Origin: a phage
Strand: one strand, 5' to 3'
Assembly: GCA_027263115.1 (NCBI GenBank)
Contig: GCA_027263115.1_3656.1
Length of the DNA: 64,000 bases
In this document: one piece after another, positions 1-64,000 of the stretch
How positions within the stretch are numbered: position 1 is the first letter of the stretch
Layout of the letters: every line of letters begins with the position of its first letter
Program-made: the position numbers and the translations under genes
Notes under the pieces: model-generated
Told to the model about the DNA's origin: nothing
Seen by the model: only the letters and a program-made list of their open reading frames with translations
Databases searched by the model: none

Positions 1-263
1 ACACCGATGCGGAAAACAATATCTGCTGGGAGTTCGAAACTGAAGATATCCATAAACTTTTCACCTTCCTAGGTATTAAGGTTGAGGCCAAGTTTGAAGA
101 AGGCGAGTGCGACGATTGTGGATTCTACGAGGTAACAGATTTCTATCTCCCAAGTGGTGAGAACCTTTACTATGAAAGCCACTTCGGCAACTCAAATATG
201 CCACAAGGTTGGGATGAGTTTTTTGAAATTGCGGAAGAGGAGCTGACATACCGTGATTATTGA
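1..263 (+). CDS. hypothetical protein, C-terminal fragment (gene begins upstream of window)
   Basis: Open frame from window edge to TGA at 261-263, no internal stop. Confidence 0.45.
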   Translation, partial: TDAENNICWEFETEDIHKLFTFLGIKVEAKFEEGECDDCGFYEVTDFYLPSGENLYYESHFGNSNMPQGWDEFFEIAEEELTYRDY

Positions 264-711
264 TACTGTAGCGGGAGATTTAATCTCCCTTTTTAAGAGC
301 GGTGCTGGTCACCTGATCCACGGTTGTAACTGCTTTCATACAATGGGTGCAGGCATAGCGAAAGATATTGCCCGTGAGTTCCCTCAAGCACTGGCAGCCG
401 ACAAAGAGACTGCCTATGGTAATCTGGACAAGCTGGGTATGTTTTCTTGTTGGGAGCATTTTGCCAAGAACAGGGTCGTATATGGAATCAACCTGTATAC
501 CCAGTTCTACCCAGGGCCCAATGCTGAATACTTCTCAATAATGAAAGGTTTTGAGCGAGTCAACGAGGTATTCAAAGGTGTGTCATTGCCGTTCTACATT
601 CCTAAAATTGGATGCGGTATTGGCGGTCTAAAGTGGGAACATGTAGAAGATGTAATTAATCTTGCAACCACAGATATTGATGTGGTTGTAGTAGAGTACA
701 AAAAGTGTTGA
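253..711 (+). CDS. macro-domain-like protein (ADP-ribose binding/processing fold)
   Basis: 152 aa, GTG start after GAGGAG; Gly-rich segments HGCNCFHTMGAGIAKDIAREFP and PKIGCGIGG resemble macrodomain loops. Confidence 0.6.
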   Translation: MIIDTVAGDLISLFKSGAGHLIHGCNCFHTMGAGIAKDIAREFPQALAADKETAYGNLDKLGMFSCWEHFAKNRVVYGINLYTQFYPGPNAEYFSIMKGFERVNEVFKGVSLPFYIPKIGCGIGGLKWEHVEDVINLATTDIDVVVVEYKKC

Positions 712-736
712 CGACCATCTTCTGAGGTGATATAGT
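708..736 (+). promoter_or_regulatory. sigma70-type promoter TTGACG-N17-TATAGT
   Basis: Near-consensus -35/-10 with 17-nt spacer, upstream of small ORF 766..936. Confidence 0.5.
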
Positions 737-765
737 TTCCACAACAACTAAGAGAGGAGAGCACT

Positions 766-936
766 GTGGAGACTAAAATCTTAATTCTTGCTGTGGTAGA
801 TACAACCGAAGGAGCTATATTCGAATCTGCAGGGGGGTATTTCTACCTACCATACGGAAAAAGAACTTCCGAGCCAAGTAAAGATTCAATCCTCAAGGTG
901 TTCCCGTGTGCTTTCTGGCTGGAGATTTTGGTATAA
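766..936 (+). CDS. small hypothetical protein (56 aa)
   Basis: GTG start 5 nt after AGAGGAGAG; below 60-aa track cutoff; promoter immediately upstream. Confidence 0.4.
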   Translation: METKILILAVVDTTEGAIFESAGGYFYLPYGKRTSEPSKDSILKVFPCAFWLEILV

Positions 937-962
937 GATTGCAGAGGATTTGGGAGAGAATT

Positions 963-1157
963 ATGAGAAACAAGAAAGAGCTTTACTCTGGTGAGTGGAT
1001 CAACGATCAACAGGTGGGAGAGGTAACCTGCTTCAGATGTTTTACCAGGTACAATCTTAAAACTGCACCAAAAAGTGTTCCAAAGACTGATGGTTATTAC
1101 ATAAAAGAACCTCATTGCCCAAAATGTAAATGCCGATTGTACTGGAGCAATCTGTAA
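963..1157 (+). CDS. small zinc-ribbon protein
   Basis: ATG after GGGAGAG; two CxxC pairs (CFRC, CPKC); start trimmed from track ORF 906..1157. Confidence 0.5.
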   Translation: MRNKKELYSGEWINDQQVGEVTCFRCFTRYNLKTAPKSVPKTDGYYIKEPHCPKCKCRLYWSNL

Positions 1158-1161
1158 GAGG

Positions 1162-1189
1162 TTGACATCTGAAAACTGCAGTGTATAAT
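1162..1189 (+). promoter_or_regulatory. sigma70-type promoter TTGACA-N16-TATAAT
   Basis: Consensus hexamers upstream of ORF 1221. Confidence 0.55.
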
Positions 1190-1220
1190 ATACGCATAAA
1201 CTAACAGAGAGCGATGTATT

Positions 1221-1412
1221 ATGGTAATTTTTAACCGGGATGGTATCATAGTTAGACAGCACCCGTTCCTTGAATACTATCAAATTGAGCAATGGTGCTA
1301 CGGGGATTGCAATCACTCCTATGGGCAAAGTTGGGGATATCGTACAGTTTTTGAATCAACAGATCTTGACAAAGTAAGACAGAGAGTTTTAGAACTTATT
1401 AACAACAAGTGA
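1221..1412 (+). CDS. hypothetical protein
   Basis: 63 aa ORF downstream of consensus promoter. Confidence 0.5.
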   Translation: MVIFNRDGIIVRQHPFLEYYQIEQWCYGDCNHSYGQSWGYRTVFESTDLDKVRQRVLELINNK

Positions 1413-1419
1413 GTATGAT

Positions 1420-1755
1420 ATGGTAACATTAGAAAGACGTAAAGCTATCGCCGCCACACTGGCAGACATCTTTTGGGAGTGCAATTTAAAAGATACCCGA
1501 TATTGTGGCGCATCTGTAGATGCATTATTCCCACGGCCCACTATTGTTGCAATGGGAAACCTGTCAAACGTGGTGTATGGAGCATGGGACAAAGAAGGTG
1601 GATTTTATATCTGGCAACCTGACTACGGGACCTGGAAAGAGGTAAGGGGTGCGGATGACTTTGGGCCTGCAGTTGCCAAAACGATGGATGGCTGGCAAAT
1701 TTATGTTGGAAATGACATGAAGCTGAAAGGCGAGATTGTTTACTGGTTACCTTAA
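1420..1755 (+). CDS. hypothetical protein
   Basis: 111 aa ORF, 8 nt after previous stop (operon-like). Confidence 0.55.
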   Translation: MVTLERRKAIAATLADIFWECNLKDTRYCGASVDALFPRPTIVAMGNLSNVVYGAWDKEGGFYIWQPDYGTWKEVRGADDFGPAVAKTMDGWQIYVGNDMKLKGEIVYWLP

Positions 1756-1775
1756 GAAAGTGCAGGAGATAAAGT

Positions 1776-2021
1776 ATGAACAAAGGGTGGACATTTGTAG
1801 ACGGCGTTGAAAACATGCCTCTAGGAAAGTATATTGTAGCCATGGCAGATGAGAATGGCAAGGTTGATTTCGGAGCTTGCGAGATTGTTCTTGCAGGATC
1901 TGGTGACCATGTGCACAAAACTGGGATAATTAACGGTCATTTCTACTTTGATTACAACCCTGTTGTGGCGTATATGGCTATGCCAGAGTTAGAGCTCCCA
2001 AAGGAGGGTGCAGATGTTTAA
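1776..2021 (+). CDS. hypothetical protein
   Basis: 81 aa, SD GGAG upstream. Confidence 0.55.
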   Translation: MNKGWTFVDGVENMPLGKYIVAMADENGKVDFGACEIVLAGSGDHVHKTGIINGHFYFDYNPVVAYMAMPELELPKEGADV

Positions 2022-2211
2022 GCTTAAATCTGCATGGAACATCGCTGTGGGGGACGAGATCCGCATCCCAGGTGGAAAGACCATTATGAAGATATCACGT
2101 ATCGAGTATGAAGGTGATCGTGTATTTCATATCTTTGCAGAAGATGGTCGAGAAATTTATATACAGGCAGGCTCTCACATCTATATCCATAAGAAAGGGG
2201 ACGACAAATGA
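2008..2211 (+). CDS. hypothetical protein
   Basis: 67 aa, SD AAGGAGGG, overlaps previous stop. Confidence 0.5.
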   Translation: MQMFKLKSAWNIAVGDEIRIPGGKTIMKISRIEYEGDRVFHIFAEDGREIYIQAGSHIYIHKKGDDK

Positions 2212-2540
2212 CAGAGATCATCGTTTCAACTGCAGGGTATGTATTCCTGACAATCATTGCGTTGGCTATTCTGGTGGCGGTGTATGGATTTGTTATCCTG
2301 CCTATTCTTGAGACATTTAGCTTGTGTCGGTGTTGGAGAAAAGCTTACGGACCACAACCGTGGAAAGACTGGTTTCATTTGGTGCGTATAGCGTTCTCTT
2401 ATGCCTATGATCACTCCAGCAGTGCATGCGTAACCGGGTACCATGCCTACAACTGGAACTGGGAAGGGCTGGGGAGATGGACTGTTACAAAAACTATACC
2501 CTTACGGTTGTATAAAGGAAAGAACACACTGGGAGCCTGA
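2208..2540 (+). CDS. hypothetical membrane protein
   Basis: 110 aa, ATGA start/stop coupling, N-terminal hydrophobic helix. Confidence 0.55.
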   Translation: MTEIIVSTAGYVFLTIIALAILVAVYGFVILPILETFSLCRCWRKAYGPQPWKDWFHLVRIAFSYAYDHSSSACVTGYHAYNWNWEGLGRWTVTKTIPLRLYKGKNTLGA

Positions 2541-2850
2541 TATTTTAAGTTATCAGGTTGCCAGAGATCAGGAGGATTTCTAAAATGGATTTCCTCCTTT
2601 TGATATTTTACCTACCAGGATATTTTAAAATCCTTAGAAAATCAGAAAATGGATCGAAAACTAAAATGGATTTTTCAGAGCAGGCACGACGAGATGAACC
2701 ACTCATCCTATCGTCTGCACCATATTCCAGACCACCATTACAGATTTCCCGCACATGCTCACACCCTTCTACTAGAACTTCCCCCACTTACCCTTGACCT
2801 TTTATAGTAATAATCCAACCACTACCTTGAAGTTGTGGCGCAGCTTTCCA

Positions 2851-2938
2851 AGTACTCGATCTGTTTTTCGTTTCAAAGATTGAATTTTCTGAAAATTTTT
2901 CTCGATAAATTTCTCAGTACTCGATCTGTTTTTCGTTT
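2851..2938. repeat. direct repeat pair (22 bp AGTACTCGATCTGTTTTTCGTTT x2) in ORF-poor T-rich segment
   Basis: Identical copies at about 2851-2873 and 2916-2938, surrounded by related tttcgtttt / aaatggattt motifs. Confidence 0.6.
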
Positions 2939-3554
2939 TCTGAATCTGATTTTCTGGAAATCGTTCCGGCTCTCGACCTGAAATTTTTGGGGACGAAATC
3001 GATTTTTCGTTTTCAGAAATGGATTTTTAAAATTTCTATATGGGAATATTTTAGTGGATACTATTTTATAGGAAATTGTTACGGAGGGTAATTAGCGTGC
3101 TAATTAAATTTATTAAATGCGAGGAGTTCTCATTTAGAATTTTGAATGATAATCATTCTCGTTTGCAGAATAACGGGCAGGCCCGGTGATTGTCTCCCGG
3201 CCCCTACTGCCCCGGCTTGTTATTATAGTAACACACAGGACAAAGAAAGCAAGAAGTTTTTGCATAAATTTTTAGACGATAATGATAATCGTTCTCATTT
3301 CATGCAGCGCCCATCCCCGGTGGTTGTCTCCCCCGTCACCGGTGCCTGCCGTCCTTTCGATAGGTATATTTTGCCACCTGGCGGGGCCGCTGTCAACACT
3401 TTTCAAAAAAATTTCTAACCTGATGCGCTGACCGCTGCAACCTGGCGGGGCCAGCCTGGCAGGGCCTAACTGACCAGGTAGGAGAGAATGAAGGCTTGCA
3501 AACCTGGTGGGCCTATGCTATAGGATAGGTAACAATTGAAGAGGAGGTACAAAA

Positions 3555-3731
3555 ATGGAAGGTAATATGATCCCCCTGGAAAATGTAGCTATTAATGACG
3601 CTGAGGCTATCGCCCTGGTTGAAAAGGCTATGGCGGGAGCGTTGGAACATAAAGAAGAGTACGAAAAAATGATGGTTAACCTGGCAGGGGCGGCGGCTGG
3701 AGAATTCTACCCAAAAAATAATTTTAACTAA
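3555..3731 (+). CDS. small hypothetical protein (58 aa)
   Basis: ATG after GAGGAGG; below track cutoff; position confirmed relative to downstream ORF 3817. Confidence 0.5.
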   Translation: MEGNMIPLENVAINDAEAIALVEKAMAGALEHKEEYEKMMVNLAGAAAGEFYPKNNFN

Positions 3732-3734
3732 TGG

Positions 3735-3763
3735 TTGACAGCTCGGACAGTTCTTGTTATTCT
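3735..3763 (+). promoter_or_regulatory. sigma70-type promoter TTGACA-N17-TATTCT
   Basis: -35 consensus, moderate -10, upstream of ORF 3817. Confidence 0.45.
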
Positions 3764-3816
3764 TATCCTCGCAAGGTGAACAACACCACACTAATTAACA
3801 GAGAGGATAAAAAATC

Positions 3817-4014
3817 ATGAACGCCTACGGAATTAAAGTACGTCGCAACACTCGCCAGGTGGTCACCAATCAAGTGATTTGCCGGGTGGATGTAACCATC
3901 AACAACGGGCAAGGCCTTTATAAATTTCGTCGCGGTCATAGCTATACCCTGCAACAGCTTAACCGTTGCGCCCTGACAAAAGGTCAGATCAACCACTGGT
4001 TTAATAAAAAATAA
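3817..4014 (+). CDS. hypothetical protein
   Basis: 65 aa, SD AGAGGA upstream. Confidence 0.55.
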   Translation: MNAYGIKVRRNTRQVVTNQVICRVDVTINNGQGLYKFRRGHSYTLQQLNRCALTKGQINHWFNKK

Positions 4015-4026
4015 TGTTGACATATG

Positions 4027-4055
4027 GTCTGACACAAAATACACTGAAATCGCAA
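4027..4055 (+). promoter_or_regulatory. sigma70-type promoter TTGACA-N17-TACACT
   Basis: Hexamers upstream of ORF 4078. Confidence 0.45.
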
Positions 4056-4077
4056 AAGACACTAAGAGGATAAAATC

Positions 4078-4476
4078 ATGAAAACCACTACCTTTAATTT
4101 TGATAATGCGGACTTTTCTTTTTCTGATGTCAAGAACTGCCGCCGTGATCGTGGATTTTACAAGGCTTATAATCTGGTGGGCCTGGACGATGACAATAAT
4201 TTGCACGAAGTAGCTGAGATCCGGTATTATGCCGCCGCCAGTGGTAACACTCACTACTGCGTGTTTTGGATTCACGACAACAAGAACAATAAGTACGGTT
4301 ATACTGGCGGCAAGGCGAGCGGTCACGGTTACGATAAAGCTAACGCAGCACTTGAGAGTGCATTAAATGCTATGGGGATCACTGCCGACGGCTGGATCTA
4401 CGAAGAAGAGTTTTTGTCGGCACTTGCTGACCACCTGGGCTATAAAAAGCACATTGTGACATGCGCCCACGAATAA
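4078..4476 (+). CDS. hypothetical protein
   Basis: 132 aa, SD AAGAGGA upstream. Confidence 0.6.
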   Translation: MKTTTFNFDNADFSFSDVKNCRRDRGFYKAYNLVGLDDDNNLHEVAEIRYYAAASGNTHYCVFWIHDNKNNKYGYTGGKASGHGYDKANAALESALNAMGITADGWIYEEEFLSALADHLGYKKHIVTCAHE

Positions 4477-4482
4477 AAATCA

Positions 4483-4510
4483 TTGACACGCTGCAAAATT
4501 TAAGTAAACT
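4483..4510 (+). promoter_or_regulatory. promoter-like TTGACA-N16-TAAACT followed by leader hairpin
   Basis: Consensus -35, weak -10; GC hairpin GGCGGGG...CCCGCC then CA-rich leader. Confidence 0.4.
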
Positions 4511-4558
4511 AGACACAAAAGGCGGGGATGTTTCCCGCCAGCACAAAGGAAAAAGATC

Positions 4559-4954
4559 ATGAATAAGAACGTACGCCGCATCATGAACGAACTGGCAAAC
4601 GATGAAAAAATTATTGACATGCATTTATTCAACATTTGCCGCCGTTGTGTAACATATAACAACCGCGCCGCAAAAGCGCGTGAGATGAATGCGAAAGGCA
4701 CCTTAAAGCCCTTTCAGGTGGTTGTAAAATCTATAACCAGTGCAGCAGGCCAGGCGCATGACCACAACAACGAGAGCGCTAATATTGATCCGTCTTACGT
4801 AATGAAACGGATCCGGACTTGCAAGAATAAAGAGCAGGTGTATAACGTCATAGATTGGCTGGACTCCCTGGGTGATGTGGTTTACAATAGGTTTTCTGCA
4901 GCTATCGAGATCCAGCTTGACAGATTGGACGGGAAAGTACTGAAAACTTACTGA
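4559..4954 (+). CDS. hypothetical protein
   Basis: 131 aa, SD AAAGGAAAAAG. Confidence 0.6.
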   Translation: MNKNVRRIMNELANDEKIIDMHLFNICRRCVTYNNRAAKAREMNAKGTLKPFQVVVKSITSAAGQAHDHNNESANIDPSYVMKRIRTCKNKEQVYNVIDWLDSLGDVVYNRFSAAIEIQLDRLDGKVLKTY

Positions 4955-4955
4955 G

Positions 4956-5001
4956 TTTATTTTTAGATGGCCTTGACTCCAGGGCCATCAATAAAGTAAA
5001 C
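4956..5001. repeat. 46-bp intergenic repeat element, copy 1 (TTTATTTTTAGATGGCCTTGACTCCAGGGCCATCAATAAAGTAAAC)
   Basis: Near-identical copies at 5575-5620 and 9310-9355; contains ATGGCC/GGCCAT inverted repeat and TTGACT box. Confidence 0.7.
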
Positions 5002-5033
5002 TAACCACAGTTGAGCGGAAAGGGGGCTTAAAG

Positions 5034-5153
5034 ATGAGTACTACACGCCAGCACACAAAGGTAACTATTATCGTTTGCATCATTGGTTACATCCTGGCGC
5101 AAATGTTGATGGGTAGCGCCAACGGTATCGCAAAATTTTTCTTAAACTTTTAA
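5034..5153 (+). CDS. small hydrophobic peptide (39 aa)
   Basis: ATG after AAGGGGG; single TM-like helix; paralog-like to the 11513 peptide (shared S-x-NGI motif). Confidence 0.4.
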   Translation: MSTTRQHTKVTIIVCIIGYILAQMLMGSANGIAKFFLNF

Positions 5154-5181
5154 TTGACAAGCTAACTTAGATCAGTATACT
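5154..5181 (+). promoter_or_regulatory. sigma70-type promoter TTGACA-N16-TATACT
   Basis: Hexamers followed by GGGAA/TTCCC leader hairpin. Confidence 0.5.
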
Positions 5182-5231
5182 AAACACATAAACGGGAAAA
5201 CTTCCCAGAACACACAAAAGGAGAAAACACC

Positions 5232-5573
5232 ATGACTACTATGACCGCCGCAGAAAAAGCTATGCAGATCGCCGCGCTGAAAAAACAGATCGCAGACCTT
5301 GAGAATAAGATCGATAACTTTGAAATCGACGAGGACAAGTACGACGAAAACTATGATGAATGGTTAGACGAGATCTACGGCGAAATTATGATCGGAAACA
5401 TTTCTTTTCTTCCGTCGCGTATCCTCAAGGAGCTAGATCCTATCGCTTACCGCTGCGGATTTAGCGACTACATCGACAGCTTGGATATTGAGGACGATGA
5501 AGAATACCAGGAATTGCATACAGAGCTTGAAGAAGTGAAAGAAGAGCTTGCAGAACTGGAAGAAAACGAGTAA
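5232..5573 (+). CDS. highly acidic coiled-coil protein (DNA-mimic candidate)
   Basis: 113 aa, SD AAGGAG; roughly one third Asp/Glu with heptad-like N-terminus. Confidence 0.6.
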   Translation: MTTMTAAEKAMQIAALKKQIADLENKIDNFEIDEDKYDENYDEWLDEIYGEIMIGNISFLPSRILKELDPIAYRCGFSDYIDSLDIEDDEEYQELHTELEEVKEELAELEENE

Positions 5574-5574
5574 A

Positions 5575-5620
5575 TTTATTTTTAGATGGCCTTGACTCCA
5601 GGGCCATCAATAAAGTAAAC
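5575..5620. repeat. 46-bp intergenic repeat element, copy 2
   Basis: Identical to copy 1 over about 46 bp. Confidence 0.7.
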
Positions 5621-5662
5621 TTTATACTGTTAACACTGAACTAATGCATAGGAGTTAAAACC

Positions 5663-5908
5663 ATGGCAGCACTAATCACCAAATATTATGCCCCTACCAA
5701 CACCAAAAGCGCCCGTATCATGGTAAAAGGCTTCGGACGTAAAAAGGTTTACACCTGGGATTATGCCTTAGACACGGAAGACAACTACACCAACGCGATG
5801 ACCGATTTTATTAATGACCTGAACACGCGGATCTTGACAAATTATCAAATTACCGATATTGCCTATATAGGGGAAGGCGGGATCTGTTTTGTCGGTATCG
5901 TCAAATAA
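5663..5908 (+). CDS. hypothetical protein
   Basis: 81 aa, SD TAGGAG. Confidence 0.55.
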   Translation: MAALITKYYAPTNTKSARIMVKGFGRKKVYTWDYALDTEDNYTNAMTDFINDLNTRILTNYQITDIAYIGEGGICFVGIVK

Positions 5909-5983
5909 GCTGGTTTTTCGGTGGTCCTGGTAGCAGGGCCATCTATAAAGATAGTTTATCAACACAATGAAAGGAGAAAGTAC

Positions 5984-6331
5984 ATGATCAGCGGGGCTAG
6001 TTTTATTATTGGCGCTATTGCTACGGCTTTAATTGTAAACAAGATCCAGGATAAAAAGGAAAGTACCGCCCTTGCAGAATATCCATTTTGGACATTCAAC
6101 GATAATGAAGATTATATTATAAAGTATAAAAATAAAGAAGGTGACCAAGTAACACCGCGACCGATCCCGGCTTACAAAATGCAGGAAACACTGTACCGCC
6201 TGGAAGCGGGGGGCGCAAAAATTGTAGACTTTTGGGGATACGATCACACAGATCAGGAAGTTATAAAGCGCCGTATCCGGGCTATTCAGGCCAATATTGA
6301 AGTTAGCAAGGGGGGAATATATGAAGATTAA
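5984..6331 (+). CDS. hypothetical membrane-anchored protein
   Basis: ATG after AAAGGAGAAAG (start trimmed from track ORF 5921); N-terminal hydrophobic helix. Confidence 0.55.
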   Translation: MISGASFIIGAIATALIVNKIQDKKESTALAEYPFWTFNDNEDYIIKYKNKEGDQVTPRPIPAYKMQETLYRLEAGGAKIVDFWGYDHTDQEVIKRRIRAIQANIEVSKGGIYED

Positions 6332-6518
6332 TTTTGAGAAGATTGTAAAGCGATCTCATGATTCCGAAGATCTGCCGGAACGACGCCAGCGTAACAATAA
6401 ACTGAATAAGCCAAAAAGATTTGGGAAGATCTGGCGAAATCATTATGATCGTAAACTGCCGGGCCTGCTTTTGGAACGTGAACGACAGGCGGAACGATAC
6501 CGCCACAAAGACAAATAG
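6321..6518 (+). CDS. small basic protein
   Basis: ATG after AAGGGGGG, overlaps previous gene by 11 nt; Arg/Lys-rich. Confidence 0.45.
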   Translation: MKINFEKIVKRSHDSEDLPERRQRNNKLNKPKRFGKIWRNHYDRKLPGLLLERERQAERYRHKDK

Positions 6519-6525
6519 CAACCAA

Positions 6526-6553
6526 CGCCCCGCCATTGTGCGGGGCTTTTTAT
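6526..6553 (+). terminator. rho-independent terminator
   Basis: GCCCCG-loop-CGGGGC hairpin followed by TTTTTATTT. Confidence 0.6.
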
Positions 6554-6698
6554 TTCTATCCCGCCGATAGCGCCCCTGGTTGGCCCTACAAGCGCCATAA
6601 AGGCCCCTACCTATGCAATCCCCTTTATTAACCTGAAAACATCGCCCAGGGCCGTTTTATGGTGTTAAAATATTATTGATAGTTATTTTATTTAAAGC

Positions 6699-6727
6699 TT
6701 GACACCTTGGAATAGTCCGGATATACT
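6699..6727 (+). promoter_or_regulatory. sigma70-type promoter TTGACA-N17-TATACT
   Basis: Hexamers upstream of ORF 6763. Confidence 0.5.
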
Positions 6728-6762
6728 AACCACATCAAAGCAAGAAGGAAGGAGTAAACGCC

Positions 6763-7032
6763 ATGCGTAAATTAAAAAATTTTGATAAAGTTGATATTGT
6801 CCTGAATAATTTTTACTACTGCAATAACAAGGCCGTTTGGTGGCGTGATAGTTCCACCGATAAAGTCAAGGCGCGCTTTCTCCAGGGGCACTGGCAAGGC
6901 CGCCCAGTGATTAAAATCATGGGGCAATTGGTAGCGTTTAAAAATTGCCGCCGTGTTGATGACGTTGAAGAGATTTTAAACATTTTGCGCCACAATAATT
7001 TAAAAATAGTGTTGACAAGTAAATCTCAATAA
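6763..7032 (+). CDS. hypothetical protein
   Basis: 89 aa, SD GGAAGGAG. Confidence 0.55.
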   Translation: MRKLKNFDKVDIVLNNFYYCNNKAVWWRDSSTDKVKARFLQGHWQGRPVIKIMGQLVAFKNCRRVDDVEEILNILRHNNLKIVLTSKSQ

Positions 7033-7039
7033 GTATAAT
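7012..7039 (+). promoter_or_regulatory. sigma70-type promoter TTGACA-N16-TATAAT
   Basis: Consensus hexamers, then leader hairpin GGCGG...CCGCC. Confidence 0.55.
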
Positions 7040-7096
7040 TAAAAACACAGGCGGGAAAACTTACCGCCACTAACAAAGAAAACAGGAGAAAATATC

Positions 7097-7720
7097 ATGA
7101 CCACCGTTAACATTACCACAGGTTGCAATTTATCTTTCGACGTGCTGACCGACGAACAAAAAGAAAAAGCTATTGAAATGGTCCGCGAAAGAGAAGAACA
7201 CAGCGGAGAGGATTTTTTCGCAGAAAGTGTAATTGAATATTATAAAGAACAAGTTTTTCCAGAGTACGGCCTTGAAGATACCGATGTACATTGGTCCGGC
7301 TTTTGGTGCCAGGGTGACGGCGCGTCAATCAGTGCTGAAAACGTGGATTTAGAAAAATTCTTGCGTAAAGTAAAGGCCCTGACCAAGTTCCGATCAATTC
7401 GTCACTTGTTTGGCACAATGCACGATGGCGAGTTATCAGCCAGTATTGAACGCGACAAGTACAGCCATTACAGCCATGAAAACACTGTAAGCGGATACAT
7501 TGATACCACCTGGCTAGATCTGACCGCCAAACAAGAAAACAAAGTGGAAGACCTGGAAGAGCTGATCACCGAGACGGTACGGGAGCTATCCCGCAAGGTT
7601 TACGTAGACCTGGAGGAGGCCTATCTAGAACAGTTCACTACCGAAAACCTGATCGGCCTTATTGAGGCCAATGATTGGCGGTTTGATGTGGATGAATATG
7701 GAGAGATGAGTTTTTCATAA
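7097..7720 (+). CDS. acidic hypothetical protein (207 aa)
   Basis: Largest early ORF; SD CAGGAG; Asp/Glu-rich. Confidence 0.65.
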   Translation: MTTVNITTGCNLSFDVLTDEQKEKAIEMVREREEHSGEDFFAESVIEYYKEQVFPEYGLEDTDVHWSGFWCQGDGASISAENVDLEKFLRKVKALTKFRSIRHLFGTMHDGELSASIERDKYSHYSHENTVSGYIDTTWLDLTAKQENKVEDLEELITETVRELSRKVYVDLEEAYLEQFTTENLIGLIEANDWRFDVDEYGEMSFS

Positions 7721-7728
7721 ATAAAGTG

Positions 7729-7756
7729 TTGCAATAATCTAAAAACCTGCTATATT
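7729..7756 (+). promoter_or_regulatory. promoter TTGCAA-N16-TATATT with leader hairpin
   Basis: Followed by GGGGCAA-loop-TTGCCCC hairpin and CA-rich leader. Confidence 0.45.
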
Positions 7757-7809
7757 AAAACTCAAGGGGGCAAGACGTTTGCCCCACACAAAACAAAGAG
7801 GAAAACATT

Positions 7810-8190
7810 ATGAAAAACACTACTAAAGCTATTGACACCGTTATGTTTAACCTGGTTACCTTTCGCGAGGATATGAAAGATCTTCCACGTGAAACAGTGT
7901 GCGATCACATTGAAAACTATCGCAAACTAATCAAAGAGTTGCCTTTAAAACGTGACCAGTATGCGGCTAACGCTATGCTCAACGCCATGATCAAAAAGAT
8001 GATTCAGTGTGATTTAACCCTGGCCTATGATTATGCAGGTGGTCGTTTTGCAGTATACAATCAGCCCGTGCCTGGTATGGGCACCACCGAAGAATTGCAC
8101 GCGCTCAATCTAAAACAAGACGTGTGGGATAGTATGCCCCGCGTGGTGGTGTGGGCAGAAAGCGGAAAGATTTACGGCGATAATTTTTAA
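7810..8190 (+). CDS. hypothetical protein
   Basis: 126 aa, SD AAGAGGAAAA. Confidence 0.6.
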   Translation: MKNTTKAIDTVMFNLVTFREDMKDLPRETVCDHIENYRKLIKELPLKRDQYAANAMLNAMIKKMIQCDLTLAYDYAGGRFAVYNQPVPGMGTTEELHALNLKQDVWDSMPRVVVWAESGKIYGDNF

Positions 8191-8200
8191 TCAGGTAACA

Positions 8201-8226
8201 GGCGGCATATTTGCCGCCTTATTGTT
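8201..8226 (+). terminator. rho-independent terminator
   Basis: GGCGGCA-loop-GCCGCC hairpin followed by TTATTGTT. Confidence 0.55.
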
Positions 8227-8254
8227 AAACAGAACTGCAAAAGAGGTACATAGA

Positions 8255-8626
8255 ATGGAATTTATTATTTTGGCCGTATTAGTTGCCTTGTTTAACGCCT
8301 GGATCGCTGGCAAGATGGGTAGATCCGCCTTTTTATGGTTTATTATATCTATTTTCCTGGGGGTGGTTTCAACTATTGTACTTGTTATCCTTGCAATTGT
8401 TGACAAAGGTGATAATAGAAAGGGTAAAGTATTTTCCGACCTGTATGACGCGCAAACATTTGTCAACGCCTATTATAGTGATCTTCCAGTCTCCCTACGC
8501 TGCAGCCTTGCACAACAGGTTTTCGATGAAGCTAAAACCAGAGATCACGCCCATGAGATTTGTTTAACTGAGGCGGATCGCCTATTTGAGAGGAATAGAA
8601 AATATGTGGGCCAGCCGTTTAAATAA
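8255..8626 (+). CDS. hypothetical membrane protein (two predicted TM helices)
   Basis: ATG after AAAGAGGTA (start trimmed from track ORF 8222). Confidence 0.55.
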   Translation: MEFIILAVLVALFNAWIAGKMGRSAFLWFIISIFLGVVSTIVLVILAIVDKGDNRKGKVFSDLYDAQTFVNAYYSDLPVSLRCSLAQQVFDEAKTRDHAHEICLTEADRLFERNRKYVGQPFK

Positions 8627-8849
8627 TACCACGTTAATTAATCCCTTTGATGAAGATTTGAAGCCAGCCGCCTGGCGTGATGGATTCAATAACGAACGCT
8701 TTATTTTCAGGCCTGATCTTAAGGAATTTTATAACAATGGATCGAACAACGACAGAGATAATTTTTCTTGTGATGTGCGTGGTGATGGTACTCCTGGGGG
8801 CCATTGTAAACCACGTCACTACTACCAGGATGAAAGGGGGAGACGATGA
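8604..8849 (+). CDS. hypothetical protein
   Basis: ATG after GAGAGGAATAG, overlaps previous gene by 23 nt. Confidence 0.4.
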   Translation: MWASRLNNTTLINPFDEDLKPAAWRDGFNNERFIFRPDLKEFYNNGSNNDRDNFSCDVRGDGTPGGHCKPRHYYQDERGRR

Positions 8850-8965
8850 CAACCAAGGATAAGCCCCGCACCGATAAGGTGCGCCGGGTTATGGTATGGC
8901 TTGAGATCATCGCCCTTGAAATATTGTTAGGCGTAGGGATGTATTTTATCGCTGTAAGTAACTGA
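8846..8965 (+). CDS. small hydrophobic peptide (39 aa)
   Basis: ATGA overlap with previous stop, SD GGGGGAG, single TM-like helix. Confidence 0.4.
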   Translation: MTTKDKPRTDKVRRVMVWLEIIALEILLGVGMYFIAVSN

Positions 8966-8969
8966 TAAC

Positions 8970-9012
8970 GGCCCCCGATCCCTGGGGGCCTAACTTTTTA
9001 AAATTTTTTTTC
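8970..9012 (+). terminator. rho-independent terminator
   Basis: GGCCCCC-loop-GGGGGCC hairpin followed by long T-rich run. Confidence 0.6.
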
Positions 9013-9022
9013 TCCCTGAGTG

Positions 9023-9052
9023 TTGCAATCCGATCCAGAATATGGATAATAA
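9023..9052 (+). promoter_or_regulatory. promoter-like TTGCAA-N18-TAATAA
   Basis: Shares ATATGGATAATAA core with the 10186 promoter; followed by leader hairpin. Confidence 0.4.
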
Positions 9053-9106
9053 TAATCAACGGGGAGCTAATCCCCACCAACACAAAAACCAGAAAGGAGA
9101 AACAAA

Positions 9107-9307
9107 ATGAGCAACAATATCCGCGTTATTAACTTCAAAAAAGAAGAAAAAATTGCCGTGCTGATTGACGGTCAAGAAATCTTCAAGGGCTATTATGAAG
9201 ATCATCAAACGGCGATTAGTATCACTCGCGTGATTGGTTACCATAATTTTTACCCCCAAGGCGCTGAGGCGGCGGTTAAACGAATCAAAGAGATTGTAGG
9301 CCTGTAA
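9107..9307 (+). CDS. hypothetical protein
   Basis: 66 aa, SD AAAGGAGAAA. Confidence 0.55.
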   Translation: MSNNIRVINFKKEEKIAVLIDGQEIFKGYYEDHQTAISITRVIGYHNFYPQGAEAAVKRIKEIVGL

Positions 9308-9309
9308 AA

Positions 9310-9355
9310 TTTATTTTTAGATGGCCTTGACTTCAGGGCCATCAATAAAGTAAAT
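9310..9355. repeat. 46-bp intergenic repeat element, copy 3
   Basis: Two mismatches relative to copies 1 and 2. Confidence 0.65.
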
Positions 9356-9391
9356 TTAAACCCTGTTAAAAGACCACGCAGTTAACAAGGA

Positions 9392-9700
9392 GTGATAGAC
9401 ATGTTTATCCAGGCTAATAATCTTTATTTCTTTGATGGTCAGATCGTAGATGGTGTGGAAGTGGAGATCACCGGGTGCCCTGGCGGTCAGGCTATGACTT
9501 TTCGGAATAATGCCTTTGATGATTCTCATATCGTTATGAGAATGGAAGTTACGAAGCTGGACGACAAGAAAACACTTATTGACTATTCTGTGAAAGATCA
9601 TCCAGACTACCACATGATCTATGGTGATTTGTGCGTTGTTGACCGTGACAAGGTGGGCGGCATTGTGATCGCTATTGTGAACGATGTTTTCTCAAACTAA
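9392..9700 (+). CDS. hypothetical protein
   Basis: 102 aa, SD AAGGAG. Confidence 0.6.
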   Translation: MIDMFIQANNLYFFDGQIVDGVEVEITGCPGGQAMTFRNNAFDDSHIVMRMEVTKLDDKKTLIDYSVKDHPDYHMIYGDLCVVDRDKVGGIVIAIVNDVFSN

Positions 9701-9717
9701 TTTCAGCAGGTGATTTT

Positions 9718-10068
9718 ATGAAAATAAAACTATATTACCTTAATGAGCTTAACCCCCTTGCCCAGGTCCGCGCCATAGCTAATACCTTGATTTGTGAGAA
9801 ATCTGTATATTGTGTTGAGCTTAACGCCATGCGTGAACGTCTCAAAGGTGGTTACTTTGACATCCATACTGCAATCAACGGCCTGAATATGGAATTTATA
9901 CGCTTACGTAACAGCCGCTGGAATCTGGCAAGAATGGAACAAGATCCGGCCTACCTTCGTAAGCTGGTTATTGAAAATCATCTGATGTTTAATGCCGAGG
10001 GTGATTATTACCATTTTCACCGCAGACGCTGGTACCGTGGCGGCAATACAGGCAAGAATGCAAAATAA
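9718..10068 (+). CDS. hypothetical protein
   Basis: 116 aa ORF following previous gene. Confidence 0.5.
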   Translation: MKIKLYYLNELNPLAQVRAIANTLICEKSVYCVELNAMRERLKGGYFDIHTAINGLNMEFIRLRNSRWNLARMEQDPAYLRKLVIENHLMFNAEGDYYHFHRRRWYRGGNTGKNAK

Positions 10069-10103
10069 GGCCCCTAGCAGGGCCTGCAGCAATATAATCA
10101 CAT

Positions 10104-10137
10104 AAAGGCCATGCAACCGCATGGCCTTTATTATTTT
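10104..10137 (+). terminator. rho-independent terminator
   Basis: 11-bp stem AAAGGCCATGC/GCATGGCCTTT, then ATTATTTTGG. Confidence 0.65.
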
Positions 10138-10185
10138 GGCGTTACAACGGCATACGGGGCGCTTAAAAAATTTTTAAAGAAGTAC

Positions 10186-10215
10186 TTGCATCATTCCCGA
10201 CAATATGGATAATAA
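10186..10215 (+). promoter_or_regulatory. promoter-like TTGCAT-N18-TAATAA
   Basis: Paralog of the 9023 promoter, followed by GGGGG/CCCCC hairpin. Confidence 0.4.
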
Positions 10216-10270
10216 GAGTTGTCGAGGGGGAGGCCCCCAATCGTTGACCAGATAGATAGGAGTTAAAATC

Positions 10271-10555
10271 ATGGCTATTGTTACCGCTGGCGATGTAGTA
10301 GAAATGGAAGCAAAATACTTAAAAGCGGGTATGCACATCCTACGGAATGATCAAGAGTTATTATTAACGATGGTTGACTATAATCCCGGCCAGGATTATC
10401 CAAGCATCGACTACTTTTTTGAGTATGTTGATGAAGAGTTGAAAGAGGATGAGGCATATTGCGGTGAGTTCTGCAACTTCTTTTGTCCTGATGAGGTTGT
10501 AAAGGTTATTTATCAACCTGGCGTACCTTTCCCACTGCACGCTATCAATAAATAA
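10271..10555 (+). CDS. hypothetical protein
   Basis: 94 aa, SD TAGGAG. Confidence 0.6.
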   Translation: MAIVTAGDVVEMEAKYLKAGMHILRNDQELLLTMVDYNPGQDYPSIDYFFEYVDEELKEDEAYCGEFCNFFCPDEVVKVIYQPGVPFPLHAINK

Positions 10556-10609
10556 ACCTGGCGGGGCCGAAAAGGCCCCAATTATGAAAATAAAGAGAGG
10601 TAAATCATC

Positions 10610-10843
10610 ATGATGGAACAAATTAAACGCGCTGAGGCTATTAATGGCAATGTGATCTATTTTGTCAGCAAAAACGAAAAAGGCGTACCATATGCGGCGG
10701 TAATAGTACAACCTGACGGCGATTATTGGTTTACTGTGTACGGCGCTTATTCTTTTGGGCGTCCAGTGCATGATAAAATTTTGAAAGTAGCGAACCCTAC
10801 CGGGAAGAATATCACAGCAGAAAAATTTTTTGAAAATAGTTGA
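10610..10843 (+). CDS. hypothetical protein
   Basis: 77 aa, SD AGAGAGGTAAA. Confidence 0.55.
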   Translation: MMEQIKRAEAINGNVIYFVSKNEKGVPYAAVIVQPDGDYWFTVYGAYSFGRPVHDKILKVANPTGKNITAEKFFENS

Positions 10844-10867
10844 CATGACCATATAAGACTGTAATAT
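10840..10867 (+). promoter_or_regulatory. sigma70-type promoter TTGACA-N16-TAATAT
   Basis: Hexamers then leader hairpin GGGGC/GCCCC. Confidence 0.5.
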
Positions 10868-10918
10868 ATAAATCAAAGGGGGCAACAAGCCCCACCAACC
10901 ACAAAGAGGATAAAAATC

Positions 10919-11098
10919 ATGGCTATTATTGCAAAGACTGAGATCGTAGGCTTAGATTCTATTCTACTCGCATATGAGGAAGCTATAGAAATGTATGTGG
11001 TTTCCTACGGTGAATATATCCGTGAATATAAATCTATTGATCTAGCTTTTGAATGTTATATTCGCCAGGTCAATAAAGCATATGATGATTATCGTTAA
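10919..11098 (+). CDS. small hypothetical protein (59 aa)
   Basis: ATG after AAGAGGATAAAAA; below track cutoff. Confidence 0.5.
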   Translation: MAIIAKTEIVGLDSILLAYEEAIEMYVVSYGEYIREYKSIDLAFECYIRQVNKAYDDYR

Positions 11099-11189
11099 AA
11101 TAGTTTGACAACAAACAACCATCTAACAAAGCATAATACATAAGGTGGTAGAATGATCCGCCACCTGGAACAAAGAAGAGGTAAACACC

Positions 11190-11435
11190 ATGAAAAGCAA
11201 TAAAGGTTATAACGGTTACAAAAACAAAACTCATTGGAATGTAAGCCTTTGGATTAATAACGATGAGTCATTGTACCGGTTGGCCCAAGGCTTTATTAAC
11301 GCCAATGCTAATCGTAATGATGCGGCGCGGGATATGATGCTTTTTCTGGAGCTAACCGGACAAGATAAGACCCCGGACGGCTTCAAGTACAGCACTACGG
11401 CGATCCGTGCCGCGATGGTTGGAATGAAACACTAA
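11190..11435 (+). CDS. hypothetical protein
   Basis: 81 aa, SD AAGAGGTAAA; preceded by GGTGG...CCACC leader hairpin. Confidence 0.55.
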   Translation: MKSNKGYNGYKNKTHWNVSLWINNDESLYRLAQGFINANANRNDAARDMMLFLELTGQDKTPDGFKYSTTAIRAAMVGMKH

Positions 11436-11512
11436 AAGCATATAGCCGCCTTACCCTGGGGCCGCTGCTACGGCCCCATGAATAAGGTTACTAACAGAAG
11501 AGAATAAACACC

Positions 11513-11617
11513 ATGAAACAAAAATTAATTGATGCTGTGATCCTGGTTATTGCCTTAGGTATTGGCCTGATTGCAACCATGGCTAATGTGATCTTGTCTT
11601 CCAACGGTATCGGGTGA
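11513..11617 (+). CDS. small hydrophobic peptide (34 aa)
   Basis: ATG after leader hairpin and AGAAGAGAATAAA; TM-like; shares SSNGI motif with the 5034 peptide. Confidence 0.4.
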   Translation: MKQKLIDAVILVIALGIGLIATMANVILSSNGIG

Positions 11618-11626
11618 GGTTGACAA

Positions 11627-11842
11627 ATGATCACTAACAAAACAGGAAAAACAGAATTTTTACGCAACTTACAGATCGGCAAGCCTGAGATCTGGCATTG
11701 CACTAAAACACCACGTGACGAAATGAAAGACTTCACCGCCACGCTGCAACGGGTAAAGATATCCATCACGCAGAAAAAGGCCTTGCTAGTGGTGGAAGGT
11801 GAGATCCCCCAAACCGTTGTTATAGTTGAGCGTACAGCATAG
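11627..11842 (+). CDS. hypothetical protein
   Basis: 71 aa, weak SD GAGGT. Confidence 0.45.
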   Translation: MITNKTGKTEFLRNLQIGKPEIWHCTKTPRDEMKDFTATLQRVKISITQKKALLVVEGEIPQTVVIVERTA

Positions 11843-11933
11843 TTTAATTTATAGAGATACCTGAAAATTAACCAATAAAGCATAAACAGGCGGTTACCGC
11901 CGCCTTAAACGTAGCAGAAAGAGGATAGACACA

Positions 11934-12218
11934 ATGAAAAAGATGATCGCAGTGGTTGCCCTAGTTGTTGGACTTAATGCGCCTGTAATGGCTAAAGAGC
12001 TGGCAAAAGAGGTTAATCTAACGGATATTCATGCCGTCAATCAAATCGGGGTTACTTATCGCTTATGCCTTGCCGCTAAAACTTTTAATGACGGCACAAC
12101 AGAGTACTACGGATTCGAGGGTATCCGGTGCGGTGAGCTTGCTCGCGACCTTAAGGAAGATCCAGATCTGGAAGATCTACCCATCACCGTAAACGGTAAA
12201 GCTTACGTAAACCGTTAA
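11934..12218 (+). CDS. secreted/periplasmic small protein
   Basis: 94 aa, SD AAGAGGA; N-terminal signal-peptide-like MKKMIAVVALVVGLNAPVMA. Confidence 0.6.
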   Translation: MKKMIAVVALVVGLNAPVMAKELAKEVNLTDIHAVNQIGVTYRLCLAAKTFNDGTTEYYGFEGIRCGELARDLKEDPDLEDLPITVNGKAYVNR

Positions 12219-12220
12219 CC

Positions 12221-12355
12221 ATGAGAAAGATAATCATCACCTTGGGGATTGTGGTAGCAATACTGGCGCTCTTTCCCCTTATGGTTAGGTATGTGCTGAT
12301 CAGTGTTGTCCTGATAGTCAGCGATCTATTGGAAACGGTTGGCACCTTGTTTTAA
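12221..12355 (+). CDS. small hydrophobic peptide (44 aa)
   Basis: Starts 3 nt after previous stop, no clear SD, strongly hydrophobic. Confidence 0.3.
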   Translation: MRKIIITLGIVVAILALFPLMVRYVLISVVLIVSDLLETVGTLF

Positions 12356-12368
12356 AGAGCGATAAAAA

Positions 12369-12560
12369 ATGAATATCGAACAAGTTAGAAAGGTATTAGC
12401 GGTACTGCGTTATCATAATCATAGAAAGGTCATAGACGATCCTGATTATGTTGATTCAAGTCTAGAAGAGGATACACTACAAGCCATAAGTAACATGCAA
12501 GAATTGCTAAAGCGCATGACAGAGAAAAACAGACCGGACTACATAGGCGAAAAAATATAA
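12369..12560 (+). CDS. hypothetical protein
   Basis: 63 aa ORF in gene array. Confidence 0.5.
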   Translation: MNIEQVRKVLAVLRYHNHRKVIDDPDYVDSSLEEDTLQAISNMQELLKRMTEKNRPDYIGEKI

Positions 12561-12577
12561 TATTTATAAACTACAAA

Positions 12578-12607
12578 ACAGGGCTTGCAATGGCCCTGTT
12601 TTTGTTA
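12578..12607 (+). terminator. rho-independent terminator
   Basis: ACAGGGC-loop-GCCCTGT hairpin followed by TTTTTGTT. Confidence 0.65.
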
Positions 12608-12687
12608 TACTTATTCTACGGCAGGCACCTGGCGACGGGGGGAGACAATCACCGGGCCTGCCTGTCATACAAGAACTATAAAAACCG

Positions 12688-12716
12688 TTGACATCTGCCA
12701 TGGGGTGGGGTAACAT
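12688..12716 (+). promoter_or_regulatory. promoter TTGACA-N17-TAACAT
   Basis: Followed by GGGCA/TGCCC hairpin and CA-rich leader. Confidence 0.45.
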
Positions 12717-12770
12717 TTATCTTGAAGGGGCAAAAGTGCCCACACAACAACCAGGAGAGAGGAAAACATT

Positions 12771-13043
12771 ATGTCAAGCTGGATTAATCAAGAAGTCGAA
12801 TCACGTTTTAATGCTATATGGGATCTCATCGAAAAAGAGGACGGAACATCAAGCCCCTACCTCAACAATTTGGAATTCCATTTTGTGGAAGCGATGAACG
12901 CAGAACATGATCACGAAGGTGGCGCGGATGAGTTCGCTAAAGGTTATGGCTTTAACAATGCCAACGAAATGATCGAGGCGGTTGTACTCCAGGCTGAGGA
13001 AGATTATCAATTAAAAACGCTTGAATTCTGCCGCCGTAAGTAA
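12771..13043 (+). CDS. acidic hypothetical protein
   Basis: 90 aa, SD AGGAGAGAGG. Confidence 0.6.
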   Translation: MSSWINQEVESRFNAIWDLIEKEDGTSSPYLNNLEFHFVEAMNAEHDHEGGADEFAKGYGFNNANEMIEAVVLQAEEDYQLKTLEFCRRK

Positions 13044-13103
13044 TAAGATAATGACACGGGCCAAAAGGCCCACTAATCAGAACCACACAAAGGGAGAAAG
13101 AAA

Positions 13104-13322
13104 ATGACAACCCGTAAAATTAAAGTTGTTTGCATTGAATCGACTGGGGGCGCTTTTGTAGTTGGTCAGGAATATAATGCGGTTTTAATGGGTACGGATT
13201 GGAAGGTTAAAGGCCTTAATGGTTACGAGTACGGCACTACTTGCGGCTTGCGTGGTCGAATCGGATACGTGAGTTTAGACAATAAAGAAAAATTTGTTTT
13301 CGACACCCTTGTGAGTAAATAG
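13104..13322 (+). CDS. hypothetical protein
   Basis: 72 aa, SD AAGGGAGAAAG; preceded by GGGCC/GGCCC hairpin. Confidence 0.55.
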   Translation: MTTRKIKVVCIESTGGAFVVGQEYNAVLMGTDWKVKGLNGYEYGTTCGLRGRIGYVSLDNKEKFVFDTLVSK

Positions 13323-13400
13323 CATGAATTGCTAAAGACTGATCTGCGAACTGCTGTATTATCAACTAATCAAAACGAACCACATAAAGAGGTAAACATC

Positions 13401-13664
13401 ATGAAACGTCTTGATCAGCTCAAACTAGTTCAGTACATGGCCTACAGAATTCTTGAAGTCCAAAAAGGTAGCAAAAAAGAGGTTTGCGAGAAAGCTTATA
13501 AGATCTTTACCCGCAAAAAAGATGACTGGATGCTACGCCAGACCAAAAAGGCTGACATCTTGGGGTACCTGGAAGAAGAGATCCGCCTTGAAGAGCAAGA
13601 AGAGATCCGCCGCAGTGAAGCAGATTATCAGGCAGCTTGGGAAAACTGGATGAATAACAAATAA
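13401..13664 (+). CDS. hypothetical protein
   Basis: ATG after AAGAGGTAAA (start trimmed from track ORF 13329); Lys/Glu-rich. Confidence 0.5.
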   Translation: MKRLDQLKLVQYMAYRILEVQKGSKKEVCEKAYKIFTRKKDDWMLRQTKKADILGYLEEEIRLEEQEEIRRSEADYQAAWENWMNNK

Positions 13665-13728
13665 TACAACAAGTTACGGTCAGGGGGCAATAAAGCCCCT
13701 TGATCACATAAAAATTATGCTATCCTTA

Positions 13729-13757
13729 TTGACAAGGATCGGCAGTTTTGCTATATT
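13729..13757 (+). promoter_or_regulatory. sigma70-type promoter TTGACA-N17-TATATT
   Basis: Hexamers upstream of ORF 13807. Confidence 0.5.
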
Positions 13758-13806
13758 CTTTTTTAAAGGGAAGTTGTAAGAAAATTAACTAAGAGGTAAA
13801 AACACC

Positions 13807-14226
13807 ATGAACATTAAATCTAATAATCCGGCATATAGCTTTGATAACGCTTTTTGTCACGGTCCGGCGGCGAAAGGATTCGAAATCGATGGTAAACTAA
13901 TTATTGTCAATGTTGACGGGGAAGAGGTTGCAGTATATCCGGTGGCAGACGTAAAAAGCCGTTTACAATGCCGCATTGATGTTACCGCCTATCAGCTTGA
14001 TCCGGTCCGCATAGTTGCCCTGGTCCTGGAAGAAGAAATTAAAGCCATGCACCATAGCAACAGGTTTATTGGTGACGCTCAGGATAATATGAAGGTGTGC
14101 CGCCATAAAGTTAATGAAGTGCTTAAAGAGTACGGCTATAAAGATCTTATGATCAAACGTGATGAAAAATTCCGGTACCGTAACGACCTGGCAAATCGAA
14201 TCTATGAAATATACGAATCATTATAA
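13807..14226 (+). CDS. hypothetical protein
   Basis: 139 aa, SD AAGAGGTAAAAA; last gene of rightward early array. Confidence 0.6.
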   Translation: MNIKSNNPAYSFDNAFCHGPAAKGFEIDGKLIIVNVDGEEVAVYPVADVKSRLQCRIDVTAYQLDPVRIVALVLEEEIKAMHHSNRFIGDAQDNMKVCRHKVNEVLKEYGYKDLMIKRDEKFRYRNDLANRIYEIYESL

Positions 14227-14244
14227 TTTTTTAACTGAATTATC

Positions 14245-14270
14245 AAGGGGCTTAGGCCCCTTTCTTTTTG
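14245..14270 (+). terminator. rho-independent terminator closing the early array
   Basis: AAGGGGC-loop-GCCCCTT hairpin followed by TCTTTTTG. Confidence 0.65.
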
Positions 14271-14877
14271 TCTGATCTTCCCCCTACCATAAACGGCCCT
14301 ACCTGGCAAGTGGAATAATTGACGAGCCATCAACCCCACACACTGTACAAATATACATGTAAAATAACTATTGCATAACTTTTCATTGTGTGGTAGCAGG
14401 GCTATTTTTACCCGTTTTTCCTTCCAAAATTGCACGTAATGCAGCTATTGCACAAAATTTAACCTGATGCATATCTTCAGTGTCTTGTCAACAACTAAAA
14501 ATCTTTATAAGTCATGCACTTACATAACCACAAAAGCGTGCTCTACGTGAAAAATCGAGTATAACTATAGCCGCCAGATCTCAGAATTTACGTACGCTCA
14601 CCATTCTATAGTCTGCTAAGTATTTATTCCAACCATAGAATAACGGAATAGTCAATACCTGCATAAAATAATTATTCGTGTAAACTGCATAACATAAATC
14701 AGCTTAGGTGTCAACATTTTTCGTAAACAGTCTGAAATTATCACGATGAGTTATCATAAACAGAGAAATCTTTAGTCGTCTAATGTTTACTGTACGTTAC
14801 TATACTAACTGAAATCATTAGATGACTAATAGAAAGATAAGAAATAATTAACAATACAATTATTTTATCTGTAACAA

Positions 14878-15165
14878 TAAGGCAACTATGCAAACGAATG
14901 GCATGGCGCGACGGAGTCGCGACATAATATAAAAGCAGTAACCATCACCCCCGTGATAGTTTGTCTGCAATCTATTAATCAGATCATAGTTGCCTTGTAT
15001 TTAGTTAATCATGACATAACAAGCAAGGCAACTATAGATCTGCTAATAGTTGCCCTGCTTTTATATTATGTCATAGGAACGCCCGAAGGGGTGACCTAGT
15101 CACCTGGCATAGCCAGCGAAAGATTATTAACTTGGTAATAGTTATCATGCAAACGAATGGCATGG
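14878..15165. repeat. nested palindromic region: 18-bp inverted repeat (about 14921-14938 vs 15055-15072), 19-bp direct repeat ATGCAAACGAATGGCATGG x2, AGGCAACTAT/ATAGTTGCC inverted copies
   Basis: Reverse complements and direct copies read directly in the sequence; no ORF with a ribosome-binding site. Confidence 0.65.
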
Positions 15166-15179
15166 CTTATCATCTCTGT

Positions 15180-15420
15180 GTAAACAGTCAATCATGTAAA
15201 CTATTAGATATGTAAACAGTAAAGGGCGTGAACAGTAAGCGAGGGAATAGTAATAGCGTGAATAGTGACAGCGTAAACAGTGACAGCGTAAACAGTCAGG
15301 CATGTCAATTATGTCATATTGTGTCACCATTATGTCACTATTGTGTCACCAGTATGCCCAGTATGTCAATTGAGTCTAAAGTGTCAAAGGTGTCAGACAA
15401 GTTTTTCTCCTCTTTGTCAA
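15180..15420. repeat. tandem short-repeat arrays (GTAAACAGT family incl. 15-mer TGACAGCGTAAACAG x2; then 22-bp TTATGTCAYTATTGTGTCACCA x2 with further TGTCA units)
   Basis: Direct reading; track ORFs here are low-complexity artefacts of the repeats. Confidence 0.7.
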
Positions 15421-16866
15421 GTGCTGCATGAAAAATTTACAAGCTTGTATGGTAGCATTTTTGCGGCCCGTTTACATTCAGTGATGTATGTATAACCCTT
15501 GTTGTGTGGGAGTTTAGACGTCTAGACGGTTGGAAGTCTGCAGGTCAATATCTAATCTATCGGCTGCTAACTATATCCCACACAAATAGTAAGAAATATA
15601 ATTGTTATATGTGTAAACAGTAACTCATGTTATCAATCCCTGTATGGATCGCCAGTGGTGCGCATAATGGGTATTATGTTAAATTGCCCGTAATGATAAC
15701 AGTTCTCACAATGATAGGTATTCTCATTCATCCACACAAAATAGGTTGCAAATGTTGTGCCACTGTGTGAACGGCCTGGCCTATTAATTTCTCTCACTGC
15801 CTCGATATTTGAGGATTGTTATAAGAATGAGAAGTATTCCCATTCCGTCCGCCTGGCAGCGCTCCTGTAGGTCCTGCAAGGACTCTAGCTGAAAGCTAGA
15901 CCCTTCGGGCCTCCCTGTAGGTCAGGTCAAAATCGTGGCAGAACTGAGCCTGTTCAGATATTTCTGGCTGACTCTTCAGGTCTGTGTGGGAAAAGCCAAC
16001 CTCTCCGGCGGGGCAGGGGAGGGAGGTAAATTAAAAAATTTACGTGGTGTATGAAGCGCTCTTCAGGTAAGGCAGGTATTATGTGATGAAACCCTCTTCA
16101 GGCAATGATATTTGTGGGTGTGATATTTGCTGGAAAGCCAGATATGACGGGACTCCCGGCGGGGCAGGGGTAGTACAGACGGGGGAAATATGGGGATGTA
16201 GTTGGGGAAATTGATCAGGCAGGTAGAGTATGGAATATGTTACAAGTATGTTAAATATGGAGGTTGAATATCTGTAGGATTTGTGTGTAAAATCAAAGAC
16301 TTAAGTGGTGTTGTGGTATTTTCTATAAATAATTCAAGTTTAATAGGTAATATTTGCCTCTATCCACTTTGTGTGGTAAACAGATTCAGATGAGATTAGT
16401 TTACAAGTGTATACATAATATACAAATTAAAGATACAAGAAACCCCCCTCCCCCCTTCGGCTACCATTCACCTTTTCCTCTGACTGGTACTTAAACACTT
16501 ATTCAGACTCTTCAGGTTATCACCCATATATCATATGGCAGTGACTGGTGTCCTCCGGCCCCTCTTTCGTCACCCGTCCGCTTCGCCATGCTAATGCCAT
16601 AGCTAATGGTTCGGTTGTTCACCCTGTTCACTCAGGTGTATCTCTATACCCCTTCAAACCGAAGAGAACAGAAAACCCGAATTACTCGGTAAAAGAAAAG
16701 AGAAGAACTTAATTTTATCAGGATAGGCAAGAATGTCAAGGCATGACTGCTCACTAAACAAGCAAACAGTCATGTGTGGGAGGTAAGTGATTGTGGTGGT
16801 AGGAAATTTAGTTGAAAGATGTGTTATAGGTGCTTCCAGCACTTTAGCCGGGCAGCTAATTGTGTG

Positions 16867-17082
16867 TCAGTCCAGCGGTTCATCCTCTACTTCACTGAAA
16901 TCAATGTTCATGGTCTCTTCCCAACCATCGATCTCAGCACAAGAGTGGAGTTCTTTAGGGTTTACTCCCAAAGCCTCAGCAACAGAGTCTATATTTAACA
17001 CCTCTGGCAGGTATGATTCATCGAATTCAAGGTAAATCAGGCCACGAGTGTTGTCAGCTCCACCAAATATCTCTATCTTCAT
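16867..17082 (-). CDS. hypothetical protein (distal end of leftward block)
   Basis: 71 aa, ATG preceded by GAGGAG on minus strand; N-terminus MKIEI like several upstream paralogs. Confidence 0.5.
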   Translation of the reverse strand: MKIEIFGGADNTRGLIYLEFDESYLPEVLNIDSVAEALGVNPKELHSCAEIDGWEETMNIDFSEVEDEPLD

Positions 17083-17203
17083 AAAATCTCCTCTGGGAAT
17101 GAAAGTGTGAACAGGGTTTTATACGTTCTAATGCACAGGAATTATACACGTTTGCCTCTTCAGGCCATGCTTTAGCATGAGGAACCTGTGTGGGCTCGGT
17201 GCT

Positions 17204-17416
17204 TCATAGTCTACCACCTCTGAACTCTTCGTGCTCAGGCATAATAGAGAACCAGATATCTACGATGTCCTCCCACGTCAGGTCATCAGCCTCAGGATCT
17301 GTCTGGGACGAAGATGAAGAGTCCTCAGAATCTAAGTTTTCCTCTTTAACTGGCTCATCCAAGGGACATATGGTCACTCCTTCGGATGTCTCTTCAGATG
17401 CATGTGTGTTGATCAT
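17204..17416 (-). CDS. small acidic hypothetical protein
   Basis: 70 aa, weak SD GGGTGG; very Asp/Glu/Ser-rich. Confidence 0.4.
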   Translation of the reverse strand: MINTHASEETSEGVTICPLDEPVKEENLDSEDSSSSSQTDPEADDLTWEDIVDIWFSIMPEHEEFRGGRL

Positions 17417-17776
17417 GTTCCACCCGTGAGTATTCCGGCAACAGCCGCTATGGAAGTAATGATCATCAGGATCACCACTAAAACTTCAGACAATGTTCTC
17501 ATTGTGTATTCCATATTCTCCAAACTGTGTGTGGATACTATCACGGGAGCGGTAATGTGTCAACAGCAACGCCGCGAGGGTTTGGTTAAAATCCGAGCGT
17601 ATGGTGATTTGGGTCAAAACGGACGTGCGTTCTCGCTACGCTCGAAAGAGAGACTTGTTTGTAGAAAGCTCTTAAACGCTCTGTAACGAGATTATCTGTC
17701 CAAGGTATGCAATCGTGCACCAGATAAAGAAAAGGACGCCACAGAGCGTCCTAGGTGTCTTAAATTTGATATTTTG

Positions 17777-18088
17777 CTATACCCATGATGGCTTATCAAG
17801 GTTGGAGTAGCTGAAAGGTGTCAAAAGGTGACTGTCAAAATCTCTCAAACTATCCAGATCTTTTTCCTCGTCCTGACACCATCTGTGCCTGCATTTATTG
17901 TTGTAGTGCATAGAATGCATGGCGTTCTGCAACTTAACAGGCACAAGTGATTCCGGAGTAGATAGTATTGTTGGGTATGCCAGAACCACCTCAAACAGTG
18001 GAAACACATCGAAACTAAAATCTACCTCTGCAGAGGTTGATGGCATGTAGGAGTATTTAGCCGTCTTTGTAGACATAATCCACCTCAC
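17777..18088 (-). CDS. hypothetical protein
   Basis: 103 aa, ATGA coupling with upstream gene. Confidence 0.5.
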   Translation of the reverse strand: MRWIMSTKTAKYSYMPSTSAEVDFSFDVFPLFEVVLAYPTILSTPESLVPVKLQNAMHSMHYNNKCRHRWCQDEEKDLDSLRDFDSHLLTPFSYSNLDKPSWV

Positions 18089-18411
18089 ACAGGTTTGATA
18101 ATACCTTTACCGAATAATTCTTCGTATCTAATCTTATCCGGATCCCACTCTTGGATAATTTCGAAGACAATATCCAACCCAGGGATAATCACTTCTCCAG
18201 TGTCAAGTTTGGCAAGAACAAAACCAGAAGGCTGAATGGTTTCCCAGTTGCGCCGATTGGAATAGAAGACCTCGAAAATATCGCCGACCTTTATCTGTTG
18301 ATCAAGATGTTCAAGATTCTCTTTCATATAGACGCAGCGGATTTTTCGTGCAGGCCATAGACCACCTGCATCACGTTCATTTAGCTCTTTTACAGTAATC
18401 GGTATACCCAT
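18085..18411 (-). CDS. hypothetical protein
   Basis: 108 aa in tiled leftward array. Confidence 0.55.
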   Translation of the reverse strand: MGIPITVKELNERDAGGLWPARKIRCVYMKENLEHLDQQIKVGDIFEVFYSNRRNWETIQPSGFVLAKLDTGEVIIPGLDIVFEIIQEWDPDKIRYEELFGKGIIKPV

Positions 18412-18433
18412 CTCAAATCTCCTTCATAGATAG

Positions 18434-18464
18434 TAAAAAGAGGGGCCCAAGCCCCCCCTCTTTG
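18434..18464 (-). terminator. hairpin terminator (G/C-rich stem, T-run on minus strand)
   Basis: AGAGGGGG...CCCCTCT stem between genes 18468..18773 and 18085..18411. Confidence 0.5.
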
Positions 18465-18467
18465 TCA

Positions 18468-18773
18468 TTATTCTACAGAGCGTTTGAACAGAATGTCTGC
18501 CTCAGACATGTGCTCAACCTCTTCTTCGATTTTAGCGCGACGTTTTTCAGCCTCATAGCGAATATCGAACTCGGTAGCCACCAGAGATTTGATGAATTTA
18601 GGAGAATACAGGTGATCCTGCTTCTCAACGAGAATGATATCCTTAATGGCATCTTTCAGATCTTTAATCTGAAGTTGGAGTTCTACCAGTTCTTCGATTG
18701 TTTTGCGAAGGCGATCACGCTCTGCAGTGTCAGAAGGAAGAGAGGTGAACAGTTCAACTTTAGATTTAGCCAT
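18468..18773 (-). CDS. hypothetical protein
   Basis: 101 aa, coiled-coil-like, tiled array. Confidence 0.55.
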   Translation of the reverse strand: MAKSKVELFTSLPSDTAERDRLRKTIEELVELQLQIKDLKDAIKDIILVEKQDHLYSPKFIKSLVATEFDIRYEAEKRRAKIEEEVEHMSEADILFKRSVE

Positions 18774-18801
18774 AGTAAGAGTCTCCTTATGTTGTTTTAA
18801 A

Positions 18802-19119
18802 TTAACGTTCTACAAAAATACCGTTCAGTTCAATAACCAGGAATTTCTGGTCTTCACTATCGTCTCGTGCCAGCACCTCACAGACGTATCGGTCATCCCC
18901 ATCATCATCGCAGTCAAATACAAGACTGAGGACTTTATCATGGTAAACCTTCGCCACTACCGCCTCGTAAGTATTGCCGATTGTGAATCCAAGATAATCT
19001 CCGATGCATTTGACAACAACATGGTCTCCAGCATTTAAGTCAATCTTCGTCATTACTGCGCTCCTTGGGTAATAATACTGTATGTAAAACTTTAACCAGA
19101 GATGTGAATAACGCCCCAA
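18802..19119 (-). CDS. hypothetical protein
   Basis: 105 aa, tiled array. Confidence 0.55.
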   Translation of the reverse strand: MGRYSHLWLKFYIQYYYPRSAVMTKIDLNAGDHVVVKCIGDYLGFTIGNTYEAVVAKVYHDKVLSLVFDCDDDGDDRYVCEVLARDDSEDQKFLVIELNGIFVER

Positions 19120-19208
19120 AACACACCGATAGCGCTAAAACAGACAAGGCCATCATTAAAGCTTCAGTAAAATCAGTCATTCCTCACCTCTTGTTAGTCA
19201 CTATACTA

Positions 19209-19472
19209 TCATTTATCCTTGTCGTCAAGAACTTTTTTAAATCTTTCAGGGATATCTCCCGTTCTTAGATAGTTCATGACCTCGCAAGGTTCCCACTTGA
19301 ATTTCTTACAGAGCAGGGCGGCTGAGATTGTTTCATTGCGAAAAGAAAGGATATTAATATCCCACTCTGAGAACCCCAACTTCCGAAGGGTAGCTACAGA
19401 AATCCTCACCGCAACCCAGCAGCAAAAACATGCAACAAACGCCACTGCTACAACCCACATCAGGATGTTCAT
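19209..19472 (-). CDS. hypothetical membrane protein
   Basis: 87 aa, N-terminal TM helix. Confidence 0.5.
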   Translation of the reverse strand: MNILMWVVAVAFVACFCCWVAVRISVATLRKLGFSEWDINILSFRNETISAALLCKKFKWEPCEVMNYLRTGDIPERFKKVLDDKDK

Positions 19473-19561
19473 ATAAGCACCTTACTGAAATACAAGACAC
19501 AGTGTTAAGGTTACTGACCAGCAAATAATTAACAGTGCCGTTGCAACCTTGGCAAGATTTA

Positions 19562-19849
19562 TCATAGTGCCTCTAAGATTTCATATCCTTCGGGTCGGAA
19601 TACAAGCCACTCCGTGGCTCCGTTTGGTCGATACGCTTTATACAGAACAACCTGGTCTCGGCACATGCACATGGCTACATAGTTTTCATCCACACCTGCA
19701 GCCTGCATTGCATCTTCTTCTCCGGCAACTGCTTTGCTTACAACTTCCTTGGTAGGCAGGTGTGCGATCAGCTCGTCACCATCATTAATTCCAAAATGGC
19801 TGAGTTCGCCGTTGGTATCTTTAATCTTAATCTTAACCAGATCTTTCAT
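19562..19849 (-). CDS. hypothetical protein
   Basis: 95 aa; stop overlaps next start. Confidence 0.55.
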   Translation of the reverse strand: MKDLVKIKIKDTNGELSHFGINDGDELIAHLPTKEVVSKAVAGEEDAMQAAGVDENYVAMCMCRDQVVLYKAYRPNGATEWLVFRPEGYEILEAL

Positions 19850-20178
19850 TAGTCTTCCCCCAGGTTCAAAGGTCCTAAGATTTCATATGCCAGATTAGAA
19901 GTTACAAGAGGGTCTTCTGCGTCTTTAGTATTATACCACCCGTGAATAACCAGAGTCCCACTTTGTTTCATGTCCAACTGGAACTCTTCTGCCGTTTCCT
20001 CATCCAGCTCCAAGATTTCCATAAGGTATTTGATGTTAGGGAGGTATGCAGCTGTTACAGTCCCCTCTACCAGACCTTCAGGCCAACCTACATCTGGATG
20101 ACAAGTAGGAACCAGGTTGGTCAGCTTAATGGTGTACGCTTTTTCTGCACGAGCCTTCAGTAACGGGTCAATCTTCAT
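19849..20178 (-). CDS. hypothetical protein
   Basis: 109 aa; 1-nt overlaps on both sides. Confidence 0.55.
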   Translation of the reverse strand: MKIDPLLKARAEKAYTIKLTNLVPTCHPDVGWPEGLVEGTVTAAYLPNIKYLMEILELDEETAEEFQLDMKQSGTLVIHGWYNTKDAEDPLVTSNLAYEILGPLNLGED

Positions 20179-20528
20179 TATTCGTCCTCCTCTTCGGTAC
20201 CTGCTTCCAGTAATAAGTTAAGAATATCTTCTGCACAAGGTTCATAGAACTCTTGGCCTTCATTATCGATGATTTTGTAGTCATCTCCACGAATAATCAG
20301 GGGATCACTCTCAAAATTATCGAGACCTTTAACAACGACAACACGATCGATTGCCATCATTGTAAGAACTTTATCGACATCTTCCTCTGCTACACCATAC
20401 TGCAGCAGAATGTCTTTGGTAGGAGGAACAGCATCCACCACAACGCCGTTACCAAAACCTTCTGGAAGTTTAGCTAAAATATCTTCCGGAACCACATTCA
20501 CATCAAAACCGGTAATTTCTACTTTCAT
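20178..20528 (-). CDS. hypothetical protein (MKVEITG paralog family)
   Basis: 116 aa; acidic C-terminus. Confidence 0.55.
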   Translation of the reverse strand: MKVEITGFDVNVVPEDILAKLPEGFGNGVVVDAVPPTKDILLQYGVAEEDVDKVLTMMAIDRVVVVKGLDNFESDPLIIRGDDYKIIDNEGQEFYEPCAEDILNLLLEAGTEEEDE

Positions 20529-20789
20529 TTACAGCACCTCTTCGTCAACTACTTCATAAAAATGGCCTGGGATTGCAATAGCGTTCTCACCTTCACCTAC
20601 AAACACAGTTCCGTCAAGAATCAACATCATAAGAATTTCTGTAATATCCTCTTCCGGAACGTTGCCAAAACCTTTAATCAGCTCGTAGGTTGGAATATTT
20701 ACCTCTAAGATGTCACCATCTTTAGAACGGAAATCAACACCGTCCTGAATCTCTGCCGTTTCAAGGTTTTTCAATTTAATCTTCATCAA
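20529..20789 (-). CDS. hypothetical protein (MKIKL paralog family)
   Basis: 86 aa; minus-strand promoter TTGACA-N17-AATAAT at about 20819-20847. Confidence 0.55.
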   Translation of the reverse strand: MMKIKLKNLETAEIQDGVDFRSKDGDILEVNIPTYELIKGFGNVPEEDITEILMMLILDGTVFVGEGENAIAIPGHFYEVVDEEVL

Positions 20790-20865
20790 TCGGTCCCCTG
20801 TCTTGTTAAGATGAAGGTATTATTTCACACAGGGTTGGCGTTGTCAACACCTGTGTGCAAGAAAA

Positions 20866-21261
20866 TTACTGAAACAGTGCGGATAAATTACCTTCTGGTG
20901 GGAACTTATCTGCCAAAAACGGTGTTAGCACAGTAGCCTTCTGAAGATCTGGGGTCCACTCGTTGTTCAGAACATCCCAGTAGTACGCAATGTTGCTGTG
21001 TGGGTGCCGCATTACGAACTTTTTCCCTTCGTAGTCATCTGAAACCTCTACAGAAGAAATAACAACAGAATCTTCAAGGGTTTCTTCATAGAAAGATCCA
21101 CCTTCAAATTTCCAACGAGATGCAAGAGCCCCTGCCTTGAACGCTGCAGATAACGGACTGTCGGCAAGAACATACATTTCTTGCACTCTGTCGCTGCGAT
21201 CTTTGCTTCTTACGTTGTATACAGTATCTGAGCTATACTCAACACGGTATAGGCTTACCAT
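20866..21261 (-). CDS. hypothetical protein (paralog of 23068..23466)
   Basis: 131 aa; shares HP...YYW...WTP motifs with 23068..23466. Confidence 0.55.
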   Translation of the reverse strand: MVSLYRVEYSSDTVYNVRSKDRSDRVQEMYVLADSPLSAAFKAGALASRWKFEGGSFYEETLEDSVVISSVEVSDDYEGKKFVMRHPHSNIAYYWDVLNNEWTPDLQKATVLTPFLADKFPPEGNLSALFQ

Positions 21262-21593
21262 TACCGCACCTCCTCAATAACTTCCACATCTGAACCTACC
21301 ACAAATGCAAAAGGACAGGTTTCATGAAAGATATCCGGATCGCCGCCAAGCTTGCTAACAATTTCTCCACCACTAATAAACACAAGCTCACCGATATTCA
21401 TCAGATTGCTGAAATAGTACCCATAATGATTAAAGAATGCAGCAGGGTCAGGTAGACTAGTAGCCTCAAGCACTACATCGGTTGAGGTTACTTTCTTATC
21501 ATAACCTCTCGCCTTTTGAGATGCAAGATCTGCAGAATCCTCAGGCGACCGGAGATGCATAGGAATTGTTTCACCAATAAAGCGTACTTTCAT
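21261..21593 (-). CDS. hypothetical protein
   Basis: ATG after GGTGA (track ORF 21261..21620 opens with TTG). Confidence 0.5.
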   Translation of the reverse strand: MKVRFIGETIPMHLRSPEDSADLASQKARGYDKKVTSTDVVLEATSLPDPAAFFNHYGYYFSNLMNIGELVFISGGEIVSKLGGDPDIFHETCPFAFVVGSDVEVIEEVR

Positions 21594-21597
21594 ATTA

Positions 21598-21861
21598 TCA
21601 CCCAACAACCATAGCTTCAAAAGGAGTCATGAACGAATAAACGGCATCATCATCTGCTTCAGGGAATGCTCCCAAAGACTTCATATCTGAGCCCTTGACA
21701 AATACAAGGTTTTGATCAAAGGCTTCTTGGGGGTCAATCCGATACATATTTCGTAAAATATCGCTTACCTCCTCATCAAGAGGTGAGTATGCTGTGCACG
21801 TTTTTCCGATCAAGCTTTGAGAATCAGGGTATCCACCTGAAGTTTTAAAATAAACAATCAT
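21598..21861 (-). CDS. hypothetical protein
   Basis: 87 aa, tiled array. Confidence 0.5.
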   Translation of the reverse strand: MIVYFKTSGGYPDSQSLIGKTCTAYSPLDEEVSDILRNMYRIDPQEAFDQNLVFVKGSDMKSLGAFPEADDDAVYSFMTPFEAMVVG

Positions 21862-21952
21862 ATAGTATCACCTCTGGTAAGAGATTGGGACTCCTTTCCC
21901 ACAAATAATTACAAATCTTCCTTAGCGAGGAAGTATGCTAATCCAAGCAGGA

Positions 21953-22222
21953 TTATTCCTCTACAATCTCATACACATCAGGAGTTACAATCAACTCTTC
22001 TCCGTTACCCGGTGCAACAAACACCACCAAACCTTCAGGTGTGTGCTTTTTAGCCATCTCGATAACATCTTCTCGCAGAGCTGGCTCCATCAGATCAAAA
22101 CCTTCACCTAGGGCATCACGAACCACCTTCATATAGTCCACTGGTTGTGCTTCAACAATCATGCCTTCAACCAGTCCACAATTTTTGTCTGCCAGCTCAG
22201 TTTGGAATAATTTAATTTTCAT
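21953..22222 (-). CDS. hypothetical protein (MKIKL paralog family)
   Basis: 89 aa; C-terminal VYEIVEE. Confidence 0.55.
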   Translation of the reverse strand: MKIKLFQTELADKNCGLVEGMIVEAQPVDYMKVVRDALGEGFDLMEPALREDVIEMAKKHTPEGLVVFVAPGNGEELIVTPDVYEIVEE

Positions 22223-22248
22223 TTAGAGGTCTCCTCAATTATTTGATA

Positions 22249-22350
22249 TTAATAGCCGTAACCTAACACATTAACTACAACTGCGATTGCAAACATAATT
22301 TCAAAGCATGCAATCTCTACACTTGGGACTAATTTCTTAATCACGCCCAT
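22249..22350 (-). CDS. small hydrophobic peptide (33 aa)
   Basis: ATG after GGAGAATGAGGTG on minus strand, just downstream of hpf. Confidence 0.35.
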   Translation of the reverse strand: MGVIKKLVPSVEIACFEIMFAIAVVVNVLGYGY

Positions 22351-22359
22351 TGTAGCACC

Positions 22360-22677
22360 TCATTCTCCAAAGTCAATCTTTACTTTTCCTTTCCCTTTAC
22401 CTTTCTTTCCACCGCATTTAGCCAGCTGACGTGCTGCAACATCTACCATACGGTCAGTTGCCTCGTAAGCATCACTGCCTTTAGCTTTGGCAATAACTTC
22501 TTTTCCAGAAGTGTCAAAAATGAACGCCATAACTTCCTGGTGATCATTTTCAACTTTTACACTTACACGTGCATGATTTACAGAAGGATGTAGACGCTCC
22601 AGTTTTGACATTTTGTGGGAAATGAAAGACACCATACCTTCGGTGATTTCTACGTTGCCAGTAATCTCAATTTGCAT
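22360..22677 (-). CDS. hpf: ribosome hibernation promoting factor (HPF/RaiA family)
   Basis: 105 aa; MQIEITGNVEITEGM...LERLHP...ARVSVKVE...EVIAKAKGSDAYEATDRMVDVAARQLAK parallels E. coli HPF; lysine-rich tail. Confidence 0.8.
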   Translation of the reverse strand: MQIEITGNVEITEGMVSFISHKMSKLERLHPSVNHARVSVKVENDHQEVMAFIFDTSGKEVIAKAKGSDAYEATDRMVDVAARQLAKCGGKKGKGKGKVKIDFGE

Positions 22678-22724
22678 AACGTGTTCCTTTTAAAGAAGAG
22701 AGAATAACTCTCTCTTTGAAAACA

Positions 22725-22753
22725 ATAATACTATAACTGAAGCGTTGTGTCAA
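22725..22753 (-). promoter_or_regulatory. sigma70-type promoter TTGACA-N17-TATTAT (minus strand) for hpf
   Basis: Consensus hexamers, followed on minus strand by an AGAGAG/CTCTCT leader hairpin. Confidence 0.55.
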
Positions 22754-22759
22754 CAGTTT

Positions 22760-23050
22760 TTACAGATTGTTGTCGATAGTATTTAAAATATCTACAGCAA
22801 GATCTGCCATTTTTCGAACATACTCTGCAAACTCAACAGGATCCTTGATCAAAGAATTCACAGGGTCGTACCCTAGAGCGTTTAAAATGGCTGCAGCATC
22901 TACAACCTTCTCATCATTTGCGAAGATCTCTCCGTCAAACTTGTAGGTCCATTTTGAGTCAACCTTAGCAGAGCAGGGTTTGTCCATGCTTGTTACACCA
23001 TCGTCTTTAAACTCTCCTGCGTTATCAATATTTAGAATTAAATCCATCAT
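22760..23050 (-). CDS. hypothetical protein
   Basis: 96 aa, tiled array. Confidence 0.55.
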   Translation of the reverse strand: MMDLILNIDNAGEFKDDGVTSMDKPCSAKVDSKWTYKFDGEIFANDEKVVDAAAILNALGYDPVNSLIKDPVEFAEYVRKMADLAVDILNTIDNNL

Positions 23051-23067
23051 GGTGACACCTCACTGTT

Positions 23068-23466
23068 TCAGTTTAGCTTTTCTTCAACAACCCCATAACT
23101 TGGGGCAGAGTCAAGAGCTTTCTGGTTTAAAAGTGGCGTAGCAGAATCTGCAAACGGTGTCCAAGTTTTTGTTCTGGCATTCCAGTAATGCTTCACTCTG
23201 GAATCTGGATGCACTATAACAAAAACTTTTTCACTTGTCAACACATTAATTTCTTCTACACCCTTGCTGATAATTTCTCCGTCATAGCCCCCAGTCTGGT
23301 ATCCTTCGTACCAGGTTCTTGCATAGGCATAGCCAGCCTGCCAGCATGCAGCCTCCTCCGAGGTGGAGACTACGTAGAAGTCTTTCTCAAATTCTGGAAT
23401 ACGCCCTTGCTTTACGCTCCAAGCCCCGCGAATTTTCATTGTAACTTTAAACAGTTTATTTTTCAC
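23068..23466 (-). CDS. hypothetical protein (paralog of 20866..21261)
   Basis: 132 aa; shared HPDSRVKHYWNARTKTWTP-type motif. Confidence 0.55.
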   Translation of the reverse strand: MKNKLFKVTMKIRGAWSVKQGRIPEFEKDFYVVSTSEEAACWQAGYAYARTWYEGYQTGGYDGEIISKGVEEINVLTSEKVFVIVHPDSRVKHYWNARTKTWTPFADSATPLLNQKALDSAPSYGVVEEKLN

Positions 23467-23478
23467 AACGGTTACCCA

Positions 23479-23733
23479 TCACAGCTCTACAATATCTGCA
23501 TCTGACCCTACCCCAAAGGCATAGTAGGACTCTTCCCCGAAATAATATTCAGGTGCACCAGCGGTGATCAGGTCTGATCCCAAGATAAACACCACGTTGT
23601 GGCCTACATAACTGTGATGTTGCCGCACAGGATCATCCCACGGCAACCCTTCAAAGTATACCGCAGGAACGACCTTTCCATTCAGGAAGGATTGTCCCAA
23701 GTAGACGTTAGAATCAAGAATTTTAACCTTCAT
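23479..23733 (-). CDS. hypothetical protein (MKVK / DLIAAGA paralog family)
   Basis: 84 aa; motifs MKVKILDS, DLITAGA. Confidence 0.55.
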   Translation of the reverse strand: MKVKILDSNVYLGQSFLNGKVVPAVYFEGLPWDDPVRQHHSYVGHNVVFILGSDLITAGAPEYYFGEESYYAFGVGSDADIVEL

Positions 23734-23950
23734 GATCGTCCTCCACTACCTCTACATCCTCACCTAGGGCAAAGTTATAGGTCCACTGACTGTCAAAGCA
23801 TTCCTGAGATGCACCAGCGGCAATAAGATCTGCTCCTTTTATTTTTAAAAGGTCAGGGTAATCTTCGTTAGGGACAGCAGTAAACACTTTTCCTACTAAA
23901 GGCTCCTGACCAATATAGAAGCTTGAATCTAAAACTTTAACTTTCATCAA
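23723..23950 (-). CDS. hypothetical protein (MKVK / DLIAAGA paralog family)
   Basis: 75 aa; motifs MKVKVLDS, DLIAAGA, VEVVEDD. Confidence 0.55.
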   Translation of the reverse strand: MMKVKVLDSSFYIGQEPLVGKVFTAVPNEDYPDLLKIKGADLIAAGASQECFDSQWTYNFALGEDVEVVEDDHEG

Positions 23951-24234
23951 CGGTCTCCATCAGGTGGTTGTGGGACGTAAACACTGTTACGAATATCGTC
24001 AGCAGTGTAGTAATAAGTGGTTCCAACCCTGTCTCGGGCTGCAATGTACTCTGCTATACCAATAAGTGCCATTGATTTGGTGGCGTATCTTCCCAACTCG
24101 TTAGCTCCCCAGTAGAATTTAGACCAGTAGGGAATAAGACCGAACAAATATACCTTTTGACGAACTTCCCAGTAAGTGCCTTTTCCGACAAGTTTAAACT
24201 CTACTTCACTACTGTTAATCTTTTTCATTATCAA
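23947..24234 (-). CDS. hypothetical protein
   Basis: 95 aa, ATGA coupling. Confidence 0.55.
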   Translation of the reverse strand: MIMKKINSSEVEFKLVGKGTYWEVRQKVYLFGLIPYWSKFYWGANELGRYATKSMALIGIAEYIAARDRVGTTYYYTADDIRNSVYVPQPPDGDR

Positions 24235-24527
24235 TCTCCCTCTACCGTGGTCGGATTGTCAGTAAGAAATTGAGCATTGGCTGGAGGCACGCCTGACATT
24301 TTCCACACAACCATAAGTTTGTAACCAGGCACTCTATTAAGTGCAGATCGAGTAGAGTTTGTGCACGTATACTTTCGCTTTCCAAACCCGTTCTCCATCA
24401 TAATCCAGTACCCAGTATCTTTGTCACCAGGTATCGGTAGACCACCTTCATCAACCCACTGAATGGACCACGGCACGATGGCTACAGCTTTATATTTAAA
24501 CTTTTTAAACCACTCAAAAAGTTTCAT
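24231..24527 (-). CDS. hypothetical protein
   Basis: 98 aa, ATGA coupling. Confidence 0.55.
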   Translation of the reverse strand: MKLFEWFKKFKYKAVAIVPWSIQWVDEGGLPIPGDKDTGYWIMMENGFGKRKYTCTNSTRSALNRVPGYKLMVVWKMSGVPPANAQFLTDNPTTVEGD

Positions 24528-24712
24528 AATTCAGCCTCGCTTGGCAACTCTTCTACCTTAACATGCCGAAAAGTGTTACCGTAATGGTTGATCCATGACA
24601 TCAGCTCGCTTTCTTGCTCTTCCTCTGGGATGAACTCTCGAATGCTGACAAGTTTTAAGAAAACCCAATCACAATCTGCACCCATTCTACCAGACAGGCA
24701 ATAGTGCTTCAT
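24524..24712 (-). CDS. hypothetical protein
   Basis: 62 aa, ATGA coupling. Confidence 0.5.
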   Translation of the reverse strand: MKHYCLSGRMGADCDWVFLKLVSIREFIPEEEQESELMSWINHYGNTFRHVKVEELPSEAEL

Positions 24713-24730
24713 AAAACCCTCCTGCCTGGT

Positions 24731-24925
24731 TTAGAATATTGCTTCTTCCATTGCGCCTGAGAGCAACAAAGAGGTGATCTGGCTAACATTCATCTCAGAC
24801 TCTACTTCCTCCCCTTTGAAAGGTTCGCGGCAGAATAGGACTGTTTCAGGACTTTTACTTCGAACAATATAATACAAATCATTCAATGTGTTGTAGTAAT
24901 AAGTGTTAAAACGTAAGTTTTTCAT
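24731..24925 (-). CDS. hypothetical protein
   Basis: 64 aa. Confidence 0.5.
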   Translation of the reverse strand: MKNLRFNTYYYNTLNDLYYIVRSKSPETVLFCREPFKGEEVESEMNVSQITSLLLSGAMEEAIF

Positions 24926-25209
24926 TTTCTAGTCCTCTTCTTAGATTTTTGGGGAGAAACGCTTTCTGCAATACGAGACAGACGTTCTTCTGAAGCCTTA
25001 CCTACTCCAGGTTTTTTGAGTGGATTATCTTTATGACCACAATCCAACTGGATATTGGATACCTCTCCAACTTTGTAAGTCAATTCTAGCAAAAGGTTGT
25101 CGTCCTTGTCAAATGTTTTTACGATAAATTTTTTATCGTTCTCCTGAACTTCATATCTGGTACCTGCAGTATACAGCATGGTGCCATCAGCATAGGATAT
25201 CCAGATCAT
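24922..25209 (-). CDS. hypothetical protein
   Basis: 95 aa, ATGA coupling. Confidence 0.55.
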   Translation of the reverse strand: MIWISYADGTMLYTAGTRYEVQENDKKFIVKTFDKDDNLLLELTYKVGEVSNIQLDCGHKDNPLKKPGVGKASEERLSRIAESVSPQKSKKRTRK

Positions 25210-25553
25210 TGAGCCTCCTTTTGCTGCAACAGCATTAACTCTTTGTTAGAGATCTTTACTGCTGTTTTTATTGTTCCATCTTCACGAAACCACGACCAGA
25301 ACTCTACAGTGTCACCACTATCAAGTAAAGCATGCCCATGGTAAAAATCTTTGTCCTTAGACAGTTTCTCATCTATATCTGCATCAACACATTCGTGATC
25401 CATAGCATTTTGCCTGAACGCATCGGTTATGCCAATGCACGCCTTGCTCTCAAGACTGGTATATCCGATATCTTTTAATTCAGTTTCCCAAGTCCAGTAC
25501 CCTATAAAAGCTAAAACAGCTACCCACAGTAATAACGTTTTAATCTTTGGCAT
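25206..25553 (-). CDS. hypothetical protein with N-terminal signal/anchor
   Basis: 115 aa; hydrophobic N-terminus LLLWVAVLAFIGYW. Confidence 0.55.
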   Translation of the reverse strand: MPKIKTLLLWVAVLAFIGYWTWETELKDIGYTSLESKACIGITDAFRQNAMDHECVDADIDEKLSKDKDFYHGHALLDSGDTVEFWSWFREDGTIKTAVKISNKELMLLQQKEAQ

Positions 25554-25615
25554 TCTCTCTACCTCTTTCTTAGTTTATTTCACTATGGCACATCCTTTGT
25601 GCCATATCTCAACTA

Positions 25616-26086
25616 CTACTTAAATAGTAGTTCAAAATAGTGCAAAATTAACAGAAGTTGAACTACACCTAGTGCAACGGCGAGTATGTTAATCTTAGAA
25701 TCGAAAAACTTCTTAACTTTTACTCTAAAAGGTTCCTTAATGTCCTTTACGATCCTATCTATAGATGACCTCATATCTCTGATTACCATCCTGAACATTA
25801 AAGACGGATGCTCCCCCATCTCTGTAACGGAATCGAAAACATACTCTCTTCGGTCATAAGGGCCGCCAGCTCTGCGTATTAACCTCTCCACAGAGACCTC
25901 GAACGTCACACCTGTAACGTAATCATCTATAACAAGTCGTGACGGGTCTTTACCTTTACTATCAAGAGGTATCAAAGTTATCTTTCCAGATTTTGTTAAA
26001 ATTTCCCCTTTTTCAAGCAAGGTGTACCAATGCTCTCTGCCAAGACTGTTGAGGCACGTTTTTACATATTTAACAAACATCGTCAC
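25616..26086 (-). CDS. hypothetical protein with C-terminal TM helix
   Basis: 156 aa. Confidence 0.55.
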   Translation of the reverse strand: MTMFVKYVKTCLNSLGREHWYTLLEKGEILTKSGKITLIPLDSKGKDPSRLVIDDYVTGVTFEVSVERLIRRAGGPYDRREYVFDSVTEMGEHPSLMFRMVIRDMRSSIDRIVKDIKEPFRVKVKKFFDSKINILAVALGVVQLLLILHYFELLFK

Positions 26087-26286
26087 CCCTCATCGCACGT
26101 CTGATATAACCACTCTATAAAATCTTGATACCATTCGCCCTCTGAGCGCTCCGTAGGCCAATAATCTTCACCCTCTCGTGCATTAAAATCTGAGTATTCA
26201 ACTTTCCACTCCTTTACCAGCTCGTGGAGAAGGTTTTCAGCCTGCTCTAAAGATTTATTTTTTACCATTGCTGTCTCCTTTTTCAA
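26083..26286 (-). CDS. hypothetical protein
   Basis: 67 aa, ATGA coupling, SD AAAGGAGA. Confidence 0.5.
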   Translation of the reverse strand: MKKETAMVKNKSLEQAENLLHELVKEWKVEYSDFNAREGEDYWPTERSEGEWYQDFIEWLYQTCDEG

Positions 26287-26351
26287 GATAGTTATACATC
26301 AGAACTGCACCACCTAAGATGGCTACCAGTAACAATATCCCAGATAGCATC

Positions 26352-26504
26352 TCAATAAACATGGCTTGAAACACTGGAAGGTCTCCCTAAATTAACGCAC
26401 CATTTTAAATACATGCTCTTTTCCCATAAAGGTGCCTGGCTAAGATCTGCGTAGAACGCAATCTCTTTAAGAACAGTATAGATAGTTTTAGGTGCGGTCT
26501 CCAT
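26352..26504 (-). CDS. small hypothetical protein (50 aa)
   Basis: Internal ATG preceded by AGGAAGGAGA (track ORF 26352..26540 trimmed). Confidence 0.35.
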   Translation of the reverse strand: METAPKTIYTVLKEIAFYADLSQAPLWEKSMYLKWCVNLGRPSSVSSHVY

Positions 26505-26715
26505 CCCTACTCTCCTTCCTGATATTCTTGTAGTAATCAACTAGGCACATTATTACGATGAAGATAACAACAGGCCAAAAAGGTGCAGCAGTGATGATGG
26601 TGATAAAATCATCAAACTTCACCCTTCGTCTGGACACGATGCATACACCTGTCAAGAATACCGCTGTTATAACGGACATTACCAGGTAACCTATTAGCAC
26701 AACATTTATACTCAT
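26488..26715 (-). CDS. holin-like small membrane protein (two TM helices, charged C-terminus)
   Basis: 75 aa; two hydrophobic helices and a KESRDGDRT tail. Confidence 0.4.
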   Translation of the reverse strand: MSINVVLIGYLVMSVITAVFLTGVCIVSRRRVKFDDFITIITAAPFWPVVIFIVIMCLVDYYKNIRKESRDGDRT

Positions 26716-26745
26716 TGGTCCTCCCTTTGTAGGTTAAATTGTATA

Positions 26746-27279
26746 CTACAAATGGTCGCTGAGGGTGTCAAGAAAATTATCCCGTTCTTTCTCAGAGTTT
26801 TCATGTGTGTAGCTGAAAAACATATCGAGAATAACCTTATTGATATATTCCAGCTCCTCTGTGTTCAGATGCTTAGCAGGATCTACAATGACATCCCAAA
26901 TATCATACAGACCACACTCATGATACCCATAACGCCACTCAATTGTCAAGCTGAGCGGCAAATCTTTACCTTCACAAACAACCTTCCATCTACATATGTT
27001 GGTATCTGGTCGTACCTGTGCACGGTACACCTGCACAAAATCCAATTTGAATTTGAGGTACTCGTCATACAATTTAAGCACAAAGCTCTCGATTTGTGGA
27101 GACACTTTTGCAGCAAACTGTGCGTATTTGTACTTGCACTGGATGATCTTTCTGCGTTTTGCAGTTAAATTTTTTGCCGCCAGTTGTTCTTCAGTGTATC
27201 TCCACCTACGATCAACAAACGCAACAGGGTCTTTGTCCCCATAGAGGTCTTCCCAGTTAATCAGAAGCATACCTGTCAC
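26746..27279 (-). CDS. hypothetical protein
   Basis: 177 aa. Confidence 0.6.
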   Translation of the reverse strand: MTGMLLINWEDLYGDKDPVAFVDRRWRYTEEQLAAKNLTAKRRKIIQCKYKYAQFAAKVSPQIESFVLKLYDEYLKFKLDFVQVYRAQVRPDTNICRWKVVCEGKDLPLSLTIEWRYGYHECGLYDIWDVIVDPAKHLNTEELEYINKVILDMFFSYTHENSEKERDNFLDTLSDHL

Positions 27280-27509
27280 TCCTCCACAACTTCAAGGCCT
27301 TTACCGCCTCGCTCTGGCAGATTACTTAAAGATAGGTAATACATATAATCAGGAGAGATCCTGCCAGACTCTGCACCTGCAGCTAGTAAATCCTTCCCTT
27401 TAACCAGGACAACATTCTCGTTTGCAGATAGCCGTTTTGCTTCCACAATTTTACCAACACAGTCAACCAAGGAAGGGTACCCTAAATCTGTAAGAAATTT
27501 AACTTTCAT
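27276..27509 (-). CDS. hypothetical protein (MKVK / DLLAAGA paralog family)
   Basis: 77 aa; motifs MKVKFLTD, DLLAAGA, VVEE. Confidence 0.55.
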   Translation of the reverse strand: MKVKFLTDLGYPSLVDCVGKIVEAKRLSANENVVLVKGKDLLAAGAESGRISPDYMYYLSLSNLPERGGKGLEVVEE

Positions 27510-27546
27510 GCTACCTCCTACCTACCGTCCCTGGTAAGATAAATTA

Positions 27547-27945
27547 TTACTGAACAGAGCGCGGTGCTGGGAAGGATAACTCTTCTAAAGAGAAGATTTC
27601 ATTTCCTACCACCCAAGTTGCTGGGTCATCTGGATCAACAGGTTGGATAATCATTACCTCATCCGCCTCGCACACACGTTTCCCACCCATAGTAGCGTCA
27701 GCCACTAACATACGCGGCTCTTCAGAAATGCACAGGTAGCCACCTCGGCCCACTGTTCCTTCCACGGGATCCTGCCCTTTGACCACAATGAATACCTTCT
27801 CTCCTGTGGAGATATTACTTTTCACACTAACAGTTTGACCAACTTTAGATGTACCGATCTTGGTGGCTTCAAACATTAAATCCCGAATTACTGTTGCATA
27901 GTTGCCGGACACTTTCTTACCTTCTTTAGTAATCTCAATCTTCAT
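27547..27945 (-). CDS. hypothetical protein
   Basis: 132 aa, SD AAGGAG. Confidence 0.6.
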   Translation of the reverse strand: MKIEITKEGKKVSGNYATVIRDLMFEATKIGTSKVGQTVSVKSNISTGEKVFIVVKGQDPVEGTVGRGGYLCISEEPRMLVADATMGGKRVCEADEVMIIQPVDPDDPATWVVGNEIFSLEELSFPAPRSVQ

Positions 27946-28181
27946 AATCTAGGCTCCTTAAATGAATCTATGTAATCAATTAAATCCCAAGCATCGCGAT
28001 GGGCTGTCAGAGGGTATACTTCTCCGAGAGGGATCATAGCAATAAGTCTATCAAAAACCCAGTCTGGACGCAACATTTTATGGTGATATTCCCACTCACC
28101 TTCCACAGATTTTTTCTGAGTGATCAGGATCTCTGTGTAGTGTTTCGCCTGTCTTGAGTAGATTGAAAATGACTTGTACAT
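27942..28181 (-). CDS. hypothetical protein
   Basis: ATG after AGAGGGGG (track ORF 27942..28217 opens with TTG). Confidence 0.5.
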   Translation of the reverse strand: MYKSFSIYSRQAKHYTEILITQKKSVEGEWEYHHKMLRPDWVFDRLIAMIPLGEVYPLTAHRDAWDLIDYIDSFKEPRL

Positions 28182-28217
28182 AAATGACCCCCTCTTGTTG
28201 AAAACAACAATACACAA

Positions 28218-28502
28218 CTACCAGGTTACTGTCAAGTAGGCAACCGTATTATTTTTCTCTGGGGAGATGCCAACAACATCTACCTGCAGACCTCCTGCCC
28301 TTAAATCTCCAACAATGTGCGGGAAGTAATCTGAGAGATGCGAGGGTAGATTTATCGAAAATCCGCACCCCAGAAAGCCTGCTAACGCTTTATTTTGTAT
28401 CTCCCCTACAATCGCATCATAAATGGAGTTAAGCTCGTCAGGGAGCGTTACAGGGCGTTTTAGCGCTAGCTGGTGTAATTTGTCCTTAGCACTCATTTTC
28501 AT
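28218..28502 (-). CDS. hypothetical protein
   Basis: Internal ATG adjacent to stop of upstream methyltransferase gene. Confidence 0.5.
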   Translation of the reverse strand: MKMSAKDKLHQLALKRPVTLPDELNSIYDAIVGEIQNKALAGFLGCGFSINLPSHLSDYFPHIVGDLRAGGLQVDVVGISPEKNNTVAYLTVTW

Positions 28503-29032
28503 TTCAGGTCTACCTCTGGGGGTGCCAACCACATAAACGGCGGCAAGTCTAAACGGTTTTTCTTATCCCACACAAAATATGCATATGCTTGCCCGTCAGT
28601 TCTGCCGTTTGATTGAAATGATGGACGCTTAGATATTGTGATCACAGTAGTAGGTGCATTATCAAGCCACCATTCAAATCTGGCTTTGCTTTCCAGAAAA
28701 TTAAGACGCAAAAGCATAATAACTACGTCAGCATCTTTCAACGCCTTGTCTACAAACTCACGAGCCAGGCTGTATGGTGGGTTGGTGATAATACAGTCAA
28801 CATGGTTGTATTCTGTATTCAGATAGTCAACACCTTCTTGTATTTCTCCCCATGCAGATCCTAACGGCATACGGGAGTAGAACACACCTGAGGCACTATT
28901 CCTGCAAGGCTCTAAGTAGGTCCAGTCTTCTGGGAACGGAATAAGGTCATACAGCCCTTCTGCACACCACTCCGGTGTCACATACTCATCGTAGGCGTTA
29001 CGTTGTTCATCAGGTTTTCTAGCACAAGTCAT
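28499..29032 (-). CDS. DNA N6-adenine methyltransferase (small, Dam-like)
   Basis: 177 aa; catalytic IITNPPYS motif. Confidence 0.7.
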   Translation of the reverse strand: MTCARKPDEQRNAYDEYVTPEWCAEGLYDLIPFPEDWTYLEPCRNSASGVFYSRMPLGSAWGEIQEGVDYLNTEYNHVDCIITNPPYSLAREFVDKALKDADVVIMLLRLNFLESKARFEWWLDNAPTTVITISKRPSFQSNGRTDGQAYAYFVWDKKNRLDLPPFMWLAPPEVDLK

Positions 29033-29045
29033 GCAAATCTCCAGA

Positions 29046-29068
29046 TCATAAAAGCCCTCCGAAGAGGG
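29046..29068 (-). terminator. rho-independent terminator (minus strand)
   Basis: AAAGCCCTC-TTCG-GAGGGCTTT hairpin followed by TTTTAT on minus strand. Confidence 0.55.
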
Positions 29069-29083
29069 CTTTAGAATTAATGT

Positions 29084-30133
29084 TTAAGCTTCTTCGACAA
29101 TTCCTGCACCCAGGATTTTTTCATTGAGCTCTTTTGCTGTTTTAATAATATTGTCCACCAGACGCTTGCGAGTCTTATCTTTCACCTTAACCTCTTCACC
29201 GCCGTTCAGAGTAGTCTTCAATTGAGACAGAATATCCTGAAGTTCAACGACAGAGAATCTCTGCAGATCTTCTGAAGTAATCTCACTCAGGGCAATTCTG
29301 ACGGTCTCGCCACTTTCCATCTGCAGATTCAGGAACACAGTGTGAACATCACCTTTCGAACCACCCGCTTTTGCAGATTCAACAGCATGAACTAACTCAT
29401 CTAAAGATGTGCACTGGTGAATCTCCGGAAGACCTGCTTCACCTAACACGCCTTCTTCATCACCTTTTGCCAGAAGCTTTTTCGGTTTTTGTCCGTTCTG
29501 GATGCGTTGTATGTTGCCTTCATCCAGAATAATAGCTCCAGTGCGTGCTGCCAGCTCTTCTCCGTCCAACCACACTTCGCCACCAGCTGTGATGGATGCG
29601 ATCTCATCTTCTGTCAGCACCCCACCGTAGTATTTTTCGATCAGGCGTTCAAAACGTTTTTTCCAGTAGCTGACCTGAGTATTCATGTTCACACCGTTAC
29701 CATAAGTGCCACCTTGATAGTAGTGGAACATAAACTCTGTGTCCGGAGCCACAGTACGTTCTTTACAACCAAGCCATAAGATTGTTCCAGCAGAGCAGCA
29801 CATCCCTTCAGCATGTGCAACAACGCTTGCCTGAGACTCTCGGAATGCCTGCAGATAAGCCATTGCAATGTGCACGCAACCCCCAGGGCTATTGATGATC
29901 ACCCGAATGCTTTCTTCCGGCTGAGCCATACGGATCGTCTGCAGACGAGACATATGATCTTGTAAGTCTTCCAAATCGTCGATATAAAGAACGTGGTCAA
30001 CAACAGGTGTTGGGTAGCTGTATGTTTCCATGATACCGCCCGGCATACCAAACATTTTATTACTCATAGGTTCGAAACCGTTCTGTTTTTCTTTCATGCC
30101 GTGTACCATGGTGCTGCGAGGTGTTAAATTCAT
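29084..30133 (-). CDS. ClpP/S49-like serine peptidase with C-terminal extension
   Basis: 349 aa; VINSPGGCVHIA, GMCCSAGTIL (Ser), FHYYQGG (His) resemble ClpP-family motifs. Confidence 0.6.
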   Translation of the reverse strand: MNLTPRSTMVHGMKEKQNGFEPMSNKMFGMPGGIMETYSYPTPVVDHVLYIDDLEDLQDHMSRLQTIRMAQPEESIRVIINSPGGCVHIAMAYLQAFRESQASVVAHAEGMCCSAGTILWLGCKERTVAPDTEFMFHYYQGGTYGNGVNMNTQVSYWKKRFERLIEKYYGGVLTEDEIASITAGGEVWLDGEELAARTGAIILDEGNIQRIQNGQKPKKLLAKGDEEGVLGEAGLPEIHQCTSLDELVHAVESAKAGGSKGDVHTVFLNLQMESGETVRIALSEITSEDLQRFSVVELQDILSQLKTTLNGGEEVKVKDKTRKRLVDNIIKTAKELNEKILGAGIVEEA

Positions 30134-30193
30134 GAGAAATCCTTAATATTGGAAGTTGAAAGCTATTTATTTAAACCTGATTCACATTTACCT

Positions 30194-30505
30194 TTATTTA
30201 GCAATCACTATGGAATACTTACGATTGTCAGAAGCATCACAGCTCAATGATTGCCAGTCTACCACATACCACGTATCATTGTCAACAATTACTTTATCGC
30301 CTGTTCTGTAGCAGGTGCTGCTTTCAATAATCCGAGACTCGATAAAGAATCTGTGTCGGCGCTCACGTAGCAACGCTAAGTTGATTATATTACCACCACT
30401 GTCCTTGATCCACACATTCTTGGATCCTTTATTTGCCAAAATTGTCTCGCCGTTATAGACAAACAGGCAGTATATTTTATTCAGTCTCTCTTGTATTGTA
30501 GCCAT
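30194..30505 (-). CDS. hypothetical protein
   Basis: 103 aa. Confidence 0.55.
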   Translation of the reverse strand: MATIQERLNKIYCLFVYNGETILANKGSKNVWIKDSGGNIINLALLRERRHRFFIESRIIESSTCYRTGDKVIVDNDTWYVVDWQSLSCDASDNRKYSIVIAK

Positions 30506-30608
30506 ACTATCTCCTTCTCCTTGTCTTGTCCGATAATAATATCTAAAGCTTACCTGTTTGTCAACAACTGTTTTAGATATTTAAGGGTGGAATAACCACC
30601 CTTCTGTA

Positions 30609-31397
30609 TTACTCGGAAACAGGGGTCCAAATATGATTTGCACGATCCTCAATAAGATTGAGTGCAATCTGACGACCCAACCCGGAACGAACAACATCGT
30701 CTGGACTATCAAAGCTGATCATTCCAACCTCAGGGTCTGGATGACGAGTAAAGAAATCCGTCACCCATGCAAGGCCAGATTTACCAGGGATGTCACGTTG
30801 GCTATTATCGCCCATAATTACAAGGGTGGCCTGATCAGAGATCCTTGTGATAATTGACAACATTTCTTCAGGGTTAGTTTGCTGTGCCTCGTCAATCAGG
30901 ACAAAGCATCGCTCATCGAAACTACGACCACGAATGCTTTCAACCTCACAAATCTCGATACGGCTGTTCTGACCGTCTCCCAGCATTGCGGCAAAAGCAC
31001 CTTTGCCAACACGACGACAAATCGTGTCCATCATGCTTCGAAGATAGGGCCACAGTTTCTGCATTGCATTTCCAGGTTTAAATCCTGAAGTCTTTCCTGT
31101 CTGAACGTAAGGACGTGCAACAATGATCTTATCAATCTCGTTCTTACGCAGAAGATCACCTGCATATGCAGATGCCATGAATGTCTTACCGGATCCAAAC
31201 ACACCGTTTACAATGATAATCTTACGTGACCCTAGATAATCAAGATACTTTTGCTGCTTCTTATTCATTGGTCGGAGAGCTGGAGCGGTGTGCTCTCTTT
31301 CGTCAGCAAATTTCTCAGCAGCCTTGCGCAGGCGATCAGATTTGCGAGCCTCTCTAGCTTCATCACGCATGCGTTTTGTTTCTTTAGCTCGACCCAT
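30609..31397 (-). CDS. phoH: PhoH-like ATPase
   Basis: 262 aa; Walker A GVFGSGKTF and PhoH-like overall pattern. Confidence 0.85.
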   Translation of the reverse strand: MGRAKETKRMRDEAREARKSDRLRKAAEKFADEREHTAPALRPMNKKQQKYLDYLGSRKIIIVNGVFGSGKTFMASAYAGDLLRKNEIDKIIVARPYVQTGKTSGFKPGNAMQKLWPYLRSMMDTICRRVGKGAFAAMLGDGQNSRIEICEVESIRGRSFDERCFVLIDEAQQTNPEEMLSIITRISDQATLVIMGDNSQRDIPGKSGLAWVTDFFTRHPDPEVGMISFDSPDDVVRSGLGRQIALNLIEDRANHIWTPVSE

Positions 31398-31435
31398 GTT
31401 GGGACTCCTTTCAGATTGAGATGTGCCAAGTACTT

Positions 31436-31786
31436 TTACTGCAACAGTTTTTCAATAGCCGCTTCCATGCTGCTTGCAACAGCCTGAACTCGGATATTCA
31501 TCTCTTCTTGGTGGATCAGCTCCTTAAGCTCTTTAATGGTAAATTCTTTAGAGAAACCTTCCACCATAATCTTGTGTAAGGCTTCTTGCGTATCTACTTG
31601 CAAGAACTTTTCCAGTTTGTTGGCAGAGGCTTCTAAATCAGCCCGAATGCGAGGGTCATCTGTGCGATTCAGCATTAGGCGTAAGCCATCAAGATTAGTA
31701 GAAATAGCGTCTGCATGTTGAGTAACTAACCGTGGCAAAATGAGATCTACAAACTTATTAGCCAAATCGATACGTTCTTGTGTCAC
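31436..31786 (-). CDS. hypothetical protein
   Basis: 116 aa, GTG start overlapping stop of upstream micro-ORF. Confidence 0.5.
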   Translation of the reverse strand: MTQERIDLANKFVDLILPRLVTQHADAISTNLDGLRLMLNRTDDPRIRADLEASANKLEKFLQVDTQEALHKIMVEGFSKEFTIKELKELIHQEEMNIRVQAVASSMEAAIEKLLQ

Positions 31787-31896
31787 TGTTGCACCCCCTC
31801 TTCATCCTCATGATGTTTCTTTTCACGCTTGTGTTTTTTCTTGAGCTCAAGCGCAATTTCTTTTTTGTACGCCTTCTTCAAGGCTTTTTTAGCCAT
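31783..31896 (-). CDS. small highly basic protein (37 aa)
   Basis: ATG after GAGGAGGTG; Lys-rich; GTGA coupling with downstream gene. Confidence 0.45.
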   Translation of the reverse strand: MAKKALKKAYKKEIALELKKKHKREKKHHEDEEGVQQ

Positions 31897-31960
31897 TTGG
31901 CACCTCCTCTGCTTTCATTTTACGATAATTATACCTATCTAAACAAAGCTTTGTCAACAG

Positions 31961-32434
31961 CTAGTCTACCTGAACCCAACCGCCTGATACTTTTTTAAAC
32001 ATTCTTTGGTTATCACTGCCTCGGAACGGTTTCTTGGTTGGTAAATCTTTTACATACTTACCGTCAATGATGATATCAGCCAGTTTAAGAACATCACTAG
32101 AGATATGGTCAAATGTGAACCCAGTATATACAAGAATAGTTTTCTTGTCACCAAATTTTTCCTTAATTTTCTCCATCAGGCTAATAATATCTGGCTCATT
32201 ATAGTATGCTAAGGGTTCTCCACCCAGCAGAGAGATACCGCACACAGACGGGTTATCTAAATCTGACAAGATTTTTTGCAAGTCTTCTTCAGTAAACTCT
32301 CTCCCCTTATCTTTTGACCAAAATGCCTGATTAAAGCAACCAGGGCAAGCGTGTGGGCACCCAGATACCCATAAGGCAGTTCTAATACCTGGCCCTTCGG
32401 TGTAAGATATTTCTGTGTATCCGGCAATATTCAT
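31961..32434 (-). CDS. nrdG: anaerobic ribonucleotide reductase activating protein (radical SAM)
   Basis: 157 aa; CPHACPGC radical-SAM cysteine cluster; adjacent to nrdD. Confidence 0.85.
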   Translation of the reverse strand: MNIAGYTEISYTEGPGIRTALWVSGCPHACPGCFNQAFWSKDKGREFTEEDLQKILSDLDNPSVCGISLLGGEPLAYYNEPDIISLMEKIKEKFGDKKTILVYTGFTFDHISSDVLKLADIIIDGKYVKDLPTKKPFRGSDNQRMFKKVSGGWVQVD

Positions 32435-32547
32435 AGATACTCCGCATCACATTTAGGGCAATGCCAAATAAAATCGTCCAGTGCCTTGCACCAACGAAGA
32501 TTGCAACGACAACCACACTTGCAAATTTTATAAATACCTGTAGACAT
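32431..32547 (-). CDS. small cysteine-rich protein (38 aa, 7 Cys)
   Basis: ATG after AGGAGGT; ATGA coupling with nrdG start; sits between nrdD and nrdG. Confidence 0.5.
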   Translation of the reverse strand: MSTGIYKICKCGCRCNLRWCKALDDFIWHCPKCDAEYL

Positions 32548-32610
32548 ACTGTACCTCCTAGCTCACTGTGTGTCAATAATATGCCACATCCTTGTGGCTT
32601 TTGTCAAGTA

Positions 32611-34734
32611 TCAGCAACCACAACTTCCGTAGTGCTTAACCCGTTCTATAACTTCCGCTTGCTTACCTTTATTGTAAGGACGGGAGTTTGGACTAGACAG
32701 GTACCCGGATACACGTCTGATCACACTGATCGTTCCCTCTTCATGGTTTCCACACTCTGGGCATACAAAGCCTTTAGCTGTTGCACTAAACTCACCAGAG
32801 AAACCACACTTGAGACATTTATCCACAGGTTGGTTAATACCAAAATACATAATGTGTTTATACCCGAAGTCAACAAGAGCCTCTAAAGCATCCAGGTTGT
32901 TTTTCAGATTTGGTGTCTCTACGTATCCGATGTTGCCACCAGAGGAGATCATAGCAAAACCTTCTTCATACTTCCACTTATCAAAAGGAGAGCTATTGAT
33001 CCATACTGGCTGATGGAAACTGTTGGTGAGATATTCATGCTCGTGCTTCAACACTTCAGGATATTCACGATCCAGACAGGTTGCAGCTTTATAGCATAGG
33101 CTCTCAGAAGGGGTGCCGTACAAGCTAAATGCTAGTCTACTTTCCTTCTTGTATCGCTCACAAGCATCTCTCATGTGCTGAAGGATTCCAAGAGCTAAAG
33201 CCTTGTCACCCTCTCTGCCCAAAATCTGACAGGTTTCATACACACCAATATACCCAATACTGATGGAAGCGTACCCGTCATAGAAGAGTTTATCAATACT
33301 CTCTTCAGGATCCAGGCGAGCAAGAGCGCCTTCACACCACATGATAGGGTTCTGCCCTGCCTTGGTGCCTTTCAGACGGTTAACCCTTACAAGGTGAGCC
33401 TCGTATGCAAGATCCAGATACTCGTCAAGAACGGCAAAGAAATCAACACCTTCCGTCTTAGCTTTTGCCGCAATCATTGGCAGGTTAAGACTAACAACAC
33501 CCAAGTTGAATCTGCCGAGGTATTTCTCCTCGCCTGTTTCCAAGTCATTGTATTTGCTAAGAAAACTCCGGCAACCCATGCTCGTTACTTTACCATCTGT
33601 CGAGCCTGTCACTTTACGATTTAGTGGAACAGAAACAAAGTCAGGATAAATCCGCTCTGCAGAGCATTCCAGAGCTAATCGTTTCAAATCATAGTTAGGA
33701 TCTCCAGGGTTCATGTTGACACCCTCTTCTAGGAAGAACAGCACTTTAGGGAACACAGGTGTGATACGTTCTTCACCAAGACCCATTTTGTGGACTTTCA
33801 AGTAATTTTTGGTAATCATTCTACCAAAGACCGAGGTATCCAGTCCTAAACTTAATGTGATGAATGGAGTTTGCCCGTTGACAGAAGTTAACGTATTGAT
33901 TTGATAGAGCAAAGTCTGCATGCTGTCAAATACGTCTTTATCTGTCATTTGCATTGCAACAGTCTCAGCATCTGGCAACCAATGTTCCTGGCAAAATTTA
34001 AGGTTCTTCTCATAGGTCGCTTCAGCATACTGTGCCAGATAATGATCAATATGGCTCATAGTCTGACCACCATATTGAGCACTAGCTACTGCACTAGAGA
34101 TTTGGCTAAGGATTGTTGTTGCAACCCCTATTGACTTCGGCTTACTGACATGGGCGTTACCAATGTTGAATCCGTTTTCCAACATATCTGGATAATTTAC
34201 CAAACAACAGTTTGTTAACGGACTGATCAAGTAGTCAAGATCATGCACATGGATGAAGCCTCTATTGTGCTCTTCTGAGACACGGTCTGGCAGGATCTGT
34301 GTTGATGCAAGGTGTTTGCTAAGGATGCCTGCAAGCAGGTCACGATGAGTGTGTACATGATTGGTAGGCTTATTTGCGTTTTCTTTTGTAAATTCATCAC
34401 AAGTGCGATCCAAGAAGCCACTAATATCTGCAAGCAGTTTTCCACCTGCCTCTCTATTATTATCTCTTGTCTGCCTATACTGGATGTATTCTCTGGCTGC
34501 ACATTTTAAACCCATATCCATAAGAGCGTCTTCAACAAGGATATGGATATTTTTTACAGAGATCGTGCACTGGTCGGTTGGTAGAGTGTTAGCAACAACT
34601 TCATTAACCGCGCAGGCGATCCGGTAAGCTTCTTCTTCAGTATGTCCAGACTCAAGTAAGGCGGACTCTGCCGCCTTGATCACCTTAATTCCGTTATAGA
34701 CCTCTTCTCTACCGTCCCGTTTTACAACTTTCAC
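32611..34734 (-). CDS. nrdD: anaerobic ribonucleoside-triphosphate reductase (class III)
   Basis: 707 aa; C-terminal glycyl-radical motif RRVSGYL and zinc-ribbon cysteines. Confidence 0.9.
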   Translation of the reverse strand: MKVVKRDGREEVYNGIKVIKAAESALLESGHTEEEAYRIACAVNEVVANTLPTDQCTISVKNIHILVEDALMDMGLKCAAREYIQYRQTRDNNREAGGKLLADISGFLDRTCDEFTKENANKPTNHVHTHRDLLAGILSKHLASTQILPDRVSEEHNRGFIHVHDLDYLISPLTNCCLVNYPDMLENGFNIGNAHVSKPKSIGVATTILSQISSAVASAQYGGQTMSHIDHYLAQYAEATYEKNLKFCQEHWLPDAETVAMQMTDKDVFDSMQTLLYQINTLTSVNGQTPFITLSLGLDTSVFGRMITKNYLKVHKMGLGEERITPVFPKVLFFLEEGVNMNPGDPNYDLKRLALECSAERIYPDFVSVPLNRKVTGSTDGKVTSMGCRSFLSKYNDLETGEEKYLGRFNLGVVSLNLPMIAAKAKTEGVDFFAVLDEYLDLAYEAHLVRVNRLKGTKAGQNPIMWCEGALARLDPEESIDKLFYDGYASISIGYIGVYETCQILGREGDKALALGILQHMRDACERYKKESRLAFSLYGTPSESLCYKAATCLDREYPEVLKHEHEYLTNSFHQPVWINSSPFDKWKYEEGFAMISSGGNIGYVETPNLKNNLDALEALVDFGYKHIMYFGINQPVDKCLKCGFSGEFSATAKGFVCPECGNHEEGTISVIRRVSGYLSSPNSRPYNKGKQAEVIERVKHYGSCGC

Positions 34735-35009
34735 TTTTTCTCTCCAAAACCATTCTTAACAAAAGAGATGAAATCGTCGGCACCGCCTATATGGACACTT
34801 TCAAGATTACTTTCTAAGAAGATCTGCGGCAACGTTCTGGGTACGATTGGACTGCACTTCTCAATAAGCTCTTCTTTTGTGTAACCCTCGCCAAGTGTCT
34901 TATATACAAAAGGCAGACCCTTACTGACTGCAAATTCTTTTGCTCTTACACAATGTGGGCAGTTATCTTTACCGTAAATAATAAAGAAAAAAGATTTTTC
35001 ACAGCTCAT
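34731..35009 (-). CDS. glutaredoxin/thioredoxin-like redoxin
   Basis: 92 aa; CPHC active site near N-terminus; adjacent to the nrd genes. Confidence 0.75.
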   Translation of the reverse strand: MSCEKSFFFIIYGKDNCPHCVRAKEFAVSKGLPFVYKTLGEGYTKEELIEKCSPIVPRTLPQIFLESNLESVHIGGADDFISFVKNGFGEKK

Positions 35010-35012
35010 GTA

Positions 35013-36101
35013 TTAAAACTCCCAAATTTCTTCTTCAGCGTCGTTAACAGTTGTGTTGACGCGGTAGTCAGTGTTCGACATTTCTTGGTTCGCCGTCTGT
35101 TGCAATGAAGGTTTCATCCACACCTGCATAAACGGTAGAGGGTCCTTTGTTGGCGGCACAAAGTCTTTGTCGATGTCGTAGTAATCATAAATCGGTGAGC
35201 AGTTATAGTCAACCCATTCTTTAAGCAACGGTGAGTTAAGACCTATAATCGCTCTTCCTTCGCTGAAAATATAGTCACTCCAACCGTACTCTTTGGTTCG
35301 TACTTCATCAAGAATCTCTTTTAACTCCCCTTTTATCTCAAGGAAGCTTTTCTCCCATGCGGGATCATTAAGCAGGATATCAATGATGGCAAAATCACCT
35401 TTCGAATGTAGCATTTCGTCAAGCATGATTTTTTGAACAAGCTGCGCCACCTGAACAAAGATACCCTGCTCAGCTACTGCGAAAGTGCATGCAAAACTTG
35501 CAATAAACTCAATACTTTCCAGAGCTAAAAGTGCAAAAAGCGCTCTAAGAATGCATTTCCGCACAACATCTTCTTCAACACTAGAAGGATCCAGTCGGTA
35601 TTTTGCACCAATAACCTCAAGCTCTTGCATGTATTTGACAATAACGCCGGATCTGCTCAGAACGTTTTGGTTTTCCTGAATCTCTTCTATAATCTCACGG
35701 GCATTGGGGAGGCATTGTCTAACAATCTCTGAGTAAGTTAGTGCGTGAAGAACTTCAATCTCTGACTGTTTCATCAATAGAGTGAAAAGCTCACTATTGG
35801 TGATAAATGGTGAAAACAGACAAATGATAGATCTTGCCGCAACGCTATCAGCCTCCCATTGCCACATCAAGGTCTGCACCATCACGTCATAAGTTGACTT
35901 TGAGCATGTTACAAAATCTGAAATAGATTGCGACAAATCCACTTCATCCTCTGCCCAGTCTTGTTCTTTTTGTTTTTTGTATAGTTCAAACAGTTGTGGA
36001 TATTTTTTGTTGATAGAGTCGTACATACCCATTTGCTGTCCTAGAAACAGCGGATAGTCACCAGTTTTATGAGCGGTGTTCTCAGCATTAAATACAGCCA
36101 T
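35013..36101 (-). CDS. nrdB: ribonucleotide reductase class Ia beta subunit
   Basis: 362 aa; ferritin-like di-iron protein immediately downstream of nrdA. Confidence 0.85.
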   Translation of the reverse strand: MAVFNAENTAHKTGDYPLFLGQQMGMYDSINKKYPQLFELYKKQKEQDWAEDEVDLSQSISDFVTCSKSTYDVMVQTLMWQWEADSVAARSIICLFSPFITNSELFTLLMKQSEIEVLHALTYSEIVRQCLPNAREIIEEIQENQNVLSRSGVIVKYMQELEVIGAKYRLDPSSVEEDVVRKCILRALFALLALESIEFIASFACTFAVAEQGIFVQVAQLVQKIMLDEMLHSKGDFAIIDILLNDPAWEKSFLEIKGELKEILDEVRTKEYGWSDYIFSEGRAIIGLNSPLLKEWVDYNCSPIYDYYDIDKDFVPPTKDPLPFMQVWMKPSLQQTANQEMSNTDYRVNTTVNDAEEEIWEF

Positions 36102-36107
36102 TATTCT

Positions 36108-36135
36108 AACCTCTAAAATGGGGCCGAAGCCCCTT
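36108..36135 (-). terminator. hairpin (possible attenuator/terminator) between nrdA and nrdB
   Basis: GGGGC-TTCG-GCCCC stem followed by ATTTTAG on minus strand. Confidence 0.4.
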
Positions 36136-36140
36136 TAAAA

Positions 36141-38456
36141 TTATAGTGCACAACTTTCGCAATACTGATCTTCAACTGAACTATCTGCATTCAAAGGATA
36201 GTTCTTTCTGGTTTCATCTTCAGCCTGTTTCTTGGCATGAAGTTCCTCTGCCAAGGAGTCGCCAGCACCAACCCTAGAGTTTAAATAATACCATGTCTTC
36301 ATTCCGAATTTAGTGGCACGGATAAGGTACCCTAGCTGCTCCTTCATTGAAATTTTACCATCTTTCAACTTGGTGTAGTCTATGTACAAATCCGCGCTGA
36401 TTGCCTGACCTGTGAATTTTTGAATCACAGCATACATATCGATCATGTCGTTAGTATCAACGTCCCAAGCCGAAGTGTAATACTCTTTCAACTCATCATA
36501 GTCAGGAACGATAAACAGCACCTGCCCTTGTGGCGACTTTTTAAAGATAATGTGCTCACGGACAGGATAGACCCCGTTAGTGGTGTTTGTTGCCAGCGAA
36601 GAGCTTTCATTAGGCATATATGCTTCAAGAACGCTATTACGTAGCCCACCATTTTCAATGATTTCTTTACGTAACCCTTCCCAATCCTGTTTAAGAGAAG
36701 GATCTTTCACCACGCTATCGACCTCTTTGTTATAGGTGTCGATTGGTAACCAACCTTCTGGATATTTTGTTTTATGCATCCACTCGCAGACACCACGCTC
36801 TTTTGCCAACCGTAAACTTGCCTTATGCAAGCTGTAGCTGTGAAGTTCTGCAAGATCGTGAACGAGCTGTTTACTTTCAGGAGATCCGTAAGTAACCTTG
36901 TGGCTGGCAATAAAATGTGCAACATTGGTAAGGCCAACCCCGATGGATCTGCGTTTTTTAACTGTGCTTTCCATATTTTCATACGGATATGTCATGATTT
37001 CCATAACATTGTCAATCATAAGCACCGTATAGTATGCAACATCCTCATACTCCTCTGGAGTAACCCTCCCAGCTACAAGAGATGACAGGAAGCACAATGC
37101 AACCTCTCCATCATCAGCATCGTACTTGAAGATATTACGCATATCTGAATAGCCTTTTGTCGGGAGGGCTATTTCTGCACACAGGTTACTTGAATAGATC
37201 ACATCTTTAAAAGGTGTATGTCTATTCATCTCATCTGTCCAGTATACATACAGCCTTCCCACCTCAGTACGCTGCGTGATCAGTTCAACAGCAAGATCTC
37301 TGGCCCGGATCCATGTTTTAGGAATACTGTCATCTTTAGCAATACGATCAACCTCTGCATCAAACTCCTCCATAGACATGGTGAAGATACCCTCATGCAG
37401 TTGAGGCGCGTGCTTATAAGAAACAAGCATCCAATCCAAATTCTTAGCCACACGGTTGATAAACGACCTATTAATACCGATGGAGTAGTCCATGGTGTTG
37501 ATTCTTTTTGAAGCAACAGTCATAGGGTTTCTCAAACGGATTAGCTCATCAATCTGCGGGTCTAGTGCAAGAAATGATACTGTTGCAGAACCGCCACGTG
37601 ATTGTTGTCTGTTCTCCTTAACCCCAGCATCAATACCTCGATAATATGGAATCTTACCCATGTGTTTAATAGTGTTACCACGAACACCATCGCCTGCAGA
37701 TCTTGATGATAAATAGTAGCCGATACCTGCTTGGTTAACCGTCATTGTGTACGCAACTTCACGTGCCACACCAATAGATTTTGCTGTATCGTCAGCTTTT
37801 ATTACACAACAAGATGCATACCCTGTCTTACCTGTGCGCAGCCCGTTTAAGTACGGTGTCGGGGCATTGATCTTTAAGTCGGACAGATAAGTGTATAATT
37901 TTACAACATCGTTGATACGACGTTCTTTCGGCATATTCTTCATGACAGCCATTGCTATCCCCATAAACATCATCTGGGGAGATTCAAACAAGGTGTCTTT
38001 AAGAGTATCCTTGATCCCGTATTTGTCGCGAAACTGTTTAAGGACTGCATAGCCATAACCGAGATCTTTACTGTGGTCAATAACAGCGTCTAAAGTGTTT
38101 AGCTCGGTAAAGCTATAGCCCATATCCTCCCAATACCCTTTCTCAACCATGGTATTGTAAAATGATGGTAAGGAAGGGATCTTTGTAAACCCTCCAAAAG
38201 CCTCTTTATAAATCTGACCAATAAGAACACGACCAGCCATACGGGAATGTGCTTCGTCTTTACGGCTAACACAGGAGTCTATGATAGCTTGGTTAACTTC
38301 TTTGGTTGTACATCCATCATACAGTCGTTTGTATGCATCCAGTGCAATATGTGACCAATTGCCGTTACCGTCGTCACCGAAAATAGCTGCCTTATTTAAA
38401 CGTTCTGGATCGAATGCTACCTCACATCCGTTGCTTTTAATTACCTTGGTGATCAA
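36141..38456 (-). CDS. nrdA: ribonucleotide reductase class Ia alpha subunit
   Basis: 771 aa; N-terminal ATP-cone-like region, active-site NLCAEI, C-terminal CESC; TTG start after GGAGGAAG. Confidence 0.9.
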   Translation of the reverse strand: MITKVIKSNGCEVAFDPERLNKAAIFGDDGNGNWSHIALDAYKRLYDGCTTKEVNQAIIDSCVSRKDEAHSRMAGRVLIGQIYKEAFGGFTKIPSLPSFYNTMVEKGYWEDMGYSFTELNTLDAVIDHSKDLGYGYAVLKQFRDKYGIKDTLKDTLFESPQMMFMGIAMAVMKNMPKERRINDVVKLYTYLSDLKINAPTPYLNGLRTGKTGYASCCVIKADDTAKSIGVAREVAYTMTVNQAGIGYYLSSRSAGDGVRGNTIKHMGKIPYYRGIDAGVKENRQQSRGGSATVSFLALDPQIDELIRLRNPMTVASKRINTMDYSIGINRSFINRVAKNLDWMLVSYKHAPQLHEGIFTMSMEEFDAEVDRIAKDDSIPKTWIRARDLAVELITQRTEVGRLYVYWTDEMNRHTPFKDVIYSSNLCAEIALPTKGYSDMRNIFKYDADDGEVALCFLSSLVAGRVTPEEYEDVAYYTVLMIDNVMEIMTYPYENMESTVKKRRSIGVGLTNVAHFIASHKVTYGSPESKQLVHDLAELHSYSLHKASLRLAKERGVCEWMHKTKYPEGWLPIDTYNKEVDSVVKDPSLKQDWEGLRKEIIENGGLRNSVLEAYMPNESSSLATNTTNGVYPVREHIIFKKSPQGQVLFIVPDYDELKEYYTSAWDVDTNDMIDMYAVIQKFTGQAISADLYIDYTKLKDGKISMKEQLGYLIRATKFGMKTWYYLNSRVGAGDSLAEELHAKKQAEDETRKNYPLNADSSVEDQYCESCAL

Positions 38457-38683
38457 TTTGCTTCCTCCACTTCATTAACGTATTTATCAAGGCAGGTATC
38501 AGTATCTTGCTGGATAAAGGTATCCTCTTCTACAGAGATATTTATAATTTTACCTGTATACTCGTCATAATAAACATCATCATACATTTTAATATCGTTT
38601 GTCAGGCCGTTGAACCAAAGCCAACCAACATACTCTGCCCGACTTGCAAAACCAAGATCCTTCCACTTGGAGTTATGGCTCAT
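38453..38683 (-). CDS. hypothetical protein
   Basis: Internal ATG after GGTGGTGAAG; TTGA coupling with nrdA start. Confidence 0.5.
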   Translation of the reverse strand: MSHNSKWKDLGFASRAEYVGWLWFNGLTNDIKMYDDVYYDEYTGKIINISVEEDTFIQQDTDTCLDKYVNEVEEAN

Positions 38684-38693
38684 CTTCACCACC

Positions 38694-39155
38694 TTAGCTT
38701 TCAATACCGAATAATTTTTCCAGGCGATGCAGATCTTCAAAATTGAAAGGTTCATCAACAATATGAATATCTTCAGCCTTTTCAGATTGTTTTGTATACT
38801 TTCTTACATTAACACGATCCTCTACTGGGATATCATACGGGAGATCTTGAACAAGCATTGCCTCACCAGGTGCTTTATCCACATCTAAAATATCTACACC
38901 GTTATACATTTGCGGGTATCTAAAGTCTGCACGCATAACACCAGCAAATACATCTGCCTTTCGATAATGTGTTGGCTTATTTTTGCATCGAACGTTTTTT
39001 CCACGAAGAACATCAATACTTTTTAAATCAAACCCTACGGCAAAGAGTGCAGCTCGGAGACCGTTTCGTGTGCGAACGTTAAACCCAGGGACGGTAGCTA
39101 GGAAATCTAAAGTAACTGAAATAAATGTCTTTTTAGGAATCATAACATTACTCAT
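38694..39155 (-). CDS. hypothetical protein
   Basis: ATG after GGAGA (track ORF 38694..39194 trimmed). Confidence 0.5.
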   Translation of the reverse strand: MSNVMIPKKTFISVTLDFLATVPGFNVRTRNGLRAALFAVGFDLKSIDVLRGKNVRCKNKPTHYRKADVFAGVMRADFRYPQMYNGVDILDVDKAPGEAMLVQDLPYDIPVEDRVNVRKYTKQSEKAEDIHIVDEPFNFEDLHRLEKLFGIES

Positions 39156-39253
39156 ATCTGTCTCCATTTCTGGCTCACCAACAAAGTGAGCCATTATTAT
39201 AGATTATCTGATACTATTAGTCAACACAAAAGTTACCTATCGCTGTGATAGGA

Positions 39254-40237
39254 TTAACCTTTCACGAAGTGGTTATTAAGCAGTTGTCTGTGCTGAACCC
39301 ACCCACAAAAGTTGGCAGACCAGAATTTACCATCACGGTCTTGATGGGTTACACCTTCCTGCCAAACACAGCTGTCTTGTGTGATTTCACATGAAGACAG
39401 GTAGTAGTTTAAACGTTCCATTGCGTTATCGTGATCCATAGGTGTTGCCTGGTGCTCGTAAGGGCTTGCATGGATACGATCCCCACCAATCAATTTTTTA
39501 GCCACACTGTCTGCCTTTTCAAACGTGCTGTCAATATTTCGATAAGATACTTGTGCACAGCAACTAGCACTGATAGACAGAGCTTCTTTAGTATCGAGAA
39601 TGCAGAGCTTTCCTTCTGTGTCACGTACAGCGTAGTTAAACTCTCCGTCCAAATAAACGTGCTCTACATATGGAGTGTGCCATTGCCCTGGTTTAAGGAT
39701 TTCAGGAGTGCTATTCACAAGAGCTTCCCACATACAATTAGCCAACATCTGAATCGTAGGATCCGCATCGTGCCAGCAACGGAGATGGAAAAAATTATTC
39801 CACTCTGTGCTTGTTACAACTGTTTTCATGCGCTGAAACGGCTCCACTAAGCGGTTACATACTTGTTTATGGTAACCAGCAAGGGCGAACTTCTCTGCAT
39901 GCCAAGCGGCGTTTTTTGCAGCTTCTTTCCAAAACTCTTCAGGGGTTAGCTCCATGTCAGTGTACTCTACACGGATCTTTTGATCGTGTTCTCCACCATC
40001 TTCCATACCTCGCTTATTTACACCGAAGCGAACTGGCATTGCCGGATTCTCCACAATCTGTTGCAGCATCTTGCCGACAGGTACTGCACGGGAAGACATG
40101 GCGTTTCGGCTGAACACTCGGTGCGTCATAAGCTCTGAGTGAATAATTCGAGGATACTCTAGTTCAAAAGTGGTGATACGCTTACCTTTCTCGGAAATGC
40201 TGTCAGCAATAATCTTTGCAGTGCACAGTTTTAGCAT
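39254..40237 (-). CDS. thyX: flavin-dependent thymidylate synthase-like protein (ThyX family)
   Basis: 327 aa; THRVFSRNAMSSRAVP matches the ThyX RHRxxSxxxxSxR signature except first Arg is Thr; SD AGGAGA. Confidence 0.7.
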   Translation of the reverse strand: MLKLCTAKIIADSISEKGKRITTFELEYPRIIHSELMTHRVFSRNAMSSRAVPVGKMLQQIVENPAMPVRFGVNKRGMEDGGEHDQKIRVEYTDMELTPEEFWKEAAKNAAWHAEKFALAGYHKQVCNRLVEPFQRMKTVVTSTEWNNFFHLRCWHDADPTIQMLANCMWEALVNSTPEILKPGQWHTPYVEHVYLDGEFNYAVRDTEGKLCILDTKEALSISASCCAQVSYRNIDSTFEKADSVAKKLIGGDRIHASPYEHQATPMDHDNAMERLNYYLSSCEITQDSCVWQEGVTHQDRDGKFWSANFCGWVQHRQLLNNHFVKG

Positions 40238-40437
40238 TATTTAGCTCTCCTTGTTTTAATTTTGGAAATTTCGTCTGGGTTTACGTTGGCCTTAAATGCA
40301 AGGTATCTGTTGAACATGTCAGAGCACATATCTTGGGTGATCCTGGAGGCATACACTAGCTTACCTCCTAGATCATACACCTCTAGCCAGTCACCGTATC
40401 TGACTACAGGATCGCCACCTTTAGAACATCTGCCCAT
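40237..40437 (-). CDS. hypothetical protein
   Basis: 66 aa. Confidence 0.5.
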   Translation of the reverse strand: MGRCSKGGDPVVRYGDWLEVYDLGGKLVYASRITQDMCSDMFNRYLAFKANVNPDEISKIKTRRAK

Positions 40438-40438
40438 T

Positions 40439-41032
40439 TCAAATACCTTCTAAAAATTTTCCTATTTTATACCAGCTATTAGCGGTATAGTCAACACTGA
40501 CCTTTAACTCCTCGAATTGCTCATAAGGTGTATCTTTTAGGATTTTAATAACTTCAGGTCGTGAAGCGAATTGGTTCAGGTATTCATGCCTGTCGTCAAT
40601 TATAACATCTACAGCCACATTCCCTTTGAAATGTGTGGCGTAGAAGCCGTGGCCCTGGGTGTGATCGTCCAGATCCATAAAATCACTGGTCCAACGCTTT
40701 AAGAACCTTGATTTAGATGCAAGGTGACCTTTCTTGCATACCGAGATAAATGCAAGCTTGTGACCACGAGCCACCAAATCTTTCATAACCTCAATAGCCC
40801 CCTCTTCAGGCTTAAGAAAGTCGTAGAGGAACGGATCACTCCAGAAATCAAAAGGTCCTATGATGTTTTCTTTGGGGCGATCAGGCCAATACTTTGACAG
40901 ATCGTAATACATCAGCCCATTAGAAGGTTTAACGACTGTCTTACTGGCTGGACCATACAAACGCTCCAACCACTCCCACCATGCTGTTCCTGAATCTACC
41001 AGTGTCAAATCTACATCAATTCCGATTAACAT
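40439..41032 (-). CDS. HAD-superfamily phosphatase (5'-nucleotidase-like)
   Basis: 197 aa; N-terminal IGIDVDLTLVDS (DxDxT motif). Confidence 0.6.
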   Translation of the reverse strand: MLIGIDVDLTLVDSGTAWWEWLERLYGPASKTVVKPSNGLMYYDLSKYWPDRPKENIIGPFDFWSDPFLYDFLKPEEGAIEVMKDLVARGHKLAFISVCKKGHLASKSRFLKRWTSDFMDLDDHTQGHGFYATHFKGNVAVDVIIDDRHEYLNQFASRPEVIKILKDTPYEQFEELKVSVDYTANSWYKIGKFLEGI

Positions 41033-41640
41033 TCTTCTTGGGCCTCTTTAGCATCAATATACTTGCACACAATCTCCGATGCACATTCCCAAGGTGCACC
41101 TTCAGGATTTACAACATCGAACTCAATCCCTTTTATTCCGTTATTTTCCAGACTTAGATAGGTTCTGGAATCATTTCCCCAGTCATATCCGACACGGTGA
41201 ATACGGAACAACAACAGATCTCCACCTGTGCTGTATGCGTACTCGCTAAGGCATGCCAGCTCCTCTTTGAATCCCCCATCGGAGTAAACAATAACCCCTT
41301 TACCTTCAGGGAAATCTTTCTTCAAAGATGCGACTGCGGCTTTACCGAAAGCATCTTCACCAAAGATAGGTTTAATCAGATTTTCACTACAATGGATCAT
41401 CCATTCTCGCGGAGAAACATGCTTGCCGTCTATCATTAAGAAAGGGCAAGGCTCTTCTTTGTAGTGGCGGTCATAAAGTGCATTCCAGAGTTGAGGAGTT
41501 ACACCAGCTGCCTTAATTGCCACACTGAAGAGCATTTCCTTAACCTCACGGTGGTGTGAGTTAGGAATAGCTTCCAACAAGAGATCTGCAATGTGATCCT
41601 TACCACTGCTGGGTGGGGCGTTAAGAACAATAATATCCAT
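41026..41640 (-). CDS. P-loop nucleotide kinase (dNMP kinase-like)
   Basis: 204 aa; N-terminal LNAPPSSGKDH P-loop. Confidence 0.5.
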   Translation of the reverse strand: MDIIVLNAPPSSGKDHIADLLLEAIPNSHHREVKEMLFSVAIKAAGVTPQLWNALYDRHYKEEPCPFLMIDGKHVSPREWMIHCSENLIKPIFGEDAFGKAAVASLKKDFPEGKGVIVYSDGGFKEELACLSEYAYSTGGDLLLFRIHRVGYDWGNDSRTYLSLENNGIKGIEFDVVNPEGAPWECASEIVCKYIDAKEAQEEC

Positions 41641-41843
41641 TAAAAACCTCCGTGGTATTCTTCAACTGCATCAATAATACTTTTACACTTATCTACCAGC
41701 TCGTTAGCCACTACAGCATCGTCTTCCCAAACAGCCTCCTCAATCTGATCAAGCAATGATCGCATCTTACTCATCATTTCTGGGATAAAGTTTTCTGAAA
41801 AGCTGTCTGGAATTGTTAACTCTAGTGTCATTTCGGTCTCCAA
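41640..41843 (-). CDS. small acidic hypothetical protein
   Basis: 67 aa. Confidence 0.5.
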   Translation of the reverse strand: METEMTLELTIPDSFSENFIPEMMSKMRSLLDQIEEAVWEDDAVVANELVDKCKSIIDAVEEYHGGF

Positions 41844-41858
41844 TCATACTATGCGTTA

Positions 41859-42317
41859 TTAGAAGTTTGTTTTTACACGTCCCTTCTCATCAACCTCGTT
41901 GTTAGCTAAAAGCGTTACAAAGTCTGTGAAACGAACATGAAGAACCCTTTTCTTATCAAGGTATCCTAAAGCCACCCCTGAGAAATTTAGCATCAAAGGG
42001 GCTAAAGAAGCTCTGGCACTGAAATGCTGTTGTTCTACCCTTCCAACACCCTTAGTGTAGGATGGGTTAAGATTGTAAGTTCTGAATCCCAGTTTTGTTG
42101 GAGCTTTAGAATTAAAAACGACTTTATAGCGTTTCTTACTCAACTTATGCTCCAGGATAAGCATTCCCTTATCACCTTTGATAAGTTGAAAATCTGTAAA
42201 GTGCTCTTTTAAGACGAAAGGTAGTGCCAGTCCCATCGCCTGTCCTCTTTGTACCGCTGTCTCACCAAAAGCTTTTGCATCAGTAAGTTCTTTGGTCAAG
42301 TCTATGCTTTTGATCAT
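41859..42317 (-). CDS. hypothetical protein
   Basis: 152 aa. Confidence 0.55.
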   Translation of the reverse strand: MIKSIDLTKELTDAKAFGETAVQRGQAMGLALPFVLKEHFTDFQLIKGDKGMLILEHKLSKKRYKVVFNSKAPTKLGFRTYNLNPSYTKGVGRVEQQHFSARASLAPLMLNFSGVALGYLDKKRVLHVRFTDFVTLLANNEVDEKGRVKTNF

Positions 42318-43128
42318 ACCTGGTCTCCAAAATGTATTGTAGTTCTTTCTTACCTATACTCTTCATTCCAGCAGTCTTACCTGCTTCTTCTTGAAAAGAA
42401 GAATAGCATTCAGCAAACACTCTGTCAACACCGTTAACTAAAGATTTTATGAAATATGTTGATTCTTCAGATTTTGGGTCATCATCCCCCAATACTTTTC
42501 CAGCATTATACCCAACACGTCTTACACAGAAGTCGTAGTCATCTGGTGTGCTAAAAGAAAATAACTTATTCTCTCCAATCTCTACAGGATCCCTATTGCA
42601 CGCCTTTTTCTCCCAAATTTGGAAAACACATGGCACGTCATAAGGTTTGCCATTAAGTAAAAACGAATTCTTAGGGCACCTTTCGCTGTAGACAAGGTGC
42701 ATCGACATGTCCAGTTTGTTTGCAAAAAATATTTTTTCAAATGTCCGTGGCAAGATGAAGGCTATAGCCCCTCCAAGCTCTAGCAATGATGCACAATGGT
42801 TAAAGAATTTGCAAGCTAAGGATGAATTCTTGCCAAATGGTGGGTTACCTATGAAGACATCTGCCTTGGGATGCACCTCCAAGAAGTTTGCCTGAATGCA
42901 CGGTGTTGGTCCTTCAAATTCAGGATCTGGTACTAAATCGTACGACAGTATCTCTGAAAATAGTTTTGAAAAAGAACCCCTTCCAGCAGAAGGCTCAACG
43001 TATGCACAATTCCCATACTTATCTTTTACTTTACCAACAAGATATTCTGCATACTCAGGGTTTGTGTAGTATTTGTCGTTGGACTCTTTCTTGCTCAAAG
43101 TGCCTCCAAAAGGAAAAGGGAGGCGCAA
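42280..43128 (-). CDS. DNA methyltransferase (N6-adenine/N4-cytosine type)
   Basis: Motif I YVEPSAGRGSF and motif IV FIGNPPFG; true start probably TTG at 43098 after GGAGG. Confidence 0.7.
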   Translation of the reverse strand: MRLPFPFGGTLSKKESNDKYYTNPEYAEYLVGKVKDKYGNCAYVEPSAGRGSFSKLFSEILSYDLVPDPEFEGPTPCIQANFLEVHPKADVFIGNPPFGKNSSLACKFFNHCASLLELGGAIAFILPRTFEKIFFANKLDMSMHLVYSERCPKNSFLLNGKPYDVPCVFQIWEKKACNRDPVEIGENKLFSFSTPDDYDFCVRRVGYNAGKVLGDDDPKSEESTYFIKSLVNGVDRVFAECYSSFQEEAGKTAGMKSIGKKELQYILETRYDQKHRLDQRTY

Positions 43129-43143
43129 GCCTCCCTATAATTG

Positions 43144-44127
43144 TTAGATTATCTGAATCAGGGTATTTTTCATTTCTTCTCTGGTGCGGATGTTGTTACG
43201 GTCACGAACAACAGATCCACAACCTTCGCAGCGGTATGTTTTAAATGCACTCAGTTGAGTATACGCCAAAGCTTCTTCCTCGTGAAGGTGTTCTCCACCA
43301 CAGCGTGGGCAACGAACTTTTGGCTCCTCATCCTGGTAGTACAATGACATGTTGGGGTGCTGCTTAGCAAACGGGCGAGCCAGCAAATACAGGCCTTCCA
43401 GAGATAGGATATCGCCAACATTGTACTCCCGCATCTGTTTAAACGCCTCAAGATCACCGTGAACACACTTGATCCACATTTCAAATGTGTGGTCAATCAG
43501 TTTCTGTCGGGCAAGTTGGAAGTATTTGCATGCATACTCCAAAGTGTTTGCATTCAAACGGAATGCCTTCTTGATCATTTTAAGGGTGTCAACCTCTTTG
43601 TAGGGGCTTGTTGGAGGCAATCCGTGAAATGCAAATCGTTGGTTGGCCCACCCACAGTCAAAACCTGAATTGTGGGCTACTGCGACATCACATTTATCCA
43701 GATAATACCACAAATCCTGAATCAATTCGAGATCATTGTGAATATCCTCATCCCACATTTTGTAATCAGGAAGAGCGCAGTCAACCACACTAGGACTGTC
43801 TAACCACTTACCTGCGAAAGTTAGCATGTAGGGCATAATTTCAATACCGCAGGTTTGAATGTTGGTCTTATAGTGCCCAAAGAACCAGCCGTTTGTTGGG
43901 GATGTCTCTGTATCATACACCCAAACTTTAGCACCTTTGTGCTCTTCAAGGAAGCGCTCCGTTGCTTCTCCTACAATCTCTGACATATTCTCTTGTGCAC
44001 GTTTAAGCTGTAGTCGGATCCAGCTCTCACGTGACTCACGGCCTAAAAATTCACGAGCAATTTGTCTATTAGTGTATCCTTGTTGCTTTAGTGTTAAAAT
44101 TTGCTCAAGAGTTAACTTTGTCATCAT
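43144..44127 (-). CDS. DnaQ-like 3'-5' exonuclease (DEDD) with N-terminal HTH and C-terminal zinc ribbon
   Basis: 327 aa; VYDTETSP, AHNSGFDCGW, YNVGDI motifs; CPRC...CEGC. Confidence 0.6.
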   Translation of the reverse strand: MMTKLTLEQILTLKQQGYTNRQIAREFLGRESRESWIRLQLKRAQENMSEIVGEATERFLEEHKGAKVWVYDTETSPTNGWFFGHYKTNIQTCGIEIMPYMLTFAGKWLDSPSVVDCALPDYKMWDEDIHNDLELIQDLWYYLDKCDVAVAHNSGFDCGWANQRFAFHGLPPTSPYKEVDTLKMIKKAFRLNANTLEYACKYFQLARQKLIDHTFEMWIKCVHGDLEAFKQMREYNVGDILSLEGLYLLARPFAKQHPNMSLYYQDEEPKVRCPRCGGEHLHEEEALAYTQLSAFKTYRCEGCGSVVRDRNNIRTREEMKNTLIQII

Positions 44128-44139
44128 CGTTAAGATTCC

Positions 44140-44361
44140 TTAGTAAAACTGAAGAATGTCTTTTAAAGCGAAGTCACGATATTCGCCCTTGTCTACATCG
44201 AAGGCACGCATCAACCACTGCTCTTCTTTATGATACTCTGTAGAGCCAAACCATAAATTAGGCTCAGTAACGCAGCGATCTGCAACAACACCTTTCCAGT
44301 TACGGTATTTCATCCTGATCAGGACTGAGTCGCAAGGATTGAATACCTTTTTCATCCCCAT
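44140..44361 (-). CDS. hypothetical protein
   Basis: 73 aa. Confidence 0.5.
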   Translation of the reverse strand: MGMKKVFNPCDSVLIRMKYRNWKGVVADRCVTEPNLWFGSTEYHKEEQWLMRAFDVDKGEYRDFALKDILQFY

Positions 44362-44905
44362 AGAAATCTCTCTCCTCAGTTTTCTTTATAAACTCCTGCA
44401 TGTAGAGCTCAATAGCCTCATGCTTGGTGCACTCTGGATTAATGACAAGATTGAGATCTGATTCTGCTCGTGCAATAATCGTAGCTTTAGAGCATCTCCT
44501 CAAGAACTTTGTCATATCATCTCTGTAGTTTTTGTGGAGCGGGAAGTCGCTGTAGTCTTTCTCCAAATAGTCAGCCATCCGGCGCAACGCCTCTGATAAA
44601 CTGCAATCTGTATACTCGTTACAGTATTTCATCCAGTATTTAAGCACATACCCCTCAAAGGTATTAGTGCATTGAGACAAAACACCCCTGCAACGACCAG
44701 TCAGATGATCATGATCTAAACAAGGCTTACGAAGTGGCTCGCACAAGATCGGATCAAGACCATCCTGCTCCTCTGACAATTCTTTTCGAAAGTTGGCTAT
44801 GTCCTTAGAATCTTTTAACCACCCGTTATGAACTGGGGCTTTGACAGCTTTCTTTCTTATTTTACGCTTTGCGATAATCCCTCCAGATGAGCCCTGCCTA
44901 TCCAA
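44300..44905 (-). CDS. endonuclease VII-like nuclease
   Basis: PCLDHDHLTGRCRGVLSQCTN matches the endonuclease VII signature; start uncertain (49-nt overlap). Confidence 0.55.
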   Translation of the reverse strand: MDRQGSSGGIIAKRKIRKKAVKAPVHNGWLKDSKDIANFRKELSEEQDGLDPILCEPLRKPCLDHDHLTGRCRGVLSQCTNTFEGYVLKYWMKYCNEYTDCSLSEALRRMADYLEKDYSDFPLHKNYRDDMTKFLRRCSKATIIARAESDLNLVINPECTKHEAIELYMQEFIKKTEERDFYGDEKGIQSLRLSPDQDEIP

Positions 44906-45486
44906 TAAGCATCTGCGAGATCGGCCTTACCTTGTACCAAATTGATCCCGTCTAGGAACCCAGGTTCAGATACTTCGCAGGCCTTAACCATCAACTTTTT
45001 ATCCATTGTAACAGGTTTCTTCACAGTATGCTCTTTACCTGTCTTTTTGTCAAGCTTTTTCTTCTCCTCAAAAGCAAGTTCTTCAGGAAGATGACTACGA
45101 GCAAACTTTTTGGCAGTTGTTGGTGTCACTGTGTGGACCTTAAACAGGCCGTCATTTTCACAATCAGCTAAGGCATCCCAAAGCATAATTTCAAGACCGT
45201 AAAACAACCCAGCCAGTTCACGTGTGGCATCCCCGCGTGATCCAAAGGAAAGCCCTTCCATAACCACGGTGTCAACGTGATGCGTGTGGATATAATATCT
45301 GACCTGTTTGCAGATCCAGTCAATACGCTCAGCAGCTGTTGCAAAAGAAACCGTCCCTGGTTTCTTCTCTTTTGCAGATGAGCTTTGAGTTCGTAACACA
45401 ACCTTATGAACAGGCTTTCCATCGTCCCATACAACGCAAGCTGTGTGTGTCAACGACTGGTCTATGGATAATAGACGCTCTCTCAT
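44857..45486 (-). CDS. RuvC-like Holliday junction resolvase
   Basis: 209 aa; LSIDQSLTHTACVV (Asp), MEGLSFG (Glu), ADLADAYWIG (Asp) in RuvC-like order. Confidence 0.55.
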   Translation of the reverse strand: MRERLLSIDQSLTHTACVVWDDGKPVHKVVLRTQSSSAKEKKPGTVSFATAAERIDWICKQVRYYIHTHHVDTVVMEGLSFGSRGDATRELAGLFYGLEIMLWDALADCENDGLFKVHTVTPTTAKKFARSHLPEELAFEEKKKLDKKTGKEHTVKKPVTMDKKLMVKACEVSEPGFLDGINLVQGKADLADAYWIGRAHLEGLSQSVK

Positions 45487-45818
45487 GCTTCCTCATCCTC
45501 CTCTCCTTCATCAGGAGCATAAGCCTTATCTTTGAACAAGACGAGAGAGCAAAGCTTAACATCTGTTTCCACACTGGTGAACATGCATAACCGCTCGCCC
45601 TCAATCAACTCACAATCCTCTTTTAAAACAGCAGACCATACACGGTCATCTGCGTAATCATCTGTGTACAGGATGTATGAAATAGTGTCATCTTCATACA
45701 ACCGCCACATACCTGTGGCAACAACGAATGTATTTTTTGTTTTAAGTGTCCCTGTTGTGTGATCATCCTCAAAAACAGCTTCCATAATTGCGTTATCTAC
45801 AGAATTTTTAGTCATCAA
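45483..45818 (-). CDS. acidic hypothetical protein
   Basis: 111 aa, ATGA coupling. Confidence 0.5.
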   Translation of the reverse strand: MMTKNSVDNAIMEAVFEDDHTTGTLKTKNTFVVATGMWRLYEDDTISYILYTDDYADDRVWSAVLKEDCELIEGERLCMFTSVETDVKLCSLVLFKDKAYAPDEGEEDEEA

Positions 45819-46954
45819 ATTGCTCCAACATTTCTAAGAACGTTAACAAGTTTTGTTTGATCATTGAATGTTCGCTTCATATACAAACAGTCAAAAATTA
45901 TACTCATCCATTGACCTACGGAGATTCTACGATCAATACCATTGAAGTCAGTATACTTAACAACACCTTTCGGGAACCACTTCTTGTACTGATCAATAAT
46001 AGCCACCCACATCTCCTTTGGAGTGCTGCACTGAGACAGTAGGTAGAATGCTGAGGCATCTCCGAACTTACCCTTACCGATAAGTCCTTGATACGGCTTG
46101 ATGTTGTCAGCAGAGTCACCACACAGCATTTGGTATCCGAAGAACAGCATTCCGTAACCACCAACCTCTCCATTAGGCTTCATGAAGATGTTCCCCATAC
46201 CGTTATCGATCAGCATAGGGGTTTCCCTTACAAAATCTCCCTTATCGTTTCGCATGGGATCGAACACAAGCCCCGGTAGTGTTCTTTGGTCCTTATCAAT
46301 AGAGATAATAAACTTGTTGAACTTACCTGTTTTTTGGTAGTGGTTCCAACCTTCAAATTGCTGGATAGCTAACCAGTCATCAGCCTCGATACCGTTGATC
46401 ACTTGAGCATTATACTGCTTTTGGAGATACTGTCTTGCATCTCCAAGCAGCAGTGGTCGAAGAGTATTGTTACGGTTGGCTTTATATCTTTCCGGCATGG
46501 GAAGATCTAGTCTGAAATTACCTGTGCCTCCAAGTACCCCCACGCACCGATCTTCCGGAATACCGAGATAATTAAGGACTGCATTAGCTTTACACTTAAT
46601 TGTGTGCAAGCAATTCTCTACAGGATCAGGGGTTTGGATATCCAAGACATCGAAATCTTCTCGTGTCCACGGAATAAACTCCTTGCCAGCCTTTTTACAT
46701 GCAGCTTCACGGTTGGTATTCTCAGCTTTTAACCAACCACCAACGGTGTTCTTCTGCCGCCCCCAGAACTCTGTTCGTGTTTTAAACATCTTCTTACGTC
46801 CGGAGGCTTTGTGTGTTACCTCAATTGTCCTTTTTTCACAACTTGCTGCAGCTTGATATGCAACCTGATCGAAGTCATAATAAACTATAGCGTCAGGTTC
46901 AAGAAGATCAGCCAGACAATCTATGGACTCAATAAGTGGATATTCTCTACTCAA
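45815..46954 (-). CDS. 5'-3' exonuclease / flap endonuclease (FEN family)
   Basis: 379 aa; GIEADDWLA and CGDSADNIKPYQGLIGKG helix-hairpin-helix-like motifs. Confidence 0.65.
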   Translation of the reverse strand: MSREYPLIESIDCLADLLEPDAIVYYDFDQVAYQAAASCEKRTIEVTHKASGRKKMFKTRTEFWGRQKNTVGGWLKAENTNREAACKKAGKEFIPWTREDFDVLDIQTPDPVENCLHTIKCKANAVLNYLGIPEDRCVGVLGGTGNFRLDLPMPERYKANRNNTLRPLLLGDARQYLQKQYNAQVINGIEADDWLAIQQFEGWNHYQKTGKFNKFIISIDKDQRTLPGLVFDPMRNDKGDFVRETPMLIDNGMGNIFMKPNGEVGGYGMLFFGYQMLCGDSADNIKPYQGLIGKGKFGDASAFYLLSQCSTPKEMWVAIIDQYKKWFPKGVVKYTDFNGIDRRISVGQWMSIIFDCLYMKRTFNDQTKLVNVLRNVGAI

Positions 46955-47255
46955 AGACCCTCCTGTTAGTTATTCTGCAAGATGGTTGGATGCTGTAATG
47001 GAATGCATCATCACTCTCTGCAATAAGTGACTCAACATCCCAATACTTTTCAAAAAGGAACGGATTAGACCCCCAGTGGTGGGTTATTTTCATCAAGGAG
47101 TCTGGTATCATATAACCACAGATCTTAATTACATCGCCAGGTTGAATTGTGTTTTCATGAAGGTTACTTGCCTTCTTCAGAATCATACCTTTATGATTCT
47201 CGTTTGCATACAACTGGACAATATCTTTATCTTCAATAATAAAAATTTTAAGCAT
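46947..47255 (-). CDS. hypothetical protein
   Basis: 102 aa. Confidence 0.5.
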   Translation of the reverse strand: MLKIFIIEDKDIVQLYANENHKGMILKKASNLHENTIQPGDVIKICGYMIPDSLMKITHHWGSNPFLFEKYWDVESLIAESDDAFHYSIQPSCRITNRRVFE

Positions 47256-47314
47256 ATCTGGTTCTCCTAGTTTATAGATATCTGACCGATAATATCAGAT
47301 TAATAACACTTTTG

Positions 47315-47608
47315 TCAAGACTTTTTAGTCTTTCTTGGAGAGCTTTTTGTTGATCTTTTCCTTTTGTGGTAGATTCCAAGTGCAGCGTTTTCTTGGGCGC
47401 ACGTTTTAACAGTTCTCAGACAAGAACTTTCAGCTTTAGGCAGGTTTAACTCCCACCAACCAAGCCAGTAAAGTTCTGATTCAGACAACTGCTCAGATTC
47501 AGCCTTCCGATACAAGGCTTGCATACCTCTGATGATATCGTCCAGAGGTGTATCGAATACAAAAGCTGTCTTATCGAATTTCTCTTTTACAGGTCTCTTA
47601 GCCATCAA
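47315..47608 (-). CDS. hypothetical protein
   Basis: 97 aa, basic C-terminus. Confidence 0.5.
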   Translation of the reverse strand: MMAKRPVKEKFDKTAFVFDTPLDDIIRGMQALYRKAESEQLSESELYWLGWWELNLPKAESSCLRTVKTCAQENAALGIYHKRKRSTKSSPRKTKKS

Positions 47609-48062
47609 GGTAACCCTCTATCCACGAAAAGTCAGTCTTCCATTCTGGAACTTTACTAAGCTCACGCCACTCTGCAAAGCAGTCTCGGTAATACGCCTCT
47701 GCCATACCTTTGGTGATCTTATTCACCTTAGCCAACTGATTAACTGCCTGAGCATACTTTCCACGGATATTTGCTAACCCAGGATGCACCGATGTGTGAC
47801 AATCTGGGCACAACGCTATCAGTCCGACAAGCCGGATCACTCCCTCTTCGAAAGTGTAAAGTTCATGACACTCCACTGGGTGTTTGCTGCCTTTACCGCC
47901 GCACACCTCACAGGTGTAGTTGGCTTCTCTATAGCACTTCTTGCGGATCTTATCCCACTCACTCTTCTTTACAGCGTTTCGGAGGTTATTATACCAAGCT
48001 GTTTCTGGGATCAGTTGCACAATAAGCCTGCGTTCAGACTTCATTAAACGTCCGTCTTCCAC
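47598..48062 (-). CDS. zinc-finger protein (possible HNH-like nuclease)
   Basis: 154 aa; CEVCGG...CHELY...CPDCH. Confidence 0.4.
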   Translation of the reverse strand: MEDGRLMKSERRLIVQLIPETAWYNNLRNAVKKSEWDKIRKKCYREANYTCEVCGGKGSKHPVECHELYTFEEGVIRLVGLIALCPDCHTSVHPGLANIRGKYAQAVNQLAKVNKITKGMAEAYYRDCFAEWRELSKVPEWKTDFSWIEGYLDG

Positions 48063-48071
48063 GTATTCTCC

Positions 48072-48278
48072 TCATTCAAAGAAATGGGTGCGAGGGCAGG
48101 AACCTGCCTCTCCTTGTTTCACAAGTTCGTAGAGCTCACCTTGGCTTGTCTCATAAAGGCAAATACGTTTACCATTGTCCCGATATACATCGACAAGATA
48201 CGCTGTTTCACCTGCAGACACGACACCACAGGCCAGACATGCCGCCATGAACAAAATTGCCAACAGAAAATCTTTCAT
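48072..48278 (-). CDS. small secreted or lipoprotein-like protein
   Basis: 68 aa; signal-like MKDFLLAILFMAACLACG; immediately downstream of endolysin. Confidence 0.5.
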   Translation of the reverse strand: MKDFLLAILFMAACLACGVVSAGETAYLVDVYRDNGKRICLYETSQGELYELVKQGEAGSCPRTHFFE

Positions 48279-48341
48279 GGTTAAACCCTCTCAAACATTT
48301 TATGAGGTGACAATACCACGTCCGTGTGGTTATGTCAATGA

Positions 48342-48812
48342 TCAATCCAGGACAACACCGCCTGCCTTTTTAAACACCTCGATCAACTTCTCGATCTTCT
48401 GTTCATGCTGACCATATCCAGCGCCGGGTAACGAAGCCCAGCGGGAACGGCATTTGCGGATAGCTTCGTGGATACGCCCTTCGTCAATGTCGGCGAGAGC
48501 CTTGCACTCACGGATCAGTTGCAACGCAATCTTGTCCTGACTGGCAGGGCCAAAATCTGGTAATCCTAACTGTTTCATGTAGTGTTTAGCAAACTTCTCC
48601 AAAACCTGGTAACGCCCAGCAGCGGAGGAGGTAAGTTTAGCATTTAGCTTAACGTAAACACCTGGATGCTTGCTGTAATCGCTGAACAGCTTGCCGCCGA
48701 CTATGACATCGTACCCCCGATCCTTGGTAGGTTGTCTACCATTATCTGTTCCTTCCGAATATGCGATCATATCCAAGAAAGCTTTTCGTTGAACATTTTT
48801 ATCAAGTTTCAT
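48342..48812 (-). CDS. endolysin, lambda R-like lytic transglycosylase
   Basis: 156 aa; near-colinear with lambda R (QRKAFLDM...SEGTDNGRQ...GYDVIVGG...WASLPGAGYGQ). Confidence 0.9.
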   Translation of the reverse strand: MKLDKNVQRKAFLDMIAYSEGTDNGRQPTKDRGYDVIVGGKLFSDYSKHPGVYVKLNAKLTSSAAGRYQVLEKFAKHYMKQLGLPDFGPASQDKIALQLIRECKALADIDEGRIHEAIRKCRSRWASLPGAGYGQHEQKIEKLIEVFKKAGGVVLD

Positions 48813-48936
48813 TTTTCATACTCTCCAGTTTACTCATAACTAACCCGATCAACAACACTGCATAGTGTGGTTATGTAGGTGCCAATTGAAAAACCATCAT
48901 TCAATTGGCTACCGTTACCTACTAAACCATCCTACA

Positions 48937-50220
48937 TCATTCCAGAACCTCCCAAGTGTCTGGGTTAACATTTCGGACGCAGATACCGACAGGGAATTGG
49001 TAGTTGTTGTCTTCTGTCCTTGCTTGATATTTGAAGGTGACAAACTTGCCGATCATTTCCTGCATCCTGTCATAGCTACGCTCCTCGTGCGTGCCTTTCA
49101 TCTTCATTTTAACAACAACACCTTCCTTGTCAACACAGATAAGAACACCTTCATCATTCTTATCTTTCTCAACGTCAATAACTTTCACCTCTGCGTCGTT
49201 GAACTTTTTCCATTTCAATGCTTCAGATGTTCGCTGACCATACTCATATTTACCACAGAAGTTACGCATAATGGTACCTTCATATCCCTCAGACATAAAT
49301 ATACCAACAGACTCTTCGCACCGATCAACTGTGTATGCAATCTCTGCATCAACAACCTTAATATGATCAAGCATCAAAGAAGCAATAGCACCATTTGCCT
49401 CCATAAGATCCTTACAGCGTCCAGACTCTGTTTCAGGATCCCACCACACCTTATCGCTAGGAATATCGAAAATATGATACTCTAAGTCGTAGCTGCAGTA
49501 CCCTCCGTAACGCAAATCATCACGAACAGGCTCAACATCAACAGGAATGTCCATCTTGTTGAAGTTTTTGTATGTTGCTAAACCTGCTTTAATCGCAGCC
49601 TGACGGCGTTTTTTATCTGCCTTGTAGTCTTTATCGATCTCGGCCTGAATTTCTTCCTGTGTGCGCCACCGTTTAGCAAGAGACACTATTTTCTGCAGAG
49701 GCAGACCATGAATATAGAGCTCTCCGTCGAGCTGTTTAATCCCGGTGGTTAGGTGGAAAGAGCGAAGTTGCTCCAGAAGCTTCCCTTGAATAGGGTAGGA
49801 CTTATTACCACGGGAAATAAATTTAGGCTCACCATTCTGGAAAACAACAAGTAGACGAAGGCCATCTAACTTACGCAAGATCCAGCAAGGTAATTTAAGT
49901 GCCTTGCCACGCTTCAGGTAGTCATGCACCAACATGGGTAAAAGATCAACACCTTGCTCACAATCTTCCATACTCTCCACGTACCCGAGTCGGACCTGTT
50001 TTTCCCACTTACTGATCGCTTCCAGCTCGGCCTGTTGCTCAGCTGTAGTTTCATTAGCGCGACCCACGTTCTTAGGTGTGCAGATCGTCTCTTTGTATTG
50101 CAGTTTACCATCAAGCTTGCCAAACTCTACGATAACCTTATCACCATCCGTGAATACTTTCCACTGTTGGTGGCTGCCATCTTTGTTCAGTGCGTACAGT
50201 GTTGTTTTGATCTGATGCAT
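48937..50220 (-). CDS. ATP-dependent DNA ligase
   Basis: 427 aa; motif I KLDGLR, motif IV EGYEGTIMR, motif V LKWKK. Confidence 0.7.
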   Translation of the reverse strand: MHQIKTTLYALNKDGSHQQWKVFTDGDKVIVEFGKLDGKLQYKETICTPKNVGRANETTAEQQAELEAISKWEKQVRLGYVESMEDCEQGVDLLPMLVHDYLKRGKALKLPCWILRKLDGLRLLVVFQNGEPKFISRGNKSYPIQGKLLEQLRSFHLTTGIKQLDGELYIHGLPLQKIVSLAKRWRTQEEIQAEIDKDYKADKKRRQAAIKAGLATYKNFNKMDIPVDVEPVRDDLRYGGYCSYDLEYHIFDIPSDKVWWDPETESGRCKDLMEANGAIASLMLDHIKVVDAEIAYTVDRCEESVGIFMSEGYEGTIMRNFCGKYEYGQRTSEALKWKKFNDAEVKVIDVEKDKNDEGVLICVDKEGVVVKMKMKGTHEERSYDRMQEMIGKFVTFKYQARTEDNNYQFPVGICVRNVNPDTWEVLE

Positions 50221-50489
50221 TACTCGGCCTCTTCCTTAAAAATGTTAAACATCTCTTCTTTACTCATTACCAGCCAGTCCCCCATAAAATCAACAAGCCA
50301 ATCACCCTGGTACAAGACTAGGTTACCAAACGGCTCTACAAGCTCACACATGCGACGAAGATCTCTGGTCCGAACAGGTGACGATGTAAACACACCTGTA
50401 TCAATCCACCGTTGCAGATCAGATACTGATGAAGAGCTTCCGTCAAACTGGTGTGCTTCTACAGGTTTAGCAAGATTAAATAATGGCAT
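50220..50489 (-). CDS. hypothetical protein
   Basis: 89 aa. Confidence 0.5.
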   Translation of the reverse strand: MPLFNLAKPVEAHQFDGSSSSVSDLQRWIDTGVFTSSPVRTRDLRRMCELVEPFGNLVLYQGDWLVDFMGDWLVMSKEEMFNIFKEEAE

Positions 50490-50784
50490 TGCAGTCCTCC
50501 TTATCTAATAGGTCTTTTATCGGGTAAACAAGCAGGTGTGGATCGTAATAATTTATAGTTTTATTCTGCCACACTATGAACTTAATTACAACTAAATTTA
50601 CCACATCTTTATCTCCATGTAGTCCAACACACAGATTTGTCCATATTTTGTGGTTGAATACTTTGCTGTCGATGTAGATTTTAGTGTCAAACTTATCCTC
50701 TATCCTGCCTATGAGTTTAACCAACTCTTTCATCTGATCCCCAAACACAGCATCGTTTTCAAGATCTCTAGAGTGCTTGTACAT
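50476..50784 (-). CDS. hypothetical protein
   Basis: 102 aa. Confidence 0.5.
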   Translation of the reverse strand: MYKHSRDLENDAVFGDQMKELVKLIGRIEDKFDTKIYIDSKVFNHKIWTNLCVGLHGDKDVVNLVVIKFIVWQNKTINYYDPHLLVYPIKDLLDKEDCNAII

Positions 50785-50809
50785 AACTAACTACCTCACT
50801 GCATACTTT

Positions 50810-50840
50810 CCATAATAAGTAAAGCCGGGTAATCCCGGCT
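50810..50840 (-). terminator. hairpin terminator (minus strand)
   Basis: AGCCGGG-ATTA-CCCGGCT stem followed by T-rich tract on minus strand. Confidence 0.45.
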
Positions 50841-50846
50841 ATGTTG

Positions 50847-51560
50847 TTAAATATACTCTGTTACATCCTTGAAGCTCGAAGGCTTCATGATCTTACCTTT
50901 ACTGTCAAGGAATATGATAACTTTATTACCGTTGTAGAATTCTTCCTTGGCAACAAAACCTTCATATCGACCATCAAAGCGTCGTTCAAGATCTTTAATC
51001 TCCAACTCGATTAGTTGTTCAGCAGGCATATCTGCACTGGCACCGTGTGAATACTGTAGATGGTTGACCCGTGCAAACTTGCTGTCATTCGATTTGAGAA
51101 CCTTACGCATCATCCCGCACACATCGCCGCGAAGCTGGAACAGTAAAGCTGTTGACAACTCCGCTAAGCGGTAAGCTGACGCTCTTTGCTTAGATGTGTT
51201 TTTAGCAGCGATCAGTGTATCATAGAACTCACCGATCTTGAACTTAAGACCTCGTGGATTATCAAACAGGTTTGACCACTTTTCGTGATTGTCATTAACA
51301 AGATAAGCGGCATAACTTGTGACAACGTGAAGATCGCAGGCCTCTTTTAGCAGGTGATCTCCACCATCACCTTTCTCCAGCTCTTCCAAAACTTCATTGA
51401 ACTCTTCCTCAATGAAGCTAAGCTGTAATTCGAACGGTGTGTATGATTTTTTCACTTTAGCTGCCACACGGTTCCAGTTTTCCACCCAGTTGGCAGACCA
51501 AAGGTAGTTTTCAGGTTGGGACAGTTTTTCCAGGTTGTCAATTAATTTGGTATTCAGCAT
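50847..51560 (-). CDS. hypothetical protein (possible MazG-like NTP pyrophosphohydrolase domain)
   Basis: 237 aa; acidic helix FIEEEFNEVLEELEKGD...LKEACDLHVV. Confidence 0.3.
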   Translation of the reverse strand: MLNTKLIDNLEKLSQPENYLWSANWVENWNRVAAKVKKSYTPFELQLSFIEEEFNEVLEELEKGDGGDHLLKEACDLHVVTSYAAYLVNDNHEKWSNLFDNPRGLKFKIGEFYDTLIAAKNTSKQRASAYRLAELSTALLFQLRGDVCGMMRKVLKSNDSKFARVNHLQYSHGASADMPAEQLIELEIKDLERRFDGRYEGFVAKEEFYNGNKVIIFLDSKGKIMKPSSFKDVTEYI

Positions 51561-51573
51561 TAAAGGTCTCCTT

Positions 51574-52335
51574 TTAAAGTTCCATAAAGTTTTCTACGGT
51601 CTCAATGAATGTTTTATCAGAGAAAGCGTCAACCGCCCCGTTAAACCAAACTGGGATGCCGCGATCCTCATACTGGTAAATATCACTACGTGAAATGCCA
51701 TTCTCCTCTAGATGCTGTGAGTCGTATTTGTTAACGATCAGCAGTTTGGTTCCCTTATTGCAGGCAGGGAATAGTTCCCAGTTAAAATTGATAACTGTGT
51801 TGGAACAACCTACAAGGATAACCATATCATTGCTAGTGAGAGAAGTCAACAGGTCATACATGTCTGTATACTTCGGAGCTACTTCTCCGAAGAACACCAC
51901 ATTAGGCTTAACCCAGATATACTTTCCTGCATCTACCTCAGAGTATCCAATGTCCCTAATGACGTTACTTCCTTCATCGTCATCATAGACTATTTCTGGC
52001 AAATACCCGTGGACATGTAGAATATCTTCATGTTTTACACCAGCACGCTCCAGCAAATCATCTACATTGGTGGTAAGATTGATCACACGGCCAGGCCAGC
52101 GGGAATACCACTCAGCGATCCGGAGATGCGCAAGGTTAGGATCAACACTGCCCAGAGCTACACGGCGTGCATTGTAAAAGTCATGCACCTTATAGTAGTT
52201 CTTGGCAAAGGTGTGGATGTTGCACACCTCATCGATGCTGAAATTCTCCCACATTGCAGTGCTACCAGATCGGAAAGTGGGAATACCAGATTCAGCGCTC
52301 AAACCAGCACCGGAGATAATAATCAGTCGTCGCAT
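51574..52335 (-). CDS. Sir2-family NAD-dependent deacylase / ADP-ribosyltransferase
   Basis: 253 aa; GAGLSAESGIPTFR, LTTNVDDL, LHVHGY; no obvious zinc-binding CxxC pairs. Confidence 0.8.
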   Translation of the reverse strand: MRRLIIISGAGLSAESGIPTFRSGSTAMWENFSIDEVCNIHTFAKNYYKVHDFYNARRVALGSVDPNLAHLRIAEWYSRWPGRVINLTTNVDDLLERAGVKHEDILHVHGYLPEIVYDDDEGSNVIRDIGYSEVDAGKYIWVKPNVVFFGEVAPKYTDMYDLLTSLTSNDMVILVGCSNTVINFNWELFPACNKGTKLLIVNKYDSQHLEENGISRSDIYQYEDRGIPVWFNGAVDAFSDKTFIETVENFMEL

Positions 52336-52343
52336 AAGTGTCC

Positions 52344-52694
52344 TCAGTAGATGTTTTGTTTAATCTCTATTCCAAACTTTTTAAACGAGTCAGCTGCAAG
52401 CATGAATTTACGAGCCGCTGATGGATTAGAAGTATGCACGAAAATCTTCACGTTGTCAACTACAGGAGGCTTACCAAATACAAATTTTTCCTCTAACATG
52501 CAGAAACAGTCGTACCCTTCGAAGACTTCTCCTAAATCGCTGTCAAAATGCCACTCAGAAACGCGCCTGTAGAGCTTTCTATTATCGTTAATAAAATCCA
52601 TGAACTCAGAAGAGTTCTTCAGCCAAAGAGCATCTTGGATTCCGTAATTTGACGGATCTCTCAAGTCATCCAGCCACACAATCAACTTCTTCAT
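52344..52694 (-). CDS. hypothetical protein
   Basis: Internal ATG (MKKLIVW) with ATGA coupling to upstream gene. Confidence 0.5.
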   Translation of the reverse strand: MKKLIVWLDDLRDPSNYGIQDALWLKNSSEFMDFINDNRKLYRRVSEWHFDSDLGEVFEGYDCFCMLEEKFVFGKPPVVDNVKIFVHTSNPSAARKFMLAADSFKKFGIEIKQNIY

Positions 52695-53608
52695 TGCATA
52701 TAGTCCTCGTTGTGAAAATAGCAATCAAGTATCTCACGGCGTTCCTGCTCCAGGAGGCAGTTCCACACATCTTCTGTGTAATTGCTACGAATGAAGTTTA
52801 CCATTCCGTAAAACTCTTCGTCAATACGTTTAAAGATATCATCATCCCAAATCTTCCAAGCTTTACCCCTCATTACGGCCTTCCGTGCCAAATAGTATGG
52901 AGACTTGATCTTCAGCTGCAGGTCATAAGGGTAGTAAGGCTTACGGATCATATACCCTTCGCCCATTGTTTCTGCAGCTAATTCTTTTGCATAGCTGAAC
53001 GGGATTTCACGCACAGTGTGAGGACGTTTTGCACCAAGGTATTTGGCAATCCCATCTAAAGCTGCTTCTGGTAGCATTATTCCAGAATCATTATATCTGC
53101 AACCTATCAAATATGCGCCATGGTCTTCTTGAACAATATGCGGATCTGAAGGGTGACAAATTTCAAACATGAATGTCATGTTTTCATTGCCCATAACCTT
53201 CTTGATAAGATCTAAATTACCACATTGCTCCCTGATGGTTTCTTTTGCGAGGTTACAATATGGGGAATCAAGAGACCCGGTTGTTGAGAACAATAGTTCA
53301 CCTTTATGAGATGATACCACACCGAGGAATCCGTTCTTTTTCTCTACCGCAGTAACAAGTTTACTGTCCGGTAGGTTGGTGGAGTTTTCTCCTAAGTTGA
53401 ATACTTTTGTGAAAGGCCATGCCACAACATTCCCCTCATTGCCAACAACAATACCTCGGCACTCCAGTAAACGCGGAGACAAATGCCACAGATCGTTGTA
53501 GAATACTTTTCTGGCATATTTATAGATCTTTAATCCAAGATCTGGATAATACCGACTGGTTACAAGACCTTTGTCTACTAGGTCATCTGCATTAAAATAC
53601 TTCATCAT
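52691..53608 (-). CDS. RNA ligase (Rnl2-like nucleotidyltransferase)
   Basis: Motif I KKNGF, motif IV EGYMIRK, motif V LKIKS; first ATG at 53626 lacks SD, ATG pair at 53608/53605 follows GAGGAA. Confidence 0.65.
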   Translation of the reverse strand: MMKYFNADDLVDKGLVTSRYYPDLGLKIYKYARKVFYNDLWHLSPRLLECRGIVVGNEGNVVAWPFTKVFNLGENSTNLPDSKLVTAVEKKNGFLGVVSSHKGELLFSTTGSLDSPYCNLAKETIREQCGNLDLIKKVMGNENMTFMFEICHPSDPHIVQEDHGAYLIGCRYNDSGIMLPEAALDGIAKYLGAKRPHTVREIPFSYAKELAAETMGEGYMIRKPYYPYDLQLKIKSPYYLARKAVMRGKAWKIWDDDIFKRIDEEFYGMVNFIRSNYTEDVWNCLLEQERREILDCYFHNEDYMQ

Positions 53609-53669
53609 ACGTTCCTCATTTGTCATTTTGTCAGTCTATCCTGCCACACAAATAACCTAGTGTCAACAC

Positions 53670-53698
53670 TTGAAATTAACAAAACAGTTAGGTATACT
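53670..53698 (+). promoter_or_regulatory. sigma70-type promoter TTGAAA-N17-TATACT
   Basis: In the 100-bp divergent region, upstream of the kinase gene. Confidence 0.5.
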
Positions 53699-53726
53699 AT
53701 CATTAAAATTAAAACGGAGGATTGCT

Positions 53727-54050
53727 ATGTCTAAAATGCTATATATCGTGCGTGGTCTGCCAGGGTCTGGCAAATCAACACTGGCAAATGCGCTATCTTT
53801 AGAAGGTCTGTATCCACATTTTGAGAATGACATGTTTTGGTATGACGATGACGGCAATTACAACTGGGATGCAAGTAAAGTAACACTCGCAGCAAAATGG
53901 TGCAAAGATAACGTAGAAGATATGATGCGTATGGGATACGACCGTATCGTGGTTGAAAACCGCCACGGTAATAAAAGCATTCATGATGTTCCAGACAAGG
54001 TTGTGGATCGTATGGAACGCCAGCTTAAAAACTGCATTAAACTTAAATGA
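53727..54050 (+). CDS. polynucleotide kinase-like P-loop kinase (T4 Pnk kinase-domain-like)
   Basis: 107 aa; N-terminus MLYIVRGLPGSGKSTLA parallels the T4 Pnk kinase P-loop; SD ACGGAGGA. Confidence 0.7.
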   Translation: MSKMLYIVRGLPGSGKSTLANALSLEGLYPHFENDMFWYDDDGNYNWDASKVTLAAKWCKDNVEDMMRMGYDRIVVENRHGNKSIHDVPDKVVDRMERQLKNCIKLK

Positions 54051-54057
54051 GGAATGT

Positions 54058-54612
54058 ATGAAATACTTTGTAACAAGCGATACGCACTTTCTCCACCAGC
54101 GGGTCATGGAGTTTGATTCATGTCAAAAACACAGATCTCAATATGATCACAATCTTGACAGTATGAATGCGGGAATCATCACCGAGTGGAACTCCGTTGT
54201 GTCACCTGCAGACACTGTGTTCCACCTGGGAGATATTGCGTGCACTAATGATAAGAATATCAACAACTTACTTCCAGATATTCTAAATATGTTGAACGGA
54301 CATATTATTCTTGTTCGTGGCAACCATGACACAAGGACGACTGTCAGAATTATGAAAGAGTTCGGTCATGAGGTTGTAGATTATTACGAGCTTCGCCACA
54401 ACAAGAATTTGATCTGTATGAGCCATTACCAGTTTGCAAAGTGGAACAGAAAGCCTCACGGATCAGTCCAACTGTTCGGTCATGCTCACGGAACCACACA
54501 ACAGTTGTTTGGCAGGCAGCTTGATGTCGGTTGGGATGTGTGGGGGAGACTCTTACCATTAGAAGAGGCATACCGTATTGCAATGAGTTTTGATATTGAC
54601 AGCAGGGAGTAA
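54058..54612 (+). CDS. calcineurin-like metallophosphoesterase
   Basis: 184 aa; motifs SDTHF, GDIA, GNHD; SD GAGGAA. Confidence 0.75.
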   Translation: MKYFVTSDTHFLHQRVMEFDSCQKHRSQYDHNLDSMNAGIITEWNSVVSPADTVFHLGDIACTNDKNINNLLPDILNMLNGHIILVRGNHDTRTTVRIMKEFGHEVVDYYELRHNKNLICMSHYQFAKWNRKPHGSVQLFGHAHGTTQQLFGRQLDVGWDVWGRLLPLEEAYRIAMSFDIDSRE

Positions 54613-54659
54613 TCCCTGCTATTTTAAAGAAAATTGCCACACAAGGAGAATCAGGAGAT

Positions 54660-55010
54660 ATGAAAGATGGGGATAAGCTGCTATATCTTAAAGTCCCCCT
54701 TGAAATACTATCTATGTCAAAAGTTTTGAATGACACAACTGGGGAGGTTGTTGTTCTTGACTTGTATGACAAGATTGTATACTGCTACCTGCACAACTGG
54801 TATAAGCTTGGAGGAAATTCCCGCTTCACACCAAGCACAAGGAAAATTGCAGCAGATGTTGGGATAAAGAAAACAAAAGCAGCAGCGTGCGTTAAAACTT
54901 TAGAATGTGCAGGAGTGGTTGAAACATCCACACAAGGGAGAGGTAAAAGATGCACATTTTCCAAAGTTTTGCCACCAGAAGAAGTTATTCGAATGTCAAC
55001 AACTGGTTAG
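54660..55010 (+). CDS. putative winged-helix DNA-binding protein
   Basis: 116 aa; SD AAGGAG; HTH-like TRKIAADVGIKKTKAAACVKTLECAGVVE; iteron array directly downstream. Confidence 0.5.
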   Translation: MKDGDKLLYLKVPLEILSMSKVLNDTTGEVVVLDLYDKIVYCYLHNWYKLGGNSRFTPSTRKIAADVGIKKTKAAACVKTLECAGVVETSTQGRGKRCTFSKVLPPEEVIRMSTTG

Positions 55011-55083
55011 ACCAGTAAAAACTTAAATATCTGTACTATAAGGGTTTGTATGTTTTATGTTCACCATGGAACAGAAACTATTA

Positions 55084-55167
55084 ACTGTCCGTGATACGGA
55101 CACCACTGTCCGTCACGCGGACACATCTGCCCGTAATACGGACACTAACTGTCCGTGATACGGACAC
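55084..55167. repeat. four tandem 21-bp palindromic iterons (core GTCCGTnAYRCGGACAC)
   Basis: Each unit carries GTCCG/CGGAC inverted half-sites; followed by AT-rich palindromic DNA. Confidence 0.75.
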
Positions 55168-55649
55168 ATAAAGAATATAACTAAAATAACTAAATAATAA
55201 AAAATAAAAGATCTAGTACTTATGGTACTAAGTACATATACTTAACTTATGTAGAATATACTAGATCCTAAGTACCATGTTTTAAATTTATTACTTTCTA
55301 TAGGTAGTGTCGGCCCTTCATTGGCACTCGCCTACGAGGGGCGAGATGCCGGGCCTCCATAGTGCACACATGCAGGTCTGTTAACATGTGTGGGAGCGAA
55401 GCGGCGCAGGCCAAAGGCCGAGCACTAATGTGGACCACCGACGAAAGCTTGCCAGCGCCGTAAGGAGTCGGTTGAGAGCCTCCCGCGCGAGTTTGGATAA
55501 AGTTTATGTGTGGAAACGGACAATGAGGCCCCTAAATCGCTCCACAGCCATATAAACTATACCAAGTAAGGCAATCGCACCAGTTTGATAGAAAAGCTCG
55601 TTACAAAGCGATACAGCGAGTTTTTCTATAACTTGAAGAGGAGGCAGCT

Positions 55650-56228
55650 ATGAGTCCACGCAAAGATGACCGTGAAAAGATTGCAAAACGTTATCAGAAT
55701 GAAGAACAGATGGAGAAAACTTTCAAGTGGAAGCCAGGTTTCCAGCGTAATCATTCTAACGCTCGTGATCGTAAGCATCCGGATAAGTGGTTAACACCGC
55801 CAAATGATGGCATGCAGGTTGGTGATGAGAAGGAGCTGTCACCTGGAAAAGATGGCAACTACATTCGCACTAAGGAAGCAGGTCCAAAGGATGACAGCTA
55901 TCTTGTAGATAAGGTTCTTGATGGTATTGATGTGGATGTTGACACTGCACGAAACCTTTTTCTTGGTTGGTATCGTACAGGGTTTTTCGACATCAAGGCT
56001 ATTCGTCGTGTTTGCGATATTAAAAAGTCTGCCTATGATGATGACTCTCTACATCGCACTCTGAGACAATACTCAGAGAGATACGGTCATCCAGTCATCA
56101 CTATTGACGATATTAACGAAGTGATGTATCATGCAGAGGTTGTTGCAGGTAGATTCGGTGATGCATATCTCGGTATTCTTTCTGCAAAAGATGAGGTAAT
56201 GTTAAATAAAATTTACTATGAACGCTGA
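55650..56228 (+). CDS. hypothetical protein
   Basis: 192 aa, SD GAAGAGGAGG. Confidence 0.65.
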   Translation: MSPRKDDREKIAKRYQNEEQMEKTFKWKPGFQRNHSNARDRKHPDKWLTPPNDGMQVGDEKELSPGKDGNYIRTKEAGPKDDSYLVDKVLDGIDVDVDTARNLFLGWYRTGFFDIKAIRRVCDIKKSAYDDDSLHRTLRQYSERYGHPVITIDDINEVMYHAEVVAGRFGDAYLGILSAKDEVMLNKIYYER

Positions 56229-56238
56229 GGAGCGCTTA

Positions 56239-56427
56239 ATGAACAACCCGGTAGCAAAGAACTGTAATAAGTTCAACAAGTCTGCAATTCACACTGACAG
56301 GAAAAAGAGCTGGTCTCCTGACATTGACGAGGAGCTTGAGAGTTACTTTGAAGACCTGGTCACTAATGCAGATGAGGTTGCGATTAAAGAATACGCAGAC
56401 AGGAAGGATAAGGCCGGAATCTGTTGA
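56239..56427 (+). CDS. hypothetical protein
   Basis: ATG after GAGGAG (track ORF 56218..56427 trimmed). Confidence 0.45.
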   Translation: MNNPVAKNCNKFNKSAIHTDRKKSWSPDIDEELESYFEDLVTNADEVAIKEYADRKDKAGIC

Positions 56428-56452
56428 CAAAAATAGTGTTACCTGATAAGAT
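56424..56452 (+). promoter_or_regulatory. promoter TTGACA-N17-TAAGAT
   Basis: Hexamers upstream of ORF 56504. Confidence 0.45.
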
Positions 56453-56503
56453 CTGCAATATGATGTGATGCAATTTTAACTTACGAGGTCTACAGGTAAT
56501 GCT

Positions 56504-56746
56504 ATGTTTAAGGTTAAGCTCGTTTTTCGTTCCATGAATGAGGATTATTTAGAAGATGAAGGTGAATTTCGTGCACTGGATGATGCAATAGATTTTGCCA
56601 ACGACTTAGCTTGTATGAATACAGGTTATGGGCTATGCTGTTGGGATGGTGGTGTTCAGATCGGTGATAGCAAGATCTTCTACTTCTACCCTGAGCCCGA
56701 TAACAAACAAATTAAGTATGTTTTATTTATTTGTGCTTTACAATGA
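56504..56746 (+). CDS. hypothetical protein
   Basis: 80 aa. Confidence 0.5.
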   Translation: MFKVKLVFRSMNEDYLEDEGEFRALDDAIDFANDLACMNTGYGLCCWDGGVQIGDSKIFYFYPEPDNKQIKYVLFICALQ

Positions 56747-57034
56747 GGTTGTTTTCGTGTATCATGATGAATATCCAATTTAAAGATGAATTTGATGGAT
56801 TTATCTCCGGATGCTTTGAAACAGGGTTCGGAGAAGACTGAGTTCCCCTTAGAGGGCTTGATAGTGCACCACACTTAAAATGGTAGGGGCAGCCAGCACA
56901 TGACGATGTGACCCCAGCCAACCTGTAATAAGGTCGAGCCAGAGCGCGGTAATGGGTATCTGGTAACCCACTTGTTGGGTCTTGCTGGTCCAGGACGCTG
57001 GGCAAGTCGCAGGGAATACCACCCTGCGGCGAAC

Positions 57035-57063
57035 TTGACAATCAGTATTTGCCGTGATAAAAT
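57035..57063 (+). promoter_or_regulatory. promoter TTGACA-N17-TAAAAT with extended -10 TG
   Basis: Upstream of ORF 57092. Confidence 0.5.
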
Positions 57064-57091
57064 CCACCTATCACGTGATAATGGAGGAAAC

Positions 57092-57430
57092 ATGGCGGAT
57101 ACAACTAAAAAGCGTCGCCGTAGAGGCAGACCTCTGAAAGAGGAGTCCAACGCCATTCAGCTAGAGAAGAACATTCTTGATATGAAGGAATCTTTTATAG
57201 CGATGGTTCCAGAAGCTCACAAAGTTTTAAGAGAGCTGATGTTGGACCCGAAAACCAAACAAAATATTCGTCAAAGCATTGCAGAGTATGTTCTTGATAA
57301 GGCAGACCGAATGCAGGAAGAATATGATGAGATGTTTGGTGAAGAGGAAGAGGTGGTAGTAGAAGAGGCTGAAAAACCAGCACCTTTTATGCCATTTACC
57401 ACAGAAATACAACCTGTTAGCAATAGCTAA
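57092..57430 (+). CDS. hypothetical protein with basic N-terminus and acidic C-terminus
   Basis: ATG after GGAGGAAAC (track ORF 56972 trimmed); KKRRRRGRPLKEE N-terminus. Confidence 0.55.
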   Translation: MADTTKKRRRRGRPLKEESNAIQLEKNILDMKESFIAMVPEAHKVLRELMLDPKTKQNIRQSIAEYVLDKADRMQEEYDEMFGEEEEVVVEEAEKPAPFMPFTTEIQPVSNS

Positions 57431-57526
57431 AATATTTTCTTGACAAACTTTGCTTAACAGTGTAATATTGTAAACATGGTCTCCCACCTTTTCTGGCGGC
57501 TAAGGTGTAAAAGAAAGCCACCCAGT

Positions 57527-57601
57527 GCCCTGTTAGCTTAGTGGATAAAGCAGCGGCCTTCTAAGCCGTTGACACTGGTTCGAGTCCAGTACGGGGTGCC
57601 A
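57527..57601 (+). tRNA. tRNA-Arg (anticodon TCT)
   Basis: Hand-folded cloverleaf: 7-bp acceptor, D-arm GCTT/AAGC, anticodon loop CTTCTAA, T-loop TTCGAGT, encoded CCA. Confidence 0.75.
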
Positions 57602-57605
57602 AATT

Positions 57606-57692
57606 GGGGAGTTATCCCGTAGAGGTAGCGGTGTAGACTGTAAATCTATTGTCATTGCGACTCGGGTGGTTCGACTCCACCACTCCCCACCA
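57606..57692 (+). tRNA. tRNA-Tyr (anticodon GTA), long variable arm
   Basis: Acceptor GGGGAGT/ACTCCCC, anticodon loop CTGTAAA, T-loop TTCGACT, CCA; 87 nt. Confidence 0.65.
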
Positions 57693-57805
57693 AATTTATA
57701 TTTTAGATGCATAAATAATACAGATAATGGCATTGATATTTATCGTCGTTTATACTAGTCACTAACTGCTCGAAAATCAGTGTCATTATCAGTATAATTT
57801 ACAAA

Positions 57806-57896
57806 GGAGGGTAGGGAGCAATGGTGCTCAAGCGGTCTTGAAAACCGTCCCATTGAGGATGACTCGATGATGGTTCGATTCCATTACTCTCCGCCA
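57806..57896 (+). tRNA. tRNA-Ser (anticodon TGA), long variable arm
   Basis: Acceptor GGAGGGT/ACTCTCC, anticodon loop CTTGAAA, T-loop TTCGATT, CCA; 91 nt. Confidence 0.65.
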
Positions 57897-57994
57897 CATT
57901 GTTGACCTTGTAATTAAGCGAAAGCCGGAAGCAGAACCGGATTATCAAATGTTACAGTCGTCATCGCCGACTAGCAACATGGTCAACATACTGA

Positions 57995-58093
57995 GCTAGG
58001 TAAGCCCTTTGGCAAGGGCGAGGATTTTTAATCCTGAAAATAGACGAGGTAGTCGTTGAATACATAGATGGTTCGATTCCATCACCTAGCACC
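57995..58093 (+). tRNA. atypical tRNA-like element (possible tRNA-Lys TTT with about 25-nt insertion, or pseudo-tRNA)
   Basis: Perfect 7-bp acceptor GCTAGGT/ACCTAGC, canonical T-arm GATGG-TTCGATT-CCATC, D-arm GCCC/GGGC, TTT-containing loop; about 99 nt; no encoded CCA. Confidence 0.35.
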
Positions 58094-58098
58094 TTTTT

Positions 58099-58174
58099 GC
58101 TGATGTAGCACAATTGGTAGTGCAATTGATTTGTAATCAATAGGTTGCAGGTTCAAGTCCTGCCATCAGCACCA
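58099..58174 (+). tRNA. tRNA-Thr (anticodon TGT)
   Basis: Acceptor GCTGATG/CATCAGC, D-arm GCAC/GTGC, anticodon loop TTTGTAA, T-loop TTCAAGT, CCA. Confidence 0.75.
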
Positions 58175-58175
58175 T

Positions 58176-58250
58176 GGCCCTGTAGCTGGAAGGTTCAAGC
58201 AAGCGACTCATAATCGCCAGACGGTGGTTCAATTCCACCCAGGGCCACCA
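58176..58250 (+). tRNA. tRNA-Met or tRNA-Ile2 (anticodon CAT), elongator-type
   Basis: Acceptor GGCCCTG/CAGGGCC with paired 1-72, anticodon loop CTCATAA, T-loop TTCAATT, CCA. Confidence 0.65.
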
Positions 58251-58261
58251 AATAGTAGATA

Positions 58262-58338
58262 CTCCGCGTAGCTCAGCTTGGTAGAGCGCCTGATTTGGGA
58301 TCAGGAGGTCGAGTGTTCGAATCACTCCGTGGAGACCA
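58262..58338 (+). tRNA. tRNA-Pro (anticodon TGG)
   Basis: C1-G72 acceptor, D-arm GCTC-AGCTTGGTAG-AGC, anticodon loop TTTGGGA, T-loop TTCGAAT, CCA. Confidence 0.75.
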
Positions 58339-58384
58339 CTTTCAGTTATACTTTAAACATATACAAACAAAAGGAACCTTTAAA

Positions 58385-58654
58385 ATGTATACACTTAAAA
58401 TTGTAGAGCGTGTGAATCCAACCCATACCGTAGATTTTCGTGACGATTTCAATCCTCTGGCTGTAAATCTTCGAGAGTCATATCATGAACTCAGCTGCGA
58501 TGCAGTGGTGGTCTTTTTTGAAGACAACTCTGAAGGGGCGGTAGCTTGTGTTGTTGATAGTGAGCAGAAGTTTTATATTTACAGAGATGTAGATGCATAC
58601 TTGATGAATGAAAATGCAGTTACTGTTAGAATCATCCACCGAGTGCCTCGATAA
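58385..58654 (+). CDS. hypothetical protein
   Basis: ATG after AAAAGGAACC (track ORF 58295 trimmed). Confidence 0.5.
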   Translation: MYTLKIVERVNPTHTVDFRDDFNPLAVNLRESYHELSCDAVVVFFEDNSEGAVACVVDSEQKFYIYRDVDAYLMNENAVTVRIIHRVPR

Positions 58655-58707
58655 GTATTAGTCTCCTTTTAGTTAGTTTCGATCTATTTAGGTTACTCAA
58701 TTTTAAC

Positions 58708-58745
58708 CCGCCCCGTTAGCTGTATAGCTGCGGGGTTTTTTCGTT
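58708..58745 (+). terminator. rho-independent terminator
   Basis: CCGCCCCG...CGGGG hairpin followed by TTTTTTCGTTT. Confidence 0.6.
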
Positions 58746-58759
58746 TCTGGAGCCTTAAA

Positions 58760-59158
58760 ATGATTTCAGGTTTAACATGGCTGAGTAGGTATAGAGGGAT
58801 CATAAAAGGTTTAGTTTTTGCAGCGGCTATAGGTGCAGCTTATCTTGGGGCCGTGTATTGGTTTAACTCTAAGCTTAATGATGCCTACCAAGAGGGTGTG
58901 TCAGCAACAGAGTTAAAGTGGGAACGGATCCTTGATCAGCAACAAAAGCAGGCCGACAAAATTAAAATGGGCCACGCAGAGGAGGTTAAAAACCTTGAAA
59001 AATCTCTTTCTGATTTGCAGGATAAATTAAATATAGCTGAGAGGGCAGGTAGAGAAAAGCAGATTATTTACCTCCAATCACCTGAAGGTAAGAAGTCAAC
59101 ACTTCCTGATCAGCTTATAGATATTTATAATGAGAGTATCAATCAGGAGGATCGATGA
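58760..59158 (+). CDS. i-spanin (Rz-like: N-terminal TM helix plus coiled coil)
   Basis: 132 aa; TM segment LVFAAAIGAAYLGAVYWF then helical region; ATGA coupling with next gene. Confidence 0.6.
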   Translation: MISGLTWLSRYRGIIKGLVFAAAIGAAYLGAVYWFNSKLNDAYQEGVSATELKWERILDQQQKQADKIKMGHAEEVKNLEKSLSDLQDKLNIAERAGREKQIIYLQSPEGKKSTLPDQLIDIYNESINQEDR

Positions 59159-59442
59159 GAGTTGCTACACTGTTTATTGCGTGCTTGTTATTATGCGGGT
59201 GTGCAACCAGTGTTGAGAAAGAATACAAGATTGACCCTCCAGATGTAGGAAGGTTGATTGTTAAACCCCCAGAAGGTGCCATGAAACCACCTGCTAAAGC
59301 TATGCCTTTGAAGAAAGGTGCGCCAGATGCAGTGAACTCTGGCATTATGAGGGATAATAATCTGTCTTGTAGCAATGATAGAGCTAAATTGATCATTTTG
59401 CAAGACTATATTAGAACACTGTTTCCAAAGGAGAGAGGTTAA
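59155..59442 (+). CDS. o-spanin (Rz1-like proline-rich lipoprotein)
   Basis: 95 aa; signal with LLLCGC lipobox-like site; Pro-rich DPPDVGRLIVKPPEGAMKPPAKAMP; SD CAGGAGGA. Confidence 0.6.
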   Translation: MRVATLFIACLLLCGCATSVEKEYKIDPPDVGRLIVKPPEGAMKPPAKAMPLKKGAPDAVNSGIMRDNNLSCSNDRAKLIILQDYIRTLFPKERG

Positions 59443-60989
59443 TGTCTAAGATTTACGGACCGTGTTCTGAAAAGCAGAAGATGATCCTAGAAAACGATGC
59501 AGATATTTTGGTAATCGGCGGTGCCGCAGGGTCTGGCAAGTCGTTCCTCTTGCAGTTGATGCCACTTAAAATTATTGATGACCCCCACAGCTCTGTGGTT
59601 ATGTTCCGAAGAACAACCCCACAGTTGGAAGGTGAGGGTGGACTATGGCCTAAAGCAGTAGCTATTTATAGTGATCTGCCTGAAAACATTAAGCCAAAGT
59701 TCAGAGAGAAGGATCATAAGTTCATTTTTCCACGGTTTGATCCGAACACTGGCAAGTGGGATAGGAGCAAAAAGGGAGCTGTTGTAAAATACTGCCACAT
59801 GGAGTATGTACAAGATAAGCTTAACCATCAAGGGCTTGAGTACACCATGGTTTGCTTCGATGAGGGAACGCAGTTCGAATGGGAGCAGATAGACTATCTG
59901 ATGTCTCGTCTGCGATCTCAGTCAAAGTATCCATCAAGAATGGTTATCAGCTGTAACCCCGATTCAGAACACATGCTTGCCAAACTGGTTAGATGGTGGT
60001 TGGACGATGAAGGGTATCCAGATCCGGAGAAATGCGGTAAGAAAAGATATTTTATCCGACGCGACGGTGAATTTATTTGGGGAGACTCTAAGGAAGAGTT
60101 GATAGAGAAATACACCACGGTTAACGGACTGGGTGTAGAGATCAAGCCAAGACCGTTGTCATTCTCGTTCATAGGCGCAACAATATTCGATAATCCTGTC
60201 TGTTTGAGAGACAACCCAGAATACCTTGCTTTCCTCGAAGGTCTACCAGAGCTGGAAAAAGCTCAGCTTCTCCATGGTAACTGGTTTGCAAAGCCTGAGG
60301 GTGCAAACTATTTTCAAAGATCTTTCCTTCGTGATGCCGATAGAGTACCCCTTGGATCAGTATCTTGCAGGGCATGGGATAAGGCAGGAACCGAGAGAAC
60401 TTCCGGCAATAAATTTCCTGACTTTACTGCCAGTATTAAGGTAAGTAAAGATAGCGACGGCTTTTATTACCTGTCAGGGGATTATTGTCCTGAAAACGTG
60501 GATGACGGGAGGTATTCCACAGGTCTGGAAGGCAAGTTCTGTAAAAAGGCTGGTGAACGAGATGTGATCATCAGGAAACAGGCGCAGTTTGATGGTGATG
60601 ATTGTATAATCGTATTCTCTGTGGACCCCGGTCAGGCAGGTAAGAGTGAGTTCTTAACCTCATCCAGATCCTTGCTCGCAGAAGGGTTCAGGGTTGAAGA
60701 AGATCCAATGCCTTCCAACAAGTCTAAACTGACAAGGTTCTCACCTTTTGCCAATCTTGCCCAACAAGGGATGGTGAGGATTGTAAAATCCAGTTTCCAT
60801 CCTGATACTCTGGAAGCATTTCTGACCGAACTTGAAAAATTCAACGGGGAAAGATCAACATTTAACAGAAAAGACGACTGGGCTGACTGTGTAGCTTCTG
60901 CAATTAATTTCCTGGAGAAAGAGGAGGTAGCACTTCCTTGTGTGATTCCATCAATCTCATCACCCTCTATGTTCAAGCGTTTTATCTAA
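59442..60989 (+). CDS. terminase large subunit
   Basis: 515 aa; N-terminal Walker A VIGGAAGSGKSF; position before portal gene; ATGA coupling with o-spanin. Confidence 0.8.
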   Translation: MSKIYGPCSEKQKMILENDADILVIGGAAGSGKSFLLQLMPLKIIDDPHSSVVMFRRTTPQLEGEGGLWPKAVAIYSDLPENIKPKFREKDHKFIFPRFDPNTGKWDRSKKGAVVKYCHMEYVQDKLNHQGLEYTMVCFDEGTQFEWEQIDYLMSRLRSQSKYPSRMVISCNPDSEHMLAKLVRWWLDDEGYPDPEKCGKKRYFIRRDGEFIWGDSKEELIEKYTTVNGLGVEIKPRPLSFSFIGATIFDNPVCLRDNPEYLAFLEGLPELEKAQLLHGNWFAKPEGANYFQRSFLRDADRVPLGSVSCRAWDKAGTERTSGNKFPDFTASIKVSKDSDGFYYLSGDYCPENVDDGRYSTGLEGKFCKKAGERDVIIRKQAQFDGDDCIIVFSVDPGQAGKSEFLTSSRSLLAEGFRVEEDPMPSNKSKLTRFSPFANLAQQGMVRIVKSSFHPDTLEAFLTELEKFNGERSTFNRKDDWADCVASAINFLEKEEVALPCVIPSISSPSMFKRFI

Positions 60990-61089
60990 GTGTTGCCAAT
61001 CTTAATTAGATGTGGTACAATAAAGTAATTGGAGATACTAGCCCTCTGACGAGGGCTATTTTGTTATACTGTTTTGAGGGGTAAAGCTT

Positions 61090-62646
61090 GTGTCCAAAAA
61101 GAACCGCAGGAAACACAACGCCACAGCCAAAACTGTGAATAAATCTGGGAACGCAGGCGCACCAACTCATAATGTTCGTATGAGTGAGATCGGTTCTGGC
61201 GCACTTTCCCAAATTATGGCAGAATCGCAATCTATGATGGTTGAGGAATTGCGTTGGCCTCAGCTGATTGCCACAGTGGAGACTATGAAATGTGATTCCA
61301 CAGTTGCTACTGCCTTAGATACAAAATATGTTTTCATCACGAAAGCATTCAATGATTTTAAGATCCTTTATAATGTTAAAAGTGAAGACTCTAAGAAAGC
61401 TGCCGAGCTTATAGAGTATTCTTTGCGTAATTTGGCAAACCAACAAACCCTTCGGGATATTGCAAGAAGCGCAGCTACCTTTAACGAGTATGGTTTTTCA
61501 CTGTTTGAGAAAGTATACCGCAGAGAGAAAGAAGGTAAATATGCCGGGATGCTTCTTATTGATAAAATTGCATTCCGACCTCAGGCCAGTCTGTCCAGAT
61601 CAGAGCCGTTTGTCTTTGACAAGAATAGTAGAACACTGACAGGTATTTATCAGTCACCTAATGCATTTCTAAACACTCAGAATGCACGCTGGGCTGGACC
61701 TCTTGCTGCAATGCCTTCAAAAGGCTTTAATGAGCCTGAAATTTTCATCCCTGCTAAAAAGCTTATGCTCATGACCCTGTCAGGAACAGAATCTAACCCT
61801 GCAGGTGTGTCACCTATGATAGGTTGCTACAGATCTTTCCGTGAGAAAGTTCTGATTGAAAACCTTGAGGTTGTTGGCTGTTCCAAAGACCTTGGTGGTG
61901 TGCTTGAGCTGAAAATTCCTTCCAATATTTTGAACAAGGCCAGCATTGATCCGAATTCAATGGAAGGGAGAATGGTTGCAGACCTTATGCTTGACGCAGC
62001 AAACGCCCATAGTGGTGAGCAAAGTTTCTTTATACTTCCGTCTGATAGAGATAAGTCTGGTAAAGAGCTTTACTCCATGACCCTGAAGGGGGTTGACGGT
62101 ATGGGTAAGCAGTATTCCACTAAAGATTTGATTGATGCCCGTAAGAAGGCGATTCTTGACCGTTTCGGTGCTGGCTTTATTAACCTCGGTAACGATAACG
62201 TTGGATCCTTCTCTCTGTCTGAGTCAAAACAGTCTATCCATGGTCATTTTGTTCAGCGTGATATAGATATTATCACTGAAGCCTTCAATAAAGATCTTAT
62301 TCCACAGCTTCTGGCATTGAATGGTATCATCCTTGAAGATGATGATATGCCTAAACTGAAACCTGGTCTGATTGAAGAAGTGGATATGGAGAGCTTCTCC
62401 AAGTTTGTCCAGAGGATCGGTGCTGTAGGTTACTTGCCAAAAACTCCTGCAGTAATTAATAAGATTCTTGAAGTAGGTGGGTTTGATGAAAGATTTGACG
62501 AGGACATGGATCAGGAAGAGCTGATGAAGCTCTTGGGCCAGGACATTAGTAGAGCTGGTGATGGAATGGCTGCAGGATCCACTGGTAACGGCACTTCTAA
62601 GATGTCATCAACCAGAGATAATTCCATATCCAACATGGAAAATTAA
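61090..62646 (+). CDS. portal protein (putative)
   Basis: 518 aa, GTG start; size and position immediately after terminase; no motif-level confirmation. Confidence 0.55.
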   Translation: MSKKNRRKHNATAKTVNKSGNAGAPTHNVRMSEIGSGALSQIMAESQSMMVEELRWPQLIATVETMKCDSTVATALDTKYVFITKAFNDFKILYNVKSEDSKKAAELIEYSLRNLANQQTLRDIARSAATFNEYGFSLFEKVYRREKEGKYAGMLLIDKIAFRPQASLSRSEPFVFDKNSRTLTGIYQSPNAFLNTQNARWAGPLAAMPSKGFNEPEIFIPAKKLMLMTLSGTESNPAGVSPMIGCYRSFREKVLIENLEVVGCSKDLGGVLELKIPSNILNKASIDPNSMEGRMVADLMLDAANAHSGEQSFFILPSDRDKSGKELYSMTLKGVDGMGKQYSTKDLIDARKKAILDRFGAGFINLGNDNVGSFSLSESKQSIHGHFVQRDIDIITEAFNKDLIPQLLALNGIILEDDDMPKLKPGLIEEVDMESFSKFVQRIGAVGYLPKTPAVINKILEVGGFDERFDEDMDQEELMKLLGQDISRAGDGMAAGSTGNGTSKMSSTRDNSISNMEN

Positions 62647-62713
62647 AAATTATCAACACAGGGGGTTGCAAAACCTCCTTTGGCGTGATAAAATAATCCA
62701 CATGGGGAATAAG

Positions 62714-63133
62714 ATGCCACAGGAAGAAATGATTTCCTACGAAATCATCTACGAGCCTGACACTAAAGATGCTCACGGTGAGTGGATGAGTAAAGACACC
62801 ATCAAAAAGGCTAAAGATAACTGGGACGCAGCATACGCCGCAGGACTAGTTTCTGAAAACCTTTTTCACTTGACCTCTACAGATGCTTTCACCATTGAAA
62901 AGACGTGGATTCAAGAAGAGTTTGATGTTGTAGTGATTGGCACTGAGCAGGTCATCAAGGCTGGCTCTTGGGTTGCTAAAGTTAAATACAATAATCCTGA
63001 ATTATGGGAAGCTAAGAAGGCTGGCATTGTTGGTGGCCTAAGCATTCAGGCAACAGGTAATGTTGATGAAGAAACTGGTGAAATTACCAACGTAAACTTC
63101 GGGATCAGTGTTGTAGAAGAGGGCAATGAATAA
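62714..63133 (+). CDS. head morphogenesis-associated protein (unassigned)
   Basis: 139 aa from internal ATG of track ORF 62558; between portal and scaffold-like gene. Confidence 0.4.
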   Translation: MPQEEMISYEIIYEPDTKDAHGEWMSKDTIKKAKDNWDAAYAAGLVSENLFHLTSTDAFTIEKTWIQEEFDVVVIGTEQVIKAGSWVAKVKYNNPELWEAKKAGIVGGLSIQATGNVDEETGEITNVNFGISVVEEGNE

Positions 63134-64000
63134 TGTCTGAAAAAACGATTACTATTAAAGAGAAGGGGATTGCCCTGTGCCACAAGGCGCAAGGCTATAG
63201 CGCTAACAACAGACCTGTATCTCTTTTGATGAAGAGTGATCTTAATCCTGAGCAGTTAACAGACGATATTGTTAAGGCACTTCGTCAAGTTACTGTGGAG
63301 CTTAGTTTTGAAGAATACCTGCGTCGTTTCTTCGATATGTGGTATGATGATGCTAAAGCACTTGCACACATGCTTGGCTTTGAGATTGAAGAAGAGGCTT
63401 GGGCTAAAGAGCATCCTGATTGGGAATGGGCGCAAGCTGACGCAGAGTCTTGTATTGCATGGCTGGAAGAGCGTTGTGATAACGTGACCATTCATAAAGC
63501 TGCAAAAGAAGGCAAGCAGCTTAGTGTGGTAGATCAATACAGTCTGTTAAAAACACAACAGATTTTTGAACAAGTAACCGCTGATCTCTTCGATAAAGAA
63601 GGGAACCTGATTAAGGCGGTACAGGAACCTGCTGAGGTGGATAAAACTACCAAGGTGGATGATATTGAAAAATCCGCAAATACCGAGGAGAATCCGGTGG
63701 ACGTAACCAAAACCAAAGAGTACCTGGACCTGCTGAAGCAAGTAGAAGAGCTGAAAGCGACCCAGAGTAAAGCTGAAGAAATTATTAAGGCCCAGGTTGA
63801 AGTTGAAAAAGCTAAAATGCTGACTAAGGCCCAAGCTTTAAGCTTTGTCGGTGAAGAAGATCATGCAACCTTGGTTGACTTCATGCTGGAAAAAGCTAAC
63901 GAACCTATCGTAGCTATGCTGGAGAAAGCTCAAGCACGCATCGCAGAGCTGCAAGCTGAAGTTGAAAAAGCTAAAGAAGAGTTTGCCACTACCGAGCACG
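63133..64000 (+). CDS. scaffold-like coiled-coil protein, N-terminal part (continues past window end)
   Basis: Open frame from ATG at about 63133 to window end without stop; Glu/Lys/Ala-rich helical repeats. Confidence 0.5.
   Translation, partial: MSEKTITIKEKGIALCHKAQGYSANNRPVSLLMKSDLNPEQLTDDIVKALRQVTVELSFEEYLRRFFDMWYDDAKALAHMLGFEIEEEAWAKEHPDWEWAQADAESCIAWLEERCDNVTIHKAAKEGKQLSVVDQYSLLKTQQIFEQVTADLFDKEGNLIKAVQEPAEVDKTTKVDDIEKSANTEENPVDVTKTKEYLDLLKQVEELKATQSKAEEIIKAQVEVEKAKMLTKAQALSFVGEEDHATLVDFMLEKANEPIVAMLEKAQARIAELQAEVEKAKEEFATTEH

Follow-up and report, generated by a model that had tools for sequence, protein, structure and literature searches.

The stretch of DNA analyzed here (the window; 64,000 nucleotides) is from an rV5-like coliphage, a Vequintavirus. 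Ten presumably early genes on the plus strand, named here by the positions of their start codons (4559, 5232, 7097, 7810, 9107, 10271, 10919, 11190, 12771 and 13104), are preceded by a common module. We found the same order of elements at all ten: a sigma-70 promoter, a gap of 8-12 nt, a hairpin with a G-run and a C-run, a leader, a Shine-Dalgarno sequence (SD), and ATG. The sequence-only reading had described at least ten genes with a GC stem-loop of 5-8 bp and no U tract, and all ten leaders bear this out. The module is restricted to a block of ORFans and is absent from the promoters of the replication-gene block. Four to five promoter-driven genes within the ORFan block (3817, 4078, 6763, 13807, and perhaps 13401) have no hairpin.

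The cassette of gene 4559 (rV5 P194; 4483-4561) has a -35 box at 4483-4488, a -10 box at 4505-4510, a hairpin (GGCGGGGA-tgt-TTCCCGCC) at 4521-4539, a CA/SD leader at 4540-4558, and ATG at 4559. In that of gene 5232 (rV5 P192; 5154-5234), the two boxes are at 5154-5159 and 5176-5181, followed by GGGAA-aac-TTCCC at 5194-5206 and a leader with four ACA motifs at 5207-5231. Gene 7097 (rV5 P185; cassette 7012-7099) has a consensus promoter, TTGACA-16-TATAAT (7012-7039; the middle number is the spacer in nt), a hairpin at 7050-7068 that is weakened in this phage and is 8 bp in most relatives, and a leader at 7069-7096. The cassette of gene 7810 (7729-7812) consists of TTGCAA-16-TATATT (7729-7756), GGGGCAAG-acg-TTTGCCCC (7767-7785) and a leader at 7786-7809, and that of gene 9107 (9023-9109) of TTGCAA-16-GATAAT (9023-9050), GGGGA-gctaa-TCCCC (9061-9075) and a leader at 9076-9106. 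Upstream of gene 10271 (10185-10273) are CTTGCA-17-GATAAT (10185-10213), GGGGG-agg-CCCCC (10226-10238) and a leader that is not CA-rich (10239-10270). Gene 10919 (rV5 P174; 10840-10921) follows TTGACA-16-TAATAT (10840-10867), GGGGC-aacaa-GCCCC (10879-10893) and a leader at 10894-10918. The weakest promoter of the ten, TTGACA-18-AAGCAT (11105-11134), belongs to gene 11190 (11105-11192); its hairpin at 11143-11166 pairs AGGTGG with CCACCT or, alternatively, GGYGG with CCGCC, and its leader is at 11167-11189. The last two cassettes are those of gene 12771 (rV5 P168; 12688-12773), with TTGACA-17-TAACAT (12688-12716), GGGCA-aaag-TGCCC (12728-12741) and a leader at 12742-12770, and of gene 13104 (13021-13106), with TTGAAT-17-TAAGAT (13021-13049), GGGCC-aaaa-GGCCC (13058-13071) and a leader at 13072-13103.

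The ten promoters have the form TTGACA-like, 16-18 nt, TAnnnT, and score 8-12 of 12. From gene 4559 to gene 13104, the gap between the -10 box and the hairpin is 10, 12, 10, 10, 10, 12, 11, 8, 11 and 8 nt. All stems are 5-8 bp with a G-rich 5' arm and a C-rich 3' arm, and 19-32 nt separate the end of the hairpin from the ATG. The 8 nt after the stem contain 0-3 T residues (none in 7 of the 10 cassettes), and on the plus strand no cassette hairpin was called terminator-like. RNAfold predicted a single 5'-proximal hairpin (-4 to -12.6 kcal/mol), with the remainder of the leader, including the SD, unpaired; folding z scores for whole leaders were -0.4 to -3.6.

The leaders are unusual in composition: 56% A, 19% C, 17.5% G and 7.8% U. 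Other SD-led leaders in the window have 24.7% U (p = 7e-13 for the depletion), and the density of ACA is 4.3 times theirs, with 23 ACA motifs in 268 nt of cassette leader. ACAAAG is present in 6 of the 10. A CA-rich spacer had been proposed for all ten genes; the leaders are ACA-rich overall, but the tract is missing at gene 10271 (A+C 0.53).

Related elements are found elsewhere in the window. A looser copy of the cassette (22675-22753, minus strand) precedes an hpf-like gene (22360-22677, minus strand; Pfam S30AE, 4e-13; rV5 P144). It contains TTGACA (22753-22748), 17 nt, TATTAT (22730-22725), 8 nt, a hairpin (AAGAGAGAG-tta-TTCTCTCTT, 22716-22696), and 18 nt to the ATG at 22677. The layout of promoter, hairpin and ATG is thus that of the ten, as the sequence-only reading had it, but the stem is A/G-C/U instead of GC and the spacer is not CA-rich. 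A second type of cassette (4953-5003, plus strand) has a T-run, a hairpin (GGCC-TTGACTCCAG-GGCC) with the -35 box as its loop, and then a -10 box, TAAACT. The type recurs at 5572-5622 and 9307-9357 and, in degenerate form, at 5907-5957. This second type is annotated as a terminator in phage Murica. In addition, a GC hairpin that lacks both a promoter and a U tract (GGGGCC-gaaaa-GGCCCC; 10563-10579, plus strand) lies between a stop codon and the next SD, and similar hairpins are at 11458-11477 and 11888-11905. These three may be intercistronic barriers or half-cassettes. Canonical U-tract terminators split the block at 6527, 8200, 8970, 10102, 12575 and 14245.

We found that the coupling of promoter and hairpin was not random. 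A hairpin of at least 5 bp started 5-13 nt past the -10 box at 7 of 31 promoter-like sites on the plus strand between 3500 and 14300 (base rate 0.069; binomial p = 0.004). In 200 dinucleotide shuffles, the mean number of such couplings was 0.46 and the maximum was 3. Pairing was also specific to the partner arms. Eight different base-of-stem sequences occur among the ten stems, and in all 10 copies the 5' arm pairs with its own 3' arm; when the arms were permuted, a mean of 1.7 of 10 paired, and 10 was not reached in any of 10,000 permutations. The hairpin is therefore conserved as a structure and not as a sequence.

Comparison of orthologues in eight Vequintavirus genomes gave a similar picture. 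The hairpin was kept throughout, the exception being gene 10919 in phage Gotham (L001), where it is lost. Compensatory changes occurred at genes 7810 (A-U to G-C in relatives L005, L006 and L008), 4559 and 11190, and G-U transitions at genes 9107 and 12771. Variability per column was 3% in the -35 box, 8% in the -10 box, 25% in the stem arms and 41% in the loops. The best-conserved columns are thus the promoter hexamers; conservation of the stem arms exceeds that of their flanks only moderately.

The architecture extends to other phages. It is present in DE16, phi92, CR8, DU_PP_I and the jumbo phage slurp01, and ORFans of phAPEC8-like, phi92-like and 121Q-like jumbo phages have cassettes of the same type in front of them. 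IMG/VR contains 49 loci, with 38 distinct promoters, at which a purine-first hairpin lies 8-14 nt past the -10 box of a consensus promoter; in 32 of 50 matches an SD and a start codon follow. Swapping the arms, or shifting the hairpin 30 nt downstream, yielded 9 loci in each case, making the real arrangement approximately 5 times more common. This enrichment is specific to position and orientation and spans diverse viral contigs of 30-66% GC; the loops favor TGG, TTG, TGA and CGG. The CA tract is much weaker in the other phage lineages with hairpin cassettes. Because it is also absent at gene 10271, hairpin and tract are separable.

The cassettes are a variant of those known as PeSLs (promoter-early stem-loops) in the T4-like phages RB49/phi1, PST/T4 and nt-1/KVP40 (PMC2839356, PMC4122927). 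Both are repeats of ~80-100 bp in which a sigma-70 promoter close to consensus and a stable stem-loop with a G-run and a C-run precede the SD and start codon of a small ORFan. They also share clustering in a plastic region rich in ORFans and an association with indels and gene replacements among closely related phages. The second type of cassette in the window matches a described PeSL subclass with the stem-loop over the -35 box. In contrast to the PeSLs, they are not carried by T4-like phages: the cassettes belong to Vequintavirinae, and Stephanstirmvirinae and Asteriusvirus have others of this design. The stem-loop of the main class does not lie within or ahead of the promoter but follows the -10 box at a constant 8-12 nt, so that it would be transcribed into the 5' untranslated region (UTR) of its own mRNA. 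The main class also has no U tract and has an added ACA-rich, U-poor leader.

Cassette homology marks the junctions of indels and gene swaps, as with the T4-type PeSLs. Among Vequintavirus relatives, gene 7097 was excised between two -35 boxes, and genes 11190 and 13104 were excised between two SD/CA leaders. Blocks of single-gene homology are shuffled among Vequintavirinae, Stephanstirmvirinae and Asteriusvirus, where every such gene sits behind a local cassette. Exchange at cassettes thus occurs among Vequintavirus phages and also, with single genes as modules, across subfamily boundaries. The cassettes are sites of gene deletion, insertion and exchange because they resemble one another.

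Stabilization of 5' ends, one of the roles raised in the sequence-only reading, is favored by the position of the hairpin, a fixed 8-12 nt past the -10 box (approximately +2 to +6 of the predicted transcript), and by its conservation as a structure. Transcription is predicted to start at a C-A step ~7 nt after the -10 box. The inverted repeat would then become an RNA hairpin starting 2-6 nt from the 5' end, where it could hinder 5'-end-dependent decay (by RppH and then RNase E) and obstruct scanning by RNase E. RNase E responds to base pairing at the 5' end of its substrate (PMC3997798), and stabilizing 5'-terminal stem-loops are described for the E. coli ompA and papA 5' UTRs (Emory, Bouvet and Belasco, cited via PMC3997798). 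T4 Srd activates RNase E (PMC4980113), and the rV5 homologue of Srd is gp11 (PMC3606486); protection by the hairpin would be relevant if the phage activates RNase E by way of this homologue. The purine-rich, T-poor 5' arm might double as an initial transcribed sequence that aids escape from a near-consensus promoter, as such sequences favor escape and productive yield (PMC5961368). A contribution of the 5' arm to escape would explain why the hairpin is always purine-first.

Late (gene 10) leaders of phage T7 carry a 5' hairpin. Like them and the ompA and papA leaders, the cassettes have a short stable hairpin at or near the 5' end, a single-stranded segment and a strong SD, and by analogy they would share protection from decay by RppH and RNase E. 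Unlike these leaders, the cassettes have a predicted 2-6 unpaired 5' nt, which is at the upper limit for protection and may be too many for it to be full, and their hairpin recurs in multiple copies linked to sigma-70 promoters within a single region of the phage. On read-through transcripts the hairpin would sit between cistrons and could be a barrier to 3' exonucleases or a folding insulator. Insulation between genes, also suggested earlier, is conceivable, as upstream genes enter the cassette promoters with no terminator between.

Enhancement of translation by the CA tract was likewise part of the sequence-only reading. The ACA-dense, U-poor leaders match experimentally defined ACA and C/A-rich enhancers of enterobacteria, which favors this role by analogy; in yifK and dppA, ACA motifs preceding the SD have been proven to enhance translation (PMC3879156). 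In yifK, dppA and gltI (GcvB targets; PMC3879156), the ACA/CA clusters are likewise directly upstream of the SD, single-stranded and flexibly spaced. In contrast to these enhancers, the tract characterizes the Vequintavirus lineage and is not shared by all hairpin cassettes, and it has no specific complementarity to GcvB beyond composition. The single-stranded, ACA-rich tract might be a translational enhancer or a ribosome standby site, with few sites for RNase E.

Two other proposed roles fared less well. RNase E prefers A/U-rich sites, and the U-poor flank of the hairpin would be a poor substrate; RNase III needs stems far longer than 5-8 bp. A processing site is therefore not supported. A leaky terminator on the sense strand is not supported either, as there is no U tract and the hairpin is downstream of its own promoter. 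The hairpins resemble intrinsic terminators in being short, GC-rich and intergenic. However, they have no U tract on the sense strand, they are placed downstream and not upstream of a promoter, and they are always purine-first, whereas the 20 terminators listed for rV5 occur in both orientations.

Other explanations of the hairpin were weighed against these data. The cassettes might chiefly be portable homology for shuffling genes, with exchange promoted by the hairpin in the form of a DNA cruciform or pause site. The junctions and single-gene shuffling described above fit this notion, as does one RB49 crossover mapped inside a stem-loop (PMC2839356). The junctions here, however, are in the -35 boxes and SD/CA leaders and not in the hairpin, which is the part least similar between copies, and homology alone leaves the fixed distance to the -10 box, the purine-first orientation and the IMG/VR enrichment unexplained. 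We consider recombination unlikely to be the selected function. It is also rather unlikely that the hairpin is a PeSL-type attenuator that damps transcription from upstream promoters and its own, preventing build-up along the tandem array. Upstream genes do run into the cassettes unterminated, and one G-run/C-run PeSL stem-loop of RB49/phi1 reduced lacZ expression as much as rrnB T1 (PMC2839356), so that by analogy the cassette hairpin may have some attenuating effect. But the sense strand is without a U tract, the block is already divided by canonical terminators, and a hairpin downstream of its own strong, highly conserved promoter would throttle its own output. On the minus strand, the complement of the A-rich start region comes after the hairpin, which could then be an antisense terminator that stops read-through from the minus-strand block converging on the region at ~14245. 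Five of the ten hairpins are terminator-like in this sense (4539, 5207, 7785, 9081 and 10893); the other five are not U-rich on that strand, and sequences preceding the hairpins in DE16, phi92 and slurp01 (e.g., ttaccacgta and gttttacatcgaga) do not give a U tract in the complement. A-richness just past a -10 box is expected anyway, and the link to promoter and SD would be left unexplained, making this reading improbable.

Recognition by a trans-acting factor was also considered: a repressor operator after the start site, an RNA hairpin bound by protein in the manner of boxB/N or RegA, or a C/A-rich target of the host small RNA GcvB with Hfq. A lambda-type nut site consists of boxA and a boxB hairpin. 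Like nut sites, the cassettes place a GC stem of 5-6 bp soon after an early promoter, with an A-rich, boxB-like loop of 4-5 nt in some copies. Unlike them, there is one copy per gene and not per operon, the loops show no conservation (tgt, aac, acg, gctaa, agg, aacaa and others), and no boxA was found next to any of the ten. Near-identical hairpins in many copies in DE16, phi92 and slurp01 (GGCGGCA-atgg-TGCCGCC or GCGGGAA-nnn-TTCCCGC) and the loop preference in IMG/VR would suit such a factor, but in this phage all ten stems and loops differ, which argues against sequence-specific recognition, and the tolerance of G-U pairs argues against a DNA operator. The leaders are compositionally complementary to GcvB R1 (mean -12.6 versus -9.6 kcal/mol), but the pairing is no better than that of shuffled leaders (z about 0). 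We regard a trans-acting factor as quite improbable. Finally, the hairpin might have no function, the copies simply descending from one duplicated cassette. Paralogy is visible (5181-5218 and 7040-7077 are 74% identical, and there are other such families). However, the stems have diverged while each still pairs with its own partner, and the compensatory changes in orthologues and the enrichment across viral contigs also make this very improbable.

On balance, we slightly favor the view that each unit is an independent cassette expressing one small ORFan, transcribed by host sigma-70 RNA polymerase, in which the hairpin would be a 5'-proximal mRNA stabilizer or insulator and the ACA tract a translational enhancer or standby site. 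The cassettes probably stabilize and boost the messages of the ten genes. Beyond what the sequence-only reading contained, they belong to a PeSL-like family, their homology lies at the junctions of indels and gene swaps, and hairpins close to the promoter are widespread among other lineages of phages.

We found the promoter, GC hairpin, leader and Shine-Dalgarno (SD) sequence claimed by the sequence-only reading at 10/10 of the gene starts it had named (4559, 5232, 7097, 7810, 9107, 10271, 10919, 11190, 12771 and 13104, all on the plus strand). The promoters are TTGACA-like, with a spacer of 16-18 nt and a TAnnnT -10 box, and score 8-12 of 12; the weakest is that of gene 11190 (TTGACA-18-AAGCAT). 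The hairpin follows the -10 box by 8-12 nt; its stem of 5-8 bp has G in the 5' arm and C in the 3' arm. From the hairpin to the ATG there are 19-32 nt, including a strong SD, and the whole unit, -35 box through ATG, is 79-89 bp long. The reported absence of a U-tract was borne out, with 0-3 T in the 8 nt past the stem. The CA-rich spacer was present in the other leaders but not in leader 10271, so that this part of the description holds with one exception. The predicted transcription start is a C-A step ~7 nt past the -10 box, which leaves 2-6 unpaired nt before the hairpin. Predicted transcripts folded with RNAfold contained a single 5'-proximal hairpin, and the remainder, including the SD, was unpaired. 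MAFFT left stems of different length out of register, and the module was located with a descriptor scan written in Python.

The association of hairpin with promoter exceeded the positional base rate. Of 31 promoter-like matches on the plus strand between 3500 and 14300, 7 had a hairpin of 5 bp or more starting 5-13 nt past the -10 box (base rate 0.069; p = 0.004). In 200 dinucleotide shuffles the mean was 0.46 such pairs, and never more than 3 were found. The ten stems comprise eight distinct base sequences, and every 5' arm pairs with the 3' arm of its own copy. When arms were permuted, a mean of 1.7/10 paired, and 10/10 paired in none of 10,000 trials. The leaders are A-rich and poor in U (A 56%, C 19%, G 17.5%, U 7.8%), compared with 24.7% U in the other SD-led leaders of the window (p = 7e-13). 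They contain 23 ACA motifs in 268 nt, 4.3x the control density (shuffle P = 0.026), and ACAAAG occurs in 6/10. Except in leader 10271, the ACA tract is single-stranded in minimum-energy folds and lies just 5' of the SD.

Region 4000-13600 matched 289 phage records. The best match was Escherichia phage FFH2 (96%); rV5 and other Vequintavirus genomes came next, and all matches were on the minus strand of these relatives. The cassettes sit in a block of ~32 small plus-strand genes (3500-14300) that ends at a bidirectional terminator (~14245), facing a long minus-strand block. Upstream, in the same orientation, comes a repeat-rich non-coding stretch, preceded by the replication genes. No copy of the cassettes lies in this replication-gene block, which belongs to the same transcription unit, and in FFH2 the promoters of the block lack such a hairpin. 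Judging from their promoters, the genes of the block are probably early. Ten starts have a promoter and leader hairpin; 3-4 have a near-identical 51-nt cassette with the -35 box as hairpin loop; 4-5 have a promoter without a hairpin, some still with a CA-rich leader; at four a GC hairpin or terminator stands without a promoter; and the remainder are translationally coupled. The ten copies of the main class and four of the second type all lie within 4483-13106, an ORFan-rich plastic region. U-tract terminators divide the block into ~6 operons. The next promoter directly abuts or overlaps the end of the upstream gene, and the hairpins are thus also intercistronic in read-through transcripts.

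No Pfam family scored above its curated cut-off in 9/10 cassette-gene products tested. The only cassette-driven product with such a match is encoded by 11190-11435 (plus strand; DUF7249, E = 7e-13). This gene is also the one most widely shared with other lineages, with 85% nucleotide identity to phage slurp01.

The non-coding stretch at 2600-3500, which on the rV5 map corresponds to the 'non-coding' box, contains several GC-rich palindromes and, at 2842-3027, three repeats of ~47-57 nt spaced 65-74 nt apart. It may function as an origin or in packaging. A 29-nt element, ATAACGGGCAGGCCCGGTGATTGTCTCCC, is present on the plus strand at 3170-3198 and 3316-3334 and inverted at 12640-12668 (93% complementarity); copies in the two orientations bracket most of the ORFan block. 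Its core, GAGACAATCACCGGG, also follows a promoter and hairpin in the Certrevirus phages CR8 and DU_PP_I. The element is a candidate small RNA or protein-binding site. Rfam covariance models run on the whole window reached gathering score only at six tRNA genes, clustered on the plus strand at 57527-58335 (RF00005, 30-80 bits); within 3400-14400 there was one chance-level match (E = 0.053; 37 bits vs a cut-off of 94).

The second cassette type is a 51-nt unit at 4953-5003, 5572-5622 and 9307-9357, with a degenerate copy at 5907-5957. It consists of a T-run and a GGCC-TTGACTCCAG-GGCC hairpin whose loop is the -35 box of the promoter TTGACT-18-TAAACT. The unit combines terminator-like and promoter elements and is labelled 'terminator' in phage Murica. 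Minus-strand promoters with a GC hairpin at 18463 and 36133 were set aside, since these hairpins have U tracts and correspond to rV5 terminators t158 and t109. The minus-strand ORF at 18085-18411 was rejected as hpf, since it had no Pfam match; the hpf-like gene is at 22360-22677 on the minus strand (Ribosomal_S30AE, E = 4e-13; tblastn identity to E. coli HPF 42%). An intercistronic hairpin on the plus strand, GGGGCC-GAAAA-GGCCCC (10563-10579), shares its pentaloop with lambda nutR boxB. There is no boxA nearby, so the likeness is probably coincidence.

The hairpins are kept across eight Vequintavirus genomes of 88-96% identity. We found compensatory changes at 7810 (A-U to G-C in three phages), at 4559 (the inner stem is rebuilt in phage MiataMamis) and at 11190. 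There are G-U transitions at 9107 and 12771, and the remaining changes are mostly in loops. Phage Gotham has lost the hairpin of 10919. For gene 7810, per-sequence RNAfold took the place of pair counting on the alignment of orthologues, which displaced the 3' arm by one column. Variable columns made up 3% of the -35 box, 8% of the -10 box, 25% of each arm, 41% of the loops and 38% of the CA spacer. By this measure the promoters are clearly constrained and the stems moderately so.

Indel and gene-swap junctions coincide with cassettes, which is where homology between the window and its relatives breaks. Gene 7097 is absent in YP-6 (junction 7006/7719, between two -35 regions). Gene 11190 is absent in Gotham, rV5_ev147 and ECO111 (junction 11201/11493, between two SD leaders), and gene 13104 is absent in six phages (junction 13092/13378, between two CCACAnAAAG-SD leaders). 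Two replacements, at 10845 and 11113, begin exactly past a -35 box. The single genes that some close relatives cleanly lack (7097-7720, 11190-11435, 13104-13322 and 9718-10068, the last absent in Gotham and EcoIv14a) are dispensable accessory genes.

ORFan blocks filled with cassettes of this design also occur in Phapecoctavirus DE16 and Justusliebigvirus phi92 (both Stephanstirmvirinae) and in Asteriusvirus slurp01, a 348-kb jumbo phage; the cassettes are sparser in CR8 and DU_PP_I. A cassette precedes nearly every small gene at 7900-18300 in slurp01, 10000-20500 in DE16 and 14000-22700 in phi92. Hairpins in these lineages include GGCGGCA-atgg-TGCCGCC, GCGGGAA-nnn-TTCCCGC and GGGGAGAA-atga-TTCTCCCC, and the 5' arm is at least 60% purine in 72/84 modules. 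The CA tract is largely a Vequintavirus feature. Genes 7810, 10610, 10919, 11190 and others recur singly in DE16, phi92 and slurp01 (66-92% nucleotide identity). They are reordered between lineages, each behind a local cassette, and several cross-lineage homology blocks start in the leader or at the SD.

We scanned IMG/VR for the exact pattern TTGACA-N16-17-TANNNT-N8-14-GGGAANNNTTCCC. There were 49 loci with 38 distinct promoters, on contigs of 30-66% GC, and an SD and start codon followed 32/50 matches. With the arms swapped, the pattern matched 9 loci, which held 5 distinct promoters and an SD in one case; with the hairpin 30 nt further downstream, it also matched 9 loci (4 distinct, 0 with an SD). 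The comparison with these controls indicates that the position of the hairpin and its purine-first orientation are general.

The closest described system is the promoter-early stem-loop (PeSL) cassette of T4-like phages (PMC2839356, PMC4122927). Five sequence-level PeSL features are present in the window: a near-consensus sigma-70 promoter, with hexamers that are the most conserved columns; an adjacent stable G-run/loop/C-run stem-loop; an SD and start codon at the 3' end of a unit of similar size (~70-100 bp for PeSL, 79-89 bp here); many copies in an ORFan-rich plastic region; and indel or replacement junctions between close relatives in or beside the cassettes. In contrast, the PeSL stem-loop lies in or upstream of the promoter, where it acts as a terminator or attenuator of transcription from upstream, whereas that of the main class is 8-12 nt past the -10 box and lacks a U tract. 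A PeSL-like stem-loop over the -35 box occurs only in the second class (4953, 5572 and 9307). Nine of the promoters described here are listed in the rV5 genome paper, which shows only 7 nt past the -10 box and makes no mention of hairpins, and GenBank records annotate only promoters, ribosome-binding sites and true terminators. Our literature search found no paper applying PeSL to rV5-like phages and, for Vequintavirinae phages, neither a transcriptome nor a start-site study.

Several known functions for a leader hairpin do not fit. None of the ten (0/10) is terminator-like on the plus strand, and few T residues follow the stem. A lambda-type nut site would need boxA and a boxB hairpin with a conserved purine-rich pentaloop, but the loops differ in every copy and boxA is absent; the only CGCTCTT of 3500-14300 (12267) is inside a gene. 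Stems of 5-8 bp are too short to be RNase III sites, and 19-32 nt directly before a strong SD is too short for Rho utilisation.

Other explanations concern what the hairpin might do instead. Recombination as the primary function agrees with the junction positions, but it leaves the rule of position and orientation unexplained, and the junctions avoid the hairpin itself; we think it unlikely. A PeSL-type attenuator has an experimental precedent in RB49 (PMC2839356), yet here the U tract is missing and the hairpin is downstream of the cassette's own promoter, which makes this role quite unlikely too. The hairpins might terminate antisense transcription: on the antisense strand 5/10 have the required GC hairpin and U tract. 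Related cassettes of other lineages do not fit this rule, and we regard the idea as improbable. Sense and antisense stability were also compared, together with a count of G-U against A-C; the overall outcome was 27 vs 34, but repeated copies and the Certrevirus loci confound it. The near-identical hairpins in DE16 and slurp01 speak for recognition by a trans-acting factor, but no two stems or loops of this phage are alike, and such a site seems improbable as well. One such factor, GcvB, found little support: the R1 duplex averaged -12.6 kcal/mol vs -9.6 for control leaders, with z ~0 against shuffles of the same leaders, so that pairing is no better than in shuffled leaders and is only compositional. 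That the hairpin is a functionless relic is contradicted by the covariation and the IMG/VR controls, and we give this very little credence.

We lean towards a composite reading, in which the cassette is a modular expression unit for its gene. With a start at the C-A step, the hairpin would begin 2-6 nt from the mRNA 5' end. RNase E is slowed by a base-paired 5' end (PMC3997798, citing Emory 1992 and Bouvet & Belasco 1992), and it has been proposed that 5' UTR structures obstruct its scanning (PMC11194081). The 5'-proximal hairpin may thus protect the mRNA from RNase E decay. rV5 encodes a homologue of Srd (PMC3606486), the T4 protein that stimulates RNase E to act on host mRNA (PMC4980113), and this provides a rationale for 5'-end protection. 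Productive yield correlates with the purine content of the initial transcribed sequence, and slow-escaping sequences have T's within the first ~7 bp (PMC5961368). A purine-first 5' arm could suit promoter escape from near-consensus promoters, which fits these data. ACA motifs 5' of the SD are proven enhancers (PMC3879156), and the ACA-rich tract may act as a translational enhancer.

A broader reading is less probable. The purine-first, promoter-proximal hairpin may be a general, so far unformalised component of sigma-70 phage early cassettes: a common 'plug' (promoter, ~10 nt, hairpin often with a GGGAA-NNN-TTCCC core, ribosome-binding site) shared by four or more lineages of large lytic coliphages (T4-like, rV5-like, phi92/phAPEC8-like and 121Q-like jumbo) and in many uncultured viral contigs. 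It would have a dual use. As an RNA element, the hairpin would be adapted to promoter escape and to shielding the 5' end while the phage induces RNA decay, and the shared homology would let unrelated co-infecting phages trade single ORFan genes. More speculatively still, the dozen abundant C/A-rich leaders might titrate, or be targeted by, host GcvB/Hfq.

Every component is of a known kind, and what is of value is therefore how they are combined and how widely the combination occurs, not a new mechanism. For annotating early genes in phage genomes it offers a simple, testable rule: a purine-first hairpin 8-14 nt past the -10 box. If our interpretation is correct, the cassette is a natural, compact, transferable unit of ~85 bp (promoter, 5' stabiliser, enhancer and ribosome-binding site) and shows a means by which large lytic phages obtain strong, durable expression of takeover genes. 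The PeSL idea of 'mobile regulatory cassettes' would then reach beyond T4-like phages, as a cross-family currency for ORFan exchange, and would bear on how phages shuffle their accessory gene pools, for example anti-defence and host-takeover genes.

Follow-up and report, generated by a model that had tools for sequence, protein, structure and literature searches.

We consider it somewhat probable that the four copies of a short intergenic repeat described here link single-gene early cassettes as composite regulatory junctions and correspond, in a Vequintavirus, to the PeSL (promoter-early stem-loop) elements known from T4-type phages. On this best reading, the kind of element is already known, and the non-T4 lineage is new for it. 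The setting of the window (the whole 64,000-nt stretch of DNA that was analyzed) is the early ORFan region of an rV5-like coliphage (Vequintavirus). At the 3' end of the mRNA of the upstream gene, the 47-nt repeat unit is predicted to fold into an 18-bp two-stem hairpin, which would insulate the upstream transcription unit. It might do so by attenuating read-through or, as appears likelier because a U-tract is missing and because the hairpin, with its internal loop, extends over about two helical turns, by being cut or trimmed such that a protective 3' hairpin is left. For copies 1–3, a T-tract and TTGACT-N18-TAAAYT in the same DNA would restart host sigma-70 transcription for the next gene. 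As the genome comparisons below show, the general homologous recombination of the phage crosses over at the unit, because it is the longest identical stretch in the ORFan-rich region, and at other shared promoter/RBS motifs, so that whole cassettes are deleted, inserted, or exchanged with their expression signals intact.

The repeat family and its predicted hairpin

The repeat search yielded one family of four 51-nt copies, with 5572-5622 as the reference. The identity to the reference is 94% for 4953-5003 and 96% for 9307-9357, as compared to 67% for 5907-5957, in agreement with the three near-identical copies and one degenerate copy of the preliminary description. The three canonical copies span 47–51 nt and are 94–100% identical; the fourth (cD) is diverged. 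A 37-nt core, with up to 3 mismatches allowed, picked out the three canonical copies and nothing else, each time on the + strand, and had 0 matches in 100 dinucleotide-preserving shuffles. As previously stated, each of the four copies starts within 3 nt of a stop codon: with the stop codons read directly off the sequence, the T-run of each copy begins 1–3 nt past the stop, and the next start codon follows 28–44 nt downstream of the copy. The flanking genes are all ORFans.

4956..5002, + strand: repeat copy 1, after TGA 4952-4954 of a 131-aa ORFan and before ATG 5034; covariance model (CM) 80.8 bits; lower stem 4956-4963/4993-5000, upper stem 4966-4975/4980-4989, loop 4976-4979; -35-like TTGACT 4973-4978, -10-like TAAACT 4997-5002
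5575..5621, + strand: repeat copy 2, after TAA 5571-5573 and before ATG 5663; CM 84.8 bits; lower stem 5575-5582/5612-5619, upper stem 5585-5594/5599-5608, loop 5595-5598; TTGACT 5592-5597, TAAACT 5616-5621
5910..5954, + strand: diverged copy (cD), after TAA 5906-5908 and before ATG 5984; CM 74 bits; stems 5910-5917/5947-5954 and 5920-5929/5934-5943, with G·U and compensatory pairs; no -35/-10 match
9310..9356, + strand: repeat copy 3, after TAA 9305-9307 and before ATG 9401; CM 79.6 bits; lower stem 9310-9317/9347-9354, upper stem 9320-9329/9334-9343; TTGACT 9327-9332, TAAATT 9351-9356

The preliminary description had proposed a search for further copies and a comparison with relatives, and both were performed. 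The covariance model found no fifth copy in the window or in the remainder of one related genome. A phage genome has no more than 4 copies, and these are confined to 4.4 kb. No match to the repeat was obtained by blastn against 5,426 complete E. coli genomes or by a pattern search of one genome per species across 185,579 species, and no Rfam family matched at the repeats at E<=1. Among the relatives, 121 independent phage records (>120 Vequintavirus genomes) have these copies at identical sites, and so do IMG/VR and metagenome contigs; this rules out the assembly artefact that had been envisaged as a possible refutation. The copy number drops where a 619-bp segment is lost (see below).

The inverted repeat mentioned in the preliminary description is present and longer than noted. 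The upper stem consists of 10 bp (GATGGCCTTG / CAGGGCCATC), and below it the two ends of the repeat pair as an A/U stem with a minimum length of 8 bp (TTTATTTT / AAAGTAAA). The predicted fold of the 47-nt unit is an 18-bp two-stem hairpin with a 2x3-nt internal loop, which is formed by the mRNA-sense strand only. The folding energies of the + strand range from -20.3 to -22.6 kcal/mol (z -5.1 to -6.1 versus shuffles); copy 2 has -20.3 kcal/mol (z -6.1) and cD has -22.6 kcal/mol (z -5.8), as compared to -9.2 kcal/mol (z -1.8, no fold) for the minus strand of cD. In an alignment of 65 copies from 19 genomes (46 distinct rows), the pairing is kept in 99.0% of the cells, versus 38-56% when the partners are slid. 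Changes on both sides were observed in three lower-stem pairs (UA/CG, UA/GU/AU, and AU/UA) and switches between G·U and Watson-Crick pairs in five upper-stem pairs, with most of this covariation stemming from one old split between the canonical and the diverged copy and thus representing few independent events. Among the canonical copies, the stems have a nucleotide diversity of 0-0.017, whereas the loop reaches 0.15-0.27 and the flanks as much as 0.39. These substitution patterns show that the RNA structure of the 47-nt unit is what selection preserves; accordingly, of the two options raised earlier, selection or recent copying, the former is borne out. As to a possible protein-binding site, another of the earlier suggestions, the G·U-dependent, strand-specific pairing argues for an RNA element rather than a duplex-DNA operator.

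The promoter signature and what the hairpin may do

The three canonical copies contain a T-tract and TTGACT-N18-TAAAYT. The preliminary description had assigned TTGACT, followed 18 nt downstream by TAAACT, to every copy. This holds in full for copies 1 and 2; copy 3 has TTGACT with TAAATT, and cD has neither hexamer (CTGGTA ... GATAGT, 7/12). The match of the canonical copies to the sigma-70 consensus is 9/12, with a suboptimal 18-nt spacer, whereas stronger promoters nearby reach 11-12/12. Positions 4-5 of the -35 box (AC) coincide with fixed bases of the loop; position 6 and the spacer vary. A Shine-Dalgarno motif lies between the -10 box and the ATG in the gap of 28-44 nt, and the spacing to SD and ATG is typical of other early promoters. 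One of these is a neighbor of the repeats:

4483..4510, + strand: early promoter TTGACA-N16-TAAACT, with the -10 block AAGTAAACT as in the repeat; serves the gene ending at copy 1 and equals P194 in rV5 Table S4

The -10 block AATAAAGTAAACT was found again in P194 and in a hairpin-less Justusliebigvirus promoter (TTGCAA-N16-TAAACT). The repeat sites are not among the 33 promoters predicted by the rV5 authors. Annotation pipelines have so far given the hairpin no label; one record, the Gotham GenBank entry, marks copies 2 and 3 as promoters predicted by PhagePromoter. Taken together, the 9/12 match, the upstream T-tract, the SD/ATG distance, and PhagePromoter lend sequence-level support to the earlier suggestion of weak promoters, here of the sigma-70 type, for the three canonical copies; it does not extend to cD. 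The presence of the hairpin without promoter boxes in cD means that the two functions are separable and that the promoter is possibly incidental.

This observation is also the first of several that would fit a pure RNA element, i.e., an RNase III-type processing site or 3'-end stabilizer like the early sites of T7, with the hexamers arising incidentally from the A/U-rich lower stem and a chance loop. We regard this explanation as doubtful, albeit one to be taken seriously. Strand-specific selection is visible for the pairing, the sigma-70 match has a modest score, and the hairpin travelled with its upstream gene into another phage, KKE7M (see below). In addition, the 10-bp upper stem, the asymmetric 2x3 loop, and the lower stem of at least 8 bp fit the features of RNase III reactivity (PMC1540722). 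Points against it are loop bases that are nearly invariant at -35 positions 4-5 next to a free position 6, a -10 block in common with two hairpin-less promoters, and an SD/ATG spacing as in other early promoters.

The repeats could also act at the DNA level, as a sigma-70 promoter with its -35 box within a dyad operator (GATGGCC-N10-GGCCATC) for a phage or host regulator, in which case the RNA fold would be a by-product. This is unlikely, although the three canonical copies have a perfect 7-bp dyad about the -35 box and the arms are highly conserved. The pairs that cD forms via G·U correspond to C·A mismatches on the other strand, and cD has altered one half-site and not the other, so that the symmetry of the DNA dyad is lost. 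Furthermore, the lower A/U stem, which lies outside any compact operator, co-varies as well, and half-site centers 17 bp apart would be off-phase for a typical dimer.

The leaky terminators of the preliminary description, i.e., Rho-independent terminators closing each upstream gene, are distinctly unlikely. The stem is followed by CAAUAAAG rather than by a U-tract, and on both strands the T-run is located 5' of the stem because the unit has the architecture of its own reverse complement. The base of the full hairpin is formed by weak A/U pairing. The terminator scan made no call at the repeats, and they are absent from the ARNold-based lists for rV5 and HdK5, whereas canonical hairpin-plus-U terminators occur in the region at 6527-6546, 8200-8219, 8970-8990, and 10102-10131. 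These points outweigh the location directly past stop codons, the stability of the hairpin, and the observation that PeSL stem-loops cut read-through in reporter assays (PMC2839356). As no U-tract is present past the hairpin, the property of PeSLs to be effective terminators is unlikely to apply here in its canonical form.

Cassette loss and exchange at the repeats

Two segments are relevant to the loss and exchange of cassettes:

5003..5621, + strand: 619-bp present/absent cassette between copies 1 and 2, containing a 39-aa ORFan (5034-5153), a sigma-70 promoter (5154-5181), a 113-aa ORFan (5232-5573), and one repeat
5153..5625, + strand: module of the promoter at 5154, the 113-aa gene, and repeat copy 2; 95% identity with KKE7M

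In magaca, ECP26, and the IMG/VR contig L006, there is a single repeat, the left flank of which is that of copy 1 and the right flank that of copy 2, and the blastn chain across the missing 619 bp has a -47-nt overlap. The same single-repeat pattern was found in ime and ECP32. Thus, the interval between copies 1 and 2 has been lost precisely, with the 47-nt overlap, in at least five genomes. Exchange is represented by KKE7M, a Justusliebigvirus from another subfamily (Stephanstirmvirinae), in which the module displaces a resident 264-nt gene. The crossovers lie inside the promoter TATTGACAAGATAACTAAAATC, which both phages have, and in AATAAAGTAAAYT, likewise common to both; at one junction, the recipient had no hairpin, and the hairpin moved together with its upstream gene. 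This is a sequence-resolved case of one gene crossing from the Vequintavirinae to the Stephanstirmvirinae via shared-promoter crossovers. In addition, copies 1 and 2 have private alleles in common within genomes (permutation p about 0.01), and further gene-sized indels of the region have regulatory homologies of 10-33 nt at their junctions. These genome comparisons show that the repeats serve as patches of matching sequence for the deletion, insertion, and exchange of cassettes. The two lab-type deletions of rV5_ev146 did not use the repeats. Copy 1 is damaged by a 5-nt deletion in Gotham and deleted in rV5_ev146 with viability kept, so that at least copy 1 is dispensable.

It is very unlikely that the hairpin is a recognized site that drives cassette exchange across subfamilies, be it an attC-like recombination target or a site bound by a dedicated RNA or DNA factor of the phage. 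Taken by itself, a folded-strand target of the integron attC type, with a dedicated phage enzyme moving the cassettes, is highly improbable. The exact excision between two copies is matched by such a target, yet a 47-nt identical repeat suffices for ordinary homologous recombination, and the other indels of the region use unrelated homologies. The structure is strand-specific and, in cD, better conserved than the sequence, and for PeSLs, Arbiol et al. had considered something similar; G·T pairs, however, are poor in DNA, the KKE7M junctions lie in promoter/-10 sequence, one of them without a hairpin in the recipient, and no integrase-like gene stood out in the SophiaRose annotation. A REP/BIME-type or MITE-like mobile repeat taken up from the host is effectively refuted by the E. 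coli and species-wide searches, the clustering of only four copies, and the lack of target-site duplications and of terminal inverted repeats beyond the hairpin; what remains of the earlier term "REP-like" is the resemblance, i.e., a short imperfect palindrome past stop codons with a selected mRNA-strand structure, and not membership in the family.

If the repeats are indeed composite junctions, promoter/stem-loop linkers would not be peculiar to T4-like phages and would be a more general means for large lytic phages to keep small early genes shuffleable, genes that probably function in host takeover or anti-defence. As rV5-like phages are used in typing and therapy, the four sites would be expected places of cassette loss and gain; they might also serve as natural landing pads for engineering. 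As a phage element for mRNA processing or insulation, the hairpin itself is a clean candidate.

Comparison with known systems

The preliminary description had missed that the whole repeat makes up one long hairpin, that the copies are cassette recombination junctions, and that PeSLs are a precedent. REP/BIME elements are likewise imperfect palindromes directly 3' of stop codons with structures on the mRNA strand; however, there is no sequence relation, and the repeats are present in four copies, as compared to hundreds, and have promoter boxes. The 5153-5625 module resembles the morons of lambdoid phages (promoter-gene-terminator) in that it moved into another phage as a complete unit of expression. 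For morons, illegitimate recombination is the presumed mode of insertion, and they lack conserved flanking linkers, whereas both junctions of the module lie in shared regulatory sequence.

The RNase III sites of T7 (R0.3-R1.3) are intergenic hairpins of early genes with about two helical turns and an asymmetric internal loop, and also for the repeats a 3' hairpin would be expected on the upstream mRNA (PMC1540722). In E. coli, internal loops in RNase III substrates restrict the cut to a single strand, and protective 3' hairpins remain (PMC1540722). The T7 sites have no sequence similarity to the repeats, for which cleavage is a candidate property only, and they are not also promoters or recombination repeats.

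The closest counterparts are the PeSL cassettes of the T4-type phages RB49/phi1, T4/PST, and KVP40/nt-1 (Arbiol et al., 2010; Comeau et al., 2014; PMC2839356, PMC4122927). Their promoter activity, terminator activity, and mini-circles were all measured in T4-type phages (PMC2839356, PMC4122927), whereas the repeats are known from sequence and belong to the Vequintavirinae, with an exchange into the Stephanstirmvirinae. PeSLs are dozens of loosely similar motifs, in contrast to four copies of one sequence family per genome, one of which lacks promoter boxes. The long two-stem hairpin over the whole promoter, with covariation and without a GGGG...CCCC core, is also different, and the missing U-tract makes terminator activity doubtful. 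Nevertheless, both have the intergenic stop-to-SD layout, in which the stop codon is followed by an A/T-rich tract, sigma-70-like boxes (putative in the repeats, and present in three of the four copies) with a stem-loop, and the SD and ATG of the next ORFan. In both, the stem-loop is located at the promoter signature, and one described PeSL subclass has a stem-loop overlapping the -35 box. Both are clustered in a hyperplastic early ORFan region with gene-sized indels and replacements, both bound gene-sized indels between close relatives, and in both, crossovers occur in AT-rich, loop, or -10-to-SD segments.

Repeat family and its neighbourhood

Repeat finding identified one family of four 51-nt units, three of them canonical (94–100% identity) and one diverged (67%). 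The gap from a stop codon to each unit is 1–3 nt, which confirms the placement reported in the preliminary description, and 28–44 nt lie between the end of each unit and an SD-preceded ATG. The units and the stop codons preceding them, as read from the sequence, are:

Copy 1, + strand, 4956–5002 (51-nt unit 4953–5003), stop codon TGA 4952–4954
Copy 2, + strand, 5575–5621 (51-nt unit 5572–5622), stop codon TAA 5571–5573
Diverged copy, + strand, 5910–5954 (51-nt unit 5907–5957), stop codon TAA 5906–5908
Copy 3, + strand, 9310–9356 (51-nt unit 9307–9357), stop codon TAA 9305–9307

The 37-nt core, with up to 3 mismatches, occurs three times in the window and was absent from 100 shuffles. A covariance model (R1), built from 27 repeat copies and run with filters off, found no further member in the 64-kb window (the next best match had 15 bits, E = 2, and reverse-strand echoes of the four units scored far lower) and no match in the remaining ~80 kb of the SophiaRose genome. 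The 51-mer matched 121 phage records in blastn, nearly all at three places each; phage KKE7M was the sole match outside Vequintavirus. No copy was found in complete E. coli genomes or in one genome per bacterial or archaeal species (GTDB), and real copies occurred in Vequintavirus contigs only in the IMG/VR pattern scans, and in ~137-kb Vequintavirus contigs only in the metagenome scan. Together, the window, genome, blastn and host-genome searches establish that the repeats are real and occur in this phage group only, at fixed positions within 4.4 kb. A contig (L005) and 17 other IMG/VR loci proved to be chance 16–21-mer matches without a model match, and the GenBank features "repeat_region" of isim and "terminator" of HdK5 near the matches are other sequences. 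The "fourth copy" in A12a is most likely a record that begins inside copy 1, judging from the start of that record. A literature search retrieved no paper describing these elements in Vequintavirus and no Vequintavirus transcript maps.

With megablast, the region 4000–10000 matched 124 phage records, all of them rV5-like Escherichia myophages of the genus Vequintavirus, and 110 of these cover at least 80% of the query at 90–96% identity. The "Campylobacter phage" records among the matches are UNVERIFIED entries with Vequintavirus taxonomy. Seventeen records so named (MG0656xx, UNVERIFIED, host C. jejuni) are in essence coliphage genomes of Vequintavirus or Justusliebigvirus, which makes their host labels doubtful. 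The leftward transcription unit of rV5 includes this region (rV5 genome paper). All genes at 1–14 kb are on the + strand; the ORFs are short and annotated as "hypothetical protein" in every relative, and Pfam and PHROG searches with the seven proteins flanking the repeats returned only matches of unknown function. Separately, 611 nt without an ORF (2538–3148) have strong predicted structure and contain, at 2842–3027, three direct repeats of ~47–57 nt, 65–74 nt apart, with cores TACTCGATCTGTTTTTCGTTT, which could be iterons or an origin; this stretch is presumably the "non-coding" box on the rV5 genome map. Three further direct repeats of 28 nt (TGTGTAAACAGTCAATCATGTAAACTAT, 79–82% identity) lie at 15177–15637, in a gene-poor stretch (~14250–16080) past the last + strand early ORF examined.

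Hairpin structure and selection

In RNA folding, the entire repeat unit forms one hairpin. Its lower stem is A/U (TTTATTTT paired with AAAGTAAA, one U·G pair included), and its upper stem, capped by a 4-nt loop, has 10 bp (GATGGCCTTG/CAGGGCCATC); between the two lies an asymmetric internal loop of 2 nt (5' side) and 3 nt (3' side). Thus, the ATGGCC/GGCCAT inverted repeat noticed initially is present, but its extent had been understated. The + strand RNA folds at −20.3 kcal/mol (z = −6.1 vs dinucleotide shuffles); the corresponding values are −22.6 and z = −5.8 for the diverged copy and −22.4 and z = −5.1 for the allele that other genomes have of it. In reverse complement, the diverged copy forms no hairpin (−9.2, z = −1.8) because several G·U pairs of the + strand turn into C·A.

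Pairing was examined in 65 copies from 19 genomes (46 distinct rows). Standard pairs occupy 99.0% of the pair cells, vs 38–56% when the 3' partners are slid by 1–3 columns. Three lower-stem pairs have changed on both sides (UA/CG; UA/GU/AU; AU/UA), and five pairs of the upper stem are G·U in some copies and Watson-Crick in others. Some of these changes occurred among the diverged-copy orthologues: pair 9-55 went from C-G to U-A and pair 24-38 from U·G to C-G. Not all of them therefore represent one ancient event, although few events are independent. The stems of the canonical copies have a nucleotide diversity of 0–0.017 among orthologues, compared with 0.15–0.27 in the loop and 0.05–0.39 in the 8–11 nt on each side. 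Purifying selection acts on the secondary structure of the mRNA-sense strand; of the two causes first offered for the high identity, selection or recent copying, it is selection that these values bear out. An Rfam scan of 4000–10500 (E ≤ 1) gave no match at the repeats.

Copy 1 is decaying in some genomes: in phage Gotham (5387–5428), a 5-nt deletion takes out the 3' arm of the upper stem, and one metagenomic genome (L021, 2764–2829) has a 2-nt loop insertion (TTGATAACC) and a different downstream sequence. Each canonical repeat also contains a 10-codon ORF (4968–5000, 5587–5619, 9322–9354; ATG GCC TTG ACT CCA GGG CCA TCA ATA AAG TAA, MALTPGPSIK*) that has no SD and starts inside the stem. The diverged copy has a GTG (5921) that shares the reading frame of the gene behind it, which starts at ATG 5984 (5921–6331). 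Both are probably incidental.

Promoter, processing and terminator readings

Copies 1–3 contain TTGACT-N18-TAAACT (TAAATT in copy 3), a 9/12 match to sigma-70 promoters. The loop and the adjoining end of the upper stem hold the −35 box, and the 3' arm of the lower stem is the −10 box. TTTATTTTT precedes the hexamers at roughly −54 to −46, which we take to be where the distal subsite of an UP element lies. The AAGTAAACT block recurs as the −10 of the neighbouring consensus promoter 4483–4510 (rV5 P194), and AATAAAGTAAACT is the −10 region of a hairpin-less Justusliebigvirus promoter, TTGCAA-N16-TAAACT. Among 47 canonical copies, the loop bases at −35 positions 4–5 (AC) are almost invariant, while position 6 can be T, A, G or C and the following base varies too, the pattern that a −35 constraint would be expected to produce. 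In the Gotham GenBank record, copies 2 and 3 are annotated as PhagePromoter predictions. Against a promoter, the match is modest, the spacer is long, the 33-promoter list of the rV5 genome paper omits the repeats, and the diverged copy has kept the fold and lost both hexamers. Hence, the two boxes described for every copy hold for copies 1 and 2, with TAAATT in copy 3, and the weak-promoter proposal stands as a likely, sequence-predicted promoter in copies 1–3, not in the diverged copy; the common denominator of the family is the hairpin.

The main rival reading, which we consider rather unlikely, takes the RNA hairpin as a stabiliser or a site of RNase III-type processing and the promoter boxes as incidental. 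The hairpin has about two helical turns, broken by the asymmetric internal loop; in E. coli RNase III substrates, such loops confine the cut to one strand, and the 3' hairpin left behind shields the upstream RNA (PMC1540722). The predicted fold resembles the features listed there.

The proposed leaky terminators fare worse, at least in canonical form. The T-run is 5' of the stem and no U-tract follows it; because the unit architecture is its own reverse complement, the T-run is 5' of the stem on the minus strand as well. The repeats were skipped by a consensus terminator scan and are absent from the terminator table of the rV5 genome paper and from the ARNold-based annotations of rV5 and HdK5. 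The scan called these hairpin-plus-T terminators nearby:

6527–6546
8200–8219
8970–8990
10102–10131

A REP-like or MITE nature, finally, is rejected because the E. coli and GTDB species genomes lack copies.

Cassette loss and exchange at the repeats

A single repeat replaces copies 1 and 2 in magaca, ECP26 and one IMG/VR contig. Its left flank is that of copy 1 and its right flank that of copy 2, and exactly the 619 bp between the two copies are missing:

5003–5621, 619-bp cassette: 39-aa ORF, promoter at 5154, 113-aa ORF, one repeat

The blastn chains at this deletion overlap by 47 nt, that is, by the repeat itself; ime and ECP32 have the same coverage pattern as magaca and ECP26. A second junction is found in KKE7M, a Justusliebigvirus of the Stephanstirmvirinae and thus of a different subfamily, which shares 5153–5625 at 95% identity (promoter, 113-aa gene and complete copy 2). 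The homology ends just past the −10. Compared with its relatives Antha and PD114, the KKE7M segment stands in place of a resident 264-nt gene; the left crossover is within promoter sequence common to both lineages (TATTGACAAGATAACTAAAATC) and the right one within shared AATAAAGTAAAYT. Three further single-gene-sized KKE7M segments (4274–4467, 10117–10396 and 2757–3090) correspond to 10907–11100, 11562–11840 and 7843–8176 at 74–94% identity, which indicates that the two subfamilies share one pool of early ORFans.

Copies 1 and 2 of the same genome have private alleles in common, for example a T-to-C change in the internal loop (phiWec196), the loop ACA (HdK5, V18) or the loop TT (one metagenome contig). 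On average, these copies differ by 1.75 within a genome vs 2.14 between genomes (permutation p about 0.01), which suggests occasional gene conversion between the adjacent copies. Conversion involving copy 3 is not supported: copies 2 and 3 gave no shared-allele signal (permutation p 0.36), and for copies 1 and 3 an indel in one contig confounds the comparison.

Other gene-sized presence/absence differences in the region have junctions in 10–33-nt RBS, 5'-UTR or hairpin similarities, and therefore the repeats are the longest, but not the only, linkers. Five more single-gene presence/absence polymorphisms among Vequintavirus were seen (936–1156, 9693–10058, 11201–11493, 13092–13381, 13701–14246); junction overlaps, where present, are 13–33 nt in RBS, 5'-UTR or hairpin (e.g., AACAAAGAAGAGGTAAACACCATGAAA, GGGGC..GCCCCTT), and the first two have almost none. 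The early region is generally "hyperplastic". The deletions of the one-copy genome rV5_ev146 (4546–5045 and 6469–12646) are not repeat-mediated, their junctions being unrelated 10- and 15-nt microhomologies.

On balance, we lean towards reading the repeats as composite junctions of three layers, of the type of the promoter-early stem-loop elements (PeSLs) of T4-type phages. The first layer is an RNA hairpin under selection, which would act on transcripts that read through from the upstream gene; the second is a putative sigma-70 promoter embedded in three of the four copies; and the third, which is demonstrated, is the role of the repeats as patches of homology at which cassettes are lost and exchanged. 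The initial observation is thus upheld and its interpretation supported in part. A phage RNA structure has been identified that is well supported, with a putative function, and cassette transfer across subfamilies is documented at base-pair resolution.

PeSLs are the closest described system. They are intergenic, with an AT-rich tract that holds the upstream stop codon, sigma-70-like boxes and SD/ATG at the end, and their stem-loop can occupy any of five places (over the −35 among them); they cluster in hyperplastic ORFan regions, act experimentally as promoters and attenuators, and recombine to give indels and mini-circles (PMC2839356; PMC4122927). Downstream of most early sigma-70 promoters at 1–14 kb, the 5' UTR contains a GC-rich stem-loop of the GGGG..CCCC type, 15–25 nt before the SD:

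4521–4539
5194–5207
7050–7068
7767–7785
9061–9075
10879–10893
11143–11164
11888–11905
12732–12746
13058–13071

Several of these score as minus-strand terminators and are labelled "terminator" in some GenBank records; they may be 5'-end mRNA stabilisers or blocks to antisense transcription. They are similar to the PeSL subclass whose stem-loop follows the −10, and because most other early promoters precede one, the whole region looks PeSL-organised.

The repeats themselves show the sequence-level and comparative features of the PeSL definition, with the sigma-70-like boxes predicted in three of the four copies. They would mean that a mechanism described in T4-like phages also operates in another group of large coliphages. 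PeSLs belong to T4-type phages and comprise dozens of loose motifs, whereas the repeats belong to a non-T4 lineage and form a single four-member sequence family. Their hairpin is long and two-stemmed, with measurable covariation and no U-tract, and the family includes one promoter-less member.

Follow-up and report, generated by a model that had tools for sequence, protein, structure and literature searches.

Short open reading frames of an rV5-like coliphage: probable conserved genes, most of them encoding membrane peptides

The gene track for the DNA analysed here, a stretch of 64,000 nt that we call the window, stops at 60 amino acids. This raises the question of whether shorter ORFs in the gaps are genuine genes and what their products, many of them hydrophobic, might do. 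The window comes from an rV5-like coliphage (Vequintavirus) with 96.8% identity to FFH2, and the annotated gene tables of FFH2, AlexBoehm, FV3 and rV5 are collinear with it. All nine small ORFs listed in a first-pass annotation are present with the coordinates and lengths given there and with true start and stop codons. They are set out below together with two membrane micro-proteins absent from that list and two adjoining sequence features.

766..936, plus strand: 56-aa protein, phrog_15268; gp208 in the numbering of the rV5 paper, by order and size
3555..3731, plus strand: 58-aa soluble protein with a strong SD, phrog_21957 (ORF, PHROG)
4953..5003, plus strand: copy of a 51-nt hairpin-plus-promoter repeat (family D1, 4 copies), directly 5' of the 5034 ORF
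5034..5153, plus strand: 39-aa single-pass membrane micro-protein, rV5 ORF193 family, phrog_16391 (ORF, hydropathy, PHROG)
8846..8965, plus strand: 39-aa membrane micro-protein, rV5 ORF181 family, phrog_13629 (ORF, hydropathy, PHROG)
8970..8990, plus strand: intrinsic terminator-like hairpin of 8 pairs (7 G-C) with a T-rich tail after it, 5 nt 3' of the 8846 ORF
10919..11098, plus strand: 59-aa acidic, probably soluble protein, rV5 ORF174, phrog_9374 (ORF, PHROG)
11513..11617, plus strand: 34-aa membrane micro-protein, rV5 ORF173 family, phrog_14631 (ORF, hydropathy, PHROG)
12221..12355, plus strand: 44-aa very hydrophobic peptide, rV5 ORF170 family, phrog_16005 (ORF, hydropathy, PHROG)
19040..19180, minus strand: 46-aa single-pass membrane micro-protein, rV5 gp156, FV3_00147 (absent from the earlier list)
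22249..22350, minus strand: 33-aa single-pass membrane peptide, rV5 gp145, phrog_15151 (hydropathy, PHROG)
26255..26374, minus strand: 39-aa single-pass membrane micro-protein, rV5 gp131 family (absent from the earlier list)
31783..31896, minus strand: 37-aa Lys-rich, highly charged peptide with a strong SD, rV5 gp118, phrog_7670

The nine listed ORFs had been described as unannotated, which holds for the track with its 60-aa cut-off but not for relatives, as they are annotated in rV5, FV3, AlexBoehm, V18, HdK5 and NHEP1. Each matches a PHROG profile of its own over approximately the whole peptide (9/9; E 2e-20 to 3.5e-43). The five ORFs between 5034 and 12355 correspond to rV5 ORF193, 181, 174, 173 and 170 (GenBank DQ832317, deposited in 2006; Kropinski et al. 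2013, PMC3606486), with the same order and lengths, proteins 80-100% identical and only allelic differences. In Table S3 of that paper four of them, ORF193, 181, 173 and 170, bear the label 'membrane protein, 1 TMD', with one TMD predicted for each by TMHMM/Phobius (PMC3606486). We conclude, with a probability of about 0.8, that the small ORFs are genuine conserved genes, already annotated in relatives, most of which encode membrane peptides. The observation is correct but ordinary and already known, because the 2013 rV5 paper already gives the ORFs as membrane proteins.

Conservation of the reading frames

The existence of these ORFs is by itself weak evidence for coding, because shuffled gaps yield equally long ORFs with P = 0.004-0.16, so the case rests on conservation. 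Conservation and dN/dS in related phages had been named at the outset as bearing on the ORFs; the frames are indeed conserved in relatives and evolve under purifying selection. Across 27 related loci, the only stop-free frames at 5034, 8846, 10919, 11513 and 12221 are the annotated ones. For these five ORFs pN/pS is 0.11-0.52 (binomial P 1.5e-3 to 5e-12), values that are approximate, being derived by spanning tree with recombination ignored and from input pre-filtered for an intact frame, which excluded few sequences. The annotated frame has the lowest pN/pS of all frames except at 12221, where one stop-containing antisense frame has about the same value (0.47 against 0.52). Antisense frames of real genes may also give low pN/pS, and therefore the coding argument depends on there being no other intact frame in the gaps. 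Among 39 small gap ORFs, only these and 26255..26374 on the minus strand combine a frame intact in relatives with evidence of constraint.

A competing explanation is that these are chance frames in spacers, conserved on account of promoters, terminators or RNA structure and not of any protein. Promoter and terminator modules are present in the gaps that hold the small ORFs, and the probability that a shuffled gap contains an ATG-initiated ORF of that length or more is 0.10-0.16 for 5034, 8846 and 11513. However, 12221 fills its 153-nt gap (P = 0.004), the annotated frame alone is open in every haplotype, and the remaining gap ORFs are broken in relatives, with pN/pS >= 0.6. Substitutions in the annotated frames fall mostly at third codon positions, indels in L005, the most distant relative, are single-codon and in frame, and the alleles of 11513 keep length and hydrophobicity while their proteins are 47% divergent. 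We regard chance frames as highly improbable; judged by this pattern of conservation, they are strongly disfavoured. The main proposal of the first-pass annotation, that genuine genes were hidden behind the 60-aa display cut-off, is thus supported by conservation and purifying selection.

Hydrophobicity, translation signals and gene context

The products of 5034, 8846, 11513, 12221 and 22249 (minus strand) reach 2.08-2.94 in their best 19-residue Kyte-Doolittle window, and only 4.2% of the window's ORFs of 30-59 aa (n = 407) attain 2.0. Strong hydrophobicity is thereby borne out for five of the six peptides for which it was claimed, the exception being the Lys-rich 31783..31896 (GRAVY -1.75). 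The good ribosome-binding sites ascribed to the hydrophobic peptides are likewise found for some and not for others. Predicted anti-SD pairing is strong (-9 to -13 kcal/mol, the top 0.5-2% of small ORFs) for 5034, 8846 and 31783, as it is for 766 and 3555, fair for 22249 (-6.9 kcal/mol) and moderate for 10919 (-5.8 kcal/mol), whereas 11513 has only a weak SD (-2.9 kcal/mol) and 12221 none (+0.6 kcal/mol). We found no experimental study of the translation, membrane insertion or timing of these peptides in the literature.

The 5034 ORF (SD -10.7 kcal/mol) is intact in 14 of 15 loci (pN/pS 0.14, P 6e-6) and its product aligns with phrog_16391 over residues 1-39 of 39 (E 2e-31). The N-terminus of the peptide (MSTTRQHTK) is basic, the TM helix covers approximately residues 10-28, and the C-terminal sequence SAN..AKFFLNF is conserved. 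The repeat copy preceding it contains the promoter TTGACT-18-TAAACT (4973-5002), and a second promoter, TTGACA-16-TATACT at 5154-5181, begins 1 nt past the stop codon; at the equivalent position the rV5 record annotates the sigma70 promoter P192. The window peptides encoded at 5034 and 11513 do share S-x-N-G-I near the C-terminus, as had been observed, which could mark them as paralogues of a single family. Among orthologues the motif varies: those of 5034 carry SANGV, SANSV, SANSF or SANDF, and a second allele class of 11513 carries SSHGIG. Profile-profile comparison of the two (hhalign) gives a relatedness probability of 1.4%, and among nine such peptides at least one pair sharing a 4-of-5 word arises in 99% of shuffles (P about 0.99). 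Common descent of the two is therefore barely credible, and we rejected an S-x-NGI paralogue family on the orthologue alignments. The hydrophobic peptide families are mutually unrelated.

The 8846 ORF is the last in a three-gene cassette (8255..8626, 8604..8849 and 8846..8965), its start codon sharing nucleotides with the stop of the gene before it (ATGA). The terminator at 8970..8990 is annotated at the equivalent position in Murica and HdK5. This ORF is intact in all 16 loci (pN/pS 0.20, P 6e-6), and its product combines a variable basic N-terminal tail with a TM helix that is invariant, VWLEIIALEILLGVGMYFIA, and in which two Glu are conserved. Among 1.84 billion representatives, the sole other 50%-identity cluster is that of P0147, which is 63% identical and keeps both Glu. 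The 10919 protein also occurs in Justusliebigvirus loci at 93-97% identity, and its ORF is intact in 15/15 loci (pN/pS 0.11, P 5e-12).

The 11513 ORF is intact in 17/17 loci, including those of Stephanstirmvirinae (pN/pS 0.35, P 2e-5). Its alleles form two classes that are 53% identical and differ over the N-terminal 20 residues; in both, the length is exactly 34 codons throughout two phage subfamilies, and ATM(A/S)N(V/M)ILSS(N/H)GIG is common to the two. The rV5 ORF173 is annotated with a 12-codon N-terminal extension, which in the window is closed by a stop. The ATG of the next gene (11627) lies 9 nt past the 11513 stop, and a GAGG 8 nt upstream of that ATG overlaps the stop (GTGAGG). On the opposite strand lies a 130-aa ORF, 11491..11883, the longest over this interval and annotated in FFH2 as ORF155. 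Were it the real gene, 11513..11617 and 11627..11842 would be its antisense shadows, and in the antisense -1 frame pN/pS is indeed moderately low, at 0.61 for the 11513 segment and 0.21 for the 11627 segment. This arrangement is nevertheless extremely improbable: the 130-aa frame is broken by in-frame stops in five relatives (FV3, V18, HdK5, B15 and PD211), has no PHROG and runs against every neighbouring gene, whereas the plus-strand 11627 ORF is intact in 16 of 17 loci with pN/pS 0.09, alongside the conserved 11513 ORF.

The ATG of 12221 lies 2 nt past the stop of 11934..12218 (TAAccATG), a gene whose 94-aa product carries a Sec-type signal peptide. The ORF has pN/pS 0.52 (P 1.5e-3), and its homologues form 40 clusters, the named matches all being rV5-like or Stephanstirmvirinae phages. 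In the peptide S34 and D35 are invariant and P19 and Y24 nearly so; the C-terminus reads ...DLLETVGTLF in the window and ...DLVLYINSLF in rV5, and an AF2 model predicts one continuous helix (pLDDT 94.8). Murica, A135 and EI-SP-GF have a precise deletion of 12230-12354. Because the gene is so cleanly excised in three phages that keep the flanking genes, these genomes indicate that 12221 is dispensable and has accessory status.

Elsewhere in the window, 766 adjoins a Macro-domain gene (253..711; pN/pS of 766, 0.12-0.23), and 3555 is dispensable, being disrupted or diverged in three relatives (A135, EI-SP-GF and ECO111 5-P). The 22249 ORF lies immediately 3' of a ribosome hibernation/S30AE-family gene (22360..22677, minus strand) and is intact in 6/6 loci; its pN/pS of 0.71 is uninformative, coming from 7 substitutions, and its 90%-identity cluster has 58 members, the commonest on 753 contigs. 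For 31783 the comparison covers 3 loci and 4 substitutions. The two added ORFs are both hydrophobic and constrained: 19040 is intact in 6/6 loci (pN/pS 0.24; KD19 2.34), and 26255 has pN/pS 0.08 (P 1e-8; KD19 2.35).

Possible functions at the host membrane

Seven peptides of 33-46 aa (5034, 8846, 11513, 12221 and, on the minus strand, 22249, 19040 and 26255) consist of little beyond one hydrophobic helix each. Most have a short basic N-terminus, for which the positive-inside rule predicts N-in, single-pass insertion into the host inner membrane. The four on the plus strand are located in an arm rich in sigma70 promoters, whose short genes have no known function. Expression of 5034 would rely on its own promoter module and strong SD, and that of 8846 on ATGA coupling at the end of a cassette closed by the terminator; within an operon, 12221 may be translated by coupling and 11513 from its weak SD only. 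We speculate that the peptides are produced early from host-RNA-polymerase promoters, inserted in the inner membrane, and act as dispensable accessory factors that bind or perturb host envelope proteins, in host takeover or in the exclusion of competing phages. By analogy with the systems discussed below, such an accessory inner-membrane role, distinct from lysis, is a tentative proposal.

Three functions had been suggested earlier: holin regulation, membrane depolarisation and superinfection exclusion. Holin regulation is the least likely of these: none of the peptides ends in a charged C-terminal tail, their genes belong to the sigma70-promoter arm, and 16-43 kb separate them from the endolysin gene (48342..48812, minus strand; phrog_90, E 2e-56). 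As small phage membrane proteins they do resemble holins and antiholins, their hydropathy and at least one TMD agree with a lysis protein, and the BASEL annotation calls a neighbouring 123-aa membrane protein (8255..8626) a 'putative holin'. Yet the C-termini (AKFFLNF, FIAVSN, SSNGIG, TVGTLF, LGYGY) are unlike the hydrophilic tails of holins, none of the peptides matches an annotated lysis PHROG, and the dispensability of 12221 argues against a lysis role. The rV5 authors, moreover, proposed as holin gp129, a 2-TMD protein of the other arm (PMC3606486). We therefore consider it very unlikely that the peptides are holins, antiholins or holin regulators.

Depolarising toxins and superinfection exclusion are possible. 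The peptides are similar in size to Hok/TisB-type peptides and, like them, have one hydrophobic helix and a basic N-terminus, and the two conserved intramembrane Glu of 8846 could line an oligomeric pore. That they serve as type-I-like toxins for host shut-down nonetheless seems unlikely: they have no match among toxin families in Pfam, NCBIfam or PADLOC, and Rfam detects tRNAs only, and no antitoxin RNA, in the window. Type I toxins are usually under tight translational repression, against which the strong SDs of 5034 and 8846 speak, and on general grounds losing the proton-motive force early would be harmful to a phage that has a large replication programme to complete. As for exclusion, no relative among characterised superinfection-exclusion proteins was found, the PHROG matches being only to families of unknown function and Pfam giving none.

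For the accessory role that we favour, T4 Imm (83 aa) and Sp (97 aa) offer a plausible functional analogy. Both are early, non-essential superinfection-exclusion proteins of the inner membrane, small and encoded by a large virulent coliphage, but they are two to three times longer than the rV5 peptides and show no similarity to them in PHROGs or Pfam. AcrZ and MgrB exemplify bacterial small membrane-protein regulators. Such regulators (reviewed in PMC12648545) are host-encoded and not homologous to the phage peptides; they are single helices of 30-50 aa with a conserved TM face by which they are presumed to engage a larger membrane protein, a pattern that the invariant helix of 8846 would fit. 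Gp11 of the staphylococcal phage PhiNM1, a small membrane protein recovered in a toxicity screen of early genes, is reported to block cell division by inhibiting peptidoglycan synthesis (PMC11237401). It differs in host and phage and has no homology to the rV5 peptides, but may serve as an example of the proposed class of mechanism, in which an early small membrane protein acts on a host envelope process.

Identity of the phage and earlier annotation

Bases 5000-12400 of the window matched 289 phage records. The best match was Escherichia phage FFH2 (coverage 100%, identity 96.8%), followed by many other Vequintavirus genomes, and we therefore assign the window to an rV5-like virulent coliphage. 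Phages of this type serve in the typing and biocontrol of E. coli O157; for about two thirds of their genes no function is known. A plus-strand block at 1 to ~13,700 corresponds in rV5 to the short-gene arm (genes 164-238), which the 2013 rV5 paper (PMC3606486) counts among four transcription units in a genome with 33 sigma70-type promoters.

The first-pass annotation had listed nine ORFs shorter than 60 aa, named here by their start coordinates. All nine are present, with proper start and stop codons.

Short ORFs, strand, and predicted anti-Shine-Dalgarno pairing
766..936, +, strong
3555..3731, +, strong
5034..5153, +, strong
8846..8965, +, strong
10919..11098, +, moderate (-5.8 kcal/mol)
11513..11617, +, weak (-2.9 kcal/mol)
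12221..12355, +, absent (+0.6 kcal/mol)
22249..22350, -, fair (-6.9 kcal/mol)
31783..31896, -, strong

The description of these ORFs as unannotated holds only for the display from which the first pass worked, which was cut off at 60 aa. Elsewhere they are on record: each matches its own PHROG (function unknown) over its full length, the FV3 annotation carries all nine, that of AlexBoehm carries the five lying between 5034 and 12355, and those of V18, HdK5 and NHEP1 carry most. The same five appear in the rV5 record (DQ832317) as ORF193, 181, 174, 173 and 170, with the same sequences, and gp193, gp181, gp173, gp170 and gp145 were described as 'membrane protein, 1 TMD' using TMHMM and Phobius (Table S3, PMC3606486). 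An exact look-up in public protein collections found seven of the nine sequences, named 'hypothetical protein'. Public annotation is inconsistent: 5034 is left out in inoa and Murica, inoa also lacks 11513 and 12221, and in FFH2 a single minus-strand ORF of 130 aa stands in place of 11513 and the ORF starting at 11627. The nine genes have thus been on record, with annotation, from the deposition of the rV5 genome onward, and the observation contributes no new kind of element.

Hydrophobicity had been claimed for several of the peptides, and is evident for 5034, 8846, 11513, 12221 and 22249(-), whose best 19-residue Kyte-Doolittle windows score 2.08-2.94 (4.2% of the window's 407 ORFs of 30-59 aa reach 2.0), but not for 31783..31896(-), which is Lys-rich with a GRAVY of -1.75. 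Good ribosome-binding sites are likewise a feature of only some. They precede 766, 3555, 5034, 8846 and 31783 (-9.1 to -13.3 kcal/mol), whereas the site of 22249 is fair, that of 11513 is weak and 12221 has none.

Coding tests in related phages

The existence of an ORF is by itself weak evidence; shuffled gaps gave an ATG-initiated ORF of at least the same length with a probability of 0.004 (12221) to 0.16 (8846). GenBank phage records served for the comparative work, which sampled 27 related loci; when IMG/VR was scanned with a 207-aa protein encoded next door, just two close relatives came up. Substitutions were counted on a minimum spanning tree of distinct haplotypes and tested against neutrality with a one-sided binomial test. 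Conservation of the frames and the ratio of replacement to silent change had been proposed as a check, and in these relatives the frames are mostly intact, with pN/pS of 0.11-0.52.

Intact loci (tblastn), pN/pS and P for the five ORFs between 5034 and 12355
5034: 14/15, 0.14, 6e-6
8846: 16/16, 0.20, 6e-6
10919: 15/15, 0.11, 5e-12
11513: 17/17, 0.35, 2e-5
12221: 13/14 (stop codon displaced in V18), 0.52, 1.5e-3

As a local null, we scored every ORF of 30-59 aa at window positions 1-32,400, 210 in total. Antisense shadows of long genes also gave low pN/pS, so we abandoned the premise that a low ratio alone proves coding and added six-frame and gap-ORF controls. Only the annotated frame is free of stops in every haplotype, and it has the lowest pN/pS except at 12221, where one stop-containing antisense frame is about equal. 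Of these ORFs 39 lie in gaps, and just four of the 39 (5034, 10919, 12221 and 26255(-)) combine an intact frame in relatives with constraint; the others have pN/pS of ~0.6 or more, or are broken. The ORFs 22249(-) (intact in 6/6 loci, 7 substitutions) and 31783(-) (3/3, 4 substitutions) have too few changes to judge selection, and 3555, disrupted or diverged in three relatives, is a dispensable gene.

The most persuasive single observation for real genes is that 11513 exists as two allele classes, MKQKLIDAVILVIALGIGLIATMANVILSSNGIG and MLEKIFTVVVVGLALSVGVVATMANMILSSHGIG, which are 53% identical, both exactly 34 codons long and hydrophobic, and found in both Vequintavirinae and Stephanstirmvirinae. 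A GAGG overlapping its stop codon lies 8 nt upstream of the 11627 ATG. With a 34-aa query, tblastn is barely significant (a perfect match scores E 5e-3) and detects one allele class only, and thus provides no measure of the distribution of 11513. Together, frame conservation and pN/pS support the central inference of the first-pass annotation, that real genes were hidden by the length threshold.

FFH2 has two minus-strand ORFs annotated as genes in this region. We rejected the competing 11491..11883 (ORF155, 130 aa), which matches no PHROG and is interrupted by in-frame stops in five relatives, and also 11070..11234 (ORF157), which is intact in only 1/11 loci. Broken in most relatives and without a family, both are probably mis-annotations in the public record.

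An S-x-NGI motif had been proposed to link 5034 and 11513. Both peptides in the window contain it, but it varies among orthologs (SANGV, SANSV and SANSF for 5034, with SANDF in rV5; SSHGIG in the second allele class of 11513). Profile-profile comparison gave a 1.4% probability that the two families are related, and other pairs of the peptide families are equally unrelated. At least one shared four-of-five word among nine such peptides arises in 99% of shuffles. Judged from these sequences, the sharing is coincidence and the link spurious.

Two further conserved single-pass membrane micro-ORFs were absent from the first-pass list:
19040-19180, -, 46 aa, rV5 gp156 family, pN/pS 0.24
26255-26374, -, 39 aa, rV5 gp131 family, pN/pS 0.08

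In practice the lesson is one of technique: with the display cut off at 60 aa, at least 11 real genes in the first 32 kb of the window go unseen, seven of them for membrane micro-proteins.

Gene context and candidate roles of the membrane peptides

The 5034 gene has its own expression signals: one copy of a 51-nt repeat that combines a hairpin with a promoter precedes it (4953-5003), and the next promoter, whose counterpart is annotated in the rV5 record, follows it at 5154-5181. Further copies of the repeat occur at 5572-5622, 5907-5957 and 9307-9357. In each copy the loop of a G+C-rich hairpin contains the -35 hexamer TTGACT, and TAAACT follows 18 nt on; the sequence suggests a module, placed ahead of short genes, that unites terminator and promoter.

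The start of 8846 overlaps the stop of 8604..8849 (ATGA), which in turn overlaps 8255..8626, a gene for a 123-aa membrane protein, and this three-gene cassette ends in a strong terminator-like hairpin (8970-8990). The transmembrane helix of 8846 does not vary in any relative. A search of 1.84 billion representative proteins found a single further cluster at 50% identity, and it too retains the two Glu residues of the helix.

The 12221 ATG lies two bases past the stop of 11934..12218 (+). The product of that upstream gene, 94 aa long, begins with a Sec-type signal peptide (MKKMIAVVALVVGLNAPVMA|KE). Stephanstirmvirinae share the pair; Murica-type phages retain the first gene only. A clean deletion (12230-12354) in Murica, A135 and EI-SP-GF leaves both flanking genes in place, indicating that 12221 is dispensable. 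A profile search returned 40 clusters, in which every source-named match was to a phage that is rV5-like or belongs to Stephanstirmvirinae. Two residues, S34 and D35, do not vary within the family. AlphaFold2 predicted a single continuous helix with high confidence; a two-helix hairpin finds no support in this model, which does not fix topology. DUF7396 was the best Pfam match among family members, at E 0.013 where the cut-off is 27 bits, and a UniRef 'DUF3096' label on one homolog could not be reproduced.

Scans of all nine peptides with Pfam, NCBIfam and PADLOC gave nothing over threshold, the neighboring genes, all of unknown function, yielded no informative domains, and no experimental study of the peptides turned up in the literature searched. 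Lysis proteins are an unlikely identity, as the peptides lack charged C-terminal tails, the endolysin (48342..48812, -) is 16-43 kb away, and the ORFs sit among sigma70-type promoters. Our preferred reading, to which we give a probability of roughly 0.3-0.4, is that the peptides would be made from host-polymerase promoters and act as accessory inner-membrane components on the host envelope, in takeover or in the exclusion of other phages. T4 Imm and Sp provide the analogy for such a role. A second is the small membrane protein Gp11 of PhiNM1 (PMC11237401). The membrane peptides, which are conserved but narrow in distribution, may reasonably be considered candidate factors in host takeover or exclusion.

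A narrower and more doubtful proposal is that at least one peptide might inhibit or modulate a host inner-membrane protein in a specific, sequence-dependent way, or might be a previously unrecognized superinfection-exclusion factor of rV5-like phages. The best candidate is 8846, because of its invariant transmembrane helix, two conserved intramembrane Glu residues and position as the coupled last gene of a membrane-protein cassette; 12221, coupled to a signal-peptide protein, may be a second. A role as depolarizing toxins is conceivable but improbable; Pfam, NCBIfam and PADLOC gave no family match, and Rfam no antitoxin RNA.

Repeats and other features of the window

Window 10600-12400, with 10919, 11513, 11627 and 12221, is ~80% identical in DNA between Vequintavirinae and Stephanstirmvirinae (loci L023-L026), whereas the remainder of the 7.4-kb region has no detectable similarity to these loci, which suggests exchange of the module between the two subfamilies.

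The 23-nt sequence GGCAGGCCCGGTGATTGTCTCCC forms an exact inverted repeat, with copies at 3176-3198 (+) and 12640-12662 (-) (29 nt at 93%; none expected by chance). Its copies lie in gaps without conserved ORFs and bracket a 9.4-kb gene block with micro-ORFs; Rfam gave no match for it, and six related loci have an exact copy at one of the two sites. It could serve as a binding site or mark the edge of a module. An ORF-free stretch at 2842-3027, where ORFs are unconserved in relatives, contains three direct repeats (47-57 nt long, core TCGATCTGTTTTTCGTTT, spacing 65-74 nt). The ORF-free stretch at ~14000-17000, with short repeats at 15177-15637, seems to be the 'non-coding' box between genes 163 and 164 of the rV5 paper. 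Near 17-18 kb, at the point where genes switch orientation, the sign of the GC skew reverses.

Other genes in the window
253-711, +, Macro domain (Tk.4-like), near micro-ORFs
6321-6518, +, T7 gp1.1-like protein, near micro-ORFs
22360-22677, -, ribosome hibernation/S30AE-family protein; its gene immediately precedes that of the 33-aa peptide 22249(-)
57527-58338, +, cluster of seven tRNA genes: Arg, Tyr, Ser, one with an odd anticodon loop, Thr, Met, Pro
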